63,983 bases of DNA, filler included, from Stramenopiles sp. TOSAG23-2 (GCA_900128395.1; 3 parts of 3 records of this genome joined end to end with filler, not necessarily neighbours in it); one strand, 5' to 3'. Counted from the whole stretch's first letter, positions 1 through 63,983 are shown. Program-made: numbers and translations. The notes: generated by a model from the sequence alone, not told the origin.

Positions 1-339
1 ATAGTTTATTTTAGTCATTTCGGTAAATTAATAATTTATTTAAGTACAAATTTTAGTGTAAAAATTTGATGCCAGAAATTCTGCTATCCCTAATTTCTGA
101 AAACAAGAAATGTCAAAATTATTTTGCCAATTGATAGGAAAAATAGTATACTAGTGGAGCCTAAGTTTAAAAAGGTATTTTCAATGTTTTTCCTTTGTTT
201 TCATGTAATGAAATGAAAAATCCATCATCATAACAATGAATTACTAAAATTTAGGTTGAAAATGTTGAAAATGATGAAATTTGATGGAAAATATGCGCAT
301 TCCTATTGTTATTAGTTATAGTGTTATTTTATTGAAATT

Positions 340-2663
340 TTATCTCCGCCTTGCTCGACCTTTAAACCGTATACCACTTCGTTTCTACCCAGATACGAAG
401 AAAATTCATAGTTTGATATAAGACAATCGTTAGTATTTGATGTAATATATACACATAGGTCAAGGATTGTATAGATTTTACTTACTGTTAAATACGTTTG
501 GATTTGTTCTATTGTAACCTTCTTATCATGTTCTAACATTTTTGCCGGTTTTACTCGTAAAGTATGATATGTGATCATAACAGCAGAAACACTGACAATT
601 AACAAGCCTATAATTGCAACTGCATCTTTACGTCTACGGCGACTAATGCCATATGCATAAGAACAAGCAGCAAAGAAACAAACAGAAATCCAAAAAATAG
701 AATACCAATATTCACGTAAATCTAAATTATTTGCACAATCACAACAATTTTTGCTAGATGGATAGCGGTCATCATACGTATATAATTCAGATGATGAAGA
801 TTGCAAACTTGTATTTTGCCCAGACAAAAGGCTTTTGCTTTCACCATCATCATCGACATCATCGTTGCCTCGATTTTCAGTATTTCCAATATTATTCCGT
901 TCGGTTTTCTTCTCCATGCGTTTTTTCAAAATAGATAATAATGTTTTTGTACTGAACGTGTCAAACAAACAACTTGGACCCCTGAAAGCTTCTAAAGTAG
1001 ACGGGGCTGGAATGGTCATATCTGTAATCGGATCTATTGCTGATTTACCCTCTGAATGGCATTGTAATCCTGCAACAATTTTAGAATGCATTGCATCTGT
1101 AATGGGATAAAATGCTGAAATAATGCACCAACTTATAATTGAGCAACATGCTGGAACTAAGATGACCATAACCTTTAATGCAAATATAACACCGTCCCCT
1201 TGTACAGTACCTCGTGCACCTCCAGCACGGTAACCAAAACTAGCAAGAATGGACATAGAAACTGCGGAGGATGGTATATGCAACCATCGTGGTATCATTT
1301 CCATATAGCAAACAAATTGAGCTTCTCTACGTAATCCAATATGTAGTTCATCATAATCTATACAATCCGCTCGAATCGGTCGATGTAAATAATGTACACC
1401 ACCAGCTGTAAGACCTATCCATGCATGGCATAATGCAAACAATATCTCATCCCCTTTCCCAACAAAACAATACATTACGATGCTAGCCGGCAATGCTAAA
1501 ACCCACCCGGCCAGCCAAGTAAAACGTTTGTCAACATTCGCTAATGGCCCAGCATTGGATGCATTGCTCATAGCACTTTTGCGAAAGCTTGGATTTGAAT
1601 GCCATTCTTGTGGTAAAAAGAAATAATCATTTATATCTATTTTACGATGCCCACGTCTTAAAATTTCAGCACGTGAGCAAGCACGTGAGCTTTCACAGCT
1701 CACCCACATCCAAAATGGTGTTGCTAACATGGCTGATGATAAACCTACGATTAAAATGATAGATATCCACATTTCATATTGTTGTGGTTGCAACACATTT
1801 TGCACATAAAATGGCAATAAGCCTTCCGAAAACATCCCAGCAAGTGCGCTAACACTATGGCCAATTAATAATACCATAAACGGTATATTTGATATGCAAT
1901 TTCGTAAACCTGGTACGAATGGTAAATCTGGTCGATTTTCATACGTTGGCTGTTCCCATAATTTCCACGGTTGCTTTTCAATACCTTTAAAACGATCAGC
2001 TTCCTTTGGCGTATAATCAGTAAACATTCCTAAAATCCAAAATGATATAATTGTTGCTATCCCACAATACAAAGCAAATTGACCAAAAGCAGAAAAATGA
2101 TCCCCATGATAGCGCGCAACTAAAATTGCTGGTGCAGCTGCACCAAGAATTCTTCCAGCAGCAGAAAAAACAGCACGCCAAGCAAAAACGGAGGATCTCG
2201 TAGCATTATCTTGTGAAACTTCAGCACCAAGTGCCATCCATGGAATACCTAATGGAAACAATCCATGTAAAAGAGCACATACGACATAAGTAGATACAAT
2301 ACTTGTCATAGAAACATGTCGTGGTGGCATGTATAATAATATTAATGCAATAGCTTTGATTGGTGCCCATATTAGATAATACATTCGACGGCGACCTTTG
2401 AAAAATCCTTTTTTAACTGTATATGTATCCATTAAATACCCCCAAAAAGGAAATAATATCGTCTCTATGGCACGCACAGATGCATGTATCATTCCAAATC
2501 GCATAGGTTCTATTCTAACATCATCAACAAAAAACTTGATTTGAAACGTGTTATCAAAAGTTTCCACTGCACGATAGGATAATCCTGGCAATGCATATAT
2601 GATTTTCGCAAATGTTGATACATCATTCAATCTACCTTTGGCAGAAACGGATTGTTCATTCAT
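340..2663 (-). CDS. MFS/GPH-family (MelB/MFSD2-like) sugar or lipid:cation symporter; model join(2663..486,384..340)
   Basis: About 12 hydrophobic helices plus 2 C-terminal ones. Motifs PFWGYLMD, GRRR, ALGAEVS..R..VF, N.PF..LL and RADCIDYDELH.G.RRE. The likely start is ATG 2663 (MNEQ). A GTAAGT donor at 485 and TAG acceptor at 385 give the C-terminus ...LTKRSGIRFKGRARRR*; this intron is inferred. Confidence 0.85.
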
Positions 2664-3176
2664 GATGATATCTATGCATGTATATGTTCTATCTTTTGTG
2701 AGTCTCTTCTTATAAACATATACATAATATTTTCCCCCCCCTGCCGTTATTATTTTTTTGTTATAAAAAAGGGCATGCAACAACTTTTTGGCTTTTGGTG
2801 GTGTTTTGGTGCCGCTTTCGCACTTTCCAGCTTTTTTTCCAGCTTTCCCATAAGTGTATTACCAGTCCTCGATAGCATGGGAATACTATTGGAGCCAGCC
2901 GAGAAGAAAGAAAAAAAAACGTTGTTGTGCTTGTTGAAAAAAAAATGCATCAACAACAAACAACGAGCTGTGCAGCTCCCATCCTAATCCCATCCCAGAC
3001 CAGAGCAAGACGACTAGTATTATATTTTCTTTTTTCGTTCTTCCGTAACAAAAAAATAATTTGAAAACAAAAGACATAAACATAAATTGCATAATGGCAT
3101 ATAAGGTACATTTTAATATCCAAAGGATATCAACTTCTATTAACATATAGATTTAGAAATCCTATTGTATGTCATC

Positions 3177-4973
3177 ATGGCATCATCATCACAACTAAAT
3201 TGTAAAAATATTATCGATCAATATTATGACAATTTGCAAGATGATCCTCAGCAAATTGAGGGAGTATTAAAATTTTTAAAAAGTGGTATTATTAGAATTA
3301 TTGAAAATAATGGTAACAACAGCGAAGGCGCAATAGAAGCTGTGTATAATTTATTAAAAACACAGTATGCGAAGGAACGTTCTATTTCATCATCCTCAAT
3401 TAATGATCGTGATAACATGACATATTGGTTTACAGATCGTCTTAAAGAAATAGGGATACGTGTAAATTGCCCAGTGGAATTATCTTGGAACATTGGTAAA
3501 GGAAGAATGCGTAAAATAATACCACACACATTAAAACCATCTAAACAATTATTAGTAACACAGAAAGAGATTGAACAGTTACGCAGTGCAAAATTGTTAG
3601 TGGTGTCGCAAGCAACCCCAGCTTTTGATAGGGCAAAGAGCACTAATAAATGTGCAATAAAAAAATGCCTTCACCGTTGCACCGTTGGTAGGTCAAACAT
3701 AATTGTAAGAATAGGTAGAATGATAAATCGAGCACGGTTTTCACATTCTTTTTTAAAATTTAAAAAAACACTTTTATTTTTGACAGAGAAAATTTGTATA
3801 GATGGGGAAAGTGTACTAATAACTGGAAAACCTGGTTCAGGAAAAACGTCTCTCTTGAGGGAACTGATTAAAATTACTTCAATAGTTGGTGAGAAGAAAA
3901 ATAGTATGGATGGATCAAACGGTCGTGTAGTAGTCGTTGACAAAAATGACGAAATATTAGGTGGTGTTGAGAATACACTTTTCCCAGCATGGCGTAGCGC
4001 AGATTCAGGGAGAGGTAAAAATACACCTGGTCTATTGAATGCCCTTCAAACTTGCACACCAATGTCAATCGTTGCAGATGAAATTGGCGACCAAGATGAA
4101 GCTTTAGATTTGAAAAATATTAGCGAACAGGGAATTTCAATTATAGCTACGAGCCACTTTAATTGTAGTACTGGAGAAAATGGAATATCAGCTTCTCAAG
4201 CGTTGGTGAAGAAAATATTAAATCACAATTCTCTATCTATGGTGGCAGGAGGAAAGATGTCTATGTTGTTAAGTGCTGAGGAAGCGATCGAGATGAACGT
4301 TAAAAAAAGATTTCATCAAAGTCGTGCGGAGCCCCCATTTCAATGGTGCTTATATATGAGAGATAGCGATCCAAGTCAATGGCCTGTACCCTTTGATGTA
4401 CGGAAAGAAGTTAAATTATATTTTGAAGATATAAATTCTAAAATGGAGAATTTCAATGTTGTGGATTATGAGGCTCCTAATAAGTCACGGAAACGACAAC
4501 GTAGCAGTAGCAATAATAGCAGTAATGGTAATTCTAGAGATAACAACCATCCACAACGACGAAATAGACGGAGAAAAAGACCAAAAAAACACCGCCAACA
4601 AAAGAGCGACATTTCTAATACCAAGTCCAACAGTAGTGGTAACTCAAAAGAATCAAGGATGGCTAAATGGTCGAAACTATTTCCAGAACTGAAAAAAACA
4701 CATCGACAACATAATAATAACAAGAATTCAAATAATACAAACAAAAATAATCCATGGTATAATAGTGTACATCCATGGAATAATAATTTTAATAATAATT
4801 TTAGCAACAATCCCATTTCTTCTTCTACTACTACTACTACTACTACTAAAAAAAATAATAATAATAATGTAAATTATAATTCGAGTCGTAATAATGATGG
4901 TGGTAAAAATAACAAGAATAATGATTACAAAGACAGTTTACCTACTGGTGTATATCTTGATGTTGGACGATGA
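3177..4973 (+). CDS. Ycf45/SpoIIIAA-like AAA+ ATPase with Asn-rich tail
   Basis: Walker A GKPGSGKTSLLRE, VVVVDKNDEILGG, Walker B IVADEIG and IIATSH. The HRC...VRIGR segment before the P-loop resembles Ycf45. Confidence 0.75.
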   Translation: MASSSQLNCKNIIDQYYDNLQDDPQQIEGVLKFLKSGIIRIIENNGNNSEGAIEAVYNLLKTQYAKERSISSSSINDRDNMTYWFTDRLKEIGIRVNCPVELSWNIGKGRMRKIIPHTLKPSKQLLVTQKEIEQLRSAKLLVVSQATPAFDRAKSTNKCAIKKCLHRCTVGRSNIIVRIGRMINRARFSHSFLKFKKTLLFLTEKICIDGESVLITGKPGSGKTSLLRELIKITSIVGEKKNSMDGSNGRVVVVDKNDEILGGVENTLFPAWRSADSGRGKNTPGLLNALQTCTPMSIVADEIGDQDEALDLKNISEQGISIIATSHFNCSTGENGISASQALVKKILNHNSLSMVAGGKMSMLLSAEEAIEMNVKKRFHQSRAEPPFQWCLYMRDSDPSQWPVPFDVRKEVKLYFEDINSKMENFNVVDYEAPNKSRKRQRSSSNNSSNGNSRDNNHPQRRNRRRKRPKKHRQQKSDISNTKSNSSGNSKESRMAKWSKLFPELKKTHRQHNNNKNSNNTNKNNPWYNSVHPWNNNFNNNFSNNPISSSTTTTTTTKKNNNNNVNYNSSRNNDGGKNNKNNDYKDSLPTGVYLDVGR

Positions 4974-5087
4974 TTCTCACAGTTCGAATATGTAGTAAAA
5001 TACTTCGTAATGCGTAAATTAAATTATACGCGTATGATATGTATAAGAGAGTGTATTAGTATAATTAATGCAATAATTTATTTTTTA

Positions 5088-5135
5088 ATTTACTCATGAT
5101 AATTCCTACTCTCCCAGATAGAATACAATAACTGA
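5088..5135 (-). repeat. Dispersed gene-3'-end element (TCAGTTATT...GAGTAGGAATTATCATGAGTAAAT)
   Basis: Reverse complement aligns closely to 58261-58306, which lies on a different contig. Confidence 0.7.
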
Positions 5136-5146
5136 GACAATAATAT

Positions 5147-5386
5147 CTATCTATCATTTAAATTGGCTAACATTACTGTAATTTTCTCGTCTGCTTGTGA
5201 ATATTGACTTGTTGAAAATGTAATTAAATTTGTTGCATCTATCGGCGTTGCACCCATTATCGACGTACGAGTCATAACATTTAATCCACTGCTCGAACCA
5301 ACTAAGTCACACCCAGGTTTATTTGGAAATGCTTGTACAGTACATACCACAATAAAAGTTAAAAATAAAAAAATTCTTAGCAACAT
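5147..5386 (-). CDS. Short or truncated secreted protein resembling the N-terminus of a Reeler domain
   Basis: Clear signal peptide (MLLRIFLFLTFIVVCTVQA) followed by FPNKPGC...M...Y....ITV.L. Stops after 79 aa next to a dispersed repeat. Confidence 0.4.
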   Translation of the reverse strand: MLLRIFLFLTFIVVCTVQAFPNKPGCDLVGSSSGLNVMTRTSIMGATPIDATNLITFSTSQYSQADEKITVMLANLNDR

Positions 5387-5708
5387 TATTCTCTTAAATA
5401 ATTGATTGTATTAATTTTTATATTAAAGTGTTCGTTAGTATTATTATATGATACATTTTTTATATATTTTATACATATATATATATATATATGTGCGTAT
5501 GGCAACTGCTAAAAACTAAAAACTGCTATGCATCATGCATCTAAAGCTTTAGCTTGTAGGCAACCGCTTAGCCAGTTAGCCAGTTAGCACCTTAAAAATA
5601 AATATAAATAGAGAAAAAAAATGAATGGTTTGGAGGAAACCTACCTGAGCATAGCAGGTTACCACCATGATAGCGTGAATCTTCTAAGCTTTACCTACAA
5701 CACAAATT

Positions 5709-5849
5709 AGCATACAAATAAAATTAAGTGCTATTTATGCACTTATTACGAAATACTAGTAGGTACATAAATCACACAAATCGATGAAAACCTTAAATAT
5801 TTCGTCACCTATTTAGCATATAAATAGCACTTGATCTTATTTTTATGCT
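5709..5849. repeat. Degenerate inverted repeat, MITE-like
   Basis: Arm 5709-5755 (AGCATACAAATAAAATTAAGTGCTATTTAT...ACGAAATA) matches the reverse complement of 5798-5849 with a few mismatches and indels; spacer about 42 bp. Confidence 0.6.
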
Positions 5850-5872
5850 CCTCATCCTAACTTTTCCTATAG

Positions 5873-6225
5873 ATTCTGTACCAGGTCATTCAACAACGAC
5901 AGAATGAATTAAGAATAGCTGCAAGGAAAACAGCAGAAGAAAGTAAACGGAATATGGAAGCATATCATAATTTAAAATTAAAGCGCGTACAAGATAATCG
6001 TAAAATACGAGACAAAATACATGCAAAACGACGAAAAGGCACAAGGCGAGCAATGGCATTTCAAAATAAGAAAATTAATGCAGTGATACAATCTAGAAGA
6101 GCAGCTGTGACAAAAGAAAATGAAAAGCACAAGAAGCGACTTTGATATTTCTAATTGGGATAAAATTAAAGCATTTTCCTCGATAATGGCATCACGTTGT
6201 TCTTTTGTCATCGTATTTGGATTAT

Positions 6226-6256
<31 letters not shown>

Positions 6257-7068
6257 ATTAGCATTTCCATACGAGCGATAACAGTGGAGATCATAGCAAC
6301 AAGGAGGTCAAGCATGTTTTCTTTCATAACACCAAGCTTCAAGCACATGCAACACGTAGGTTTTCTGCTGCTGAAAATAAACGTTTAAAAGGCCGGGTCG
6401 AGCATTTACAACGAAAAGAAGCGAAAATGAAGAAAGAAATATATGATTATTATACGCATATGGAAAAACGAATTAAAATTTTAAGAGATCAAAAACGATT
6501 GCGTCAAGAATTGAATCGTGCAAGGGCAGATACCGCAAAACGAAATACTGAATTAAATAATGCTGCTCGAAATATACATAGAAATTTAGATGCAGCAAAA
6601 GAATGCAAACAATTCACATATGAATTGTTCAATTTTATCCATGGATCCTGTTTTCCCACTACTATTATCATCATCATCATTATTATGATTTTTTGTCTTA
6701 TTATTTTTATTATTTACAATTTGTGTTTGCAAATCAAACATCAATCTGTTTAACAATATCATACGATTTTCAGTAGTAAGATTTTTAACAATTTCATCTG
6801 TATTATTCATATTTTTATTATTATTATTACCAATATTATTACTATTATTAGTACTATCATCTTCCCGATTACTATTATTTAAAATATCTTCATGTATTGT
6901 CGATTCAATAATTTTTCCAATAGATAGCACTTAAATTAGATGCCATTGTTGATTGTAAACCAGACGTTTGTGGTCTACCCGTATTCAATGTTGTAGATCC
7001 CGCTATTGAAGTTGTTTTCACACCACTACGATGTCCAATTGAAGCATTTGGTGTATTTGACATCGAAT
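5873..7068. pseudogene. Patchwork of coiled-coil/Asn-rich coding fragments on alternating strands
   Basis: Approximate fragments: + 5873-6143 (ILYQVIQQRQ..HKKRL), - 6270-6143 (NNNPNTMTKEQ..LEISK), + 6274-6615 (SAAENKRLK..ECKQ), - 6925-6615 and - 7068-6925 in another frame. No complete gene can be built in order. Confidence 0.5.
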
Positions 7069-7163
7069 CTCTGCAAACTAATACTCTGCAAGCATTTGAG
7101 TAGGTTTCTATCCTTCCCTGCGTTCTCGTTGAACGTGTTGGACGTCGGGCTCATTCGAAAAAC
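7069..7163. repeat. ~95-bp GC-rich dispersed element, copy 1
   Basis: Colinear and highly similar to 14020-14114 (CTCTGCAAAC..ATACTC..GAGTA.GTTTCTATCCTTCC..TCGTTGAACGTG.TGGACGTCGGG.TCATTC.AAAAAC). Confidence 0.85.
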
Positions 7164-7474
7164 ATAAAATTAATATTATAAAAAATGTATACCAGGTATA
7201 CACACAGCACACATATTTTTTATGATACCATATTTTTAAAAAAAATAATATATTTTTTTAAAAGTTTTTAAAAATTTTATAAGTCGTAATAAAACAAAAA
7301 TAAATTACGATCGTAAATATAATACGTATATATATTAGAGGGGAAACTTTTTTTATTTAACACAGAGAGACGAAATTACATATCATGATAGGATTCCCTC
7401 CTATCTCGTATATTTTATGCATTAAAATATCAAATGTACAGAGTTGTTGCTTTAATTACGGTGTGTTAAATAAT

Positions 7475-9488
7475 TTAAAATTCATACACTAAAGCATTAC
7501 CATCATCACCAGCAGCTATCATTTTATTGCCAGTACCAGCAATACATCGAACTGCACCTTGATTAGCACCTAAACCATATAATAATTTACCATTGGTCAT
7601 ATCATGTACTAATAAGATTCCATCACCACCACCACTAAGTAAACAATCACCACAAGACGACATGGTATAGATAAAATCTTTATGATGCTCCATAGTTGTA
7701 AATGGTTGGAAATTTTTTCGTGGATCCAATAAATGTATTTTCGAATCTGCCCCGCATGTAGCTACGAAAGACCCATTGTTGAAATTGATTGGATTTGGAC
7801 AAACTATATCGTTGACTGCACCACCACGATGCAATGGTAATTTAAATATTGGCTTGTTGATACGATTCGCATCCCATACTTGCACAATGCCATCTTGAGC
7901 ACCTGTTAAACAAATTGCATCATTCGCAGATATCCATTCCACTGCGGTTATATGGCCTTTATGTCCTTTCAATATCCGCGCATCTGATCCAACACCTAAA
8001 TCCCAAACCACTGCCATACCATCCCTTGCACCTGATAGCAAATATCCATTCCCATTACCATCACAATCAATAGTGGACCATTCCATGCACATGATCGGAG
8101 CTTGATGCCCCATTAAACATGCAGCTTCCCTGCCATTGCCACTTAAATTCCAAACACGTATGCTTTTATCATAACTACCACTTAAAGCATATTTACCATC
8201 GTTACTAGCCACTATACATGAAACTGAATGCGAATGTCCAGTTAAATCATTGCAACGCGAACCTGCTTTATTCCATAAGCATATTTTACTATCCATACCA
8301 CCAGATAATATCCGACCATCTGGTATATACGTAACACAAGTGACCCATTCAGAATGGCCAAATTTTTTCGTATATAAATTTCTATTCATTTTACATGTTT
8401 CAATATTAAATTCTTTCAAACCATGATCAGCACTACCAATTACACATGACTTCCCGAAAAGACTCATACAAAGTATATTACGATCAGACGCATCAAATAA
8501 ATTCCCAGCAGGGTTTGTCGGGCCACGCTTCCAACCTTGTACCATATGCTTACTAGTAACATCATAAGTGTGACGAAACCCTAATCCTATTTGTCTAGTA
8601 GAACCACTACGACTACGGCGTTGTACTATTTGTTGTTGTTGTTTATTATTATCATTATTATTATTATTATCAGATGTTTTATAGCCATATCCTTGATTAT
8701 TGTTATTATTATTATTATTATTACTATTATTATATTCCAAACTCGTTTTTTCACCGCCATGGGCAAGACGTAATTCCTCAAATCCCTTATCAAAATCATT
8801 CATATAAGCATCATTTAATTCATGCGAACGCGCTTGAGAAAATTTCGAAGGTCCGTTTTGTTCATTATTAACACGTGAAATCACTTGTGTCACAGCTTTT
8901 GGTCGGACAAATATACCATGTCTATCAGGACATTTAAAATATCCTTTTGTCGTATATCATATAAAATGTTAGTATACGTCAATAGAATAATCATAGAATT
9001 CAATAATATTTGTATATATACATATATATGTGTGTGTATACATAAATATAGTTATAAAATTTTTATTAGATACATGTTATCAAAAGTAGTATTGTTAACT
9101 AGGAAGTGTGTGTGTATGTGTGTGTGATGTATAAATTATATATATAAAGCATCAGAAAGAGCTACAATGTCTCCATTGGCTTCCAGAATCTTCTCCGCAT
9201 TATGAAAATTCGGATGTCCCTATCTGAGGTGATCATCATTTGCTTTTTGATATATAAAATATACATTTATTTATATAGTGGATAAAATATATGGTATAAG
9301 TTAAAAGGAAAACATATTGACTTACCTCTTCCATCACTTGTTCCATGTGGTGCTCGTAACTCCACTCCTAAAAATTCCCCATCACCTTTGCCAGTTAATG
9401 GTCCTATATATCGTATTGTTCCTCTATAAGTTGTTCCGCTCCGACCTTTAAATGCAACTCTATCACCAGGTGAAAATGAATTCGACAT
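7475..9488 (-). CDS. CAP-Gly domain + WD40 repeat protein; join(9488..9326,8943..7475)
   Basis: Exon 1 encodes GDRV..GTIRYIG...GEFLGVEL..PHGTSDGR and ends at a GTAAGT donor (9325, phase 1). An AG acceptor at 8944 resumes GYFKCPDRHGIFVRP, which completes the CAP-Gly domain in frame with about 7 GH...WD repeats. Confidence 0.85.
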
Positions 9489-10023
9489 GATTTGTCAATC
9501 TAAATGCACAACAAAGTTGTCCTACTGTACAATATAATATACAATGATAATAATATAGACGTAAGTATATTTGGGATATTTGTTTACAAGTAATTATATT
9601 ATTATTTACAAGTAATTATATTCTTTGTCAATTCAAATACTACATTTTTATACCTGGTATCGATAAAATAATAATAATACCAGCAGGTAATATGAAACAA
9701 AAAGTATGTGGCGGAAAACATCATCCTTAATGCGTAGGGAAGTAGTAATTTTAAGGGATTTTAAAAAAAATATGACATTTCTCTTCAATGCACCCAATCT
9801 AAATCATCGCTGACATTCTAATTCTTCCGTAATACAAAAAATACTTTAACTTAATTAAAATACAATTGCTACGCACGATAGTCAAAGTGATGAATAATAT
9901 ACAGTATAGCTGGATAGATATACCACCACGATTTATTTTTAGATTTATATCTACATCTATTTATTTATCCATCTGTATTATATGGCAGAATTTATATATT
10001 TTTTTAAAGTAGCCAATTAAATA

Positions 10024-10758
10024 ATGAAAAAGCCAATAATACCATCAATGGATATTATTGGAAATAAAATTATAGCAGTTGCAAAGAAAGATGGATTAAA
10101 AAATGCATTTGAAAATATTTATACATATATGATTGACGGTACCAAATCATCTAGAAAACCGTTTCATTATTGTACGTTAGCAACTATTGAAAATAATATT
10201 CCACAACAAAGGACAATGGTATCGCAAAAAGTTATTAATGATAAAAACAATGTATATAAGAAAATTCGGTTTCATGCTGATAGTAGATCTCCAAAAATGT
10301 TACATATTGATAATGAGAAAATAAATCCAAAATTTGCTTCATGTATATTTTATGAACCGAAACATAAAATTCAAATTAGAATGATTGGCTTGATAAATAA
10401 AGCTGCTGTGATAGACGTCCAGGATACATGGGAAAATGATATGACCGATCTGTCGAAAAGATGCTATTTCAATCCATTACCACCTTCATCGAGAATAAGC
10501 AGTTTTGATGATTTCAAAATTAACCATGAAAAAATGATTCATAATAGTGGTTCCAATGCAAATCTTTCTTCCTCTTTTGATATTATTGAATTTAATATTC
10601 ACTCAATTGAATTTTTAGTACTTGGTATTCACGGTCACATTCGTGCACGACAATATATTATTGATAATGATGATGAAAATGTTGATCATCATGATGTACA
10701 TCATATCAATTATTATAAAGAAGGATTATATTTATCTGAAGATTGGTTGAGTCCTTAG
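10024..10758 (+). CDS. Pyridoxamine 5'-phosphate oxidase-related FMN-binding protein (Alr4036-like)
   Basis: TLATI...PQQRTMV, RFHADSRSPK, FYEPKHKIQIRM.G, SKRCY..P.P and IEFL.L...GH.R motifs. Confidence 0.8.
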   Translation: MKKPIIPSMDIIGNKIIAVAKKDGLKNAFENIYTYMIDGTKSSRKPFHYCTLATIENNIPQQRTMVSQKVINDKNNVYKKIRFHADSRSPKMLHIDNEKINPKFASCIFYEPKHKIQIRMIGLINKAAVIDVQDTWENDMTDLSKRCYFNPLPPSSRISSFDDFKINHEKMIHNSGSNANLSSSFDIIEFNIHSIEFLVLGIHGHIRARQYIIDNDDENVDHHDVHHINYYKEGLYLSEDWLSP

Positions 10759-10890
10759 AGTATTTTTGAAATATTCGTACAATATTAAAAATAAATAAAA
10801 TTATTAATTTTATATTTTAAAAATATTAAAATATTTATTTTATAATATCATACGAGTAATGGCCTAAATACTTCTAACTATCATAGCAGA

Positions 10891-11252
10891 ATTACCTAAA
10901 TAAACGCTTATATCGGTTTATGATCAATATGTACAATATAAAATTTAAGTTTTTACGCATAATTTATTTTTCAATTCACTCATATAATAATTCCTATACA
11001 CTTCAAAAGAATACACAATAATATTGAAATAATCTATCTCACACTAGTGTGTGTTGTATATATATACTTTCACATCAATCTAAATCATATATTATTACAG
11101 AGCTCATAAAATACACATAAAACAATAAATCATTTTTTTTTTTCTCTCTCTCTCTATGAATACAATGTATACGCTACAGCTAAATTTCTTTGATACTTTG
11201 ACCTTGAATTACTAGTAGCATTACCTAATAAACGCTTAGATCGTTTATGATC
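10891..11252. repeat. Two copies of a ~34-bp hairpin-containing sequence (10891-10925, 11220-11252)
   Basis: ATTACCTA(A)ATAAACGCTTA(T/G)ATCG(G)TTTATGATC occurs twice, with an ATAAAC/GTTTAT stem. Confidence 0.6.
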
Positions 11253-11870
11253 TTGCTTTAACACACACACACACACACACATGTATATATCAGTAATTAT
11301 AAATTATTAGTACTATGAACATCAAACATCAAACACACATGATGAAGTTCTAGTGCTCTAGCTATAGAATACCAGGGAAATACCACAGGGGAAATAATAT
11401 TATTAATACAGTAAAAGCCTCTTGGTACAGTATTGTGATCGATCTTGACGGCGTGCTAAAACCTGGCTAACTTAAACCAGCTATAATAGATCTACTGTAA
11501 CGTATTAAAACTTATAAACTTCATACTATAACACATGCCTCATACTTTACACTGCTACTTATACTGTATAATATAAAGTAGCTATTAGTATAGTCTACAC
11601 ATATACTTTACCTATAATAATTTCATTCAATAATGGTTTTGCAAGTTGCATATAATATCATAATTCCAATAATAGATTGTTGAAATTATATGATACTTTA
11701 CTACTACAGTAGATGAAAAGTGCAAATGTTTAATAACATCAACAATAATTAATAGATAATTGTCAGAAATCGCAGCATATCGCATGCAAAAACAGTATCG
11801 TTGTCTCTCGAATTTGTTCCCTATGTCCTTCTCCCCGTCATTATCCATTTGTTTTATATCAAGAAAAAAA

Positions 11871-13877
11871 ATGCCAGTTGTTATTATTGTAATAATTATA
11901 TTAATAATATTTTTTGATATTGCATCAATCAAAGCTAATAATCAATATTTAAAGTTACCGAAATATGATCTAGCATTTTCGTTAAATAATAAACCATATA
12001 CGATATCAATGTATTTAAATGATGATCCGAATATTTTAGTCTCTGCTTTTTGTTATGATAATTCTGTAAATAAAAACGATTGTGACAGTATACGTAAAGT
12101 TTTAAAAGAAAAGAAAATACAATTAAGCAGTGCAAGTAGTCAAATTATGAATAATAAAACCAATAACTATGACGATAGTAATAGTGATATCAGTCAATTG
12201 AGAAACATGCCTATAACGTTAGATGAAACAAAATTGGTTCAATTAGATTTATTTGGTGAAAATAGGGATAACTTTTATTATTTAATACAAGATTTTTGTG
12301 AAGAATATGGAATTGCATTGATGGAATGCGATACTTTATTTGATATGGCATTTCAAAAACGGATGGAAGCAGAAGGACAAAATATTTATCAAAAGACGGT
12401 ATCGTCTATAATTGGTGGTAATGATAATAAGGATAAGGACGTGGACAATTTGAATCGTTACGATGTAAAAGATAAAATAAAACAATTTGAGAACAGCTTG
12501 CAAAACATGTTTCATTTATTTATGAGCAATTATGAAACTTTAAGCAATGCATACAAATCTAAAATAGAGCCAACAGCTCGATTATTAGTTGAAAATAGGG
12601 AAATGTATAGTGAAACATTTCGATATTTATTTTTGCTAAGAAAACATGAAAATGATGAAGAAGAAAGAAAAATCATATTGTTTAACAATAATGAATCGTC
12701 ACCACCACTTCCTCATAAACATAACCAATTGTTGCATAATAGAACAAATTCATTAACTTTATCATCGTTTTCATCAGCATTTAATAAAATTTTATCTGAT
12801 ACACAATATGGTATGGCAGATCGACATGGTAGAAATCGTATTGGAGAAGGGTTAAGATTACCAATTGATCGATTTGATGCAAATAATTTCACATATGCTG
12901 AGTATTTACGATATGCAAAGACATCGACACCGGTAATAATCACAGGTATGATATCACAAGTCACGTATGATGGCATTGTTCCAGGATTACCAAATTGGAC
13001 ACTTGAACGATTGAATAAATTATGTTTTAATCGCATTTTTGATTTGAAAAAAATGGTAGTAAATGATACAAACAGTTGGGCAAGAATGAAACTAGAGAAA
13101 AAAATATTAGCGAAAAAATATTTAGATATGATGGAATTTGGTGAAATAACATCTACATCGGTGTTAGAAGATTTATATTTGCATGATGCCTCATTAAAAA
13201 AAGCATGCCCTGAGTTATTGAAAGATGTCATTGTACCAAAATATTTTTCCGAAGATTTAATGCAGCGTTTACCTGCTAGTTTACATTGGCAATATAAGAA
13301 TTACCGAGATTACTGGCCATCTCTTTTTATCAGTGGTAAAAACACATCTTCAGCATTACATGCTGATTGGGCAAATAGCGCTGCATGGATGGGATTGATG
13401 TCAGGAAAAAAACGATGGCGAATTGTGCATCCACGTGATCGTCCTTTATTGTATGAGGATCCTATGAAAAAGAATGTATTTCCTAGCGATCTTTTCAATC
13501 ATGATGATAAAAATTTTCCGACAGTGAAATATGCCAGTGTTTACGAGGCTGTCTTAGAACCAGGTGAAGTCATCTTTATACCATCTGCAGCACCACATCA
13601 AGTTTTAAACATAGGCGAAACTATATCTATTGCGATGAATTTTATTGACATTGCTGCATTTGATTCTTTTAAAAAAGATATAACAAAAAACAAATTTGCT
13701 GGCTCGTTTTCACATTATGTTTGGTTGGATAAGGTATTGGATGCATTTGATAAATTAGATCTTTCTAATGAATATGCTATGTTGACTGCTGCTATGCAAG
13801 GTGATGATTTATTAGTTGAAACAATGAATGTCCCAACACATAAAAGGGTGATTGATTATAAGCTTAAAGTGCATTAA
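11871..13877 (+). CDS. Signal-peptide/anchor JmjC (cupin-like) 2-oxoglutarate/Fe(II) oxygenase
   Basis: Start MPVVIIVIIILIIFF is hydrophobic. JmjC motifs PVIITG, YLHD, P.YF.ED, LFISG..TSS.LHAD, G.K.W and LEPGEVIFIP...PHQV.N give an HxD...H triad. Confidence 0.85.
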   Translation: MPVVIIVIIILIIFFDIASIKANNQYLKLPKYDLAFSLNNKPYTISMYLNDDPNILVSAFCYDNSVNKNDCDSIRKVLKEKKIQLSSASSQIMNNKTNNYDDSNSDISQLRNMPITLDETKLVQLDLFGENRDNFYYLIQDFCEEYGIALMECDTLFDMAFQKRMEAEGQNIYQKTVSSIIGGNDNKDKDVDNLNRYDVKDKIKQFENSLQNMFHLFMSNYETLSNAYKSKIEPTARLLVENREMYSETFRYLFLLRKHENDEEERKIILFNNNESSPPLPHKHNQLLHNRTNSLTLSSFSSAFNKILSDTQYGMADRHGRNRIGEGLRLPIDRFDANNFTYAEYLRYAKTSTPVIITGMISQVTYDGIVPGLPNWTLERLNKLCFNRIFDLKKMVVNDTNSWARMKLEKKILAKKYLDMMEFGEITSTSVLEDLYLHDASLKKACPELLKDVIVPKYFSEDLMQRLPASLHWQYKNYRDYWPSLFISGKNTSSALHADWANSAAWMGLMSGKKRWRIVHPRDRPLLYEDPMKKNVFPSDLFNHDDKNFPTVKYASVYEAVLEPGEVIFIPSAAPHQVLNIGETISIAMNFIDIAAFDSFKKDITKNKFAGSFSHYVWLDKVLDAFDKLDLSNEYAMLTAAMQGDDLLVETMNVPTHKRVIDYKLKVH

Positions 13878-14019
13878 ATATTCATTTATAATATAATGAT
13901 GGTTAAAATCTAAGTTATAATAATTTTACACTTTCCCGTGTTAAGTACGAAGCAATACTCAATCGCAAGAATAATATTCTATCCTATATACTAGATGATA
14001 TAGTAAAGCTCTAATGCAC

Positions 14020-14114
14020 CTCTGCAAACCAATAATACTCTACAAGCACGAGTATGTTTCTATCCTTCCGTGCGCACTCGTTGAACGTGCTGGACGTCGG
14101 GTTCATTCAAAAAC
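14020..14114. repeat. ~95-bp GC-rich dispersed element, copy 2
   Basis: Aligns to 7069-7163 in the same orientation. Confidence 0.85.
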
Positions 14115-14296
14115 GGTGAGGTTGTCGAAGTGAAAGATTATGTTGTGAACAACAAGCGTAATGGTAATATACTTTGATTTTTTTTTAAAAAATAGATTCT
14201 ACGGTTCGTACACGAATAATTACGAATCGTACTTCGTATATTTTATAATATTTAATTTTCCATTAATACGAATTCGTATAAAAAAATGTACATAAA

Positions 14297-15048
14297 TCAC
14301 TGTCTCTCTCTCCATTCTAAATATGTCAATGCCATATCCAAAGTAGAAAGATCCCCCTTGTCCGTATAACGTTTGATACGATCTAATTCCAATGGAACAA
14401 TACCAAATTGATTAGGCACCAATGCATTTTGACTATGATTGATAGGCTTCGTATACCATGGCAATCGATGACCAACCATTGTAAAGACCATCTTCATAGA
14501 TTTCATGTTACCATTGACAACATTATATTTTTTATTAAGTGCATCAATGATGGATAGAAAACATCGAGGCAAATGATATGCAGAACAACAGATCGCCCAC
14601 TTATTTCCAGCATTTGGAAGACTAGCAAAATGTTCAACAACACTATAAGCCTCATTTCTAGTATGAATTATATTTTCATCATGTGCATCAATAAACGGTA
14701 CACGAATAAGACGAGACTCTTCAACTCCATATTTCAATAGCTCTTTCGCCGACCATTGATATCCTTTGTAACCCGACAAACCGGGGGTTGAATCTAAAAT
14801 ATGTACTTTTCTTTCCTTGGATACATTACACCATTCAGCTAATTTTGGAAAAACGCTTTCATCCCCACCATTAGCTGGGTAACAATAACAATAAATATCC
14901 TTTATAGCTCTTGTATCATCATTAAAGCATTGCATGAGAAAAGATGTCCATTTTGTATCATGTTGAACATTTGGTAGGGTATCATCTTGATCACTCATTT
15001 TTTTACGCTTTTTTTTCTTTTGGAAGTGTAAATTGTTGATGACATTAT

Positions 15049-15083
<35 letters not shown>

Positions 15084-16084
15084 TTGCCACCAGTATTTTG
15101 ATCCTTATTAGGACTACTACAATATTTGGAATGCAATTCAACCACATTATCCACTAAATCTTTCTCAATTTCAAAATGGTTTTCTTTTAAAACAACAATT
15201 TCTTGTTTGTTCCTATCATGTAAAATAACTTTATCATAACGCGTATGTAATTCATTTGCAATAACTAAATCAACGTTATATTTATCAATTGCTCCATGAG
15301 CTTTTTTGGTTAAGATTCTTATATCCGTTTCTAATTTAAATGATGTTACGTAAGAATTTTTTGCCCAGCTATTTTTAATTTCGCCTAAAAATTTTGGTAC
15401 TTGTTCCAAATCTAGATGCAAACCACCATCTGCTGATTGAATTTTATGTTCCGCCATTTTACTTGCTGGTATGTAAAAATCACTAACAGCAGCAGCTAAA
15501 AATATAATTGCATTTTTTTTATATATATTCAAGGACATTGATATCATTCTTAATAAATGGATATAATCACCTAAGCTTTTAAATTCAACAGTATGCAACT
15601 TCTTCTTTATGGAGAAATCTTTATATTTTTTCAATGCATCAATTGCTTTTGCCGCATTCGATTGTATTTCTGTTGTCATATTGTTGTTCCTATCTGTATT
15701 TATTGTTTCTACACCTTTCCCAAACATTTTTGATAAATATTCCATTTGACTACAACTTAATGCTTTATTACCAATACCGTGACAAAAATGTCGAGCAAAT
15801 GGTTGAACACAGCCTGTACGTGTTAAATGCACGACGGAATACCCATTTTCTAGGAAATATTCAACACACGCAGCTGCCCTTGTACCGGTACTGAAGTTAT
15901 CTATATAACGTACCGTATTTTTTTCCATCGGTATTATTGTTCCACCACCTGTAACTAATATCATTTTATTATTAATATTTTCATTACAAAATGTTTTAAC
16001 ATTTGTTGTTACTTTATTATAATTTTTCGGTAAAGGAGTCTCTTGAATAAAATTTTGTCGCTTTTGCTCCATGTTGTTTATCAT
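14297..16084 (-). CDS. PPCS: Phosphopantothenate--cysteine ligase (PPCS/CAB2 type) fused to a C-terminal YdcF/DUF218-like domain
   Basis: [38 protein letters not shown]...EHKIQS, SFKLETD and VIANEL motifs. After a Ser-rich linker come GV...I, TRNEA and SAYHLPR motifs. Confidence 0.88.
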
Positions 16085-16414
16085 AGTATATATGTAAATT
16101 AATAAGCATATAGTATTTTTTTTATTTTTTGATATAAAATGTTATTTGTTTACATTCGTAAAAATGATATATGATACGAGGAGTTATTATATGTAAACAA
16201 TACATTAATTTTTTTTATTTATTTATTTATTATTTATTTTCGAATTATATAATTTCAATAATAATATTTATCGTAGTAGCTATTATTAATAGATAGAGCT
16301 ACCCAGGGCTACCATGTTAGTAGCACGTACGTAGAGCGTATATACGCTTCGCTTGCAATGCTAAGTTTATATGCTCAGGTACCCGGAGTACGTAGAGCGT
16401 AGTCTCTATTAGTA

Positions 16415-16438
16415 GCTAGCTGGGCTAGCCCAGCTAGC
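16415..16438. promoter_or_regulatory. Perfect 24-bp palindrome in a TAGC-rich upstream region
   Basis: GCTAGCTGGGCTAGCCCAGCTAGC equals its own reverse complement; function unknown. Confidence 0.4.
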
Positions 16439-17457
16439 ACACATGGGAAAAGACGAGCCCAGCTCGCCAGATAGCAACATTCTAAAGAAGGGGGGCACAT
16501 CTAAACTTAATTATAGCGCTACACATTACCATCAGAATAGTCGTCATCTATAGCTAATTACATGGCGTAGAACTTTTTAGTCGTCTATATATAATGTATC
16601 AGATTGAATATAGAATAGAAAGGAAAGCAGAGCTGTATGACGACGAATAAAAAAACCGATAGTAATAATGATGATAGAAATAACAAAGGTGATGAAAAGA
16701 TGCCGAATGATGTAAAATTAAATTGCACAGAGCTGAATATACCAGAATCGCCACAAATGTCTTCGATACTACCAAGGAGTCAAAAGAAGAGCACTATTTT
16801 TTAAATACACAATTAATGGAATTGAATATGAAATTGAAAAACGTTCTATGAAACGCAACATTTACATGCAAGTTCTGTTATTTTCTGTTAATGGACTGTA
16901 TGTCATGATTACAGATAAACAGATGAAAAAAATGATGTTTGGGACGGACTCTATATTTAGAGAAACGGGAACAACATCTGAAGTTATTGAAAATATACGA
17001 CATTCAGAAATGTATAGACTGGAATTGAGAAGATCTATAAGTGATAAGTGAGTAGAGAAGAGATATAGAGACTGCTGATAATGAATAAAAAGAATATTAT
17101 TTATTTTTTTATATTTAAACTTAGATTTTAACCATCATAAATTTTACACAAATATTTAAAACTAAAAAAATATTTGATTTATTTACGAATGATTTTACAC
17201 CGTTCGTAAATTTAATAAAAAAATATATACAGTCTGTTGGTTTCATATTATCATATCGTATATATAATGATATAATATACGAGTATATTAAATGTCAGTT
17301 ATTATAATATATGATAATATAAAATTATTAATTTACTTAGATTTTTTTAACCATTTATCATGTGATATGATATAATGCATATATTATGATTAGTAGGATT
17401 GACTATGATATAGGTGATACTTCGTACATTTCTGAGATCCCAGAGATTCGATTTTTT

Positions 17458-19242
17458 TTATTTCGCTTCTTGCTGCATTGCTTTAATAGCAGCAATACTT
17501 TGTTTCATAAAAACAAATTTACCTGCAAGCGTTGCAATTTGTTTGTTTGGAATTGTGTATTCTACTTTCTTTTCATTTTTAATCGTTTCGACACATTTAG
17601 CACAATATGTTTCACCCGTTTGAAGAATGCATGGATTATCAAAAATTTGCAAGCATTCCATACATGTCATTTCCCCTTCTACTGCTTCCTCTGCAGCACT
17701 TAATTTTGATAAAGCTGTATTTAATTCTTTCTCCCTTTTCTCTAAATCAATATTATCTTGTGCATTTTTTTCTAATAATTTGTCATTCTCACTTTTTAAT
17801 GCATCACGTTCCCCCATTACTCTTTGGCATTGTTCAGCTAATTCACTAAAACGACTTTCTATCAAACCTCGCATATTTGTTAATCTTTTTGCATCTTCAA
17901 TGGATTTATCACGGTCATTTTTTATTTCTTCAATTTCTTTCAATAATTTATTATTTTCCAAATCTTTCTTTCCCAATTCATTATTGATATTTTCAATTAA
18001 TAGATTATTTTTTGTATTTTCCAATTTCAATTTATTTTCCAAATCAGATATTTCTTTTCGCAATTCCATTTCTACTTCAAGTTTTTCATTTGCGTTTTTC
18101 AATGATTTTTCACGATCAATAGCACTTATTGTTTCGTGATTTTTTAATTCATTTGTCGCTTGGTCTAAATATTGCTTTAAACTATCAATTTCAAGTTTCT
18201 TATCATGTAACTCCGTCGTTAAATTTTTTATTTTTTCACTGGATGTTTTATTTTCCTTTTTCTGTTTTATGAATTCTTTCAACTTGGCATGCAATTCACG
18301 GATTTCTTTCTCGTGATTTGCCATTACTTTTCCAATTCGTGTTTGTAAACTTTGTACTTCGCTTTTTTTTGTATTCAATTTCATATTGAAACCAGATATA
18401 ATTTCATTTTCTTTCAGTTGAAATGTTTTCGTCATTCCATCCATTTCTTTTTGTAATGTTTGTGATTTTGCTTCATACATACCACATTCTTCATCTTTTT
18501 TAAGAAATTTTTCTTTCATTTCTTCATGCAATCTCTTGTATTTCTCCAATTCATGTTCAATGTTGGCAGTATTTGATACAATTTCTTTTGTTGACTCTGT
18601 ACTAATGTCTAATTTTGCATTTAGCATCTTAATTTTCTCTTCATCTTTGTACGATTTATTAGTTAAATGAACAACCGTATTTTGTTTCTCTGTTAATTTT
18701 TGTTCCAACATTTTGTATTTTTCGTTCAATTCTTTATATAAAACATCTTTACGACCGTATCGATCATTTGCCCCGCTTAATTCTTTCCTCAATTTCAACA
18801 CCGCTTCATCTACATTATTTGATGAAGTTTCCAGCTCATTAATTTTTCTGTTGGATTTATTCAAATTAGTAATTAATTCCTGTTTCAAAATATCTTGTTG
18901 TTTTAACAAATTTTGTTGTGTTTCAAGCGCTTCCTTTTGTACTTTTAACTTTTCTTCAAGACTATTTAAAACATCTTTATCATTGATGTATGAATTTTTA
19001 AATTCTTTTATATGCTTAAATAGGTCAGATTCAATTTGTCTATATTTTGCCATAGACATTGATGACGAAGAAGGCAAAGTTGGAGTCATAACTTCCTCCT
19101 GTTGTAGTGGTAAAGTTGTAGTGGATGGCGACGAGATAATTTTTTCAACATGATTATTTGTAATATTACTGTTTTCATCATTCACATTCGTTCTTTCTGA
19201 TTCAACAATAACTTTTAACTCTTTTACACCACCACGAGACAT
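17458..19242 (-). CDS. Long coiled-coil protein with a C-terminal degenerate RING-like domain
   Basis: About 480 aa E/K/L heptad-rich region followed by CMECLQIFDNPCILQTGETYCAKC...PN. Likely ATG at 19242 (MSRGG). Confidence 0.75.
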   Translation of the reverse strand: MSRGGVKELKVIVESERTNVNDENSNITNNHVEKIISSPSTTTLPLQQEEVMTPTLPSSSSMSMAKYRQIESDLFKHIKEFKNSYINDKDVLNSLEEKLKVQKEALETQQNLLKQQDILKQELITNLNKSNRKINELETSSNNVDEAVLKLRKELSGANDRYGRKDVLYKELNEKYKMLEQKLTEKQNTVVHLTNKSYKDEEKIKMLNAKLDISTESTKEIVSNTANIEHELEKYKRLHEEMKEKFLKKDEECGMYEAKSQTLQKEMDGMTKTFQLKENEIISGFNMKLNTKKSEVQSLQTRIGKVMANHEKEIRELHAKLKEFIKQKKENKTSSEKIKNLTTELHDKKLEIDSLKQYLDQATNELKNHETISAIDREKSLKNANEKLEVEMELRKEISDLENKLKLENTKNNLLIENINNELGKKDLENNKLLKEIEEIKNDRDKSIEDAKRLTNMRGLIESRFSELAEQCQRVMGERDALKSENDKLLEKNAQDNIDLEKREKELNTALSKLSAAEEAVEGEMTCMECLQIFDNPCILQTGETYCAKCVETIKNEKKVEYTIPNKQIATLAGKFVFMKQSIAAIKAMQQEAK

Positions 19243-19753
19243 GTTTGTACTTGTATGTTGATATGTATATGTATATGTATATACATATATATGAATGTAT
19301 GTGGATGACAATATACGTATATGTATATGCCAGTTTATCTATATATATTCAATATAGTACTAGTATATATATAAAAAATAATATATAGATTTAATCACGC
19401 GTATATACAGGTGCTACTGATGTACATCATTGTGGTAACCGACCACCAACACACACACACAGCACTATAACGGCCGGCTGTGATTTTTGTTTACCGGTAT
19501 TACCGAGTAGTTGTGTGCTGGTTGTTGCGATGTTGCTGATGGTGGTTGGATAAAATCAATAAAATAGCTACACAACAAATAATCCTTACAATGAACAATG
19601 ATGGTTTATGCATATAGTACCATATACCAAACAAACACAATATACTAAACCAGTCGTTGTGTAACAGAGTGTGATCGTAACTGTATTTCAATCAAAGAGA
19701 AATAATTTACATAATTAGAACTGTATTTTTTTACTTGATCACAATTCGATAAA

Positions 19754-21367
19754 ATGGCATATCACCCACCAAAACGACCACATCCAGAACAACACCCATC
19801 ATTTTTGCAAGAAATCAGACAAGCTGCAGAGTATATTCCACAACAATTTTATTTTGTCTCGTTGTCTAAAAAACCTGTCGAAGCGAGTGATTTAACTTTT
19901 TTAACAACAGATAAAGATTATTTGTACGAACATTTCTTTGCAGACTTTGGACCGCTTAACTTAGCAAAAGTATATCGATATTGCTACGCTATACGATTAA
20001 AATTAGAGGAATGTGCACAAACTGGGAAAACGTTATATCACTATACGTCGCTAGATCCACATAAACGCGCTAACGGCGCGTTTTTATGCGCAGCCTACAG
20101 TTTGTTGATATTAAAAAGGTCTGTACAGCAAGCTTTTCAACCGTTGTTAGGTTGTTTCCCACCATTATCGGCTTTTAGGGATGCCTCCTACGGCTTATGT
20201 ACATATACTATATCTGTTCTTGATTGTTTAAAAGGACTGCACAAAGCGCAACGTTGTAACTTTTTAAATTTACAAAATTTTGATTGCGAATCGTATGAGC
20301 ATTACGAAAAAATTGAAAATGGAGATATTAACTGGATCATACCAAATAAATTTTTAGCCTTTTCTGGACCACATGACAAAGCGAGACAAATGCAAGGAGG
20401 TTTATATACTTTGTCAGCGATGGATTATTCTAAATTATTTAAGCGTCTCGGTGTAGTTGCAGTGATAAGATTGAATACTCCTACATATGATAAGAATACG
20501 TTTATAAAGGAAGGTATTGAACATTATGATTTGTACTTCAAAGATGGAACTGTACCATCTGGGCATTTACTAAGTAATTTTTTCAAAATTGTAGAAGGAA
20601 ACAAACCAATAGCCATTCATTGTAAAGCTGGTCTTGGAAGAACAGGATCCTTGATCGGTGCATATATGATGAAAGTCCATAATTTTACGCCTAAAGAAGC
20701 AATAGCATGGATGCGTATTGTCAGGCCAGGTAGCGTAATAGGTCCTCAACAGCATTGGTTGGAACAAATACATCCACGAATGAAACGTTTGGGTGATAGG
20801 TATAGAAATGAATTCAATGTGTCCGAAAAAACACGTAAAGAAAGACAAAATCAAGCAGGATATCCAAGAGTTTATGCAGGTGAACCATATCGGGCATCAT
20901 TATCTACACATGGCAATAAATCAAGCCGTGAGTTTATCGGGTTTGTTGTAAGGCCATCTACAGAACAAATTCGTACAAGTAGGAACAATAATACCCATAA
21001 TGACCATAGTGAAACTACAATAAGAAATGCTAGACAAATGCATTCACATGCGCGATTTAATCAAAATTCATTAGCAAGAGTACGAACACCAAATTATAAC
21101 AATAAATACATATATAATTGCAACACCAACACGACGAATTACCAAAATGAATCGTTATCACAATTTAAAAGCAACAGTATTCATGAAAGTGTTGGAGATG
21201 GTAAAAGCAATGATTCAACATCTCTAACCACATCCAATTCTTCAAGTAATAAAAAAACTGGTAGAAATAAATATTCTGTCGATAAAATAAATACTATGGA
21301 AAACGGCAACAAGTTAGTAGTTCGTAGCAATTCTATGCCGGAGTTACTTCCACCTCAAACAAGGTAA
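19754..21367 (+). CDS. CDC14: Cdc14 dual-specificity protein phosphatase
   Basis: YEHFFADFGPLNL, FRDASYG, ENGDINWIIPNKFLAFSGP, catalytic HCKAGLGRT and RPGSVIGPQQ. Confidence 0.96.
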   Translation: MAYHPPKRPHPEQHPSFLQEIRQAAEYIPQQFYFVSLSKKPVEASDLTFLTTDKDYLYEHFFADFGPLNLAKVYRYCYAIRLKLEECAQTGKTLYHYTSLDPHKRANGAFLCAAYSLLILKRSVQQAFQPLLGCFPPLSAFRDASYGLCTYTISVLDCLKGLHKAQRCNFLNLQNFDCESYEHYEKIENGDINWIIPNKFLAFSGPHDKARQMQGGLYTLSAMDYSKLFKRLGVVAVIRLNTPTYDKNTFIKEGIEHYDLYFKDGTVPSGHLLSNFFKIVEGNKPIAIHCKAGLGRTGSLIGAYMMKVHNFTPKEAIAWMRIVRPGSVIGPQQHWLEQIHPRMKRLGDRYRNEFNVSEKTRKERQNQAGYPRVYAGEPYRASLSTHGNKSSREFIGFVVRPSTEQIRTSRNNNTHNDHSETTIRNARQMHSHARFNQNSLARVRTPNYNNKYIYNCNTNTTNYQNESLSQFKSNSIHESVGDGKSNDSTSLTTSNSSSNKKTGRNKYSVDKINTMENGNKLVVRSNSMPELLPPQTR

Positions 21368-21383
21368 AGTTTATATATGTGTT

Positions 21384-21649
21384 TTTCTCTTACTCATATG
21401 TTATATAAAATTCTTTTACTCCCGTTTATTAACATCTCAAATCAAAAATGATTTATAAATTTTAGTAAAAATTATTTAGTATTCAAAAGATGTTTCCGCT
21501 GTCTGTGATTCAGAGCTAAATGAAAGAGGTCCAAAGTTTATATATATATTATATAATTTAATTATATAATATAAAAATTTTCTCTTACTCATGTATTATA
21601 TATGTGTTTTTCTCTTACTCATATGTTATATAAAATTCTTTTACTCCCG
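21384..21649 (+). repeat. Copies of the dispersed TTTCTCTTACTCAT...TTCTTTTACTCCCG element (21384-21424, 21579-21592 partial, 21609-21649)
   Basis: The same motif recurs at 41459-41499, 46946-46958 and, inverted, at 58205-58253. Confidence 0.7.
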
Positions 21650-21659
21650 TTTATTAGAG

Positions 21660-21759
21660 NNNNNNNNNNNNNNNNNNNNNNNNNNNNNNNNNNNNNNNNN
21701 NNNTTAATTAATTAANNNNNNNNNNNNNNNNNNNNNNNNNNNNNNNNNNNNNNNNNNNN
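21660..21759. other. Artificial contig linker (N44-TTAATTAATTAA-N44)
   Basis: 100-bp spacer with stop codons in all six frames; identical to 43402-43501. Confidence 0.98.
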
Positions 21760-22179
21760 AGAGTTGGAGTAAAGTTAAAAAACTATAAACTATGTTAAGG
21801 TAAATTTACCGCAAAAAAAAAATTGATAGGAATGTCAGTATAAAATAATTCATTTTTAAAAAAGTATGACACCTTTTAATTTTTTTTAGTTTACCTTGCG
21901 TAAGAAATAACGTGGTGTATTACTCTGTATTGTTTATTATTACACGCACCAACATGATTGTACAATCCAAGACACATGACTGTGGCATTTTTTTTTTTAT
22001 ATTTTACATTTTTTTTTATTTTTAATTAGATTAATTTCTCCTCTAATTTTTATTAATTCAATTAAAAGTATACTCTCCAGCTCTGTCTGATGGCTGATGG
22101 CACATGCACCTTCCCACAGCTACAATTCCAGCATAATATCTCTATTGCATCGTCACTTTCTCGCTCTCTTTTTGACCGT

Positions 22180-23589
22180 TTAACAATTTGGAACATTCAC
22201 TGCTAATCCACCTAAGCTAGTTTCCTTATAATTACTATGCATATCTTCCCCAGTCTCTTTCATTGTTTTAATACATGCATCTAATGAAATCAAATGTGTG
22301 CCATCGCCGCGTAATGCGAGAGATGCGGCACTAACTGCTTTAATAGCTCCCACGCCGTTTCGTTCGATACAAGGCACTTGAACCAACCCACCAACCGGAT
22401 CACAAGTCATACCAAGGTGATGTTCTAATGCAATTTCTGCTGCATTTTCAATTTGCATTGTGCTCCCACCAAGTATTGCACATAAACCTGCTGCTGCCAT
22501 CGCACTAGCACTTCCTATTTCTGCCTGGCAACCACATTCAGCACCACTTATAGATGCTTTGTGTTTAATTAATCCACCAATTGCACTTGCAGTAAGTAAA
22601 AATTCGGAAATTTTATCGATTCCACTATCTGGAATATGTTCTAAATAATATTTCAATGTTGCAGGGACTACACCAGCAGCTCCATTTGTTGGAGATGTTA
22701 CAACCTGTCCACCACATGCATTTTCTTCGTTAACAGCCATTGCATATGTAGATAACCATTCATTTGATGCATGTGGGCTCAATTTTCCTATACGTTTTTC
22801 CTCTAACAATTGTTGATGAATTTTCATCGCTCTTCTTTTAACTTTTAAACCACCAGGTAATATCCCAACGTTGTTTAGACCTCGATATATACAATTATCC
22901 ATGACATTCCAAATTTCATTTATTCCATCTTCAACTTCTTTTCTTGTGTATTTAGATAATTCATTTTCAAGTTTCATCTCTGCAATTGTTTTATTTGATT
23001 GCAAAGACATCATAATCATTTCACTTGACGTTTCAAATGGATATGGAACTGAATTCATGTCATTGTCATCGTCTATATGTTCATCCTCTTCGTTCAGCAT
23101 TTGTTTCTCTGTTTTTATGAATCCACCTCCTATACTATAATATATTTCTTCATGGACTATTTCATCGTTATCATCCAATGCTAATAATTTCATGCCATTT
23201 GGATGCAAATCAACTTTTCCTAAATCAAAGTCAAATATTAAATCTGATTGGGGGTTGAAAGAAATTTCATTTGGTAAAAAATCATGTTTTATTACTAAAT
23301 TAGAATTTAAACGATGCAAATCTGCATCTGCTGCAATACGATCATAGTGTTTTGGATCATGTCCTAATAAACCAAGTATGGCGGCCCGGTCTGAATGGTG
23401 GCCAACACCTGTAAATGCTAAGCTCCCATGTAAAGAAACATGAAATTTTGTAATTTGCTCTCTTACATTGGGTGGTAGAGATTCTTTTAAGTTTTTTAAA
23501 AATTGCAAAGAGGCTATCATTGGGCCCATAGTATGAGATGAAGATGGGCCAATCCCCACTTTAAAAATACTAAACGTTGATAAAAACAT
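22180..23589 (-). CDS. sdaA: Fe-S-dependent L-serine ammonia-lyase (bacterial SdaA type, single chain)
   Basis: [80 protein letters not shown] and [10 protein letters not shown]. Confidence 0.95.
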
Positions 23590-24110
23590 ATTGCTATTGT
23601 CTTTATCTATTTTATCATGTTTATTCCAAATTTGCTACATCTTTGGCAACTGCTTTTTGTGGTAAAGTTTTTTTTATACATACAGAACCTTCTGTCTCTG
23701 GCACTCTGGGTTCTGTGGGCGGACGGGCGGACTTATCTTTTTTTGCTTTTATGGGCCTGGGCTTATACTTATCTTCTATGAAGTAGTATTCTAAAATGGT
23801 ATTTGTAGGCTTTCCTGGCTTTCACGCCTTTCACACCTTTCCTGTGGCTTTCATATTTCCATCATATGATTATATGATATACTGTACCTGTATCAATTTA
23901 CTTGTGCAACTTACTTGTATCATCTGTGTTGCGCTATACCGACCAGACGACAGTACTTGTAATTTATTATAGGATTTATGATGAATAAAAAGTGTGTTTG
24001 TTTATTATTTATAATAGAAAGGATAGAAGTAGAAAACAAGAAGATACATAATTGATAACATAATATGTATATATACAGATATAGATATACACAAATATAT
24101 AAAGCCAATT

Positions 24111-25361
24111 ATGAAGAGTGATGGTAACAACAAAATATACGACGAGAAAGAAGATGTGGCTGTATATAAAGATATGTATGGATTTATACGTGATGAATCT
24201 TACATTAAAAAAGAACAAAATGAAAGACAACAAAAATTTTATTTTACATCAAAACGGGATCAATCATGGGTCAAATTTTTACAAAAAGTACCAATAAATA
24301 AAATACTTAAAAATAGAAAAGACAAGCAATTGAAGAAATTAGTATATCAAGGTATCCCAGTCGCATTTCGTGGGCCTATTTGGAGTGCACTATCAGGTGC
24401 GACTAAAATGAAAGAAAATTCAAAAAAGACATATGATATGTATTATAAAGATGCAACTGCGGACGAAGATGTTAATAATGATGATGATGCCAACAACAAC
24501 AAAAAAACGATAGAAAAGCATGAACAATCTAAAATAGATATTGAAAAGGATATTTTTCGTACATTTCCAGATCATTCCATGTTTGATATGAATGGAGAAG
24601 GTCCAAATCAATTACGTCGTATTTTACTTTCATATTCTAGATCAAATTCAAAAATTGGTTATTGCCAAGGTTTAAATTATTTAACTGCTACTTTTTTATT
24701 ATTTATGAGTGAGGAAGATTCTTTTTGGCTTTTAAATAGTATGTGTGAAAGTATTTTGCCATTGAATTACTATACACCAAAATTATTAGATTTGCATTTA
24801 GATGTACGGGTTTTATTAAGATTAGTACAAGCAAAATTACCAAAAGTTCAAATGATATTAGAAGAAAATCGAATTGATTTACGTTTAATTACTATGGAAT
24901 GGTTTTTATGTTCCTTTTTAAATACTTTGCCAATGGAAACAACTGCCCGTATATGGGATGTTATGTTATATGAAGGTTCATCTATTATAATTTTTCGTAT
25001 TGCATTAGGCATTTTTAAAATATTGGAGCCACAATTGGAAAAAATATATATTTCAAATGATAAAAATGAAGATAGTCATGATAATAATAATAATGTACTA
25101 AATGTTTCTCAATATATAAAAAATAGTGGTAAAATGCAATTTAATGTTGAAGAATTATTTAAAATTGCATTAAATGGCAAATGTAAAGTAACCGAAAAGG
25201 AAATAGAGAAGCTAAGAAAGACATGTCGTGTTGAATTGCAAAAAGAAATAGATGACATTGATAATCGAAGAAAAAAATATGAAGAATATATTAAAAACAA
25301 ATCATCGATAAACGAAGAGAATGAGAAGAAGAAGAAGAAGAATGAAGAAGATGGCAAATGA
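24111..25361 (+). CDS. TBC-domain Rab GTPase-activating protein
   Basis: D.YGF, GIP..FRG.IW..LSG, IEKDIFRTFP (Arg finger), GYCQGLNY (Gln finger), EEDSFW and RIWD. Confidence 0.93.
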   Translation: MKSDGNNKIYDEKEDVAVYKDMYGFIRDESYIKKEQNERQQKFYFTSKRDQSWVKFLQKVPINKILKNRKDKQLKKLVYQGIPVAFRGPIWSALSGATKMKENSKKTYDMYYKDATADEDVNNDDDANNNKKTIEKHEQSKIDIEKDIFRTFPDHSMFDMNGEGPNQLRRILLSYSRSNSKIGYCQGLNYLTATFLLFMSEEDSFWLLNSMCESILPLNYYTPKLLDLHLDVRVLLRLVQAKLPKVQMILEENRIDLRLITMEWFLCSFLNTLPMETTARIWDVMLYEGSSIIIFRIALGIFKILEPQLEKIYISNDKNEDSHDNNNNVLNVSQYIKNSGKMQFNVEELFKIALNGKCKVTEKEIEKLRKTCRVELQKEIDDIDNRRKKYEEYIKNKSSINEENEKKKKKNEEDGK

Positions 25362-25532
25362 TATGGTGATGGTGTTAATATAATAAAATAATATCATAAC
25401 AATGAGGAAATTTAGTGAGATTTGGTGTGTATGATCTGAGATATGAGAGAGAGAACCCTGCCTGCAAAAACAATTTTTGTGTTTTTTATAAAAAAAAATG
25501 TAAAATATGTGATTATATAATATATATATACA

Positions 25533-25907
25533 TTATTTACCACTCACAATTAATGAGGCTCTTCGTTTTTCATTCTCTAATTGTAATTTTAATTGATCCG
25601 CTTTCTCCCGTGCTAGTCTTCTAGCTTTTGCTGCAGCAGCTTTTTCCTCTTTTATTGTTTCTGGTGTTACAGCTTCTATTACAAAATGATTATCACAATG
25701 TGGACAATACTCATCTGGCTCCTCAAATTGCGTCATATCTTTTCTAAAACATTTTTTACATTTTTTGCACGCAAATACCATTTCAGTACCTAAACGTGTC
25801 ATATCTGGATAATCACCAACTTCTTCAAAGAAGCACAAAGGGCAATCATACCAATTACTATTATAATACCTAATACTCACTTGAGCATTTAACAAGTGTT
25901 TACACAT
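25533..25907 (-). CDS. Small CHY-type zinc-finger protein
   Basis: MCKH.LNAQVSIR, W.DC..C, EM.F.CKKCKK.FRKD and DEYCPHCDNH.VIEA.TP motifs. Confidence 0.8.
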   Translation of the reverse strand: MCKHLLNAQVSIRYYNSNWYDCPLCFFEEVGDYPDMTRLGTEMVFACKKCKKCFRKDMTQFEEPDEYCPHCDNHFVIEAVTPETIKEEKAAAAKARRLAREKADQLKLQLENEKRRASLIVSGK

Positions 25908-26731
25908 GGTTTATCGATATATATTTTAAATATTGTAACTTGTAATTTATATATATATAAAATACGTATATAATAAAATGAGATGTGTTATATGATACTA
26001 TATGAATTTCAACTACACATATACAAATATATTTATGTATTATGCAATAAGCGACACTATGTTATATAAGACAGTTGCTCCGTAAATAATATACAATGTA
26101 CAAATATCAATAAAACGATATTAATAAACTAAAATCACAATTATTTATTTATTTTTATATTACATTTTTTTTTTATAACGGTGATTAAATATAATAATAG
26201 AATACGTAAATCTATACTTAAAATTACCTATTATAATTTAGATTTGCGTAGTAATTAAATTGCAATTTTTTTTGAGCGACAGTTTTATTAATAGTATTAT
26301 ACCACCAGCTTTAGCTTTTAGAGAGGATCCGGGATCCATAATTACAGAGATGAGAAAAAGAACTCTCCTATTAAATTACAGGTAGCAGGTAGCTAACAGG
26401 TACACTAGTCTATACTTATTATAATACTATAATACTATTAATACTTAACTATAGAATATAGAGAAACCTACAACATAAACTACTACATTACAAACCTGCA
26501 AAAGACATTAAAAGACTATTATTATATACAACAAGAAGTGTGTAGGGAGTGATCATGACAATTCTAGATAAAAGCAATTCTTTTTTAGGAAGGAACTTGG
26601 CAAAATAACACTAAGAACATAATTACACGGATAGCATATAATTTTGTTTCTCTTTTACTCTAATCAATTAAAAGGGAATATATAGTATAATAGTAGTAGT
26701 AGTATATATTATAATTATCGTCGTAAAATAA

Positions 26732-29700
26732 ATGGCGGAAACGGCTGGTAAAACGAACGCGCTGGAGACGGAATGGTCACGACCAAATATGTCACTTTTT
26801 TTCGATGATACACTTGACATTGTTACTGATACTGATTCAAGTGATAGTGATGATGGAGAGCTGACAGATGATGCAATTGTCCGTATGGATACTAGCCATG
26901 ATTACTTTCAACTTGGAGGAAATTTTCCTGCTTCAAAGGATAAAGAAGAAAAAGATAGTAAAGAAAATAAAATAAAAAATAGTGATGTTGACTCGAATAT
27001 CAAAGATGATGAAAATAACAAGACTGAGAAAAGCCCTGATGGTCGATTAATTCCAGTCAATCAAAGGAAAAGCTCAATTGCAAATAGGCTTGGTTTATTT
27101 ACTAGTCGCTACGGAAGGCCGCCTACAAGCGAGGAAACGGTACAACTTTTAGAAGGCACGTTACACATGGATGAATCAGAAGAAGAAGAAGCTGCTAGAC
27201 TTATGAAGGAAAAAGAGAAAAGGGATCAAAAATTAAAAGACAAAGAAACTTCAGAATTGCAATTGCATTTAGAGGCTGTTAAACAAAAGGCAATAGACCG
27301 TCATCGAGAAAATGCATTTGATGGGGATCATGAAAAACATGAGGAACACATGCAAAAGGCAGAGGAAGACGTAGAAGTTGCAAAAAAAAGAAAGGAACAA
27401 GAAAGGTTAAAAAAACAGCAAGAGCTTTTAAAAAAAAATAATCCCAGCAAAGAAGACGATGGAAAAGAAGAAGAGAAAAATGAAACAAAAGAAAGTACTA
27501 TAAGTATACAAATAAATAGAAAAATTATTATAGATAATAAAAATAGTAATGATGAGAAAAATGTTACACAGGATGATAATGATAATAGTAATAATAATAG
27601 TAATGAAAATAGTAATGAAAATAACAATGAGAAAAAAGTCCAGAAGAATGATGTACAAACCGATATGGATGAAAATGTTACACAGGATGATAATGATAAT
27701 AGTAATAATAATAGTAATAAAAATAGTAATGAAAATAGCAATGAGAAAAAAGTCCAGAAGAATGATGTACAAACCGATATAGATAATAATAATAAAAACG
27801 TAGAAGAAGAAAAAGTAATGACGAAGAAAAATAGTTTGATTTCACCAGAAAGGCTGTTGCAGAGTAAGTGGAATTTTGCAAAACGAAGTCGAAAAAAGGC
27901 AGAACGAGCCAAACTGAAGAAGAAAAGAGTGGAGGAGGAAAGGAAAAAAGCTAATTTAAAGAAACTTGAAGATGATAGAAAAAAACGATTAATTGAACAA
28001 CGTAAACTTGAGGAAGAAAAGCAAAGAAAAGCTGCGGAAGAAAGAAAACAATTGGAAATCGAAAATAAAAAAGCTGAAGAGGAAAAACGAAGGATCGAAG
28101 AAGAGCTACGGGTTGCAAAAGAGAAAAGAAAAAAACTAGAACAGGAAAATAAGCGAATCGCAGAGGAAAATAAGCAAAAGAAGGAGGAAGCGGAAAGGCT
28201 TAGGCAAGAAAAGCTTAAAGAAGAAGCATTAAGGGCGGAGATAAATAAAGATACAGAAGAAGAATTGCGGCACGATTATACATTGAATAAATTAAACACA
28301 CCATTAAAACAATCTGTTGTCGAGGCAACTGCAGATTCTAAAAATAGTTTAAATAATGATATTACTGATCCAATGTTTGAAGCAGGTTCAATTGTGCCTC
28401 AACGTCCAAAGGGAATCAAAAATAGTAGGGTACGGCCGCAATCTGCTCAAAATATTAGGAATACTAGGATGAGTCGGCGTAGAAAGGCAACATTAAATAA
28501 TGAGACAGTTGCATCCTCAAATGTAAATCAAAATGCAGGAAAAATCAAGAGAGGTCACTCAAATAGAAAACGCCCGTCTAGTGCATCCATAAATAGAAAA
28601 CGTCCATCTAGTGCATCGAAAGTAAATAAGAAGCGTTCATCTAGTGCATCAACACCACAATCAAATATACATGGTCGACCAGAATTACCGGCAAGAATTA
28701 ACTTAAATCAACGACCATCAACAAGTGATGGAACAAATAGAAGAAATAAAAGGCAATCATACTCAAAATCTGTTTTAGATAGTAGAAGAAGTAGAAACTC
28801 TAGTCCAGGTTTTAGGCGTAAATTGTCGCCAAGGCAACAAAAGAAAAAATTGAAGAGGAAACAGTTGTTACGGACAAAAACACTGGAGAAGAATTGGGTA
28901 GATCCTATCTCAAGCTCTCCGCTGCCAGTCCTTGCTTCTCCACCACCCAACGGATACGGAAATTTGCCTCGTCGCCCCCAGTCTGCCCGAAGGTTTAAAA
29001 GATCGCAAACGTCACCTCGAAGAGGTGGTGCCGTATTCAAAAGTAACGATCGAAACGTTACTATCGATTGGCGTCAATTTGATAACAACAAAGTTGGTAA
29101 TCGTCGTAAAGGAGGTAGCAAAATCTATTCGCAATTGCAATCAGGAGGGGATCATCGGGGTTCTACCTTAATAGAAGTATTTCCTCATCATCCAACAGTT
29201 GAGAAATGTCGTTCGTCTCTACTATCAGCAGTCGAGACGTGGGGACGCAAGTCAAACCAAGTCGATAGGGCCGCTCGAGCGCTGTGCAAAGCATACAATG
29301 CATCCGTTATGCAATATTTGGCTTCGAGGGTTGCAAAATCAAAGATTTTAGATAAAGAAAAAAAAGGTCGAAACAACAGGAACACAGCTGCGGTGTCATC
29401 TGCAAGTAATATGATGGATGAAAACATAACTAATGACATGTTAAGTCGTGCGTTAAGATTGAGTGAGACAAAAGGATTTTTGTGTTCATCGGAAAAAGCA
29501 CGAATTCGATTCCGCTCTACTACATTAAACAACATTGCATGCTTTCACAGTGCATGTGGCAGGCCTAGAATGGCAATTCGTGCCTTGTGGGAAGCTCGTC
29601 TATTAAGCTGGGATGAACAGCAGGATCGCAAAATTACAAAAGACACACTTGATGGACCCGAAATTAGAACAATGCTAAACATGAGTTCTATATACAATAG

Positions 29701-30100
29701 GATAGGCGAATACGGGAAATCATTAAAGGTTTTGGTAAAAGTTTGTAATTCTCTTCGAAAAACTGCTAATGGTAGTGGAATTAATGAAAATTCTTCCGGC
29801 AGCGATATGCTTCCAACCAACCAACTGGAATTACTACCAATTGCTTTGTACTCAAAAGGTTGTACGCATGAACATTTACAACAATGGCATAAAGCTACAA
29901 GGTGTTTCAGTGAGGGATTGGACCATGCAACTCGACTTTTAGGAACAGATCATTCTCTCGTACATCAATTGGCGGTTGCTTACGATGAGGCGAAGAAAGA
30001 AATGGGATTAATGCAGAGTAAACGAGAGCAGAGACGTAGGAGGATGGGTAAAAGGTACAGCAAAAAAACCGTCGGCAAAAGTTTAAGTCATAATATATGA
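26732..30100 (+). CDS. Low-complexity/coiled-coil protein with C-terminal TPR-like repeats
   Basis: E/K-rich coiled coil and RPxSA repeats, then TLNNIACFH..G, TMLNMSSIY..G.Y and ALYSKG..HEHL..W..A...LG.DH helical repeats. Confidence 0.75.
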   Translation: MAETAGKTNALETEWSRPNMSLFFDDTLDIVTDTDSSDSDDGELTDDAIVRMDTSHDYFQLGGNFPASKDKEEKDSKENKIKNSDVDSNIKDDENNKTEKSPDGRLIPVNQRKSSIANRLGLFTSRYGRPPTSEETVQLLEGTLHMDESEEEEAARLMKEKEKRDQKLKDKETSELQLHLEAVKQKAIDRHRENAFDGDHEKHEEHMQKAEEDVEVAKKRKEQERLKKQQELLKKNNPSKEDDGKEEEKNETKESTISIQINRKIIIDNKNSNDEKNVTQDDNDNSNNNSNENSNENNNEKKVQKNDVQTDMDENVTQDDNDNSNNNSNKNSNENSNEKKVQKNDVQTDIDNNNKNVEEEKVMTKKNSLISPERLLQSKWNFAKRSRKKAERAKLKKKRVEEERKKANLKKLEDDRKKRLIEQRKLEEEKQRKAAEERKQLEIENKKAEEEKRRIEEELRVAKEKRKKLEQENKRIAEENKQKKEEAERLRQEKLKEEALRAEINKDTEEELRHDYTLNKLNTPLKQSVVEATADSKNSLNNDITDPMFEAGSIVPQRPKGIKNSRVRPQSAQNIRNTRMSRRRKATLNNETVASSNVNQNAGKIKRGHSNRKRPSSASINRKRPSSASKVNKKRSSSASTPQSNIHGRPELPARINLNQRPSTSDGTNRRNKRQSYSKSVLDSRRSRNSSPGFRRKLSPRQQKKKLKRKQLLRTKTLEKNWVDPISSSPLPVLASPPPNGYGNLPRRPQSARRFKRSQTSPRRGGAVFKSNDRNVTIDWRQFDNNKVGNRRKGGSKIYSQLQSGGDHRGSTLIEVFPHHPTVEKCRSSLLSAVETWGRKSNQVDRAARALCKAYNASVMQYLASRVAKSKILDKEKKGRNNRNTAAVSSASNMMDENITNDMLSRALRLSETKGFLCSSEKARIRFRSTTLNNIACFHSACGRPRMAIRALWEARLLSWDEQQDRKITKDTLDGPEIRTMLNMSSIYNRIGEYGKSLKVLVKVCNSLRKTANGSGINENSSGSDMLPTNQLELLPIALYSKGCTHEHLQQWHKATRCFSEGLDHATRLLGTDHSLVHQLAVAYDEAKKEMGLMQSKREQRRRRMGKRYSKKTVGKSLSHNI
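27558..27780 (+). repeat. In-frame tandem duplication (period 114 nt, 38 aa)
   Basis: NVTQDDNDNSNNNS...EKKVQKNDVQTD encoded twice (27558-27666, 27672-27780) with a few substitutions. Confidence 0.85.
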
Positions 30101-30350
30101 AAGCTCTTCGTATGATATGATATTCATGATACGAACTCTCAGGCGGGAAGTACTCGTATAATAAAAATATGCTAATATAAAAAATTCTCTTATTTATAAT
30201 ATAATTTAAAAGATTTTATTTATACTCATAAATATATATATAATATGTATTCGTATATATATATATGTAAACACTAAAAACAATGAATACTTATAATAAT
30301 ATGTCAAAAGTAATTTCATATATATTATATTATGCATACTTTTTTTATTT

Positions 30351-33300
30351 TTAACTTAATTTAGATTTTTTAATTGGGGCTTTGTTATCACCATCCGTTT
30401 TATCATTACTATTAATATTACCACCGCTATTTGCTGAACTGTTACTATCGTCTGTTTCCATGGCATTTGCAGTATTTGCATTGTTATTAGTTAGCCCACT
30501 AATTTTTATACATGTTGCTAAATGTTTTTTCAAATATGCTGCCTGATATGTTTTTGAGCAATTTGGGCACTTTTTTCTCTTGCCCTTAAATGGCTTAGGT
30601 CCCGGCTTGCGCTTAGGTCCCGGCTTGCGCCTAGGGCCTGACTTTCGCTTGGTACCAGACTTTTCGTTGGGTGGTGCGTAAGGCAAATATATATTACCAC
30701 TTACAGATATCTTTATTGCCAGTTCCTTTTTTGATTTCTTACTGTCATTAACGATAGATTTTAGCATCTCGTTCAAAATTCGCTTCACAACCGGCTTTGG
30801 GTTCTTTTGGCGTTCCATTTTTTGTTCCCATTTTTTCCACGCGTCGATTAGTTGCTTTTTCTTAGTAGCTGCCATTTTTAGATAGGCGTTCTTAGCATCT
30901 TTTGGCAAGCTATTATCCCAAATTAGCTTTGCCATGTTTTTTTCTAATTTAATACCACCTACTGCCATCGTTCCCCTTTGTTTCGCAAAAAAGTAGTCAA
31001 ATCCCGTATATGTGTCAACGTTTTTCCGTGGTTTTTCGCCTTTTGGGCAGGGATTAATACAATTTATATGACCCCCCTGACCCAAATAAAGCACGTAAAG
31101 ATTTCCCCAAATTTTCATTTGTACCATTTCAGTTTTCAGCCATGGTTCTTTCGCTGGATCACTCAATTTGTTGTAATCATTTTTAAGCTTTTTCTCCAAA
31201 TGCCTCCTCGTTTTCCCAGGATTATGGGCTTCAGCTTGTTTGATTTGTGCCTGTACATACAGTTCTCGTGCAGTTGGTGGATTAGGCTTTAAATGCGCAA
31301 ACGGGTCAAATGTTTCCTTTTCAACCACTTCTTCGTGTTTGCCTTTTTTTGATCTACCTCGACCTCGGTTCGTGCCTCGCCTCTTGTTTCTTTTTCTGCG
31401 CTTGGCCTCCTCCTCCTCTATTTTCTCCACCTTGTCAAGAATTGAAAAAACTACGCGAGTTACATCTGCTAGCACAAGATCATCCCAACTTCGATTTGGT
31501 TCAGTTGCTCCGTTTGCAACCCGTTCTTCCCAGTCGGGGGCAACCTTCGTATACGTGAAATGCGGGGCTATATACTGGCTAATATTTGGGCTTGCACTAC
31601 AAATATAACAATCGTGCTTTGGATCTAGTAATAAGTAATGTATTTTTATTCGTCGGAGATGATTAATTTCCAATTTGGGCGATAGCTTACCAGATTCAAG
31701 CCGCGTACGTTTTGGCAGCAATGTTGGAGTCGTATCTATTTGTCCATTCTGAATTTCACCAGGTTCAAGGATATTTGTTACTTCTACTTCCATCCAAGCA
31801 CCTTTCATAGTGACAGCATCAAAAAAATCACCAACTTTCAATATATTAAGGTCTAACTCAGCTACCTCGTAATTATACGCAGCTTTCTTTTCACTAGCAG
31901 ATGTGGATTCCTCAGGAACATCACATCGTGAATGTTTTGGGTCGTATGGCTTCATATGGCAACAATAAAATTTGTCGGGTAACATGCTTACCGTAATATG
32001 TGGAGGAACTTTCCTCCACTTTTGGCAAGTCGTGATCTCACACTGAACCCATTCTACATCTGGCATTTCAGGTGGGTCGGGAATTTCGTCTTCTTCCTCC
32101 TCATCATCGCTACTGCTACTGCTACTGCTACTGCTACTGCTATCGTTCTCATTCCATTCCTCGGGGTTTCGTATATTGGATTCTTTCAATGTTTGAATTA
32201 ATTCCCCAATAACTTTATCCCCAACTTTCGAAAAGTCTTCTGAATTATCCGTAACTATTTCCTGTTTTAGATTTTCATTTATCATAGTATCTAGTATAGG
32301 ACTACCAAACAGTCGTGTAGGCGGTGGTGGCGGTGGCCATTCTGTCGACTTTTTAGGATTTACGTAAGGAAATGCACGTCGAACTTCATGTGGCCATGGG
32401 CGCAATCGCCTCTCTGGGTCGCTTAAATGTGCAATTAATAATTCACGGGCACCGTTCTCTAAATGATAATGCTTCCTTTGCGGCTTTAGTCTTTTTGCTT
32501 TTTTTGATCTTCCCCGCTTTTTTTTCGGTTTTTTTGATGGATTCAGAAAGCTAAGGTCGGTACTATTTGTACTCGTCATCATCGTTGGAGAACCCTTGGT
32601 AGATTCATGAAGCATTGGTTTGTACATGATTGCTTTTGAGCCATTTGCCAGAGACCAATTGAGTTCCAATACATTAACACCATCCATACGCGGCAATAAT
32701 AATTTAGCTTTACCCATCGTGGTATTTATTTGGTACTCTTCCTCACTGATCAGATTGTCGTTCGTAGTTTCCTCTTCAATTGCTTCTTTATCCATCTTGT
32801 CTTCATCCACCACCAGTTTGCTTGTGCCACGCTTTACAAATGCACTATCAATATCAGGTAAAACTATTGAACCACATAATTGCGGCTTTGGCATGGCCTG
32901 GTCTAACCAACCTAACAAAACCTCAGAAACCGACGTCTTCTCTGTAGCTGCATTTGCAATTGATTCATCCGTTTTTAAATCACCTCCGTCCATTTCGTCG
33001 TCAATATCATCTAGGAGAGAGTACTGAGAAACATACAAACGATCTAGCCATGGCTCATTTGGAACGAAAAATACACGAGTATGCTCATACATTGCCAAAA
33101 GATCAACAGCTCTGATAAGATTTTCCTCAAATTGTCCATCATTATCCTCTTCGATTTCAGGCAACTCCATCAAGAATTGTCGAAAATTTTTCAATTTGCT
33201 CCGGAGACTTTCCATGTCACTTGGATCGTTTGATTTGAGCAATTGTCTAATCCCACCAATACCTTTTGGTACAGGCCCATCTATGAAGTTTTCAGGAACC

Positions 33301-36300
33301 TTCAACAAATCGAAATCCTTCGCTGGGTTTTCTATTTTATCCTTGGCTTCCTTCAGCAAAGCTGGAATATTCCACGTTGTTTCGCGTGTCTGGAAATTCC
33401 AATAATACGGAAATCCATTGTTATTAAACGCTTTATACCACACTTGAATTTTCGAAATGTATGAATTTTCAATATTGAATGTTGTTGCAATTCGCTTTAT
33501 GATGGATTTTTCTCCGCTCCAAATAATCTCAATCGCTTCAGATTCCCCCACACGCCTTATTGGGGCTGGTAAATTCATAGTTTCCTTCTGATCAATTAGA
33601 TCAGTATTTTTGTTGCTATCCTTTTTCCTTATTCGCCTAATCTTTGAGAATGGTACGATGGCATTTGGGTTGCCTTCATCATGAAAAAATTCCACATTAC
33701 ACGTATTATCTTCGTAAACATGTAATACTTTTACTTTATACCAATCTGGATATAGTTCATTCGCATCTACCCCAGGCCATCTAGATTCTACAATATCACC
33801 GACCCAATAATCTTCATTGATACTCATTTGATCAATTCGGCTTCGAAGTTTGTGCTCGACCTTATTCAAAGTAATTACCAAATTTGTCAATCGCTGCTCC
33901 AAAACTCCTTGGGCCTGTACCTCATCCCACGGTTGCTTATCAACTTGCGGTCCATCTTTATCAGTTGTACTTGGCTTAATATTGTGTTCATCTTGTGTGC
34001 TCTTATTGATAACTATTCCATTCTTTGCTATTAGTTCTTTCTTCGGCTCATCCTTAGCCGTATTTTCATTAGAGTTTGATGATTTTTTTCTACCCCGTTT
34101 AAGCTTTTTCTTTTTCTTCTTCCCTGCTGTGCAACGCGGGCAATACCAATGTCCTTCAGGAACTTTTGTCAGTTTCGGAGTTAAGCAATACATATGATAC
34201 TCTTTGTCGCATTCATCACATATTAACATTTTATCATGGTTTACATCTTTTCTGCAAACAACACAACCTTTACTATTTTGGAAGGTTGGCCAAGGCAAAT
34301 ATTCAATTCTTTCATTTGCAAGTAACAATTTCTCAGCCTCTCCATCGCGATATCGTACCGTATGTTTTTGCGTCTCTGCATCATATTTTTCAACATATCC
34401 ATCATACCATGTTTGATCTGTTGGCCAATAAAGCTTCACGGGACGTCCTACAAGCTCTTCTCCGACTTCAATTTCCTGATTCAGTTTTTTTGCATGCTGC
34501 TCTTGATTTAACGCCATGGAACTCCCACTAACAGCTTCCTCAACGGCGGCCCTTGCCGCGGCTTCCTGTGCTGCTGCTACGTTGACTCCATGTTTCTTTG
34601 CATTTTCCATCAATTGTGTCTTTCTCTTCATAATTTGTTTTCTTAGATGCTGAGGTAATTTCTTTCTTTCAAATTCAGCAAAACGTATGCAAATTGAGGC
34701 ATAGCGAACCATCCATGATGGAAAACCACCTAACGAATTTTTACCCAGCCCATGCCTAACAATTCGATTTAAATGTTTTTGTTCTATCGGTACATTGACA
34801 TATTCACTTGCATTCTGCTTTTTGCTATTTTCGGTATCATCATATTCATCTGATGCTGCCTCGACGATCATTGCCATCCGATGCAAAGTTGTATGATGTC
34901 TATCCAAAACACCTCGATAAGCCTTATCTGCGGTACAATACAAAAAGGCGCCACGACATCTTGGAAAACCGCATAGGCATACAGCAGCTTTAAATTCTTC
35001 TAGTGAATCTGTAACACAATTGTAATCTTGGGTTAATTCTTCACCTGGCATGATATCACGTAACGCACGCAAAGCTATGGTATATCGACCATTGACAACA
35101 GCAACAGATGATGCTAAATTTGGGGTACAACTGTGACTTGTACGACTACAAAAATTTCCTTTACGCGAGGCATCTACATATAGAATATCGTAACCACCTT
35201 TACAAATTGGATTACGGGGAAGTTCTAAACGTATATTCCAAAATTCAGGAAGAATAATTTTCCCACCATTTTCTTTCATTTTTTGTCTACGTTTTTCCTC
35301 TGCTTCTGCCTCTTTTCGCTCCCAGAGCCATGGTGGGTAAAGTTCACCTACATAGGAATTCACGTAAGTGCCACGTTTGATCCCTTCTTTTAAGTTTGGA
35401 TGAACAATTACTCCATTTCCTTTTGGGTGCACCATAAAATAATGACGTCCCCCCCATTCTCTATATGCTTCATATAGTGCCTTTACTGCCGTCAAAATTT
35501 TAACATTTGAAATATCCTTCACACCGAAAACTTTTTTTCGCTTACTGCGAACACTTATATATTTCTTACTTTTCGTTATGGAAGACGAACCCTTCTGCAT
35601 TTCTGTCTCCTTCTTGCATATCGTCTCATATTTTCCTCTTAATCCACGCAATGCGTGTCTGATGTCATATGATATATCATCCTCTTGAGCATTTAATGCA
35701 GGTAACAAAATGCGGGTGACGAATAATGGGCGTTCCTCTTTTGTCAGTCTTCTTTCTCTCGGATCTACTTCACGCAAGACTATATCTATGTTTTTCCGCG
35801 TAAAGGAATCAATCCCCCATACATTTGTTTCCATAACGTGCGATTCGTGTTTCATTGGCTCCCAGGTTTCATCTTTTGATACACCTTCCCATAAAACTTC
35901 TGAGCCGGGAATTATATCCCCAGCAGGTAAAATCCAATACGAAGACTTTTTAGGATCGTTATCAGGAGATAAATTGTCTTTAAGAATACTGTTGTCTGTC
36001 TGAACATCCAGTTTCTTCATCAGCATTGCAGCTTCTTCTGCAGACACCTCATTGTTTGGTACATAATCTTCTAATGGTATATATGTTGTTTTCTCAAATG
36101 GCTTTTTGATCCAATTTTGCATTGCAGGTTCCCTATTTTCACGCTTCACTTGTGACATGAGTTCAATTACATACGCCACTCTTAACTCCTCGTCATCTCT
36201 TTCTTTTTGCTTGTCAATCACTTCTGTTCCAAACTTTTTCAATCTTTTTGCCTGCGTATATATATCACCAACTACTTTTTCTTGCTCCGGAAATACTGCC

Positions 36301-37365
36301 ATTGCATTTCCAATCATTAAATTAAAATCATGGCGAAATGCTTCCCAATCGATTTCTTTTACAATAATATTACTTCTTCTAAATTTTCTTCTCTTGATGT
36401 TCATCGTTAATTCATTATCATTTTTGTCACTGTCTTCTTTTTTGTCATTGTTCTCATTTTTGTCCATGTTGCCATTATTATCATTATTATTATTATTATT
36501 ATCATTATAATCATCATCATTTTTGATAGCCTTGTTGTTGCCACTATGATCGTTATCATCATCAAGTTTACTCTCTGACTGTCTCTCTCCATTAATACTG
36601 TTATCATCACTATCGCTGCTAGGTTCAGATTCATATCCTGGTAATTCCATCGTTTGTTTTTCTTCCTCAGTCCGAATGGAACTTGGAGGCAACCATTCAT
36701 CAAATTTAGATTGCCACTTTTGAAAATGAACTTTAATTCTATTCTTTTCCCTATCAAGTTCCAATACTTTTGCTTTGTATTCTTTTTTATCTCTTTCCGA
36801 TGTTGCATAAACCAAGATGCCTTCCTTCCAAATCAGCTGTCTAAGCTCCATTTTTTCTTTTTTCTTTCGCTCAGAGGCCAAAAATGAAATCTTTGAATAA
36901 ACATGATTTTCAACATTCTTACGCATTGTCCCTAAATCCATAGGTTTATCAATATTTATGGTATACGCCTTCAATTTGCAAGGTTCATGAAAATGGCCAT
37001 AACGATCTTGTTTCATTAATCTATCTACAGCTTTAGACATTTTCGTTATATGTGATTCGAACAATTTTTTTCTCTTCAAAATTTGTTCTTGTTGTTCTTC
37101 AACAGTAGCAGATAGAGCTACACTCCTAAGTAAAAGCTGCTTTGACGGAGACGCAATAGAATCTTGAATTTTTTTTTCAACTTCTGCAGCTTTTGCAAGC
37201 GCTTTCTTTCGTTTCACCTTTCTCTTTTCTGCTGCATCTTTCTTTTTCATTAGTGTCCTTAGTTTTTCACTCTCCGAGCTATTGTCCATCGACATTCTGT
37301 TATTATTAACATTGTTACTACTATTATTATCAGAATTATTAGTAAAACCACTAATATTATTATTA

Positions 37366-37463
<98 letters not shown>

Positions 37464-37637
37464 GCTAGTAGTAGCAGTAGTAGTTGTAGTAGTAGTAGTT
37501 GTTGTTGTTGTTGTTGTTGTTGTTAATAAATTAAATCGAATATCATTATTATCATTATCAACATCCATGTTCATTGAATTATCTGGAACAGGTGAAACTG
37601 TATGTATGTTTGACGATGTGTCCAAGTCTACTTCCAT
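30351..37637 (-). CDS. ATXR3/SDG2-like SET histone methyltransferase with bromodomain, Tudor/chromo-barrel, PHD, WW, CW-finger and HMG-like domains
   Basis: SET core HPKG.GV, GELYPPW.W, PEFWNI.LE.P, DAS.KGNF.SR..HSC.PN, GEELT.DY and post-SET C.CG...CRG. PHD CVVC..CDEC..H..C..WYCPRC. WW W..YYWN..T.ETTW..P. CW WVQCE..C.KWR. Bromodomain halves PMDLGTM and DFNLM..NA. Confidence 0.88.
37356..37523. repeat. Coding trinucleotide microsatellites (poly-Asn and poly-Thr)
   Basis: (TTA)n followed by (GTA/GTT)n on the + strand. Confidence 0.9.
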
Positions 37638-38319
37638 CTTTATTGGTTAAATTATATCCTACAAATAACAATATTATTATTAGTAGTAGTAGTATACAAA
37701 AATGTGTTTATATCGAATCAAAAAATCAAAAATATTATTTTTCTTTACTATCCAAGGAAAATCAACGTGCAAATGTGTAACAAGGTCAAATACCACTTGC
37801 TTCGTAGATATGCTGGGTATCAATGTATTTTTCTTTTGTATAAATTTGTGTTGTCAGTGTAATTAATGATTACTTCTAAAATAGATTTATATTTAAATAT
37901 ATTTGAATTATTAATAGATATTCTTATATGCTATTATAATCAATTCAATCAATGGTGCAATGATGATGGAACTAGCTTTTGACCATTTTTCATAAGCTTT
38001 GTTTTGACCTGCTGCTGTACAGTACTGATATAATAGTTTTACGAGCGACAGCATAGTGTATAAATTTATATAGATCTAATACTACCAGGTAGTATCTAGT
38101 ATTATACTAAAATAGTATAATAATACATAGACTAGATTTATTATAATACTATTATTACCAGGCTACCACACCAGTACAGGTATTATTATTACAACAATAA
38201 ATCGGCAGTTATACATAGAAAAACAACGTATATGCATTTAAAACATTGATACAGCATATGTATATATTTAAAAAGTCCAGTAAAGACATTATAAAGTACG
38301 GCTATTAGAGGTATTAAGT

Positions 38320-39086
38320 ATGTATGGAAGTAAATATGATAAGGGAGATTACGTTTCCCATAAAAGATATGTTTTTTGGGAAGAAGATCATCATTGTAAG
38401 TATGAGTTGTTAATAATCCTTGTTTAAGCATTTAGTTGTTACTAACTATAACTAACAACGTTATATATACCATCTTTAAACTGTTTACTATAAAAACAGT
38501 GACACAGAAGAATCTACAATATTTGCATAAACGATTCTTACAATTAGGTGCTAAAGCAGGGAAGGGGCAAATCGATCTAAAAAGGCATCCTCCTGCTCTG
38601 ACAGAGGAACCATCTTGTGACAATATATTTGAAGCAGGGTTTAAGACCACTTCCTCTAAAAAGCTGGATTTCAAAAATTTTATAAATCTTTTCCAACAAT
38701 TTATACCATACACTGGAATGTGGATGGACAAAGATGGTATAACCCACAAAAAGAGCGGTAAATTTAAACCAACGCCAAAATTACAAAAGCTAAAATGGGT
38801 ATATGCAATAATTTGCGACCAGGCAGGTAGTTCCGATAAGAAATTAACAGCGACACAACTGCGATCACTTTTTAAAGACTTTTTAGACCCAGGCTATGTC
38901 TCGCAACACCCTAAATCATTAATCCAGGCTGCTAAAGAAGTAATCGAGGAGGTTGCAACAAAGAAAGGTGCACATTTTATAACAGAAAAAGAATTCATAA
39001 CATATGTAGAGGGTGTTATGGGGAATTACGATGAGGTGCTACAAGTCCATTTAGACAGCGTTTCTAGTGGTGCTAAATCTATGTAA
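38320..39086 (+). CDS. Divergent calcineurin-B/CIB-like EF-hand protein; join(38320..38395,38500..39086)
   Basis: Exon 1 is MYGSKYDKG...EEDHH with a GTAAGT donor at 38396 and CAG acceptor at 38499, giving HLTQKNLQYLHKRFLQL. LDFKNFI, KLKWVY.I.D and ITEKEFI resemble degenerate EF loops. Confidence 0.65.
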
Positions 39087-39562
39087 TAGAGAAAATAACA
39101 TAACACACACATACAACATAAATAGTGCAATACTCGTATCGTGTGCAATTATATGTATCATACATATATTAATATTTAATTTTAAAAAAATATACGAATT
39201 CGTACCTTGAAGGATGTGTGTGAATGAATATATATAATGTAATTTGATATTTAATTTTTAAAAAATATACGAATTCATACCTTGAAAATATTTTTCTATG
39301 ATATTATTTTTTAAAACCCAATCACTCCTATCAACACACACGTTAATCGCTTCTTTTATCAGATGCGCGCACATATCATATATATGCATATCAATATTTT
39401 TTATATTTTTCGTACATACGACGAATATATATATATATATCATATATTATATACGAGTATATAATATAAAATATGTTATAAAAAATTTATATTTTTACTC
39501 GCATGCGTATAATACTATCATGTACATATACAAACTTTCTGATTATTGTTCCCTTTAATTTT

Positions 39563-40564
39563 TCACTTATAATAATTTCCAGGTCGTCTATCTAAACTTG
39601 GTTTTATGATTTTAAAGGAGCATACCATTTCCTCATCAATTGTCATAATTCCTCCTGCATTATCAAATTCTCCGCAATAATTGGGAGCTGAAAATATTGT
39701 TACTAGATTTCTATTTGCATGGAATTCGTATCCATCTTCAACTACTTGGTGTCCTCGAACTATTAAAGATAAATCGAACTGTTTATTAAATTCTTTGATG
39801 ACTTGATAACCGAAAACGTACGAGACGCCTCTATCACTTTCAGCCCATCCAGATACATCAGGATCTGGATCAGCCCACATTAAATCACACATTAAACCAT
39901 AATCTGGAGTTGAAGATGGCCTTTCAAGTTTGTTTATTTGTTGTATATCATATAACTCCGGGGATATACCGCCATGCATGCATAGGATTTGCTGCTCTAC
40001 CAAAGCTGCTACTGGCATACAATTAAATACTCCAGCGAACGTTTTCCAAAGCCGTGGTGTATAACGCCTTTTACACTCGTCATAAAAACCATATATTCTG
40101 TTAATTGAAGAGTCTTCATGGTTACCCCTAAGTAAATAAAAGTCAGTTGGGTATTTGATCTTGTAGCACAGCAATAAACAAATTGTTTCAATGCTTTGAT
40201 CTGCTCGATCTACGTAGTCACCCAAAAACAAATAACGTTTGTTTGGTGGAAAACCACATACCTCAAAAATTTTTAATAAATCATAAAATTGTCCATGGGT
40301 ATCTCCACATATAATTAAAGGTGCTGTTGTTTCCGCCAACATTGGCTGTTTCATAAACGTATTTCTTGCTAAGAAACACAATTTTTCTATATCTGACAAT
40401 TCAAAATTAATTAAAGTTCGTGGTTTTGCATTGCGCCCTGTCAGTAGTTTTGCAAGTATGGTGTCAACTAATACTTCATCTTCTGTCTTCGCACCACTCT
40501 TTTCTTTTACACCATTTGCTGTGCTATTTGTTATTTCTACATTATTTTCGACAGCTTCAGACAT
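39563..40564 (-). CDS. PP1: Serine/threonine protein phosphatase PP1 catalytic subunit
   Basis: [51 protein letters not shown] and [14 protein letters not shown]. Confidence 0.95.
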
Positions 40565-41228
40565 TGTGCTTCACACTGTCCTATCTATGTATATGCGAGA
40601 CGCCTATTTTATATGTATATAAACGGTCAAGTGTATATTGATATACTTATATAAACAGATATGTATGTGTATATAATTTATTAAATATCAATCCTTACTT
40701 ATACCAATATTTATATATACTACGTACAATGTATATATGTATATTTTATATATATATTTGTATATATGCATCGTATTCATTCTATATTTTGTTTTATCCA
40801 CCCCACCACACACACACACCAACAAACTGGCAAACAACCGAATAGTATATTTAGCATGCTAGTACTAATAAAAGGATAAAAGGGCTTATTACATTTTATT
40901 ATAGTATTATACTATATATAGTAAAGTTGTATAGTATTATATTTGGATTATGGATTGCGCACAGATGAATTTTTCATGCATTTTTCGAATGGTTTAAAAT
41001 AATGAGTCCTACTTTGATTCTTACATTTTATTACAATGTATACTTTTGAGTAAGTCCCACTAATGGAACATCCAAAACTTCAAAGAAAAATCTTTTTTGG
41101 GTGTTTGAGTTGGATTATTACTGTGTTCTGTGTTTAACACACACACACCGCCACCCATCATCATAGTACTATCATTCATCAAAAGTCAAAAGTAGCATGC
41201 TGTTTAATAAAAGGCAAAAGGCTGTTGC

Positions 41229-41255
41229 ACACTGGCACAGTCAGTGTGCCAGTGT
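41229..41255. other. Perfect 11-bp-stem hairpin
   Basis: ACACTGGCACA-GTCAG-TGTGCCAGTGT in intergenic DNA. Confidence 0.6.
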
Positions 41256-41523
41256 ACAGAGTAGCGGATAGCCAGATAGCCAGATTAAGATAGCATTGAA
41301 AATTAAAAAAAAATCTTTATTACAATCCAGTGCACAATCAAAAACCTTAATCACGGGTAAAGTAAAAAAACCAGAGAGAAAAAACAGAGAGAAAAAATAA
41401 AAAATTAAAAATTGACAGAATAAGCAGCTTAGATTTTTACGAATAAAATATATATAATTTTCTCTTACTCATAATATTATATAAATTTCTTTTACACCCT
41501 TATTTATATATATAAATATATAT

Positions 41524-43166
<1,643 letters not shown>

Positions 43167-43401
43167 CTAATACACATACGTTACATATTATCTTCGCTTT
43201 TGCCATGTATATGTACATGTATATATGTATATATATATATAAAATATATAATCTATCTTATAAAAATGTGCATATAATAAATAAAAAATCATCATAAAAT
43301 ATAATATAACGTCTATTATTATTATCTCCAAAGTACAGGTAGCTATAAAAGTAATAACTCGATTTATATTTAATATTAGCTAGTATATCTCAGTGGATTA
43401 C

Positions 43402-43501
43402 NNNNNNNNNNNNNNNNNNNNNNNNNNNNNNNNNNNNNNNNNNNNTTAATTAATTAANNNNNNNNNNNNNNNNNNNNNNNNNNNNNNNNNNNNNNNNNNN
43501 N
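43402..43501. other. Artificial contig linker (N44-TTAATTAATTAA-N44)
   Basis: Identical structure to 21660-21759. Confidence 0.98.
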
Positions 43502-43556
43502 AACACGTTTGGTATGATCTGCAAATGTATGATTCCATTGATTTCAAATTATCACC
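43502..43556 (-). repeat. Inverted exact copy of 46086-46140 at the contig start
   Basis: 55-bp reverse complement of GGTGATAATTTG...CGTGTT; same left breakpoint as the tandem duplication. Confidence 0.9.
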
Positions 43557-43781
43557 AGTGGTACTACTTGGTACCACAGCAGCAGTGCATTTGTTAACAC
43601 AAAAATGAAGTGTGACGCAAAATAAAATGTGGTATATATATACTGAGGGAAAAAAGAACAAAACAACAAGAGATATTGTAAACAAGATAATAACCAAAAG
43701 AAATTAAAAGAAGGAGAATCATTGTTTACATATAGTATAATTTCATATTGAAATATTCTATCAACAATAGAGAATTCGAAG

Positions 43782-46700
43782 ATGAAGATAAATAATATCA
43801 ACAAACAATATGGATTACTTGCATTAGCAACTTGTTTAATTATTGCTGTTGTATATTATGAGATACCACAGAATCATTATGAAAGATATAAGATACGTCA
43901 AGCAAGGAATGAAATTGAAAAAGAAGGCGTAATATTATACCAGCACGAAAAGGATGATATTCAAAAAAGAAGATTGAATAAGGCAAAGAATACAAAAGGA
44001 AGTGATGCACATTTTGAACCGCAAGTTATAAAAGGTGTTATGTCACATCAACAAAGATTGTTTCATAAACTTGATTATAAAATATATCAAAACGTTGATT
44101 ATGTAATTGATAGAGAAGTAAAAAGTATTAAAAAAACATTATTTCGTCAATTGGGAGAATCAGGAGCAGCATTGACAGTTGAAAACACAGAACCGTTGAA
44201 GATAAAATACAACTGGGTCAATTTTGATAAAGATAAATCGCCACTTTTTAGACAATGTTTTGAAGCTGGAGCATGGTATTATCGCGGTGGCCGTAAAGTT
44301 ACATCGCCGCCAAGTGGAAGTTACAAGGCTTGTCTGGATCCTAACAAGCCAGACGCTGACCCGAACGCAAATTATCTAGGAGATACGGATTGTTGGGGAA
44401 AATGCGAGGCAGGATGGGTTCTTACCCCGGACGTTATTGAATATGTGAAAACATCTATTGAAAAAAGTTTAGAAGAGTTGGAGTCAACTCTACGGGTACC
44501 AAAAATCAATGGACGATTAAAATTCGAGAAAGGTACTGGTAGTTATATTCAACTTTATGAAGATTTGGGGTACAGCAAAGAAGACATATTAACAGAAAGA
44601 TGTTTCGCGGATGGTTACTTTTTCAATACCCCATTTGAAGATTCATGGTGTACAGATGGACTGGAAGAAGGATATAATTACGTTCTTTCCATTACAAACA
44701 CACCACCATTTAATAACGATGGTTCAGGTGCAGGTACTGGTGGAGTCACACTTCGTGACACTTACAACCGTCCACTTGCAGGCACTTACAATTTACTTCT
44801 ATCAATGGGAAAATGGTATGAAGATTCCATAGGTAAACCCGCAGACTATGGCCAAAAAGCTTTCAGAAGTCTTAGTATTCACGAGGCACTTCATGCACTT
44901 GGTTGGAATATTGGTGATTTACAACTTGCAAATGCAGTTGCCGGCCCATTCAAATCGTATACGGAACCTGGTGAGAAAGGAGTATCAGATGATGCTTTAT
45001 GGTATGTAAAGCCTTCTACACGAAGTGCAACGCTTGCGAAGGTACATTTTGATTGCCAAGACGAGTCAAAATGGAGAGGCTATCCTTTAATGGGTATAAT
45101 TGAAGGTGGTAGAGATTCACATCATAATAGTCATATTTTCTGGGAAGATGTTGAAAGTTATGGGTCAGGTGGCTTAATTACCCCGATAACATTGGCCTTA
45201 ATGGAGGACTTGGGTGTATATCTTGCCGATTATACAAAGAGCACACTTCCGAATTTAGGTGCCTTTGCTGGTTGCGATTTTGTGAATACACGATGCAGGC
45301 ATCAAGATGAAAATGGTATTACCGATCAAACCTATGAAACTGTTGCATCTACAGAGGAATGCGAAGGTTGGGTTAATAAATGGAATGGTGGTGGTTTGAA
45401 AAGCTATCTTTTAAATCAAGATTTTCGACTTAATAAATGTAACAACGATTATCGTACAAAGTGTGGTTCATTTAACAAGTGCCACCCTGAGTGTATTATC
45501 AAGACAGCTGATAATGGTAAGGAATATAACAAATGGAGACCACTTGGTAATGCAACGGGCGCCTTGCCAGCAATTTATCCGACAAAAACATCAAAAGAGG
45601 AAAAAACCCAGGCAGATTCAATGCTTTTATACGTTTTACCGTTATTAGTATCTATATTGTTCTCATTTGTTCTAGGTATAATATACAGAACATGCCATTC
45701 ACTCTTCGCTTCAGAGAAGAAAATGGTATGCTGGTCTCATTTGATCTCGTCGTTATTTGCTGCATTTGGTATAGCCATAATTGCCACAGCTATTTACGTA
45801 ATTGTCAAAACAGACGTATATGGTCACTTTTTAAGCTCAGGAGCAGCTGGTGCATTTGCTGCATTTGGCGTTATAATATTATTATTTGGCGTCGTACAAT
45901 ACAAAACAGCAAAGACAACACACCTTTTGTCTATATTTACAGTTGGTTTAGTGAGCTCTGTAGTGTTAATTGCGCAATTAGCAGTAGTTGCATATTTACT
46001 TTACTTTGTCCATAGCTTCGATGCGGTTGATAATGCTGAAGTTGGCACAAGTGATTACGAACGTTGGGAAAGCCATGGAGCAATGGGTGATAATTTGAAA
46101 TCAATGGAATCATACATTTGCAGATCATACCAAACGTGTTGTCGGGATCCAATACTTTTAGTAGGAGGAACGACGGATACAGAGGTGGATGCGGAGGGAT
46201 CGGTGATAATTTGAAATCAATGGAATCATACATTTGCAGATCATACCAAACGTGTTGTCGGGATCCAATACTTTTAGTAGGAGGAACGACGGATACAGAG
46301 GTGGATGCGGAGGGATCTTCTAACTCTTCTAACTCCAGTCGTATTGCAATTCATGCGAGTAATGTTACGATTGAAAACACGCAAACATGTGTAACACCTC
46401 ATCCTGGTATGAGTGAACAAGAACTAAGTTTATTAAAATTGAAAGATCCATCTAATGCTGGATTTTGTGAAATGGTTACTGGAACGAAAAATAAATATTT
46501 TACAAGCATGAGTGAGGGTGCATGCCAAAAATTGGATGAAGAAGTGATAGATTTCAATCGAACAAGTTGCCAGGCAAACTTTTGCAAGGCAGGAATTGGT
46601 GGATACAATAAATTTGTTACTACTATGATTGCTATGGCTCGAAGAAATATGTACTCATTTGCTATGATGTGTTTCGCATTAGCATTTGTTCAATTATTTC

Positions 46701-46840
46701 AATTAATTTTATTAATCAAATTGTATCGTTATCACAAAATACATACGCATAGTCAAACAGAAATGGTTCAAACGAAAGATGTAAAAGTAGTAACCACGAA
46801 AAAGGAAGACTTACAAAACCGATATAGACCTCAGGAATAA
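43782..46840 (+). CDS. Leishmanolysin-like (peptidase M8) zinc metalloprotease fused to a tetraspanin-like 4-TM module (980 aa once the 116-bp duplication is removed)
   Basis: N-terminal signal anchor; RP.AG..N, HEALHALG, HFDC, SH, TLALMEDLG.Y and GC.F motifs. These are followed by one TM, three TMs, a Cys-rich loop containing CC and a final TM containing Q. The frame is broken only by the exact duplication at 46086-46317. Confidence 0.8.
46086..46317 (+). repeat. Exact 116-bp tandem duplication causing a frameshift
   Basis: 46086-46201 is identical to 46202-46317. Confidence 0.92.
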
Positions 46841-47414
46841 AATGAGTATACATTTAATATTTTTGGAAAAAAAATGGTGTGTGTGTACGCTAGCTACTAC
46901 CACCAGGATTAATATGATGTGATATGGTGTGATATATATAAAATGTTCTCTTACTCATATATTATATAAAAATTTTAGACGAAAGAGATAATAAGGCAAC
47001 AGTAGAAAGAAATAGGCAAAATATACTTAAAACTGCCACACACTACGTGATCTTTAGTACCTCTTCAGCCCTAAACCTGAGGCGGGTAGCAGGGGGATAG
47101 CGTGGTGAGAGATTTTGGAGAGCTGTGCTTGATGCTGTTTTGGTGCTGATTTCGGCTGGAGGATGGTGTGATAGGGCGTGAAAATCATATTACTACTAAT
47201 ACAGGAAATCAAGTATACATGTAGAATAAAAATAGTTTCAGCCAGCAAGCACGTTTTTTTCTCATCAACATTTAATTTATTATTAGCATTTTTAGCACAA
47301 AAGAGACCACGTACCTTCTTGTAGATTCGTCACAATTTCGTGCGGCAAACTTCGATATCCACGAACTGCATTGAAAAAACGTTAGAACATCAAATCTAAA
47401 ATCCTTTTACAACG

Positions 47415-48047
47415 ATGATCCAAAAAATTGTACTTCTTGTTGCCCTTCTCTTTGTGCATGCTCAGGCAGGGACCTGGACCAAAGAAGACAACGTGCTTCC
47501 GCCTGGTCCTGAGGTTGTAGGTCCTGGCCGTTGCGATAGAGACTACATCTTCCTGGGTGATATGGAAGTCAACAGAAAATGCAAGCAGGATTGTTATTAC
47601 AATAAGTACAAATGTGGTGATTTTACAACATCATCCTGGATGGGACAAGCACCACTCGCAGAACGGAGCATGGATTGTTATCGCAAATGTAACAATGAAT
47701 GCAACCGCTGTGATCCCGATGGATTTGACCAACGCGCACACCAACCTTCTTGCCCGGAACCGCAGTGCTTGATTGAAACCAAGGAGAGAATCAAGTGCCA
47801 CGCAACCTGTGGCGGGTTGCCAAAACGTGTTCAAATGGCACTCACGAAGCGATATAAGAGCTTAGGTTTGGAAACTGGAGTAGTCGGCACCAACAATATC
47901 TGCTTTATATTTTGCACCTGCAAATTTAGCGGACCGAGAGGTTTCAGGTGGCATGGGGAATCGCTGTGTGCAAACTTGACTCCGATGCCTTTTCAGCGAC
48001 GCCTGAGAGCAAGTCTATACGACTTCGATGATGACTCTGTTTGGTAA
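47415..48047 (+). CDS. Secreted cysteine-rich protein of unknown function in a higher-GC segment
   Basis: Signal peptide MIQKIVLLVALLFVHAQA and many Cys including repeated CxxxC. GC content is visibly higher than in neighbouring genes. Confidence 0.7.
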   Translation: MIQKIVLLVALLFVHAQAGTWTKEDNVLPPGPEVVGPGRCDRDYIFLGDMEVNRKCKQDCYYNKYKCGDFTTSSWMGQAPLAERSMDCYRKCNNECNRCDPDGFDQRAHQPSCPEPQCLIETKERIKCHATCGGLPKRVQMALTKRYKSLGLETGVVGTNNICFIFCTCKFSGPRGFRWHGESLCANLTPMPFQRRLRASLYDFDDDSVW

Positions 48048-48419
48048 AGACTGTGGCGAATGACGATTCGATGCAAAAGGTGAAAGTACCTCGTAGTCTG
48101 GTGAATTTCGCCCTCGCTCGCTCCCTGTAGATCTCTCTCACCAACATATCCTCGGCTAAAATAGAAATATCTGAGCTATTGACATATGGACCACTTTTTG
48201 AGGCCACTTTTTTATTAGGGATTTTTTGGGGTTTTCTCCTTAAACATCTCTTCTGCAAACATATATAAGAAGGCCATAAAAAAAAAGTAACGATAGGAAC
48301 GAAAAGAAAATCTCTTCTTCACCTGCTAATATTTTTATTATTATTATTATATAGTAGCTGGTAATAAAAAATAATATATACATGTATATGATGTAAATAC
48401 TTTTGTGGATGAAATGAAC

Positions 48420-48568
48420 TTTGTTACTACTATGATTGCTATGGCTCGAAGAAATATGTACTCATTTGCTATGATGTGTTTCGCATTAGCATTTGTTCAG
48501 TTATTTCAATTAATTTTATTAATCAAATTGTATCGTTATCACAAAGTACATACACATAGTCAAACAGA
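48420..48568 (+). repeat. Orphan 149-bp copy of the last TM segment of the M8-tetraspanin gene
   Basis: Matches 46613-46761 with 3 substitutions. Confidence 0.9.
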
Positions 48569-49367
48569 TTTAATTCATGATGAAGAAAAATTAATTAATA
48601 ATCCCATATTATATTTTAATCCTGAAAATAAAAATATTGATTAATAAACCTGAATGGACTATAGATAATTCAGTTGAACAAAAAAAGTTAATAGATTGTT
48701 TAGAAAATAAAGTAGAATTTATAAAAAAATTATTTTTTTTTATATATATATATATAATAATAAAAATATATATATAATATAATATATATATAGAGTCTGA
48801 CGAAGCTCGTAATATGTATTACTCATGTACGATTTAGATTCAAAATATATCTCACGTAAGAAATTCAACACTCTTCACTCTTCTGCACTTCTGGTCAAAA
48901 ACTTTTCCTTCAGGAGTAATTTTTAAGGTAAATATCAAGAGGAGATTTGACCAACAATTTGTTCCAAATTAAAATGTACGCCATCTGGCCATCAATCTAG
49001 AAGCAATTTTAGGACCTCCTCTGACCTCTACAGTACAGGTTGCACAGCCCGGACAGCAGCATTGACACAGCATCAATATCAAAGGTTTTCTTTTGCGAAG
49101 AAAAATTTTAGAAAGAACTATAGATATATATGAGTAAAAATCCAATAGTGAATAGGTATAAAATAATAATTATAATACATATAAAAAATTTCAAAAAGAC
49201 TAAAACAAATATATATACACAGAGTGATATATATACAAGAAGAAGATCAACAAGCGCTTAATAGAGAATAAAATTTAATTACAATTTATTACAAATACAA
49301 CACAAATAATAAACAATATAAAACAAACTACTAAAGATCAAACAAGCAAAACAGCAAAACAAGAAAA

Positions 49368-50861
49368 ATGGCATCCTTAGTATCTGCTACAAATGGAGAT
49401 TTAAATGAAGAAGAAGCTCTACAAAGAGCACTTCGTGAGTCGAAAACGCTACATATTGCAGAAAAACAAATTCAAAGTGATGCAACCATTGCAAAATTAC
49501 TTTTCACACGATTAAATGGGTATAATACAGTAAATCACTCTATTAAAGAAAGAAACGAAAGAAATACGGCAAAAAAGACTACCACTGTGAAAACCGAAGG
49601 AAAAGGTTATCTTAATGATAAGGAAATTTTAGAAGAGTTGAACTTCATTGCTAACAACTATAGTGATAAAACTACGCAAAACAAGAAAGTTCGTGATTTA
49701 ACTGTGAAAAAAATTTCACCACACCCAGTTGCAAAGGGTGGAAAAAAACACGGCCAATCGCTTGAAAGGGCACACCGCTTTCCAAATGAAATTATCAGAG
49801 ATATCGTTCTTGATAAAAATTTACCAGATAATATACGTGTATTAGCGGCTAGATTAAGCTATGACGTCTCCAATTGTAAACCTAGTGTAAATAATCGAAA
49901 AGGTGCAAAGGATTCACTGAAAAAATATTCAGATACAAATATGGAAAATGCCTTGAAAAAAAATACTGCAAATCCAACGCAATTCAATAACAAAACAGAT
50001 CAATTTGACTTAGCTTTGGATGATATGATGAACCGAGAATATTTTGATGAAAATGGAAAGAGCAAAGGCAAAATTTTCAAAAATGCAAAATTAATTGAAA
50101 CCATTTTTAAGAAATTAAGTGCTAAAAGCGATCAATATGATCAATATGTTGCTGATCAAGATTTACGTACATTACCTAAAACAAAAGGTATAAAAGACGT
50201 TGTATTGAAAGCAAGGGCAAGACAAGAAGGTGGTAAAACTATATACAAAGGAAGCGGTAGGCCAAAAAATACGGATTATAAGCCGGATGGAACACTTCGC
50301 TATAAACAAAATACTAAAAATGACGAAGCAATTGCAAGAGCACTTTCTTCACAAGTGAATAATGGTGCAAAAAGTCCAGGATCAGCAAAGACAGTAAGGG
50401 TCAAGCAACCAACAGTTTACAGCGGAAGTGGAAGGCCAAAAGTCACTGATTATACACTATCGGGAAGGCTTAGGCGAGCAAAGCCAGCAATGGTTCAGAA
50501 AGCAACTGTTTATAGCGGAAGCGGTAGACCAAAAGCCACCGATTATACAGCATCAGGAAATCTTAGACGGGCAAAGCCAGCAATGGTTCAGCAACAAACA
50601 GTTTACAGTGGAAGAGGCAGACCAAGAAATTCTGATTATATGTCATCGGGAATGCTTATGCGGCCAAGTGCACCACAAATATTTCATCAACCAACAATTT
50701 ATAGTGGAAGAGGCAGACCAAGAAATTCTGATTATATGTCATCGGGAATGCTTAACAGAGGCGGTGGTGGATATGGCGGTGGCGGTGGCGGTACAGTTTA
50801 CAGTGGAAGAGGAAGACCAAGAAACTCTGATTACACTGCATCAGGAAGATTGCGACGATAA
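49368..50861 (+). CDS. Basic protein with UIM-like motifs, a possible HNH-like core and six YxGxGRPxxxDYxxxGxL repeats
   Basis: UIM-like LNEEEALQRALRES and NDEAIARALSS; ERAHRFP...SN.....NNRKG...D; repeats from about 50238 to 50858. Confidence 0.75.
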   Translation: MASLVSATNGDLNEEEALQRALRESKTLHIAEKQIQSDATIAKLLFTRLNGYNTVNHSIKERNERNTAKKTTTVKTEGKGYLNDKEILEELNFIANNYSDKTTQNKKVRDLTVKKISPHPVAKGGKKHGQSLERAHRFPNEIIRDIVLDKNLPDNIRVLAARLSYDVSNCKPSVNNRKGAKDSLKKYSDTNMENALKKNTANPTQFNNKTDQFDLALDDMMNREYFDENGKSKGKIFKNAKLIETIFKKLSAKSDQYDQYVADQDLRTLPKTKGIKDVVLKARARQEGGKTIYKGSGRPKNTDYKPDGTLRYKQNTKNDEAIARALSSQVNNGAKSPGSAKTVRVKQPTVYSGSGRPKVTDYTLSGRLRRAKPAMVQKATVYSGSGRPKATDYTASGNLRRAKPAMVQQQTVYSGRGRPRNSDYMSSGMLMRPSAPQIFHQPTIYSGRGRPRNSDYMSSGMLNRGGGGYGGGGGGTVYSGRGRPRNSDYTASGRLRR

Positions 50862-51079
50862 ATAAAAAAAATAATATTATAAAGAAAATAATATATATAT
50901 CATCTCTCTCTTTAAAAAAAATAATTACTTTCGGTAAAATATCTTGAAAATTCGTACACTATTTTAAATTTATACGTAAAATATACACCAATATTCATTC
51001 ATACGAAGTTTTCGTACATGATATTATATTCTATGTGTGTGTATACATTCAAATTACTTCTCACTCAGCACGAATGTCA

Positions 51080-54000
51080 CTACAAAACTTGCATTTCCTC
51101 ATGAAATGCTTCATTATTACCAACAACTTCTTTCAATAATAAACTTAATGATTTCTCATCATATGTTTGATCAGCATTAACAGCACTCTCAATTGCTTTC
51201 ATCAACTCTGCAACAGTATTCACACGACTGTCCATTCGATGTAATATTAATTGGACTTCCAAAGATGTAATATTTTTATTCGTACTCAATGAATTTAAAA
51301 CAACATGCACAAATTTCATCGTACGATACATTTTTACTACTTCCATAACTGCAGTCATTAATTTATTTTGATCAACCAATTGTAAGCTTTTAAAGTTCAT
51401 ATACAGCTTTTTTCTCGACTTTCCGTGAAAACCAGCGGCTAGACCTAATTTTTTTTTCTTTATTAAAAATCGTTGTTCTTGTTGAATTAAAGCAAATAGC
51501 TGATATAAACTTGACGCTCTACTTTGATCTTCATCAAATGCAGTGTAACGTTTCAAATGAAACGTAAAATTTGCTAATGATGCAGCAGAATCATGCCTTT
51601 TAATCTTTGGAAGAATATCTTTCTTTGTATCTGTTGAGACATGTTCAGCATCTTTTTTGTCTACGTCTTTTCTATCCACTTCCTCGTTCATTTTTACTTC
51701 CCCATTCACAGTATCACTAGAAAGTTTTGAATCTAATTGTTCGTCGTCAACAACATGATTGTGATTATGATTATCGTTTTCATTCTCAAAATCAAATTTT
51801 TCATAATCTTTTGATGGATCATAGTATGCACAGCGAAAAAATCCCCCAGTCGTCTCATCATGATCAGACCAAGGACGTAAACAATCCCAACAAAATTCAT
51901 GATTGCATTTACAAGTCATATGTTTACACCCTTCATTTTTCTCCAACCTCTCCTTGCAACCAGGTTTGGGACATAATTTCGTATTTTTCATCAACCACCC
52001 AGCAAGCAAAGCCGCATCATCATTACTTTTTGTCTTCCATCTCTTCAATTGCTCGCAAGACGCTGGTGAATGCACTATATCACCACATAAAAAACAGAAA
52101 TTATGTCCACATGTTAAACATTTCACATCATCTTTTTTTACGTAAATATCCTTTGAAATATGCAAAATACGATCACAACGTTTGTTAGGGCAATAATTAA
52201 TGAAATCTGAATTGTATTTCACGTAGGATGATAATAATTGGTTTTGATACATTTTTACCTCATTTGGTTGTGCTAATATCTCCCATACAGTTTCATCCGG
52301 TATATAATTACAATTAGGAAACTGAGGGCATTTACATGTCACAAGGACGCGCTCACCCTCTGTTCTCGCAGCAGTTTTCAAATGTTCCGTCCAACAATCT
52401 TTACAAAATAAATGATTGCATTCTAAAGAATAAAATACACTTTTCTCTTCTAAACATACATTACAAAGAGTCGGAGTTCTTTTAATGACTTGTTTGCATG
52501 GCGAAGGTATAATAGAATCATTCACCTTTTCTGATTTATTTTTTATATTTGGTGTGGTACTGGTTATGGATAAAAGATCCATCACAACTTGATCCACATC
52601 CCATTTTAAAACATGCAATTTATATGCCACGAAACCATAAGTGATACTGTTGGAGAGTAAAGGATCTATTTTAGAACGTTTCGCTTCACTGCTACTGTTT
52701 GACACAATGTCAAGTATATCTAAAATTTCTTTTTTTCGCACGTCTAATGATTCATTTGGTGTTTTTGGAGTACATGTTTTTACTTCATGTAGGCTCAATT
52801 TGTTCATCATGGTACCTGTGTAAACATCTTCATCATCTTCATTATCTTTCGATTCATCAATATCTGCTACTTTTTCTTCATCATCACGGTTTTTCAAGGA
52901 AGATGGATTCAATTTCACTAAAGGCTCCATATTGGTTTTATTTTCAATATTATTATTATTATCTTCAATGTTTATTTCAATATTATTGTTATTATTATTA
53001 TTATCTTCATAATTGTAATCCTGATCACTATCCTCGTAAATTATCTTTTCCGATAGGACATTACTTGTAATTTTACCACTACTGCTATCATTATCATCGT
53101 TAAATTGAAGAATCCCATACGGACCACATAAATCTACAGTACACTCGCCTGTACTACTAAGTCCATTCCACAAATACCGATGGGCGTGACCTTTAAACAA
53201 TTCTATGGCATTTTCATACCAACTAGAAATCTCATTAATCTCTTCCTTCGTTTTCCCTCTGTACAAATTAGATTTCAAGTAATATTGATCAAACAAGTCA
53301 TATATAGTCTTGCCATCATTGCCACATAAAGCTAAAAATTTTGTGATAGAAATATCTTTCACGACATTTTTTTTAGTACCATTTGCAATGGTTTCTAATC
53401 TTAAATTGCATTGTTCAACTAATGTCTTAAATGTTTTTACATGGCCACAACTTGCAGCATGGTGAAACGCGGTTGATACTTTTGCTGCATCGGTTTGGGT
53501 TCTTAAAATTGCACCCGAGCCGCAGAGCAGTTTTATTAAACTTGCTGCCGTTTCATCACCTTTTGAACAACTAGCAGCACACATTAGTGCACTTTCATCG
53601 TTTAAATTATTCAAATTTGGATCTGCCTCTCTCATAATCAACCAATTTACTACCGCCTCATGCCCACCTTTGCATGCCAACATTAATGCTGTATCCCCAT
53701 TTTTAGCAACGATTGGTTTACGTGCGATACGTACACCTTGTAATGCAAGAAACTGTGCAAATTCTGCTTTTCCATATTTACATGCTATTAAAAATGGCGT
53801 ATAACCAAAATCATCCAATACATCCACCAATGCAGGGCGTATTTCAACCATTGATTGAAGTATTTCAACATCTTTCCCATATTTACAATAGAAATGAAGT
53901 GACGTTCCACCACCACTACTGTTACTGTTGTTACTGTTATTATTGTTATCATTATTTACAGTTAGTGAGGATGGCATTGTGTAATCCTGTGGAACCATGG

Positions 54001-55213
54001 CATTCCCTAATACAAAAATGGCATCTTTCTTCTTAGCTAATCCAGCAATATCAAACGGCGATAGGTTATGGACACCCCTCCTCACATTCGTTCCATTTAC
54101 CTTTACATTAAAATAATCCATCATATGTTGTATTAATTTACCACCGCCGATAAGCATGGATGCATAATGCAATGGTGTATACATTGTTACGTCGTTGTTC
54201 TTTCTTGCAACACTTTCATCTTGTGACGTGTTATCAATACAATCCAACTCAGATATATACCAAAGACTCAAATCAACTTCACCAATGACTACTCTTGCAT
54301 TTCTTGAAGTTTGTTTCCTTTGTTTATAAATAGTTTTAGATGGCAATGAGCACTTCAGTGATAAATTTTTTTTATTCGTTTCATTAAGTTCTAGTGATAA
54401 TGTTGATGAATCAATTCGATCTTTGTAAAATTGCAATGTATGTTCCTGAACAGAACCATATGAACATTTCACATCAACTTCAATTTCGTTCAATATTTCT
54501 TTATTCAAAGTCGAATGATTTTTTGTGCTATCTTTTTTATCAATTTTATCTCCCTTTTGCGATGTTAAGTCCATTGACTTTTCTTCTGATGATGTTATTT
54601 TATTTCTTTGCTGTTTTTTACAAGTTGATGATAGCAATGAAGCGACTTGTTTTCGTCTAATATCACCTAATTGTATAATTGCCATTCCTAACGGTACATC
54701 AGGCCAAAATGTTTTAGGTTTCCATATGGTTACACGTAATGCAGATGATGCAAAATATTTGCTTATTTCAAAAATATAGTATTGTTTCTTCCAGTCCAAT
54801 GTTACTTTTTTCGGTGATATTTTAATACTCCCAGTTGCTTGTTCTACTTTACTAGGGTCACATTTAAATTTTTGTGAATCCATCGCTAATGTTAAATAAT
54901 ATTTACCTTTTGGTGCGGGTTTTAAATATTTTTCAAATAATGTGGATTCTTTTAAATTTATGTACAAAAGCGCACGTTTCTTTGGACGATTATTTTGACG
55001 ACTATTATTACCAAAACGATTGTTAGTTTCATGATTACGACGACGTCGTAAAGGTGATCGCAACCCCCCTCGATGCCTATCTTGATTATTATTATTGATA
55101 TTAATATCAATAAAGTCCGGGTCATTATTATTTAAACATTGCTCTACATGTAAATCAATTTGATGTCGTGTAAATGTTCGTCCACATATTGGACATGGAA
55201 ATCGCTGTGCCAT
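51080..55213 (-). CDS. RBR (Ariadne/ANKIB1-like) E3 ubiquitin ligase with UBZ finger, C2-like domain and ankyrin repeats
   Basis: Start MAQRFPCPICG..HVEQC (UBZ). Ankyrin motifs TPLHYA, GYTPFLIAC and GDTALMLAC. RING1 CNVC..C.H.FC..C, IBR CPNKRC..C..CGH.FC..C..H.P..C and RING2 CPKPGC..EKNEGCKHMTCKC.HEFCW.C. Confidence 0.9.
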   Translation of the reverse strand: MAQRFPCPICGRTFTRHQIDLHVEQCLNNNDPDFIDININNNNQDRHRGGLRSPLRRRRNHETNNRFGNNSRQNNRPKKRALLYINLKESTLFEKYLKPAPKGKYYLTLAMDSQKFKCDPSKVEQATGSIKISPKKVTLDWKKQYYIFEISKYFASSALRVTIWKPKTFWPDVPLGMAIIQLGDIRRKQVASLLSSTCKKQQRNKITSSEEKSMDLTSQKGDKIDKKDSTKNHSTLNKEILNEIEVDVKCSYGSVQEHTLQFYKDRIDSSTLSLELNETNKKNLSLKCSLPSKTIYKQRKQTSRNARVVIGEVDLSLWYISELDCIDNTSQDESVARKNNDVTMYTPLHYASMLIGGGKLIQHMMDYFNVKVNGTNVRRGVHNLSPFDIAGLAKKKDAIFVLGNAMVPQDYTMPSSLTVNNDNNNNSNNSNSSGGGTSLHFYCKYGKDVEILQSMVEIRPALVDVLDDFGYTPFLIACKYGKAEFAQFLALQGVRIARKPIVAKNGDTALMLACKGGHEAVVNWLIMREADPNLNNLNDESALMCAASCSKGDETAASLIKLLCGSGAILRTQTDAAKVSTAFHHAASCGHVKTFKTLVEQCNLRLETIANGTKKNVVKDISITKFLALCGNDGKTIYDLFDQYYLKSNLYRGKTKEEINEISSWYENAIELFKGHAHRYLWNGLSSTGECTVDLCGPYGILQFNDDNDSSSGKITSNVLSEKIIYEDSDQDYNYEDNNNNNNNIEINIEDNNNNIENKTNMEPLVKLNPSSLKNRDDEEKVADIDESKDNEDDEDVYTGTMMNKLSLHEVKTCTPKTPNESLDVRKKEILDILDIVSNSSSEAKRSKIDPLLSNSITYGFVAYKLHVLKWDVDQVVMDLLSITSTTPNIKNKSEKVNDSIIPSPCKQVIKRTPTLCNVCLEEKSVFYSLECNHLFCKDCWTEHLKTAARTEGERVLVTCKCPQFPNCNYIPDETVWEILAQPNEVKMYQNQLLSSYVKYNSDFINYCPNKRCDRILHISKDIYVKKDDVKCLTCGHNFCFLCGDIVHSPASCEQLKRWKTKSNDDAALLAGWLMKNTKLCPKPGCKERLEKNEGCKHMTCKCNHEFCWDCLRPWSDHDETTGGFFRCAYYDPSKDYEKFDFENENDNHNHNHVVDDEQLDSKLSSDTVNGEVKMNEEVDRKDVDKKDAEHVSTDTKKDILPKIKRHDSAASLANFTFHLKRYTAFDEDQSRASSLYQLFALIQQEQRFLIKKKKLGLAAGFHGKSRKKLYMNFKSLQLVDQNKLMTAVMEVVKMYRTMKFVHVVLNSLSTNKNITSLEVQLILHRMDSRVNTVAELMKAIESAVNADQTYDEKSLSLLLKEVVGNNEAFHEEMQVL

Positions 55214-55220
55214 TTGTACC

Positions 55221-55251
<31 letters not shown>

Positions 55252-55917
55252 TTAATATAAAATCGACGAATAATATTCTTATCAATATATATACTGTATA
55301 GACAGATAGATATAGATATATAGATATTCTGTATATATACAGAGAAAATGTTTTGCTTACTTTTTTTAAAAATATATAAAGTATATATAATTGTATACTA
55401 AGATTGCGATTTTTAGAAATTTTTCCTTCGGTGAAGGAGAATTTAATTCGGCTTCGACTAAAAAAAAAATGTTGATGGAGGAGCAGGGGAGCTTTTTTCA
55501 GTGTCATGTAGTGCTATTATTGAAATTATTAGTACACCCTCTAAAAAACTGTAAACTGTTACACTTTTAACACTATTCACTATGGGGAAAATATTCATAT
55601 TTTTTTCTATATTTTCGGATATTTTGCTATTTTTTTCAATTATACAGGAGTACGTTGCATTATAGTAAGAAAAATAAAATTGGCATTTTAGAAAACGATA
55701 TATATTTCCCATAGTGAATAGTGTTATTAATAATTTGTTTGAGAGTATATTTAAACGTTACACTCCAATAAAATAAACCCATATATAAATTATAAGATGT
55801 AATAAATATATATCCAAATGTTATAATATACATGTATGAGGAGGCATGTTGATAAATATCTAGATGTGATCGCATATAAAGAACGATAGAAACATACATA
55901 AGACAAATTTAATTACG

Positions 55918-56205
55918 ATGGAATTTTCACCGTCACCGAAAAAAAAAAATAGCCCAATGGTTGGGGAAATAAAACATGAATTGGGAATGTTTAAAAGCAA
56001 CAATAATGAGGATAATAATAATAATAATAATAATACAAGTGGTGCTTCAGAAAAAGAAGAGAATGTGGATTTATTCGTTTCAGGAATGACATTAGATACA
56101 TACATGTCAAATGTAGTGATGAAAGGACCTATACCTGAAGTATGTGGCATAGGAAATTCGAAAGGGATGGCTTTTACACCACCAAAAAAGCAAAAGCAAC
56201 GTTGA
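55918..56205 (+). CDS. Hypothetical 95-aa protein
   Basis: ATG-initiated ORF with a host-like poly-Asn tract; no recognisable motif. Confidence 0.4.
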   Translation: MEFSPSPKKKNSPMVGEIKHELGMFKSNNNEDNNNNNNNTSGASEKEENVDLFVSGMTLDTYMSNVVMKGPIPEVCGIGNSKGMAFTPPKKQKQR

Positions 56206-56206
56206 A

Positions 56207-56856
56207 TGCATCAATAATTGTAAAATTCAACTAAAAAAATGGTGATGGACAAAAAAAAAATAAAAAATGTTTTGTGTATGTTTAAAAACATTTAGTTTAG
56301 TACATAATATATGTATCAAAGATACTAAATACACATAGAATAATGACACAGTGTAAAAAATAAAAATTTGTATAGACCCCCCAATTACGACATACTTTCT
56401 TCATTGAATTGTGCATCAATAATTGTAAAATTCAACTAAAAAAATGGTGATGGACAAAAAAAAAATAAAAAATGTTTTGTGTATGTTTAAAAACATTTAG
56501 TTTAGTACATAATATATGTATCAAAGATACTAAATACACATAGAATAATGACACAGTGTAAAAAATAAAAATTTGTATAGACCCCCCAATTACGACATAC
56601 TTTCTTCATTGAATTGAAAATATATCAATTTCAATGGTATTTAATGCATCAATAATTGTAAAATTCAACTAAAAAAATGGTGATGGACAAAAAAAAAAAT
56701 ATAAAAAACATTTTGTTTATGTTTAAAAACATTTACGTAGTCAGTTAATAATATCTCTAAAGATACTAAATACACATAGAACAGAGACAAACTATGTCAA
56801 AAATAAAAATTTGTACGAGTGCATAAATCCCCCAATTACGACATACTTTCTTCATT
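56207..56856. repeat. Tandem repeat of a ~205-bp unit, three copies
   Basis: Units start TGCATCAATAATTGTAAAATTC at 56207, 56412 and 56645. Units 1 and 2 are identical; unit 3 is diverged. Confidence 0.9.
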
Positions 56857-57247
56857 CATATGATATACAGACAATATTTAAACTCATAAAAGTCATGTGT
56901 GAAATCCCATTTTTTTGTGCAATGCTATTTACATATTAAAGTGACATTTTATACTTATTAGACTATGAATAGAGTGTCCAAAATCTGAAAAATCCTGATA
57001 AAAAAACGATGAAATTTTGAGGCTGAGTCACGCCTCCCTTCTCCCTCTGTCGTAGCTTTGCAAAAAGAATTCTTTTTGAGCTTTGTTTCCTTTGCCGGTC
57101 GCTTTTTTGTTGTGCTGACTTCTTTCTCACCAGATGCGTATCTAAAATGTTGAATATACATATACATATAGATAGAAAACATGATATTGTATTACCCGTT
57201 CAGATCTTTTACATATTGTTGAAAATAGTAACAGAAACAAGTCAACA

Positions 57248-58108
57248 ATGATGGCAAATTTATCAACATTAATTTTTTTATTTTATGCATTCGTCGCAGG
57301 TAGTTTAACTTTCATCACTGGAAGACGACTTTTGAAAGAATGGAGTTCGCCGGATATGGATGTTATGCATATTGCTTGTCGTATTGGCATTTTATTTCTT
57401 ACAGGAGGAACGTTACTGGATAATTCACGTACTTTTTTTGGCACCCTTGATTTATTTCCTGTGGATAACTTTATGAACGTCACAGTAGCATGGTTTTGCG
57501 TGTTAAACCATCAAGTATTAGCTGCATTTACACTTTTTACACCTTCATATTTTGTACATCATGTTACAACAGGTGAACGTACAAAATATTATATCAAAAT
57601 TGGTACAACCGCGTGCGCTGCACTTCTATTTTTAATTAATGGATATGGCTTTTTATCGAAACAACCAAATCCATTATTAATAAAATCAGAATGCGAGGAA
57701 ATTGATGGACTTTATATGACATTATCACCAAGCAAAAAAGTTCCAAATTCATTGCTATGTGTGTTTGCATATCAATTTGCAATGATTGGATGTGGTATAT
57801 TTTTGATTGTAAAACGTCAAGGTTGCTGCTGCTGCAACTTATCTACATTAAGAAGTTGGGAATTGGCATTTTTTATAGCTAATTTTGCATGTTTACCAGG
57901 ACAAGCGTTGTTAACATCTTTAGGTCCATATTATCGATGTTATGGTAGTAATTTTTGGGAACAAGTAACATTTGCTTCTGCAGTATATGTTGATTATATT
58001 TTCAGTGAGGAAATGAATGGAAAAGATAGTGATATTTCACCTCTTGAAGAATCTTTAGTTGAAGGTAATTATATTCCATTAAATGATGATAAATCTGAAC
58101 GTGTATAA
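57248..58108 (+). CDS. Multi-pass (about 7 TM) membrane protein of unknown function
   Basis: About seven hydrophobic segments with embedded polar residues (DN, H, N..E), a CCCC cluster and an acidic tail. Confidence 0.7.
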   Translation: MMANLSTLIFLFYAFVAGSLTFITGRRLLKEWSSPDMDVMHIACRIGILFLTGGTLLDNSRTFFGTLDLFPVDNFMNVTVAWFCVLNHQVLAAFTLFTPSYFVHHVTTGERTKYYIKIGTTACAALLFLINGYGFLSKQPNPLLIKSECEEIDGLYMTLSPSKKVPNSLLCVFAYQFAMIGCGIFLIVKRQGCCCCNLSTLRSWELAFFIANFACLPGQALLTSLGPYYRCYGSNFWEQVTFASAVYVDYIFSEEMNGKDSDISPLEESLVEGNYIPLNDDKSERV

Positions 58109-58204
58109 GAAAGAAAGGGGGGAAGGAGAGAGGGAGAAAGAGAATTACATCTCTCTCTCGTTTTAATTTTCATATATATTATATTATATATATAATTTAA
58201 CTTC

Positions 58205-58306
58205 CGGGAGTAAAAGAAATTTATATAAATATACGAAGTATGAGTAAGAGAAATAATATATCAGTTATTTTATTCTTTTGAAGAGTAGGAATTATCATGA
58301 GTAAAT
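58205..58306. repeat. Composite dispersed gene-3'-end element
   Basis: 58205-58253 is the reverse complement of the 21384-type motif; 58261-58306 is the reverse complement of 5088-5135. Confidence 0.7.
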
Positions 58307-58476
58307 AATTAAAATAAATTAATGCGTAAATTAAATCATTACGAATATATTATTGAATAATTTTACTTTTATAAGCGGTTAACAGCAAACAAAACAAATA
58401 AAATTGACCAAATATTTAAAAATCACGCCGCTTGTTTTTTTATTATTTCGTACATCACACCCCTCGACATCTCACC

Positions 58477-60720
58477 TCAACCAGTATACAAATGTGCCAT
58501 TCCAATGGAATCTTTTGTATAAATAACTCCATGTCCCCACATATCTGGGACGTAAATAATATCCCCAGGTTGTTGCCTACATTGCAATGGATAAACCCCA
58601 CGCTGATTTAGAAGGGGTAAATCCTCACGAAACCAATCATGTACATGCTTTGTACTGTAAAATGCAACTGACGGTGGAAACAACAGCCACAATTTTTCTC
58701 CAAAAACTAATAAATTCAATGCGCTGTTATGAAAATGTGGAGATGCTCCTGTTTTTGCTGGTGCAATCATAAACTGATAGTTGTTAAAAGAAAACAATCC
58801 TTTACTATTCTTTTCTAGCATGTAATTATAAAAATCAAACTTTTTAAAGTCTTCATCATATATTGATTTAGCTTGATCATCAATTTTCGTATCAACAAGC
58901 CATACAGGCAATTCATCATCTTCTGTACCTTCTTCTTGATAATAATACAAATCTTTCTCATCGTCATCATTATTATTATCATCATTATCAATATTATTCA
59001 TATAGTCTAAATATTCACCCATTTTCATCTTAAATGATTTTGGAGAAGTTGTTTTCGTACGTGCATAAACACTAAAGGATACATCCCCATATTCGTTCTT
59101 CAAATTGTCCCTAGTCCATTTATTAAACGCTGGCCAATTTATCACATCGTCTAATTTACGAAGCAAAACAGGCTTTTGTTCTTTAAAATAGTTTGGAAAA
59201 AGTGTTTTATTCTCATCTGTAAGTATATCTAAGTCGCAATGTTGCTCTGGTAAATTTTTCACACTAAGTTGCGAATTTGAACGCCATCCACCAATACGCT
59301 GTTCCGTATCTATTTGTGCATTGCTTAAAACTTCAAACGAAACAGATTCTTTACGGCCAACATGTGATGATGTATTCGTAACATCCGAGTTGCTATTATA
59401 ATGTATAATTTTTCTACGTGGTTTTTTCATTTTCATTTTTTCATCATCATCATTATGTATAATTAATTGTGACTCGATTATAAACTTTTGTACATTTACA
59501 TGTCCACCAATAGCTGCATTTTCAAACACAGTGCGACCATATGTATTTTCCTTCTTCATAGTTTTTTTTAATTTGTTACTGTCATTATCATCATTAAAAT
59601 ACTTAACAAGTAACTTGATCGCATTAAGATTACCATAATATGCAGCCATATGCATTGGTGTATTTAATAGTTTATCAGTCAATGTGTACCTACAACCAGC
59701 TTGTAATAATGGCAACAAAACATTTTCTTCATGCCATTTAAATAAAATATTATCTAATTTTGTACGATTGTATGATGTTGAATTCCAAAGCAGAAGATTA
59801 TCATCATCATCATTATTATAAAGTTTCGCTTTTAAATCAATTAATTCAAATGAATTATGTAATTCGCTGTTTGGAAATTTTTGTAATAAATCAACAGGAA
59901 CAGCAACATTACCATGTTTTGTTAACCATTTCGAGGCACGTATTAATAGCCAGCTTGTATCAAGTGCAATATTTAAAAGAGGACGACCACCTGGATCTCG
60001 AACATGTAATGATGGCATATAATATTTTTTATCAGTAAATAATTTAATCGCTCTTACATTAAAATTTTTCAATGCGAGCAATATTGGTACATCTTGCTTA
60101 TAATTAGCTCTGTCTAAGAGACTTGAATCTTTAAGCCTTGTTAAAATTGCAATTAAGGCCTTTTCATGCCCATTAGAATCTTTAATACGACGTGGTAACT
60201 CCATATTTTTCGGTTTACCATGCATATTTAAAAACAAATAATTCCATCCATCCAATATTGCATGTATCGCATTATTACCTTGATTATCAGTTAAGGATGG
60301 ATTTGCACCATTAGCTAATAAATATTCCACCGTTTTATAGTAACCTGCCCAACATGCTGCATGTAGCATTGTTCCACCCGTTTTTTTATTTGCTTCATTA
60401 ATATCAAACGTGCCTTTAGCATTTTTAAAAATTGCTTTCAAAATTTTATCTTCCCCTCTTAAGGTTGCTGCAAATGCATATGAACCAAAATGCAAAGTAT
60501 CTTTATATCGATGAGCTTTTTTAGCTAATTTTACCGCTTTTGATACTGGCCCAGTTTGCACAGCTAATTGAAAATCTTTTGCAAATTTAACCATCGCATT
60601 ATGACGCTTCGATGCAGATTGTTTTCGTCGTTTTGGTCTACCATCCACATATAATACTAATAATATACACATGAAAAATGTAAGAAGACAAATGTTGCAC
60701 ATTATATTTATTTTTTTCAT
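58477..60720 (-). CDS. Signal-peptide ankyrin-repeat + JmjC protein (JMJD8-like HxH site)
   Basis: Hydrophobic N-terminus; ankyrins GGTMLHAAC..G....VEYLL.NGANP and NTPMHMAAYYG. JmjC motifs KPVLLR, W...WT, QFMIAP..TGASPHFH, G.KLW.LFPP and QQPGDIIYVP..WGHGV. Confidence 0.88.
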   Translation of the reverse strand: MKKINIMCNICLLTFFMCILLVLYVDGRPKRRKQSASKRHNAMVKFAKDFQLAVQTGPVSKAVKLAKKAHRYKDTLHFGSYAFAATLRGEDKILKAIFKNAKGTFDINEANKKTGGTMLHAACWAGYYKTVEYLLANGANPSLTDNQGNNAIHAILDGWNYLFLNMHGKPKNMELPRRIKDSNGHEKALIAILTRLKDSSLLDRANYKQDVPILLALKNFNVRAIKLFTDKKYYMPSLHVRDPGGRPLLNIALDTSWLLIRASKWLTKHGNVAVPVDLLQKFPNSELHNSFELIDLKAKLYNNDDDDNLLLWNSTSYNRTKLDNILFKWHEENVLLPLLQAGCRYTLTDKLLNTPMHMAAYYGNLNAIKLLVKYFNDDNDSNKLKKTMKKENTYGRTVFENAAIGGHVNVQKFIIESQLIIHNDDDEKMKMKKPRRKIIHYNSNSDVTNTSSHVGRKESVSFEVLSNAQIDTEQRIGGWRSNSQLSVKNLPEQHCDLDILTDENKTLFPNYFKEQKPVLLRKLDDVINWPAFNKWTRDNLKNEYGDVSFSVYARTKTTSPKSFKMKMGEYLDYMNNIDNDDNNNDDDEKDLYYYQEEGTEDDELPVWLVDTKIDDQAKSIYDEDFKKFDFYNYMLEKNSKGLFSFNNYQFMIAPAKTGASPHFHNSALNLLVFGEKLWLLFPPSVAFYSTKHVHDWFREDLPLLNQRGVYPLQCRQQPGDIIYVPDMWGHGVIYTKDSIGMAHLYTG

Positions 60721-61036
60721 TTGTATATTTTATTATAATTATAATTATATAAATGAATAGATAATTTTTATGTATATATATATATATATATATATACTTC
60801 CAGAGGGGAGAAAAGGATAGCAAGTATTATGTTTTGAAAAATAAAGATTTGGTTTGAATTGATTACTGTGATATATCGTATCGTTTGATACACACATAAA
60901 GTCTAAATATCACACATATATGTTCTGTAGAATATTATTATTTATATTTATAAATTTATAGTTTGTAGTACTACATACAGATAATAATAATAATAATATC
61001 TGTAATAAACAAAATACTATTAATACTATAATATTT

Positions 61037-62331
61037 TTAAAACTCATCTACATCAATACGTTTACCAACATTACTACCATCCGTTCTTAATTTAAAATCT
61101 TTATATTTTTCATCACTTAAATCACAATACCATGCATCTTTGATGGTAACCCTTGCATTCATAGTATCATTGCTTTCTTTATATTTTCGTAAACTTGAAC
61201 CTTTCATGAAATTACGTATTCGTATAAATAAAAAAATTTGTGTTCCAATATATGTTGTAACAATAATAATCATAAACCATGTATCTAAAAGCATCGCTAA
61301 ATTTTCATTACCAGATTTAAAAACACGATTCGTTATAAAATGTGATACAATAATTAAACCCATTACTAATAATGCGCATATTAAAGAATAATCTATATTA
61401 TTTAAATATGGCGTCGGTGGTAATCGTTCCATAACAGTCCATTGTATAGCAAAACTTGTTAAAAACATACCTAAAAATCGATGTTAAAATACATATAAAA
61501 ATGATGATGTTAAAAAAATAATGTTAAAAAAAAAAAAAGTTAAAATAACTTACCTATGACTATTTCAATTCTACCTAAAAATTCTTCCGGCGAAGCATTG
61601 AATGTTAAACAACTTACAAGAACAATTGCCATAGTTGGAAATTGTGCTTTCCATTTATAAAATGTTGGATCTCTACTAATTTGCATAGAAAATATAATAT
61701 CATTATAAACATCACCTGAATAAGGAGATGAATGTGAAGCAAGTGCATAACTACATGCATCTACACGAAATTCACCAGATTTATTCAGTGGTGTAAATAC
61801 AACATCACATCTTTTTCCATTTTTTAATTTATAATCATATACAACATCAATATCTTTCGCTGTTTCCAGCCTTTTTTCTCCTGAAAAGCAAAAAAAAGTA
61901 TCTAATCGTATGGAGTCAAATGGAAAATTTTGCAATCGATAAAAATCTTCATCTAAATTTTGTTCCAACCTTTGTAATGGTAATATATATTGTAAAATGC
62001 AATTATTTTCTTTACGATCAAATATAGTTGGTGGTTCTACGTTATCTTTATATGCTTTAAATGGTTTCATCATTAATTCAGGTCTCCATATATTTTCAGG
62101 TAAATCTTTTTGATTTGGCCAATCTTTTACACGAATGTCTTTCCAATATAATTTTATCATAAAATCCAATTTTAACGTTTCATGTCCACTATCACGTTCT
62201 ACACTCCAATTGTTTACACAAAAAGTAGCATGTAAAACTAACTTTTCATTGATATCACTTCCAGGTCTTGTTGAAAAATCAATAATTTTTGTTTCTGCCA
62301 TTTGTTGTTGTTCATTTACTACAACTTGCAT
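61037..62331 (-). CDS. Cys-less pentameric ligand-gated ion channel (Pro-loop, GLIC/ELIC-like); join(62331..61554,61470..61037), 403 aa
   Basis: DF...L.W.D, IWRPEL, Pro-loop FPFD, R.P.FY...FP (M1), M2 RI.I..GMFLT..A, LP.TPYL..ID (M2-M3) and M4. An 83-nt GTAAGT...TAG intron joins the two ORFs in frame. Confidence 0.88.
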
Positions 62332-62554
62332 TGTTCTTGTTGATTTTCGTTGTATATATGTATATATATATATATTAAAAATTATTTCTTTGTAGAATTA
62401 CTATTCAATATAATTCCTTGATGAGTTTCTTTCGTAGTATTATATAAAAAGAATTGAACATTCCATATTTTTATACGTACCCTTTGTCTCTGATATATTT
62501 TATATTTACGAAGAAGATTTTCTCTATTAAATAATATTAGAAATATATAGTTAG

Positions 62555-63576
62555 GGCCGAAAATCGAAAATCGAAAATCGAAAGGAGTGAAAAAGAGAGA
62601 GCAAAATTGTTGACCATAATAATACACTGTTATTATAAACATACTATTAGATACGGAAAGTCCGACCACTAAAAGGAACCGCCTGAGTGGGATACTAGTA
62701 CTACCGACATCGAAGGAGCAAGAAATAGCAAGAAAAGATTTTCCTTCCATGTGAGTGAGCGTCACGGAACGCTACTCAAAATACTGCACGCATTAAATGT
62801 ACGCAGCACGAACAGAAAACAAAATAAAAAATAACCCTTAAAATAAAAAATCCTTCCAAGAAAGGGAAAACCTTAAAAGCGTCTTAAATACAAACATATC
62901 GAGTGAAAAGAAGCATCTTTTAAGGAAAACACAGCGTTATAGCTATATCGACGCAACCAAAGAAGGTTGATAGTGTCTCGATAAAAAATTGTAAGTTTTA
63001 CAAAGATCTGGCCCATTTTCGTAAAAAGAACCAATAACCCAAAAACCACACTAAAAATTGTACACTTAAAAATAATAAATAAGAAGGGAAATGTGCACAG
63101 CGCAGCTTAGCAAAATTAAGGAACAAACACAAAAAGATAGCACCACATAATCCATTATCAGGAACTAAGATTATAATAAATTCCTCCCAATAAAATTTAA
63201 GGGTAATATAATTACTATCATAAAATGATAGGGGTAATTATAAATAAATAATACTATTTAAGTACTAAATAAATTAACTAAGGAGTTAACACCTAAATAG
63301 CACTGATCACGCAAAAACAAATAATCAATTAGTATATATGCTGAAAAATTTACAAATTTGCAACCCGTAAATCCAATAAGCAATATAACTAACCAGCATT
63401 AAATTATAATACTTAGGTAAGATAAAACCTCTAACTCTAATTTCCAATTTCTATGCCCTGTTGAGTAAAAAATGGAATGTTAGAGGCCGAAAATCGAAAA
63501 TCGAAAATCGAAAGGAGTGAAAAAGAGAGAGCAAAATTGTTGACCATAATAATGCACTGTTATTATAAACATACTA
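62555..63576. repeat. 92-bp direct repeats (62555-62646, 63485-63576) bracketing ~840 bp of non-coding A-rich DNA
   Basis: GGCC(GAAAATC)3GAAAGGAGTG...AAACATACTA occurs twice with one mismatch, period 930. Confidence 0.85.
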
Positions 63577-63983
63577 CTACTACCATACTATACGTATATG
63601 ATATAAAAAAAATTAAAAATATATCATAGACTACTGGTTGTTGGATTTATTATTTTAATTTTATACGAACTTCGTATGATGCTGCACATATTAAAAATAA
63701 AAAAAAATAAAAAAATATGATTATGATATCATAGTAGAGTCTATTAAAAGTGGTACGAGTAATATTTTATATATTTTAACCACATATTAATACGTATAAG
63801 ATACAAATTTGAGCGCTCGTACGAGTATCATAAATTAAAAAAATATACGAGTACGAGAAAGCGTTAATTAAAAAAAATGTTTTTTGTCACGATAGTTTTT
63901 TTATAGGACGCAAGAAGAAATCTATTTTACTCGTATTTTAAACACTCTCTCCCTGTTTCCTATTTCTCCCTCTTGTATTAAAA

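What the first reader, a model, noticed from the sequence alone, without database searches (positions are those of the whole stretch)
43782..46840. Leishmanolysin (M8) metalloprotease fused to a tetraspanin-like module
Seen: removing the exact 116-bp duplication leaves one 980-aa ORF. It has a signal anchor, an M8 domain (HEALHALG...SH...ALMEDLG.Y), a TM anchor, three close TMs (TM3 with a polar Q), a large Cys-rich loop (CRSYQTCC plus further Cys) and a final Q-containing TM. That last part matches tetraspanin topology. Known: animal TspanC8 tetraspanins bind and direct the metzincin ADAM10 as separate proteins, while M8 proteases such as GP63 are typically GPI- or single-TM-anchored. Inference: a self-scaffolding surface protease in a protist, possibly a convergent parallel to the tetraspanin-sheddase partnership. 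I do not know of this fusion being described.
Basis: partly seen in the sequence, partly recalled or inferred. Interest (0 to 1): 0.8.

Follow-up and report, generated by a model that had tools for sequence, protein, structure and literature searches.

The report
Metalloprotease fused to a tetraspanin
A marine protist gene encodes a leishmanolysin-type metalloprotease and a tetraspanin membrane organiser as one protein, a single-chain form of a partnership that animals build from two separate proteins.

Summary
Window 43782-46840 (+) carries an exact 116-nt tandem duplication (46086-46201 = 46202-46317) that splits the frame into ORFs of 810 and 206 aa. With one copy left out, the frame is 980 aa with no stop, 97.1% identical to an intact 981-aa public protein. 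One RNA contig and two contigs from runs labelled 'DNA?' carry the single-copy form.

The protein has an N-terminal hydrophobic segment, an M8 domain, a TM helix (TM0), a short Cys-bearing linker and a four-TM module. The M8 domain has HExxH and the third His, and matches 1LML at Foldseek E 9.3e-11.

The module is a divergent tetraspanin:
- Relatives reach Pfam PF00335 at up to 43.7 bits.
- A module-only profile hits CD53 at 1.5e-07 and TSPAN7 at 1.3e-05.
- CD53 and Tspan15 rank 1 and 2 of 48,161 chains by structure.
- 29 of 30 ESM Atlas neighbours are clusters in which 42-49% of members carry PF00335 (top three rows).

The fusion is a family trait: 57 of 174 retrieved proteins span the junction, among them MMETSP transcripts and a Prymnesium parvum hypothetical protein. 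No paper describing it was found.

Function is inferred, not shown. The likeliest reading is an ectoprotease scaffolded in cis by its tetraspanin. This is a new domain architecture built from two known families.

The parts
43782..46840 (+). Whole gene as assembled here (M8-tetraspanin fusion, frame broken by the duplication). ATG at 43782, TAA at 46838-46840.
   Evidence: Intact 981-aa relative P0001 at 97% identity. RNA-library contig covering 43767-46908.
43812..43859 (+). N-terminal hydrophobic segment (about residues 11-26). Signal anchor or signal peptide; which one was not determined.
   Evidence: Hydropathy scan. Helix 6-48 in the full-length model.
44169..45563 (+). Leishmanolysin (M8) ectodomain, about residues 130-594.
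   Evidence: Pfam PF01457 at 31.8 bits against a cut-off of 21. 1LML by profile at 5.8e-11. Foldseek 1lml E 9.3e-11, TM-score 0.54 normalised to the target.
44880..44894 (+). HEALH zinc-binding and catalytic motif (HExxH).
   Evidence: Sequence. Invariant in 25 of 25 full-length relatives. Aligned to HEMAH of 1LML.
45120..45122 (+). Third zinc-ligand His (first His of GRDSHH).
   Evidence: Aligned to the GSH of 1LML. Invariant in 25 of 25.
45153..45155 (+). Position of the metzincin Met-turn Met. Here it is Glu (EDVESYG).
   Evidence: Aligned to the M of DELMAP in 1LML. Column counts: M 16, L 4, E 3, I 2 of 25.
45627..45698 (+). TM0, the membrane anchor that follows the protease domain.
   Evidence: Hydropathy. 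Helix 604-644 in the model.
45699..45743 (+). Short linker between TM0 and TM1 with juxtamembrane Cys. Predicted cytosolic; the Cys are candidate palmitoylation sites (inferred).
   Evidence: the stretch around this linker (P0001 636-660, which also takes in the TM0 end and the TM1 start) holds 1-3 Cys in 23 of 25 relatives.
45744..45812 (+). Tetraspanin TM1.
45840..45902 (+). Tetraspanin TM2 (a small outer loop of about 9 aa precedes it).
45927..46013 (+). Tetraspanin TM3 with a polar Gln.
   Evidence: Q/E at this column in 20 of 25 relatives.
46014..46654 (+). Large extracellular loop (175 aa once the duplication is left out). It holds 8 invariant Cys, a CCRDP motif, a disordered Ser/Asn-rich insert and 4 N-glycosylation sequons.
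46086..46201 (+). Copy 1 of the exact 116-nt tandem duplication.
46202..46317 (+). Copy 2 of the duplication, which shifts the frame. It is absent from three other assemblies.
   Evidence: X1 and X4 skip exactly 116 nt; X3 skips 125 nt.
46655..46729 (+). Tetraspanin TM4 with polar Gln residues.
   Evidence: Q/E in 19 of 25 relatives.
46730..46837 (+). C-terminal tail of 36 aa with 8 Lys/Arg. Predicted cytosolic.

Best explanation
This is one real, expressed gene of a marine protist. It encodes a multi-pass membrane protein of about 980 aa.

The parts, in order:
- An N-terminal signal or anchor segment.
- A leishmanolysin-type (M8) zinc metalloprotease ectodomain with intact zinc ligands.
- A TM helix (TM0) that returns the chain to the cytosol.
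- A short Cys-bearing cytosolic linker.
- A complete, divergent tetraspanin: TM1, small loop, TM2, short inner loop, TM3, a 175-aa loop with eight Cys and a CCRDP motif, TM4 and a basic tail.

This topology puts the protease and the large tetraspanin loop on the same extracytosolic face.

The 116-nt tandem duplication that breaks the frame is peculiar to this assembly. It is either an assembly or amplification artefact or a rare allele. It is not a feature of the gene.

Inferred mechanism (not shown). The tetraspanin acts in cis as the protease's membrane organiser. It governs folding and export, placement in tetraspanin-type microdomains, and possibly the height and orientation of the active site above the membrane. 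The enzyme would then cut membrane-proximal or surface-bound proteins, either of prey or of the cell's own surface. This parallels what TspanC8 tetraspanins do in trans for ADAM10.
For: Gene and frame.
- With one copy of the duplication left out, the frame is 980 aa with no stop, and 953 of 981 positions match P0001.
- P0001 is an intact 981-aa protein at 97% identity.

Single-copy form elsewhere.
- X1 (labelled 'DNA?'): a 3387-nt contig skips exactly 116 nt.
- X4 (RNA): a 3030-nt contig covers 43767-46908 and skips the same 116 nt.
- X3 (labelled 'DNA?'): a contig skips 125 nt (116 plus a 9-nt indel).
- X9 (polyA RNA): pieces 44858-45591, 45562-45719 and 45690-46171 bridge the junction between the M8 domain, TM0 and the tetraspanin.
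- 20 of 24 listed runs hold half or more of the gene's sampled words. 10 of those are RNA runs, from 4 studies.

M8 domain.
- PF01457 at 31.8 bits against a cut-off of 21.
- 1LML by profile at 5.8e-11 and by Foldseek at 9.3e-11.
- HExxH and the third His are invariant in 25 of 25 relatives.

Tetraspanin module.
- PF00335 in relatives at 43.7, 36.4, 33.4 and 32.4 bits against a cut-off of 32.1.
- 30 of 67 members match at E <= 0.01.
- The module profile A5 against PDB sequences gives CD53 1.5e-07, TSPAN7 1.3e-05, TSPAN15 0.0044, CD9 0.019 and CD81 0.63. The top five are all tetraspanins.
- The AF2 module model has pLDDT 85.6 and pTM 0.77.
- VIA wide search: CD53 at Z 11.2 (185 aligned, rmsd 4.7) and Tspan15 at Z 10.4 (185 aligned, rmsd 4.2), ranks 1 and 2 of 48,161 chains. 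On a second look CD81 scores Z 12.0.
- ESM Atlas: 29 of 30 neighbours are clusters in which a minority of members (42-49% in the top three rows) carry PF00335, top score 0.93.

Topology.
- All 5 N-glycosylation sequons lie in predicted outside parts: 1 in the M8 domain and 4 in the loop.
- All 8 loop Cys are invariant in 25 of 25.

Family.
- 57 of 174 retrieved proteins carry both domains.
- 39 of the 150 listed 50%-cluster representatives span the junction.
- Members include MMETSP transcripts and Prymnesium parvum KAL1504838.1.

The analogy rests on the abstract of 10.1101/2022.10.22.513345. [quoted passage not shown]
Against: - The window's own module is below Pfam's tetraspanin cut-off: 17.8 bits, and 18.3 for P0008, against 32.1. 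P0001 gave no PF00335 row at E <= 0.1.
- Foldseek found no significant match for the module (best E 0.73).
- Z scores of 10-12 lie inside the range that helical bundles can reach by arrangement alone, by the tool's own note.
- The profile matches to solved tetraspanins cover TM1-TM3 only, not the large loop.
- The animal and fungal CCG hallmark is not kept. The residue after CC is R in 17 of 25, never G.
- The Met-turn Met is Glu in this protein, so full activity is not assured.
- Nothing here shows proteolysis, localisation, or contact between the loop and the protease.
- Logan contigs cannot prove a single transcript, and an RNA library may hold DNA.
- The 'DNA?' label on X1 and X3 is the tool's guess, and X1 may be the window's own source.
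Confidence: 0.75

Rival explanations
1. In this organism the duplication is real, so the locus is a recently inactivated pseudogene. It would make a truncated protease with TM0-TM3 and part of the loop, while other strains keep the intact gene.
For: The duplication stands in the assembly as an exact 116-nt tandem copy. Population variants exist at this locus: a 9-nt indel at 46316 and scattered substitutions.
Against: None of the three contigs that cross the site carries two copies (X1, X3, X4). X1 holds 96% of the gene's words, differs from the window by only 2 letters over its laid part, and still has one copy. Apart from the duplication the frame has no other defect.
Confidence: 0.15
2. The C-terminal module is a generic four-helix membrane bundle with a Cys-rich loop. 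It is convergent with tetraspanins, or belongs to another 4-TM family such as MS4A, sarcospan or MARVEL.
For: Foldseek gave no significant hit. Sarcospan-containing and Fc-epsilon-RI entries score Z 9.4-9.7, close to the tetraspanins. One relative also touches MARVEL at 22.4 bits, below that family's cut-off. The G of CCG is absent.
Against: PF00335 is the only membrane family matched by many members, 30 of 67, and four relatives pass its curated cut-off. The module profile hits CD53 at 1.5e-07 and its top five PDB hits are all tetraspanins. Tetraspanins take ranks 1 and 2 of 48,161 chains with the longest alignments. 29 of 30 ESM Atlas neighbours are clusters that hold PF00335 members.
Confidence: 0.06
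3. The M8 domain of this particular clade is catalytically weakened or dead. It would serve as a binding or adhesion module displayed on a tetraspanin, not as a working protease.
For: The Met-turn Met is replaced by E or I in all 5 members of the window's clade, while 16 of 25 family members keep M. The clade forms one group with SH-aLRT support of 100 (quick tree).
Against: HExxH, the catalytic Glu and the third His are invariant in 25 of 25, this clade included. Such conservation is not expected in a dead enzyme. From recall, not from a call: metzincins mutated at the Met-turn Met keep activity with lower stability.
Confidence: 0.12
4. The protein works mainly inside the cell as a digestive protease bound to the phagosome or lysosome membrane. 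The tetraspanin would serve as an endolysosomal sorting device in the manner of CD63, rather than as a surface sheddase scaffold.
For: A comparative study of uncultured marine stramenopiles lists a Peptidase M8 orthogroup among the genes it labels 'Digestive enzyme' in its section on predicting lifestyle (PMC8163842, one table passage seen). The family occurs in marine protists, Prymnesium parvum among them. The topology puts the active site in the lumen of any endocytic compartment.
Against: No tyrosine-type sorting signal was recognised by eye in the tail (36 aa, P0001 946-981). This is a weak negative. No localisation data exist. This rival shares the architecture and the cis-scaffold idea with the main reading and differs only in the compartment.
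Confidence: 0.3
5. The two halves are separate neighbouring genes, or an assembly chimera, read through by accident.
For: The frame is broken in the window, and the window itself is a concatenation of contigs.
Against: The break lies inside the tetraspanin loop, not between the domains. The M8 domain, TM0 and TM1-TM3 are one ORF even as assembled. 57 of 174 retrieved proteins from many sources span the junction. RNA-library contigs bridge it.
Confidence: 0.02

Closest known systems
Leishmanolysin / GP63 (MEROPS M8, Pfam PF01457; structure 1LML)
   Same: HExxH plus a distal His as zinc ligands, the conserved ...EDLG.Y.A.Y.K... segment, and the overall fold.
   Different: Identity is only about 17% over the Foldseek alignment. 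The Met-turn Met is Glu here. The anchor is a TM helix followed by a whole tetraspanin. That GP63 uses a GPI anchor or a single TM is recalled, not tested here.
ADAM10-TspanC8 'scissor' complexes (e.g. ADAM10-Tspan15, PDB 8ESV)
   Same: A metzincin-type zinc protease is paired with a tetraspanin whose large loop lies on the same side of the membrane. Tspan15 is the second-best structural match (Z 10.4). The large loop has eight Cys. That TspanC8 are named for eight Cys is recalled.
   Different: Here the two are one polypeptide, and the protease is M8, not ADAM (M12B). No specific kinship with TspanC8 was seen: CD53 and TSPAN7 score better than TSPAN15. The loop has its own signature. Contact between loop and protease is not shown.
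Plant TETRASPANINs with the GCCK/RP motif
   Same: The Cys-Cys is followed by a basic residue and a nearby Pro instead of Gly (CCRDP here, GCCK/RP in plants), and there are more conserved Cys than in most animal tetraspanins (PMC8927881, abstract and passages). The best ESM Atlas cluster is commonest in Streptophyta.
   Different: Plant TETs are stand-alone proteins of ordinary length. The paper gives them nine conserved Cys. Kinship with them was not tested by phylogeny.
Prymnesium parvum KAL1504838.1 (UniRef A0AB34IU09, 'hypothetical protein' / 'Metalloendopeptidase'; P0160) and MMETSP transcripts P0013 and P0016
   Same: The same two-domain architecture: M8, TM0, four TM helices and a CC loop. 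They are members of the family to which the window's protein belongs.
   Different: About 24-26% identical to the window's protein. They sit in a different branch of the quick tree and keep the Met-turn Met. Their records carry no description of the fusion.

Membership tests
Peptidase M8 (leishmanolysin, PF01457) | Profile match above the curated cut-off | tested here: met
   31.8 bits against a cut-off of 21 for the window's 810-aa ORF. Relatives reach up to 111 bits.
Peptidase M8 (leishmanolysin, PF01457) | Zinc site: HExxH plus a third His downstream | tested here: met
   HEALH at 44880-44894 and His at 45120. Both align to the HEMAH and GSH of 1LML. Invariant in 25 of 25 relatives.
Peptidase M8 (leishmanolysin, PF01457) | Metzincin Met-turn methionine | tested here: not met
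   The column aligned to the Met of 1LML holds Glu in the window's protein. Across 25 relatives it is M 16, L 4, E 3, I 2. This lowers confidence in full activity, not in homology.
Peptidase M8 (leishmanolysin, PF01457) | Leishmanolysin fold | tested here: met
   Foldseek of the full-length model: 1lml at E 9.3e-11, probability 1.00, TM-score 0.54 normalised to the target, 379 columns. It is the only hit at E <= 0.001.
Peptidase M8 (leishmanolysin, PF01457) | Zinc-dependent endopeptidase activity | not testable with these tools
   Needs an enzyme assay.
Tetraspanin (PF00335) | Four TM helices, small first outer loop, short inner loop, large second outer loop | tested here: met
   TM1 658-676, TM2 688-706, TM3 719-737 and TM4 923-941. 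Loops of about 9, 8 and 175 aa. Helices in the model. The feature list comes from PMC2278132 (passages). Orientation is inferred: all 5 sequons are in outside parts.
Tetraspanin (PF00335) | Sequence-profile similarity to known tetraspanins | tested here: met
   Met at the family level. P0013 43.7, P0042 36.4, P0003 33.4 and P0137 32.4 bits against a cut-off of 32.1. 30 of 67 members at E <= 0.01. The module profile hits CD53 at 1.5e-07 and TSPAN7 at 1.3e-05. The window's own sequence alone stays below the cut-off: 17.8 and 18.3 bits.
Tetraspanin (PF00335) | Cys-Cys doublet at the end of the second loop helix, plus at least two further conserved Cys | tested here: met
   CC at P0001 787-788 closes helix 767-788. 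The equivalent helix in the module model is 119-140. Eight Cys are invariant in 25 of 25.
Tetraspanin (PF00335) | Gly after the doublet (the CCG of animal and fungal tetraspanins) | tested here: not met
   The residue after CC is R 17, E 3, W 2, K 2, S 1 of 25, never G. Plant tetraspanins also lack CCG, carry GCCK/RP instead, and are still counted in the family (PMC8927881). This marks a divergent subfamily, not exclusion.
Tetraspanin (PF00335) | Polar residues inside the TM helices | tested here: inconclusive
   TM3 has Q/E in 20 of 25 and TM4 has Q/E in 19 of 25. No conserved polar residue was found in TM1: the S653 and H654 columns vary.
Tetraspanin (PF00335) | Tetraspanin fold | tested here: met
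   VIA wide search: CD53 Z 11.2 (185 aligned, rmsd 4.7) and Tspan15 Z 10.4 (185 aligned, rmsd 4.2) at ranks 1 and 2 of 48,161 chains, with CD9, PRPH2 and uroplakin at Z 9.1-9.3. CD81 at Z 12.0 on a second look. Caveats: these Z values are within the helical-bundle background, and Foldseek gave no hit at E <= 0.001. The rank is what carries weight.
TspanC8 subgroup of tetraspanins | Eight Cys in the large loop | tested here: met
   Eight invariant Cys. The definition of the subgroup is recalled.
TspanC8 subgroup of tetraspanins | Closer in sequence to TspanC8 members than to other tetraspanins | tested here: not met
   TSPAN15 at E 0.0044 ranks behind CD53 (1.5e-07) and TSPAN7 (1.3e-05). All matches cover TM1-TM3 only. 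The protein is not filed as a TspanC8.

The most novel reading that the evidence does not exclude
The fusion is a natural single-chain counterpart of the animal ADAM10-TspanC8 'scissor'. The eight-Cys tetraspanin loop docks on the M8 protease and sets where above the membrane it cuts. As a Rosetta-stone fusion spread through haptophytes and other marine protists, it would show that coupling a tetraspanin to a metzincin protease is either ancient in eukaryotes or was invented more than once. It would also offer a compact model for studying how tetraspanins steer proteases.
Probability: 0.3. Interest if true: 0.8.

Novelty: new variant of a known kind. Interest (0 to 1): 0.6.

Why it matters
Tetraspanins are known as partners that bind other membrane proteins in trans. 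How they steer proteases has been worked out mainly for ADAM10 in animals. Here a tetraspanin is covalently joined to an unrelated metzincin, an M8 protease, across a whole family of marine protist proteins.

Three things follow:
- It is independent, evolutionary evidence that the pairing of tetraspanin and metalloprotease is functionally meaningful outside animals.
- It offers a one-gene system in which stoichiometry and partner choice are fixed. That makes trafficking, microdomain placement and cleavage-site rules easier to test.
- The gene is held in RNA libraries of four studies of marine and subsurface metatranscriptomes. It may therefore be a relevant surface or digestive enzyme of abundant marine protists.

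Members sit in databases as 'hypothetical protein', so the annotation can be improved at once.

Tried and rejected
Verdict 'no answer', score 0.00 in both runs, alignments not used. This is no evidence either way on docking of the loop to the protease.
- The genome search 'own': no genome is held for this window. Paralogues and the organism's gene set could not be examined.
- The search for homologous proteins with family alignments: returned only 7 close relatives each. No named stand-alone tetraspanin relative and no taxon range came from them. Whether stand-alone forms of this tetraspanin type exist stays open. The 39 'tetraspanin-only' proteins mostly start inside or just before the module, so they look like fragments.
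- ESM Atlas with the whole protein: no usable hit.
- Foldseek on the module: no match at E <= 0.001. Tetraspanins appear among the top rows only at E about 1.
- Reading the 116-nt unit as an intron: the tool noted that GT..AG ends are possible at a shifted cut. Rejected, because the unit is an exact copy of the adjoining coding sequence, and the contigs of X1 and X3 (runs labelled 'DNA?') lack it too.
- Lack of RNA cover downstream of about 46930 in X4 and X9: not used as evidence for a transcript end.
- The organism was not identified beyond 'marine eukaryote'. GC is 32.6%. The ORFs are long and the neighbours are eukaryotic genes.
- Careful phylogeny: only the quick tree finished. No claim is made about one or several origins of the fusion.
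Full report
**1. What is in the sequence**

The window is three contigs joined by N44-TTAATTAATTAA-N44 linkers at 21660-21759 and 43402-43501. GC content is 32.6%. The finding lies on the third contig.

Under the standard code the + strand gives an ORF of 810 aa (43782-46214), followed at once by one of 206 aa (46220-46840). The repeat finder reported two tandem 116-nt copies. A script fixed the exact register: 46086-46201 equals 46202-46317, 116 of 116.

With one copy left out, the frame is 2943 nt, 980 aa, without an internal stop.

**2. The intact form exists elsewhere, and the duplication is local**

The first homologue search returned P0001, 981 aa, 97% identical over 100% of the query. 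The one-copy read-through matches it at 953 of 981 positions.

The gene is widespread in marine data. 20 of 24 listed runs hold half or more of its sampled words. 10 of these are RNA libraries, from 4 studies.

Contigs of four runs were laid on the window:
- X1 (labelled 'DNA?'): a 3387-nt contig skips exactly 116 nt.
- X4 (RNA): a 3030-nt contig covering 43767-46908 skips the same 116 nt.
- X3 (labelled 'DNA?'): a contig skips 125 nt, that is 116 plus a 9-nt indel in the Ser/Asn-rich stretch.
- X9 (polyA RNA): overlapping pieces at 44858-45591, 45562-45719 and 45690-46171 bridge the junction between protease and membrane module.

Caveats apply. These are assembled contigs, not reads. An RNA library can hold DNA. 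'DNA?' is the tool's guess. X1 may be the window's own source. With those limits, no contig that crosses the site carries two copies. I therefore read the duplication as an artefact of this assembly or a rare allele. I give about 0.15 to a real pseudogene in this strain.

**3. The protease half**

- Pfam gives Peptidase_M8 at 31.8 bits against a cut-off of 21.
- A family profile hits leishmanolysin 1LML at 5.8e-11. HExxH aligns to HEMAH and GRDSH to GSH.
- The full-length AF2 model (pLDDT 78.4, pTM 0.63) finds 1lml at Foldseek E 9.3e-11. This is the only hit at E <= 0.001.
- In 25 full-length relatives HExxH and the third His are invariant.

One departure stands out. The column aligned to the Met-turn Met of 1LML is Glu in this protein. 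Across the 25 it reads M 16, L 4, E 3, I 2. The five members of the window's clade all lack Met, and they form one group in a quick tree (SH-aLRT 100). I take the enzyme to be active because every zinc ligand and the catalytic Glu are kept. The lost Met is a real caveat.

**4. The membrane half**

Hydropathy finds a segment after the protease (TM0, 617-635). Three close segments follow (658-676, 688-706, 719-737), and a last one lies at 923-941 after a 175-aa loop.

Evidence that this is a tetraspanin, not just any four-helix protein:

(a) Pfam PF00335.
- The window's own sequence scores 17.8 bits. The 98%-identical fragment P0008 scores 18.3 bits over profile positions 7-222 of 225. Both are below the 32.1 cut-off.
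- Relatives score 43.7 (P0013), 36.4 (P0042), 33.4 (P0003), 32.4 (P0137), 32.1 (P0005) and 31.1 (P0004) bits.
- 30 of 67 members of alignment A3 match at E <= 0.01.

(b) A profile made only of natural fragments of the module (A5, 23 sequences), searched against PDB sequences, gives CD53 1.5e-07, TSPAN7 1.3e-05, TSPAN15 0.0044, CD9 0.019 and CD81 0.63. The top five are all tetraspanins. The matches cover TM1-TM3.

(c) Structure.
- The module model has pLDDT 85.6 and pTM 0.77.
- Foldseek gave nothing significant.
- The all-against-representatives VIA search put CD53 (Z 11.2, 185 aligned, rmsd 4.7) and Tspan15 (Z 10.4, 185 aligned, rmsd 4.2) at ranks 1 and 2 of 48,161. CD9, PRPH2 and uroplakin follow at Z 9.1-9.3.
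- On a second look CD81 reaches Z 12.0.
- These Z values lie within what helical bundles can reach by arrangement alone. It is the ranking that is telling.

(d) ESM Atlas. 29 of 30 neighbours of residues 645-981 belong to clusters in which a minority of members (42-49% in the top three rows) carry PF00335. The top score is 0.93.

(e) The loop.
- The Cys-Cys doublet sits at the end of a long loop helix, and eight Cys are invariant in 25 of 25.
- The Gly of the animal and fungal CCG is missing. CC is followed by R in 17 of 25, then D and P (CCRDP).
- Plant tetraspanins likewise carry GCCK/RP instead of CCG (PMC8927881, abstract and passages).
- The structural hallmarks used here are those listed in PMC2278132 (passages).

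I file the module as a divergent tetraspanin. I do not file it as a TspanC8. It shares the count of eight Cys, but TSPAN15 is not its best sequence match.

**5. Topology**

The N-terminal hydrophobic segment puts the M8 domain outside. TM0 returns the chain to the cytosol, and the tetraspanin then starts from the cytosolic side, as tetraspanins do. The large loop therefore lies on the same face as the protease.

This fits three observations:
- All 5 N-glycosylation sequons of P0001 lie in predicted outside parts, 1 in the M8 domain and 4 in the loop.
- The tail is basic.
- The stretch around the TM0-TM1 linker holds 1-3 Cys in 23 of 25 relatives.

Palmitoylation of those Cys is an inference.

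**6. The fusion is a family trait**

The exhaustive HMMER search with a five-sequence profile found 977 proteins at E <= 0.001, 245 at <= 1e-10 and 76 at <= 1e-30.

- 57 carry both halves.
- 78 carry the M8 half only. Most end within a few dozen residues of the match, so they are fragments. A few have other C-termini, for example P0067, P0153 and P0110.
- 39 carry the tetraspanin half only. Most start inside or just before the module.

Of the 150 representatives listed, 39 span the junction.

Named members:
- Two MMETSP transcripts (P0013, P0016).
- Prymnesium parvum KAL1504838.1, 'hypothetical protein', called 'Metalloendopeptidase' in UniRef.

The architecture is therefore already in public databases, but unremarked.

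**7. Literature**

Five full-text searches found no paper that describes an M8-tetraspanin fusion:
- leishmanolysin + tetraspanin: 30 papers, 20 listed. I saw the listing only, and judged by titles and abstract starts.
- tetraspanin + metalloprotease + fusion protein + protist.
- leishmanolysin + haptophyte.
- PF01457 + PF00335. The single paper lists them as separate families (passages).
- GP63 + tetraspanin + domain architecture: no paper.

Subscription journals are outside that library.

**8. How it most likely works**

*Shown:* the architecture, conserved catalytic residues, a conserved eight-Cys loop, presence in RNA libraries, and a family-wide fusion.

*Inferred:* the tetraspanin serves the protease in cis. 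It would control folding and export, placement in tetraspanin-type membrane domains, and perhaps the active site's position relative to the membrane.

The model for this is ADAM10-Tspan15. There the tetraspanin relieves autoinhibition and holds the active site about 20 A above the membrane (10.1101/2022.10.22.513345, abstract). TspanC8 proteins also control ER exit of ADAM10 (PMC4819958, abstract start in a listing).

Surface or digestive? Whether the protein acts at the cell surface or in food vacuoles is open. A study of uncultured marine stramenopiles lists an M8 orthogroup among genes it labels 'Digestive enzyme' (PMC8163842, one table passage). I give the digestive-compartment variant about 0.3.

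A direct computational test of contact between the loop and the protease gave no answer (see Tried and rejected).

**9. Verdict**

This is a new domain architecture built from two known families, not a new kind of system, and its function is untested. Interest is moderate to high: a Rosetta-stone fusion that links tetraspanins to metzincin proteases outside animals.

Noticed in passing
window 21660-21759 and 43402-43501: Two N44-TTAATTAATTAA-N44 linkers (stop codons in all six frames) show that the window is a concatenation of three contigs. Genes on either side of a linker need not be neighbours in the genome.
   Followed up: partly
window 46932-46968; also 21574-21602 and about 21400-21660: A short AT-rich element about 90 nt downstream of the stop codon has a summed contig word depth of about 7000-23700 in run X1, against about 38 for the gene. 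Many different flanks adjoin it (loose ends). A second copy with 2 mismatches, and related units (TTCTCTTACTCAT...ATTCTTTTACTCCCG...), lie at the end of the first contig. It looks like a highly repeated dispersed or satellite element that breaks assemblies.
   Followed up: partly
window 46316 (loop coding region): A 9-nt (3-codon) indel polymorphism in the Ser/Asn-rich, low-confidence part of the large loop, seen in X9 and, as the 125-nt skip, in X3.
   Followed up: no
window 47415-48047 (+): The next ORF downstream: 210 aa, with a hydrophobic N-terminus and many Cys, and no Pfam match. Possibly a secreted Cys-rich protein.
   Followed up: no
window 51080-55507 (-): A 1475-aa protein with ankyrin repeats followed by RING-IBR-IBR domains, an RBR-type E3 ubiquitin ligase architecture.
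   Followed up: no
window 58477-60720 (-) and 11784-13877 (+): Two Cupin_8/JmjC-type hydroxylase proteins. The one at 58477-60720 has N-terminal ankyrin repeats.
   Followed up: no
window 22180-23589 (-): A single 469-aa ORF joining the serine dehydratase beta and alpha chains (PF03315 + PF03313, iron-sulfur type L-serine dehydratase) in an otherwise eukaryotic gene set.
   Followed up: no
P0042 (1351 aa) and P0032 (1294 aa), relatives from the representative search: Longer predicted proteins add PA + Rhomboid domains (P0042) or calponin-homology domains (P0032) after the M8-tetraspanin unit. They may be merged neighbouring genes or further fusions. A rhomboid protease next to or fused with this unit would be of interest.
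   Followed up: no
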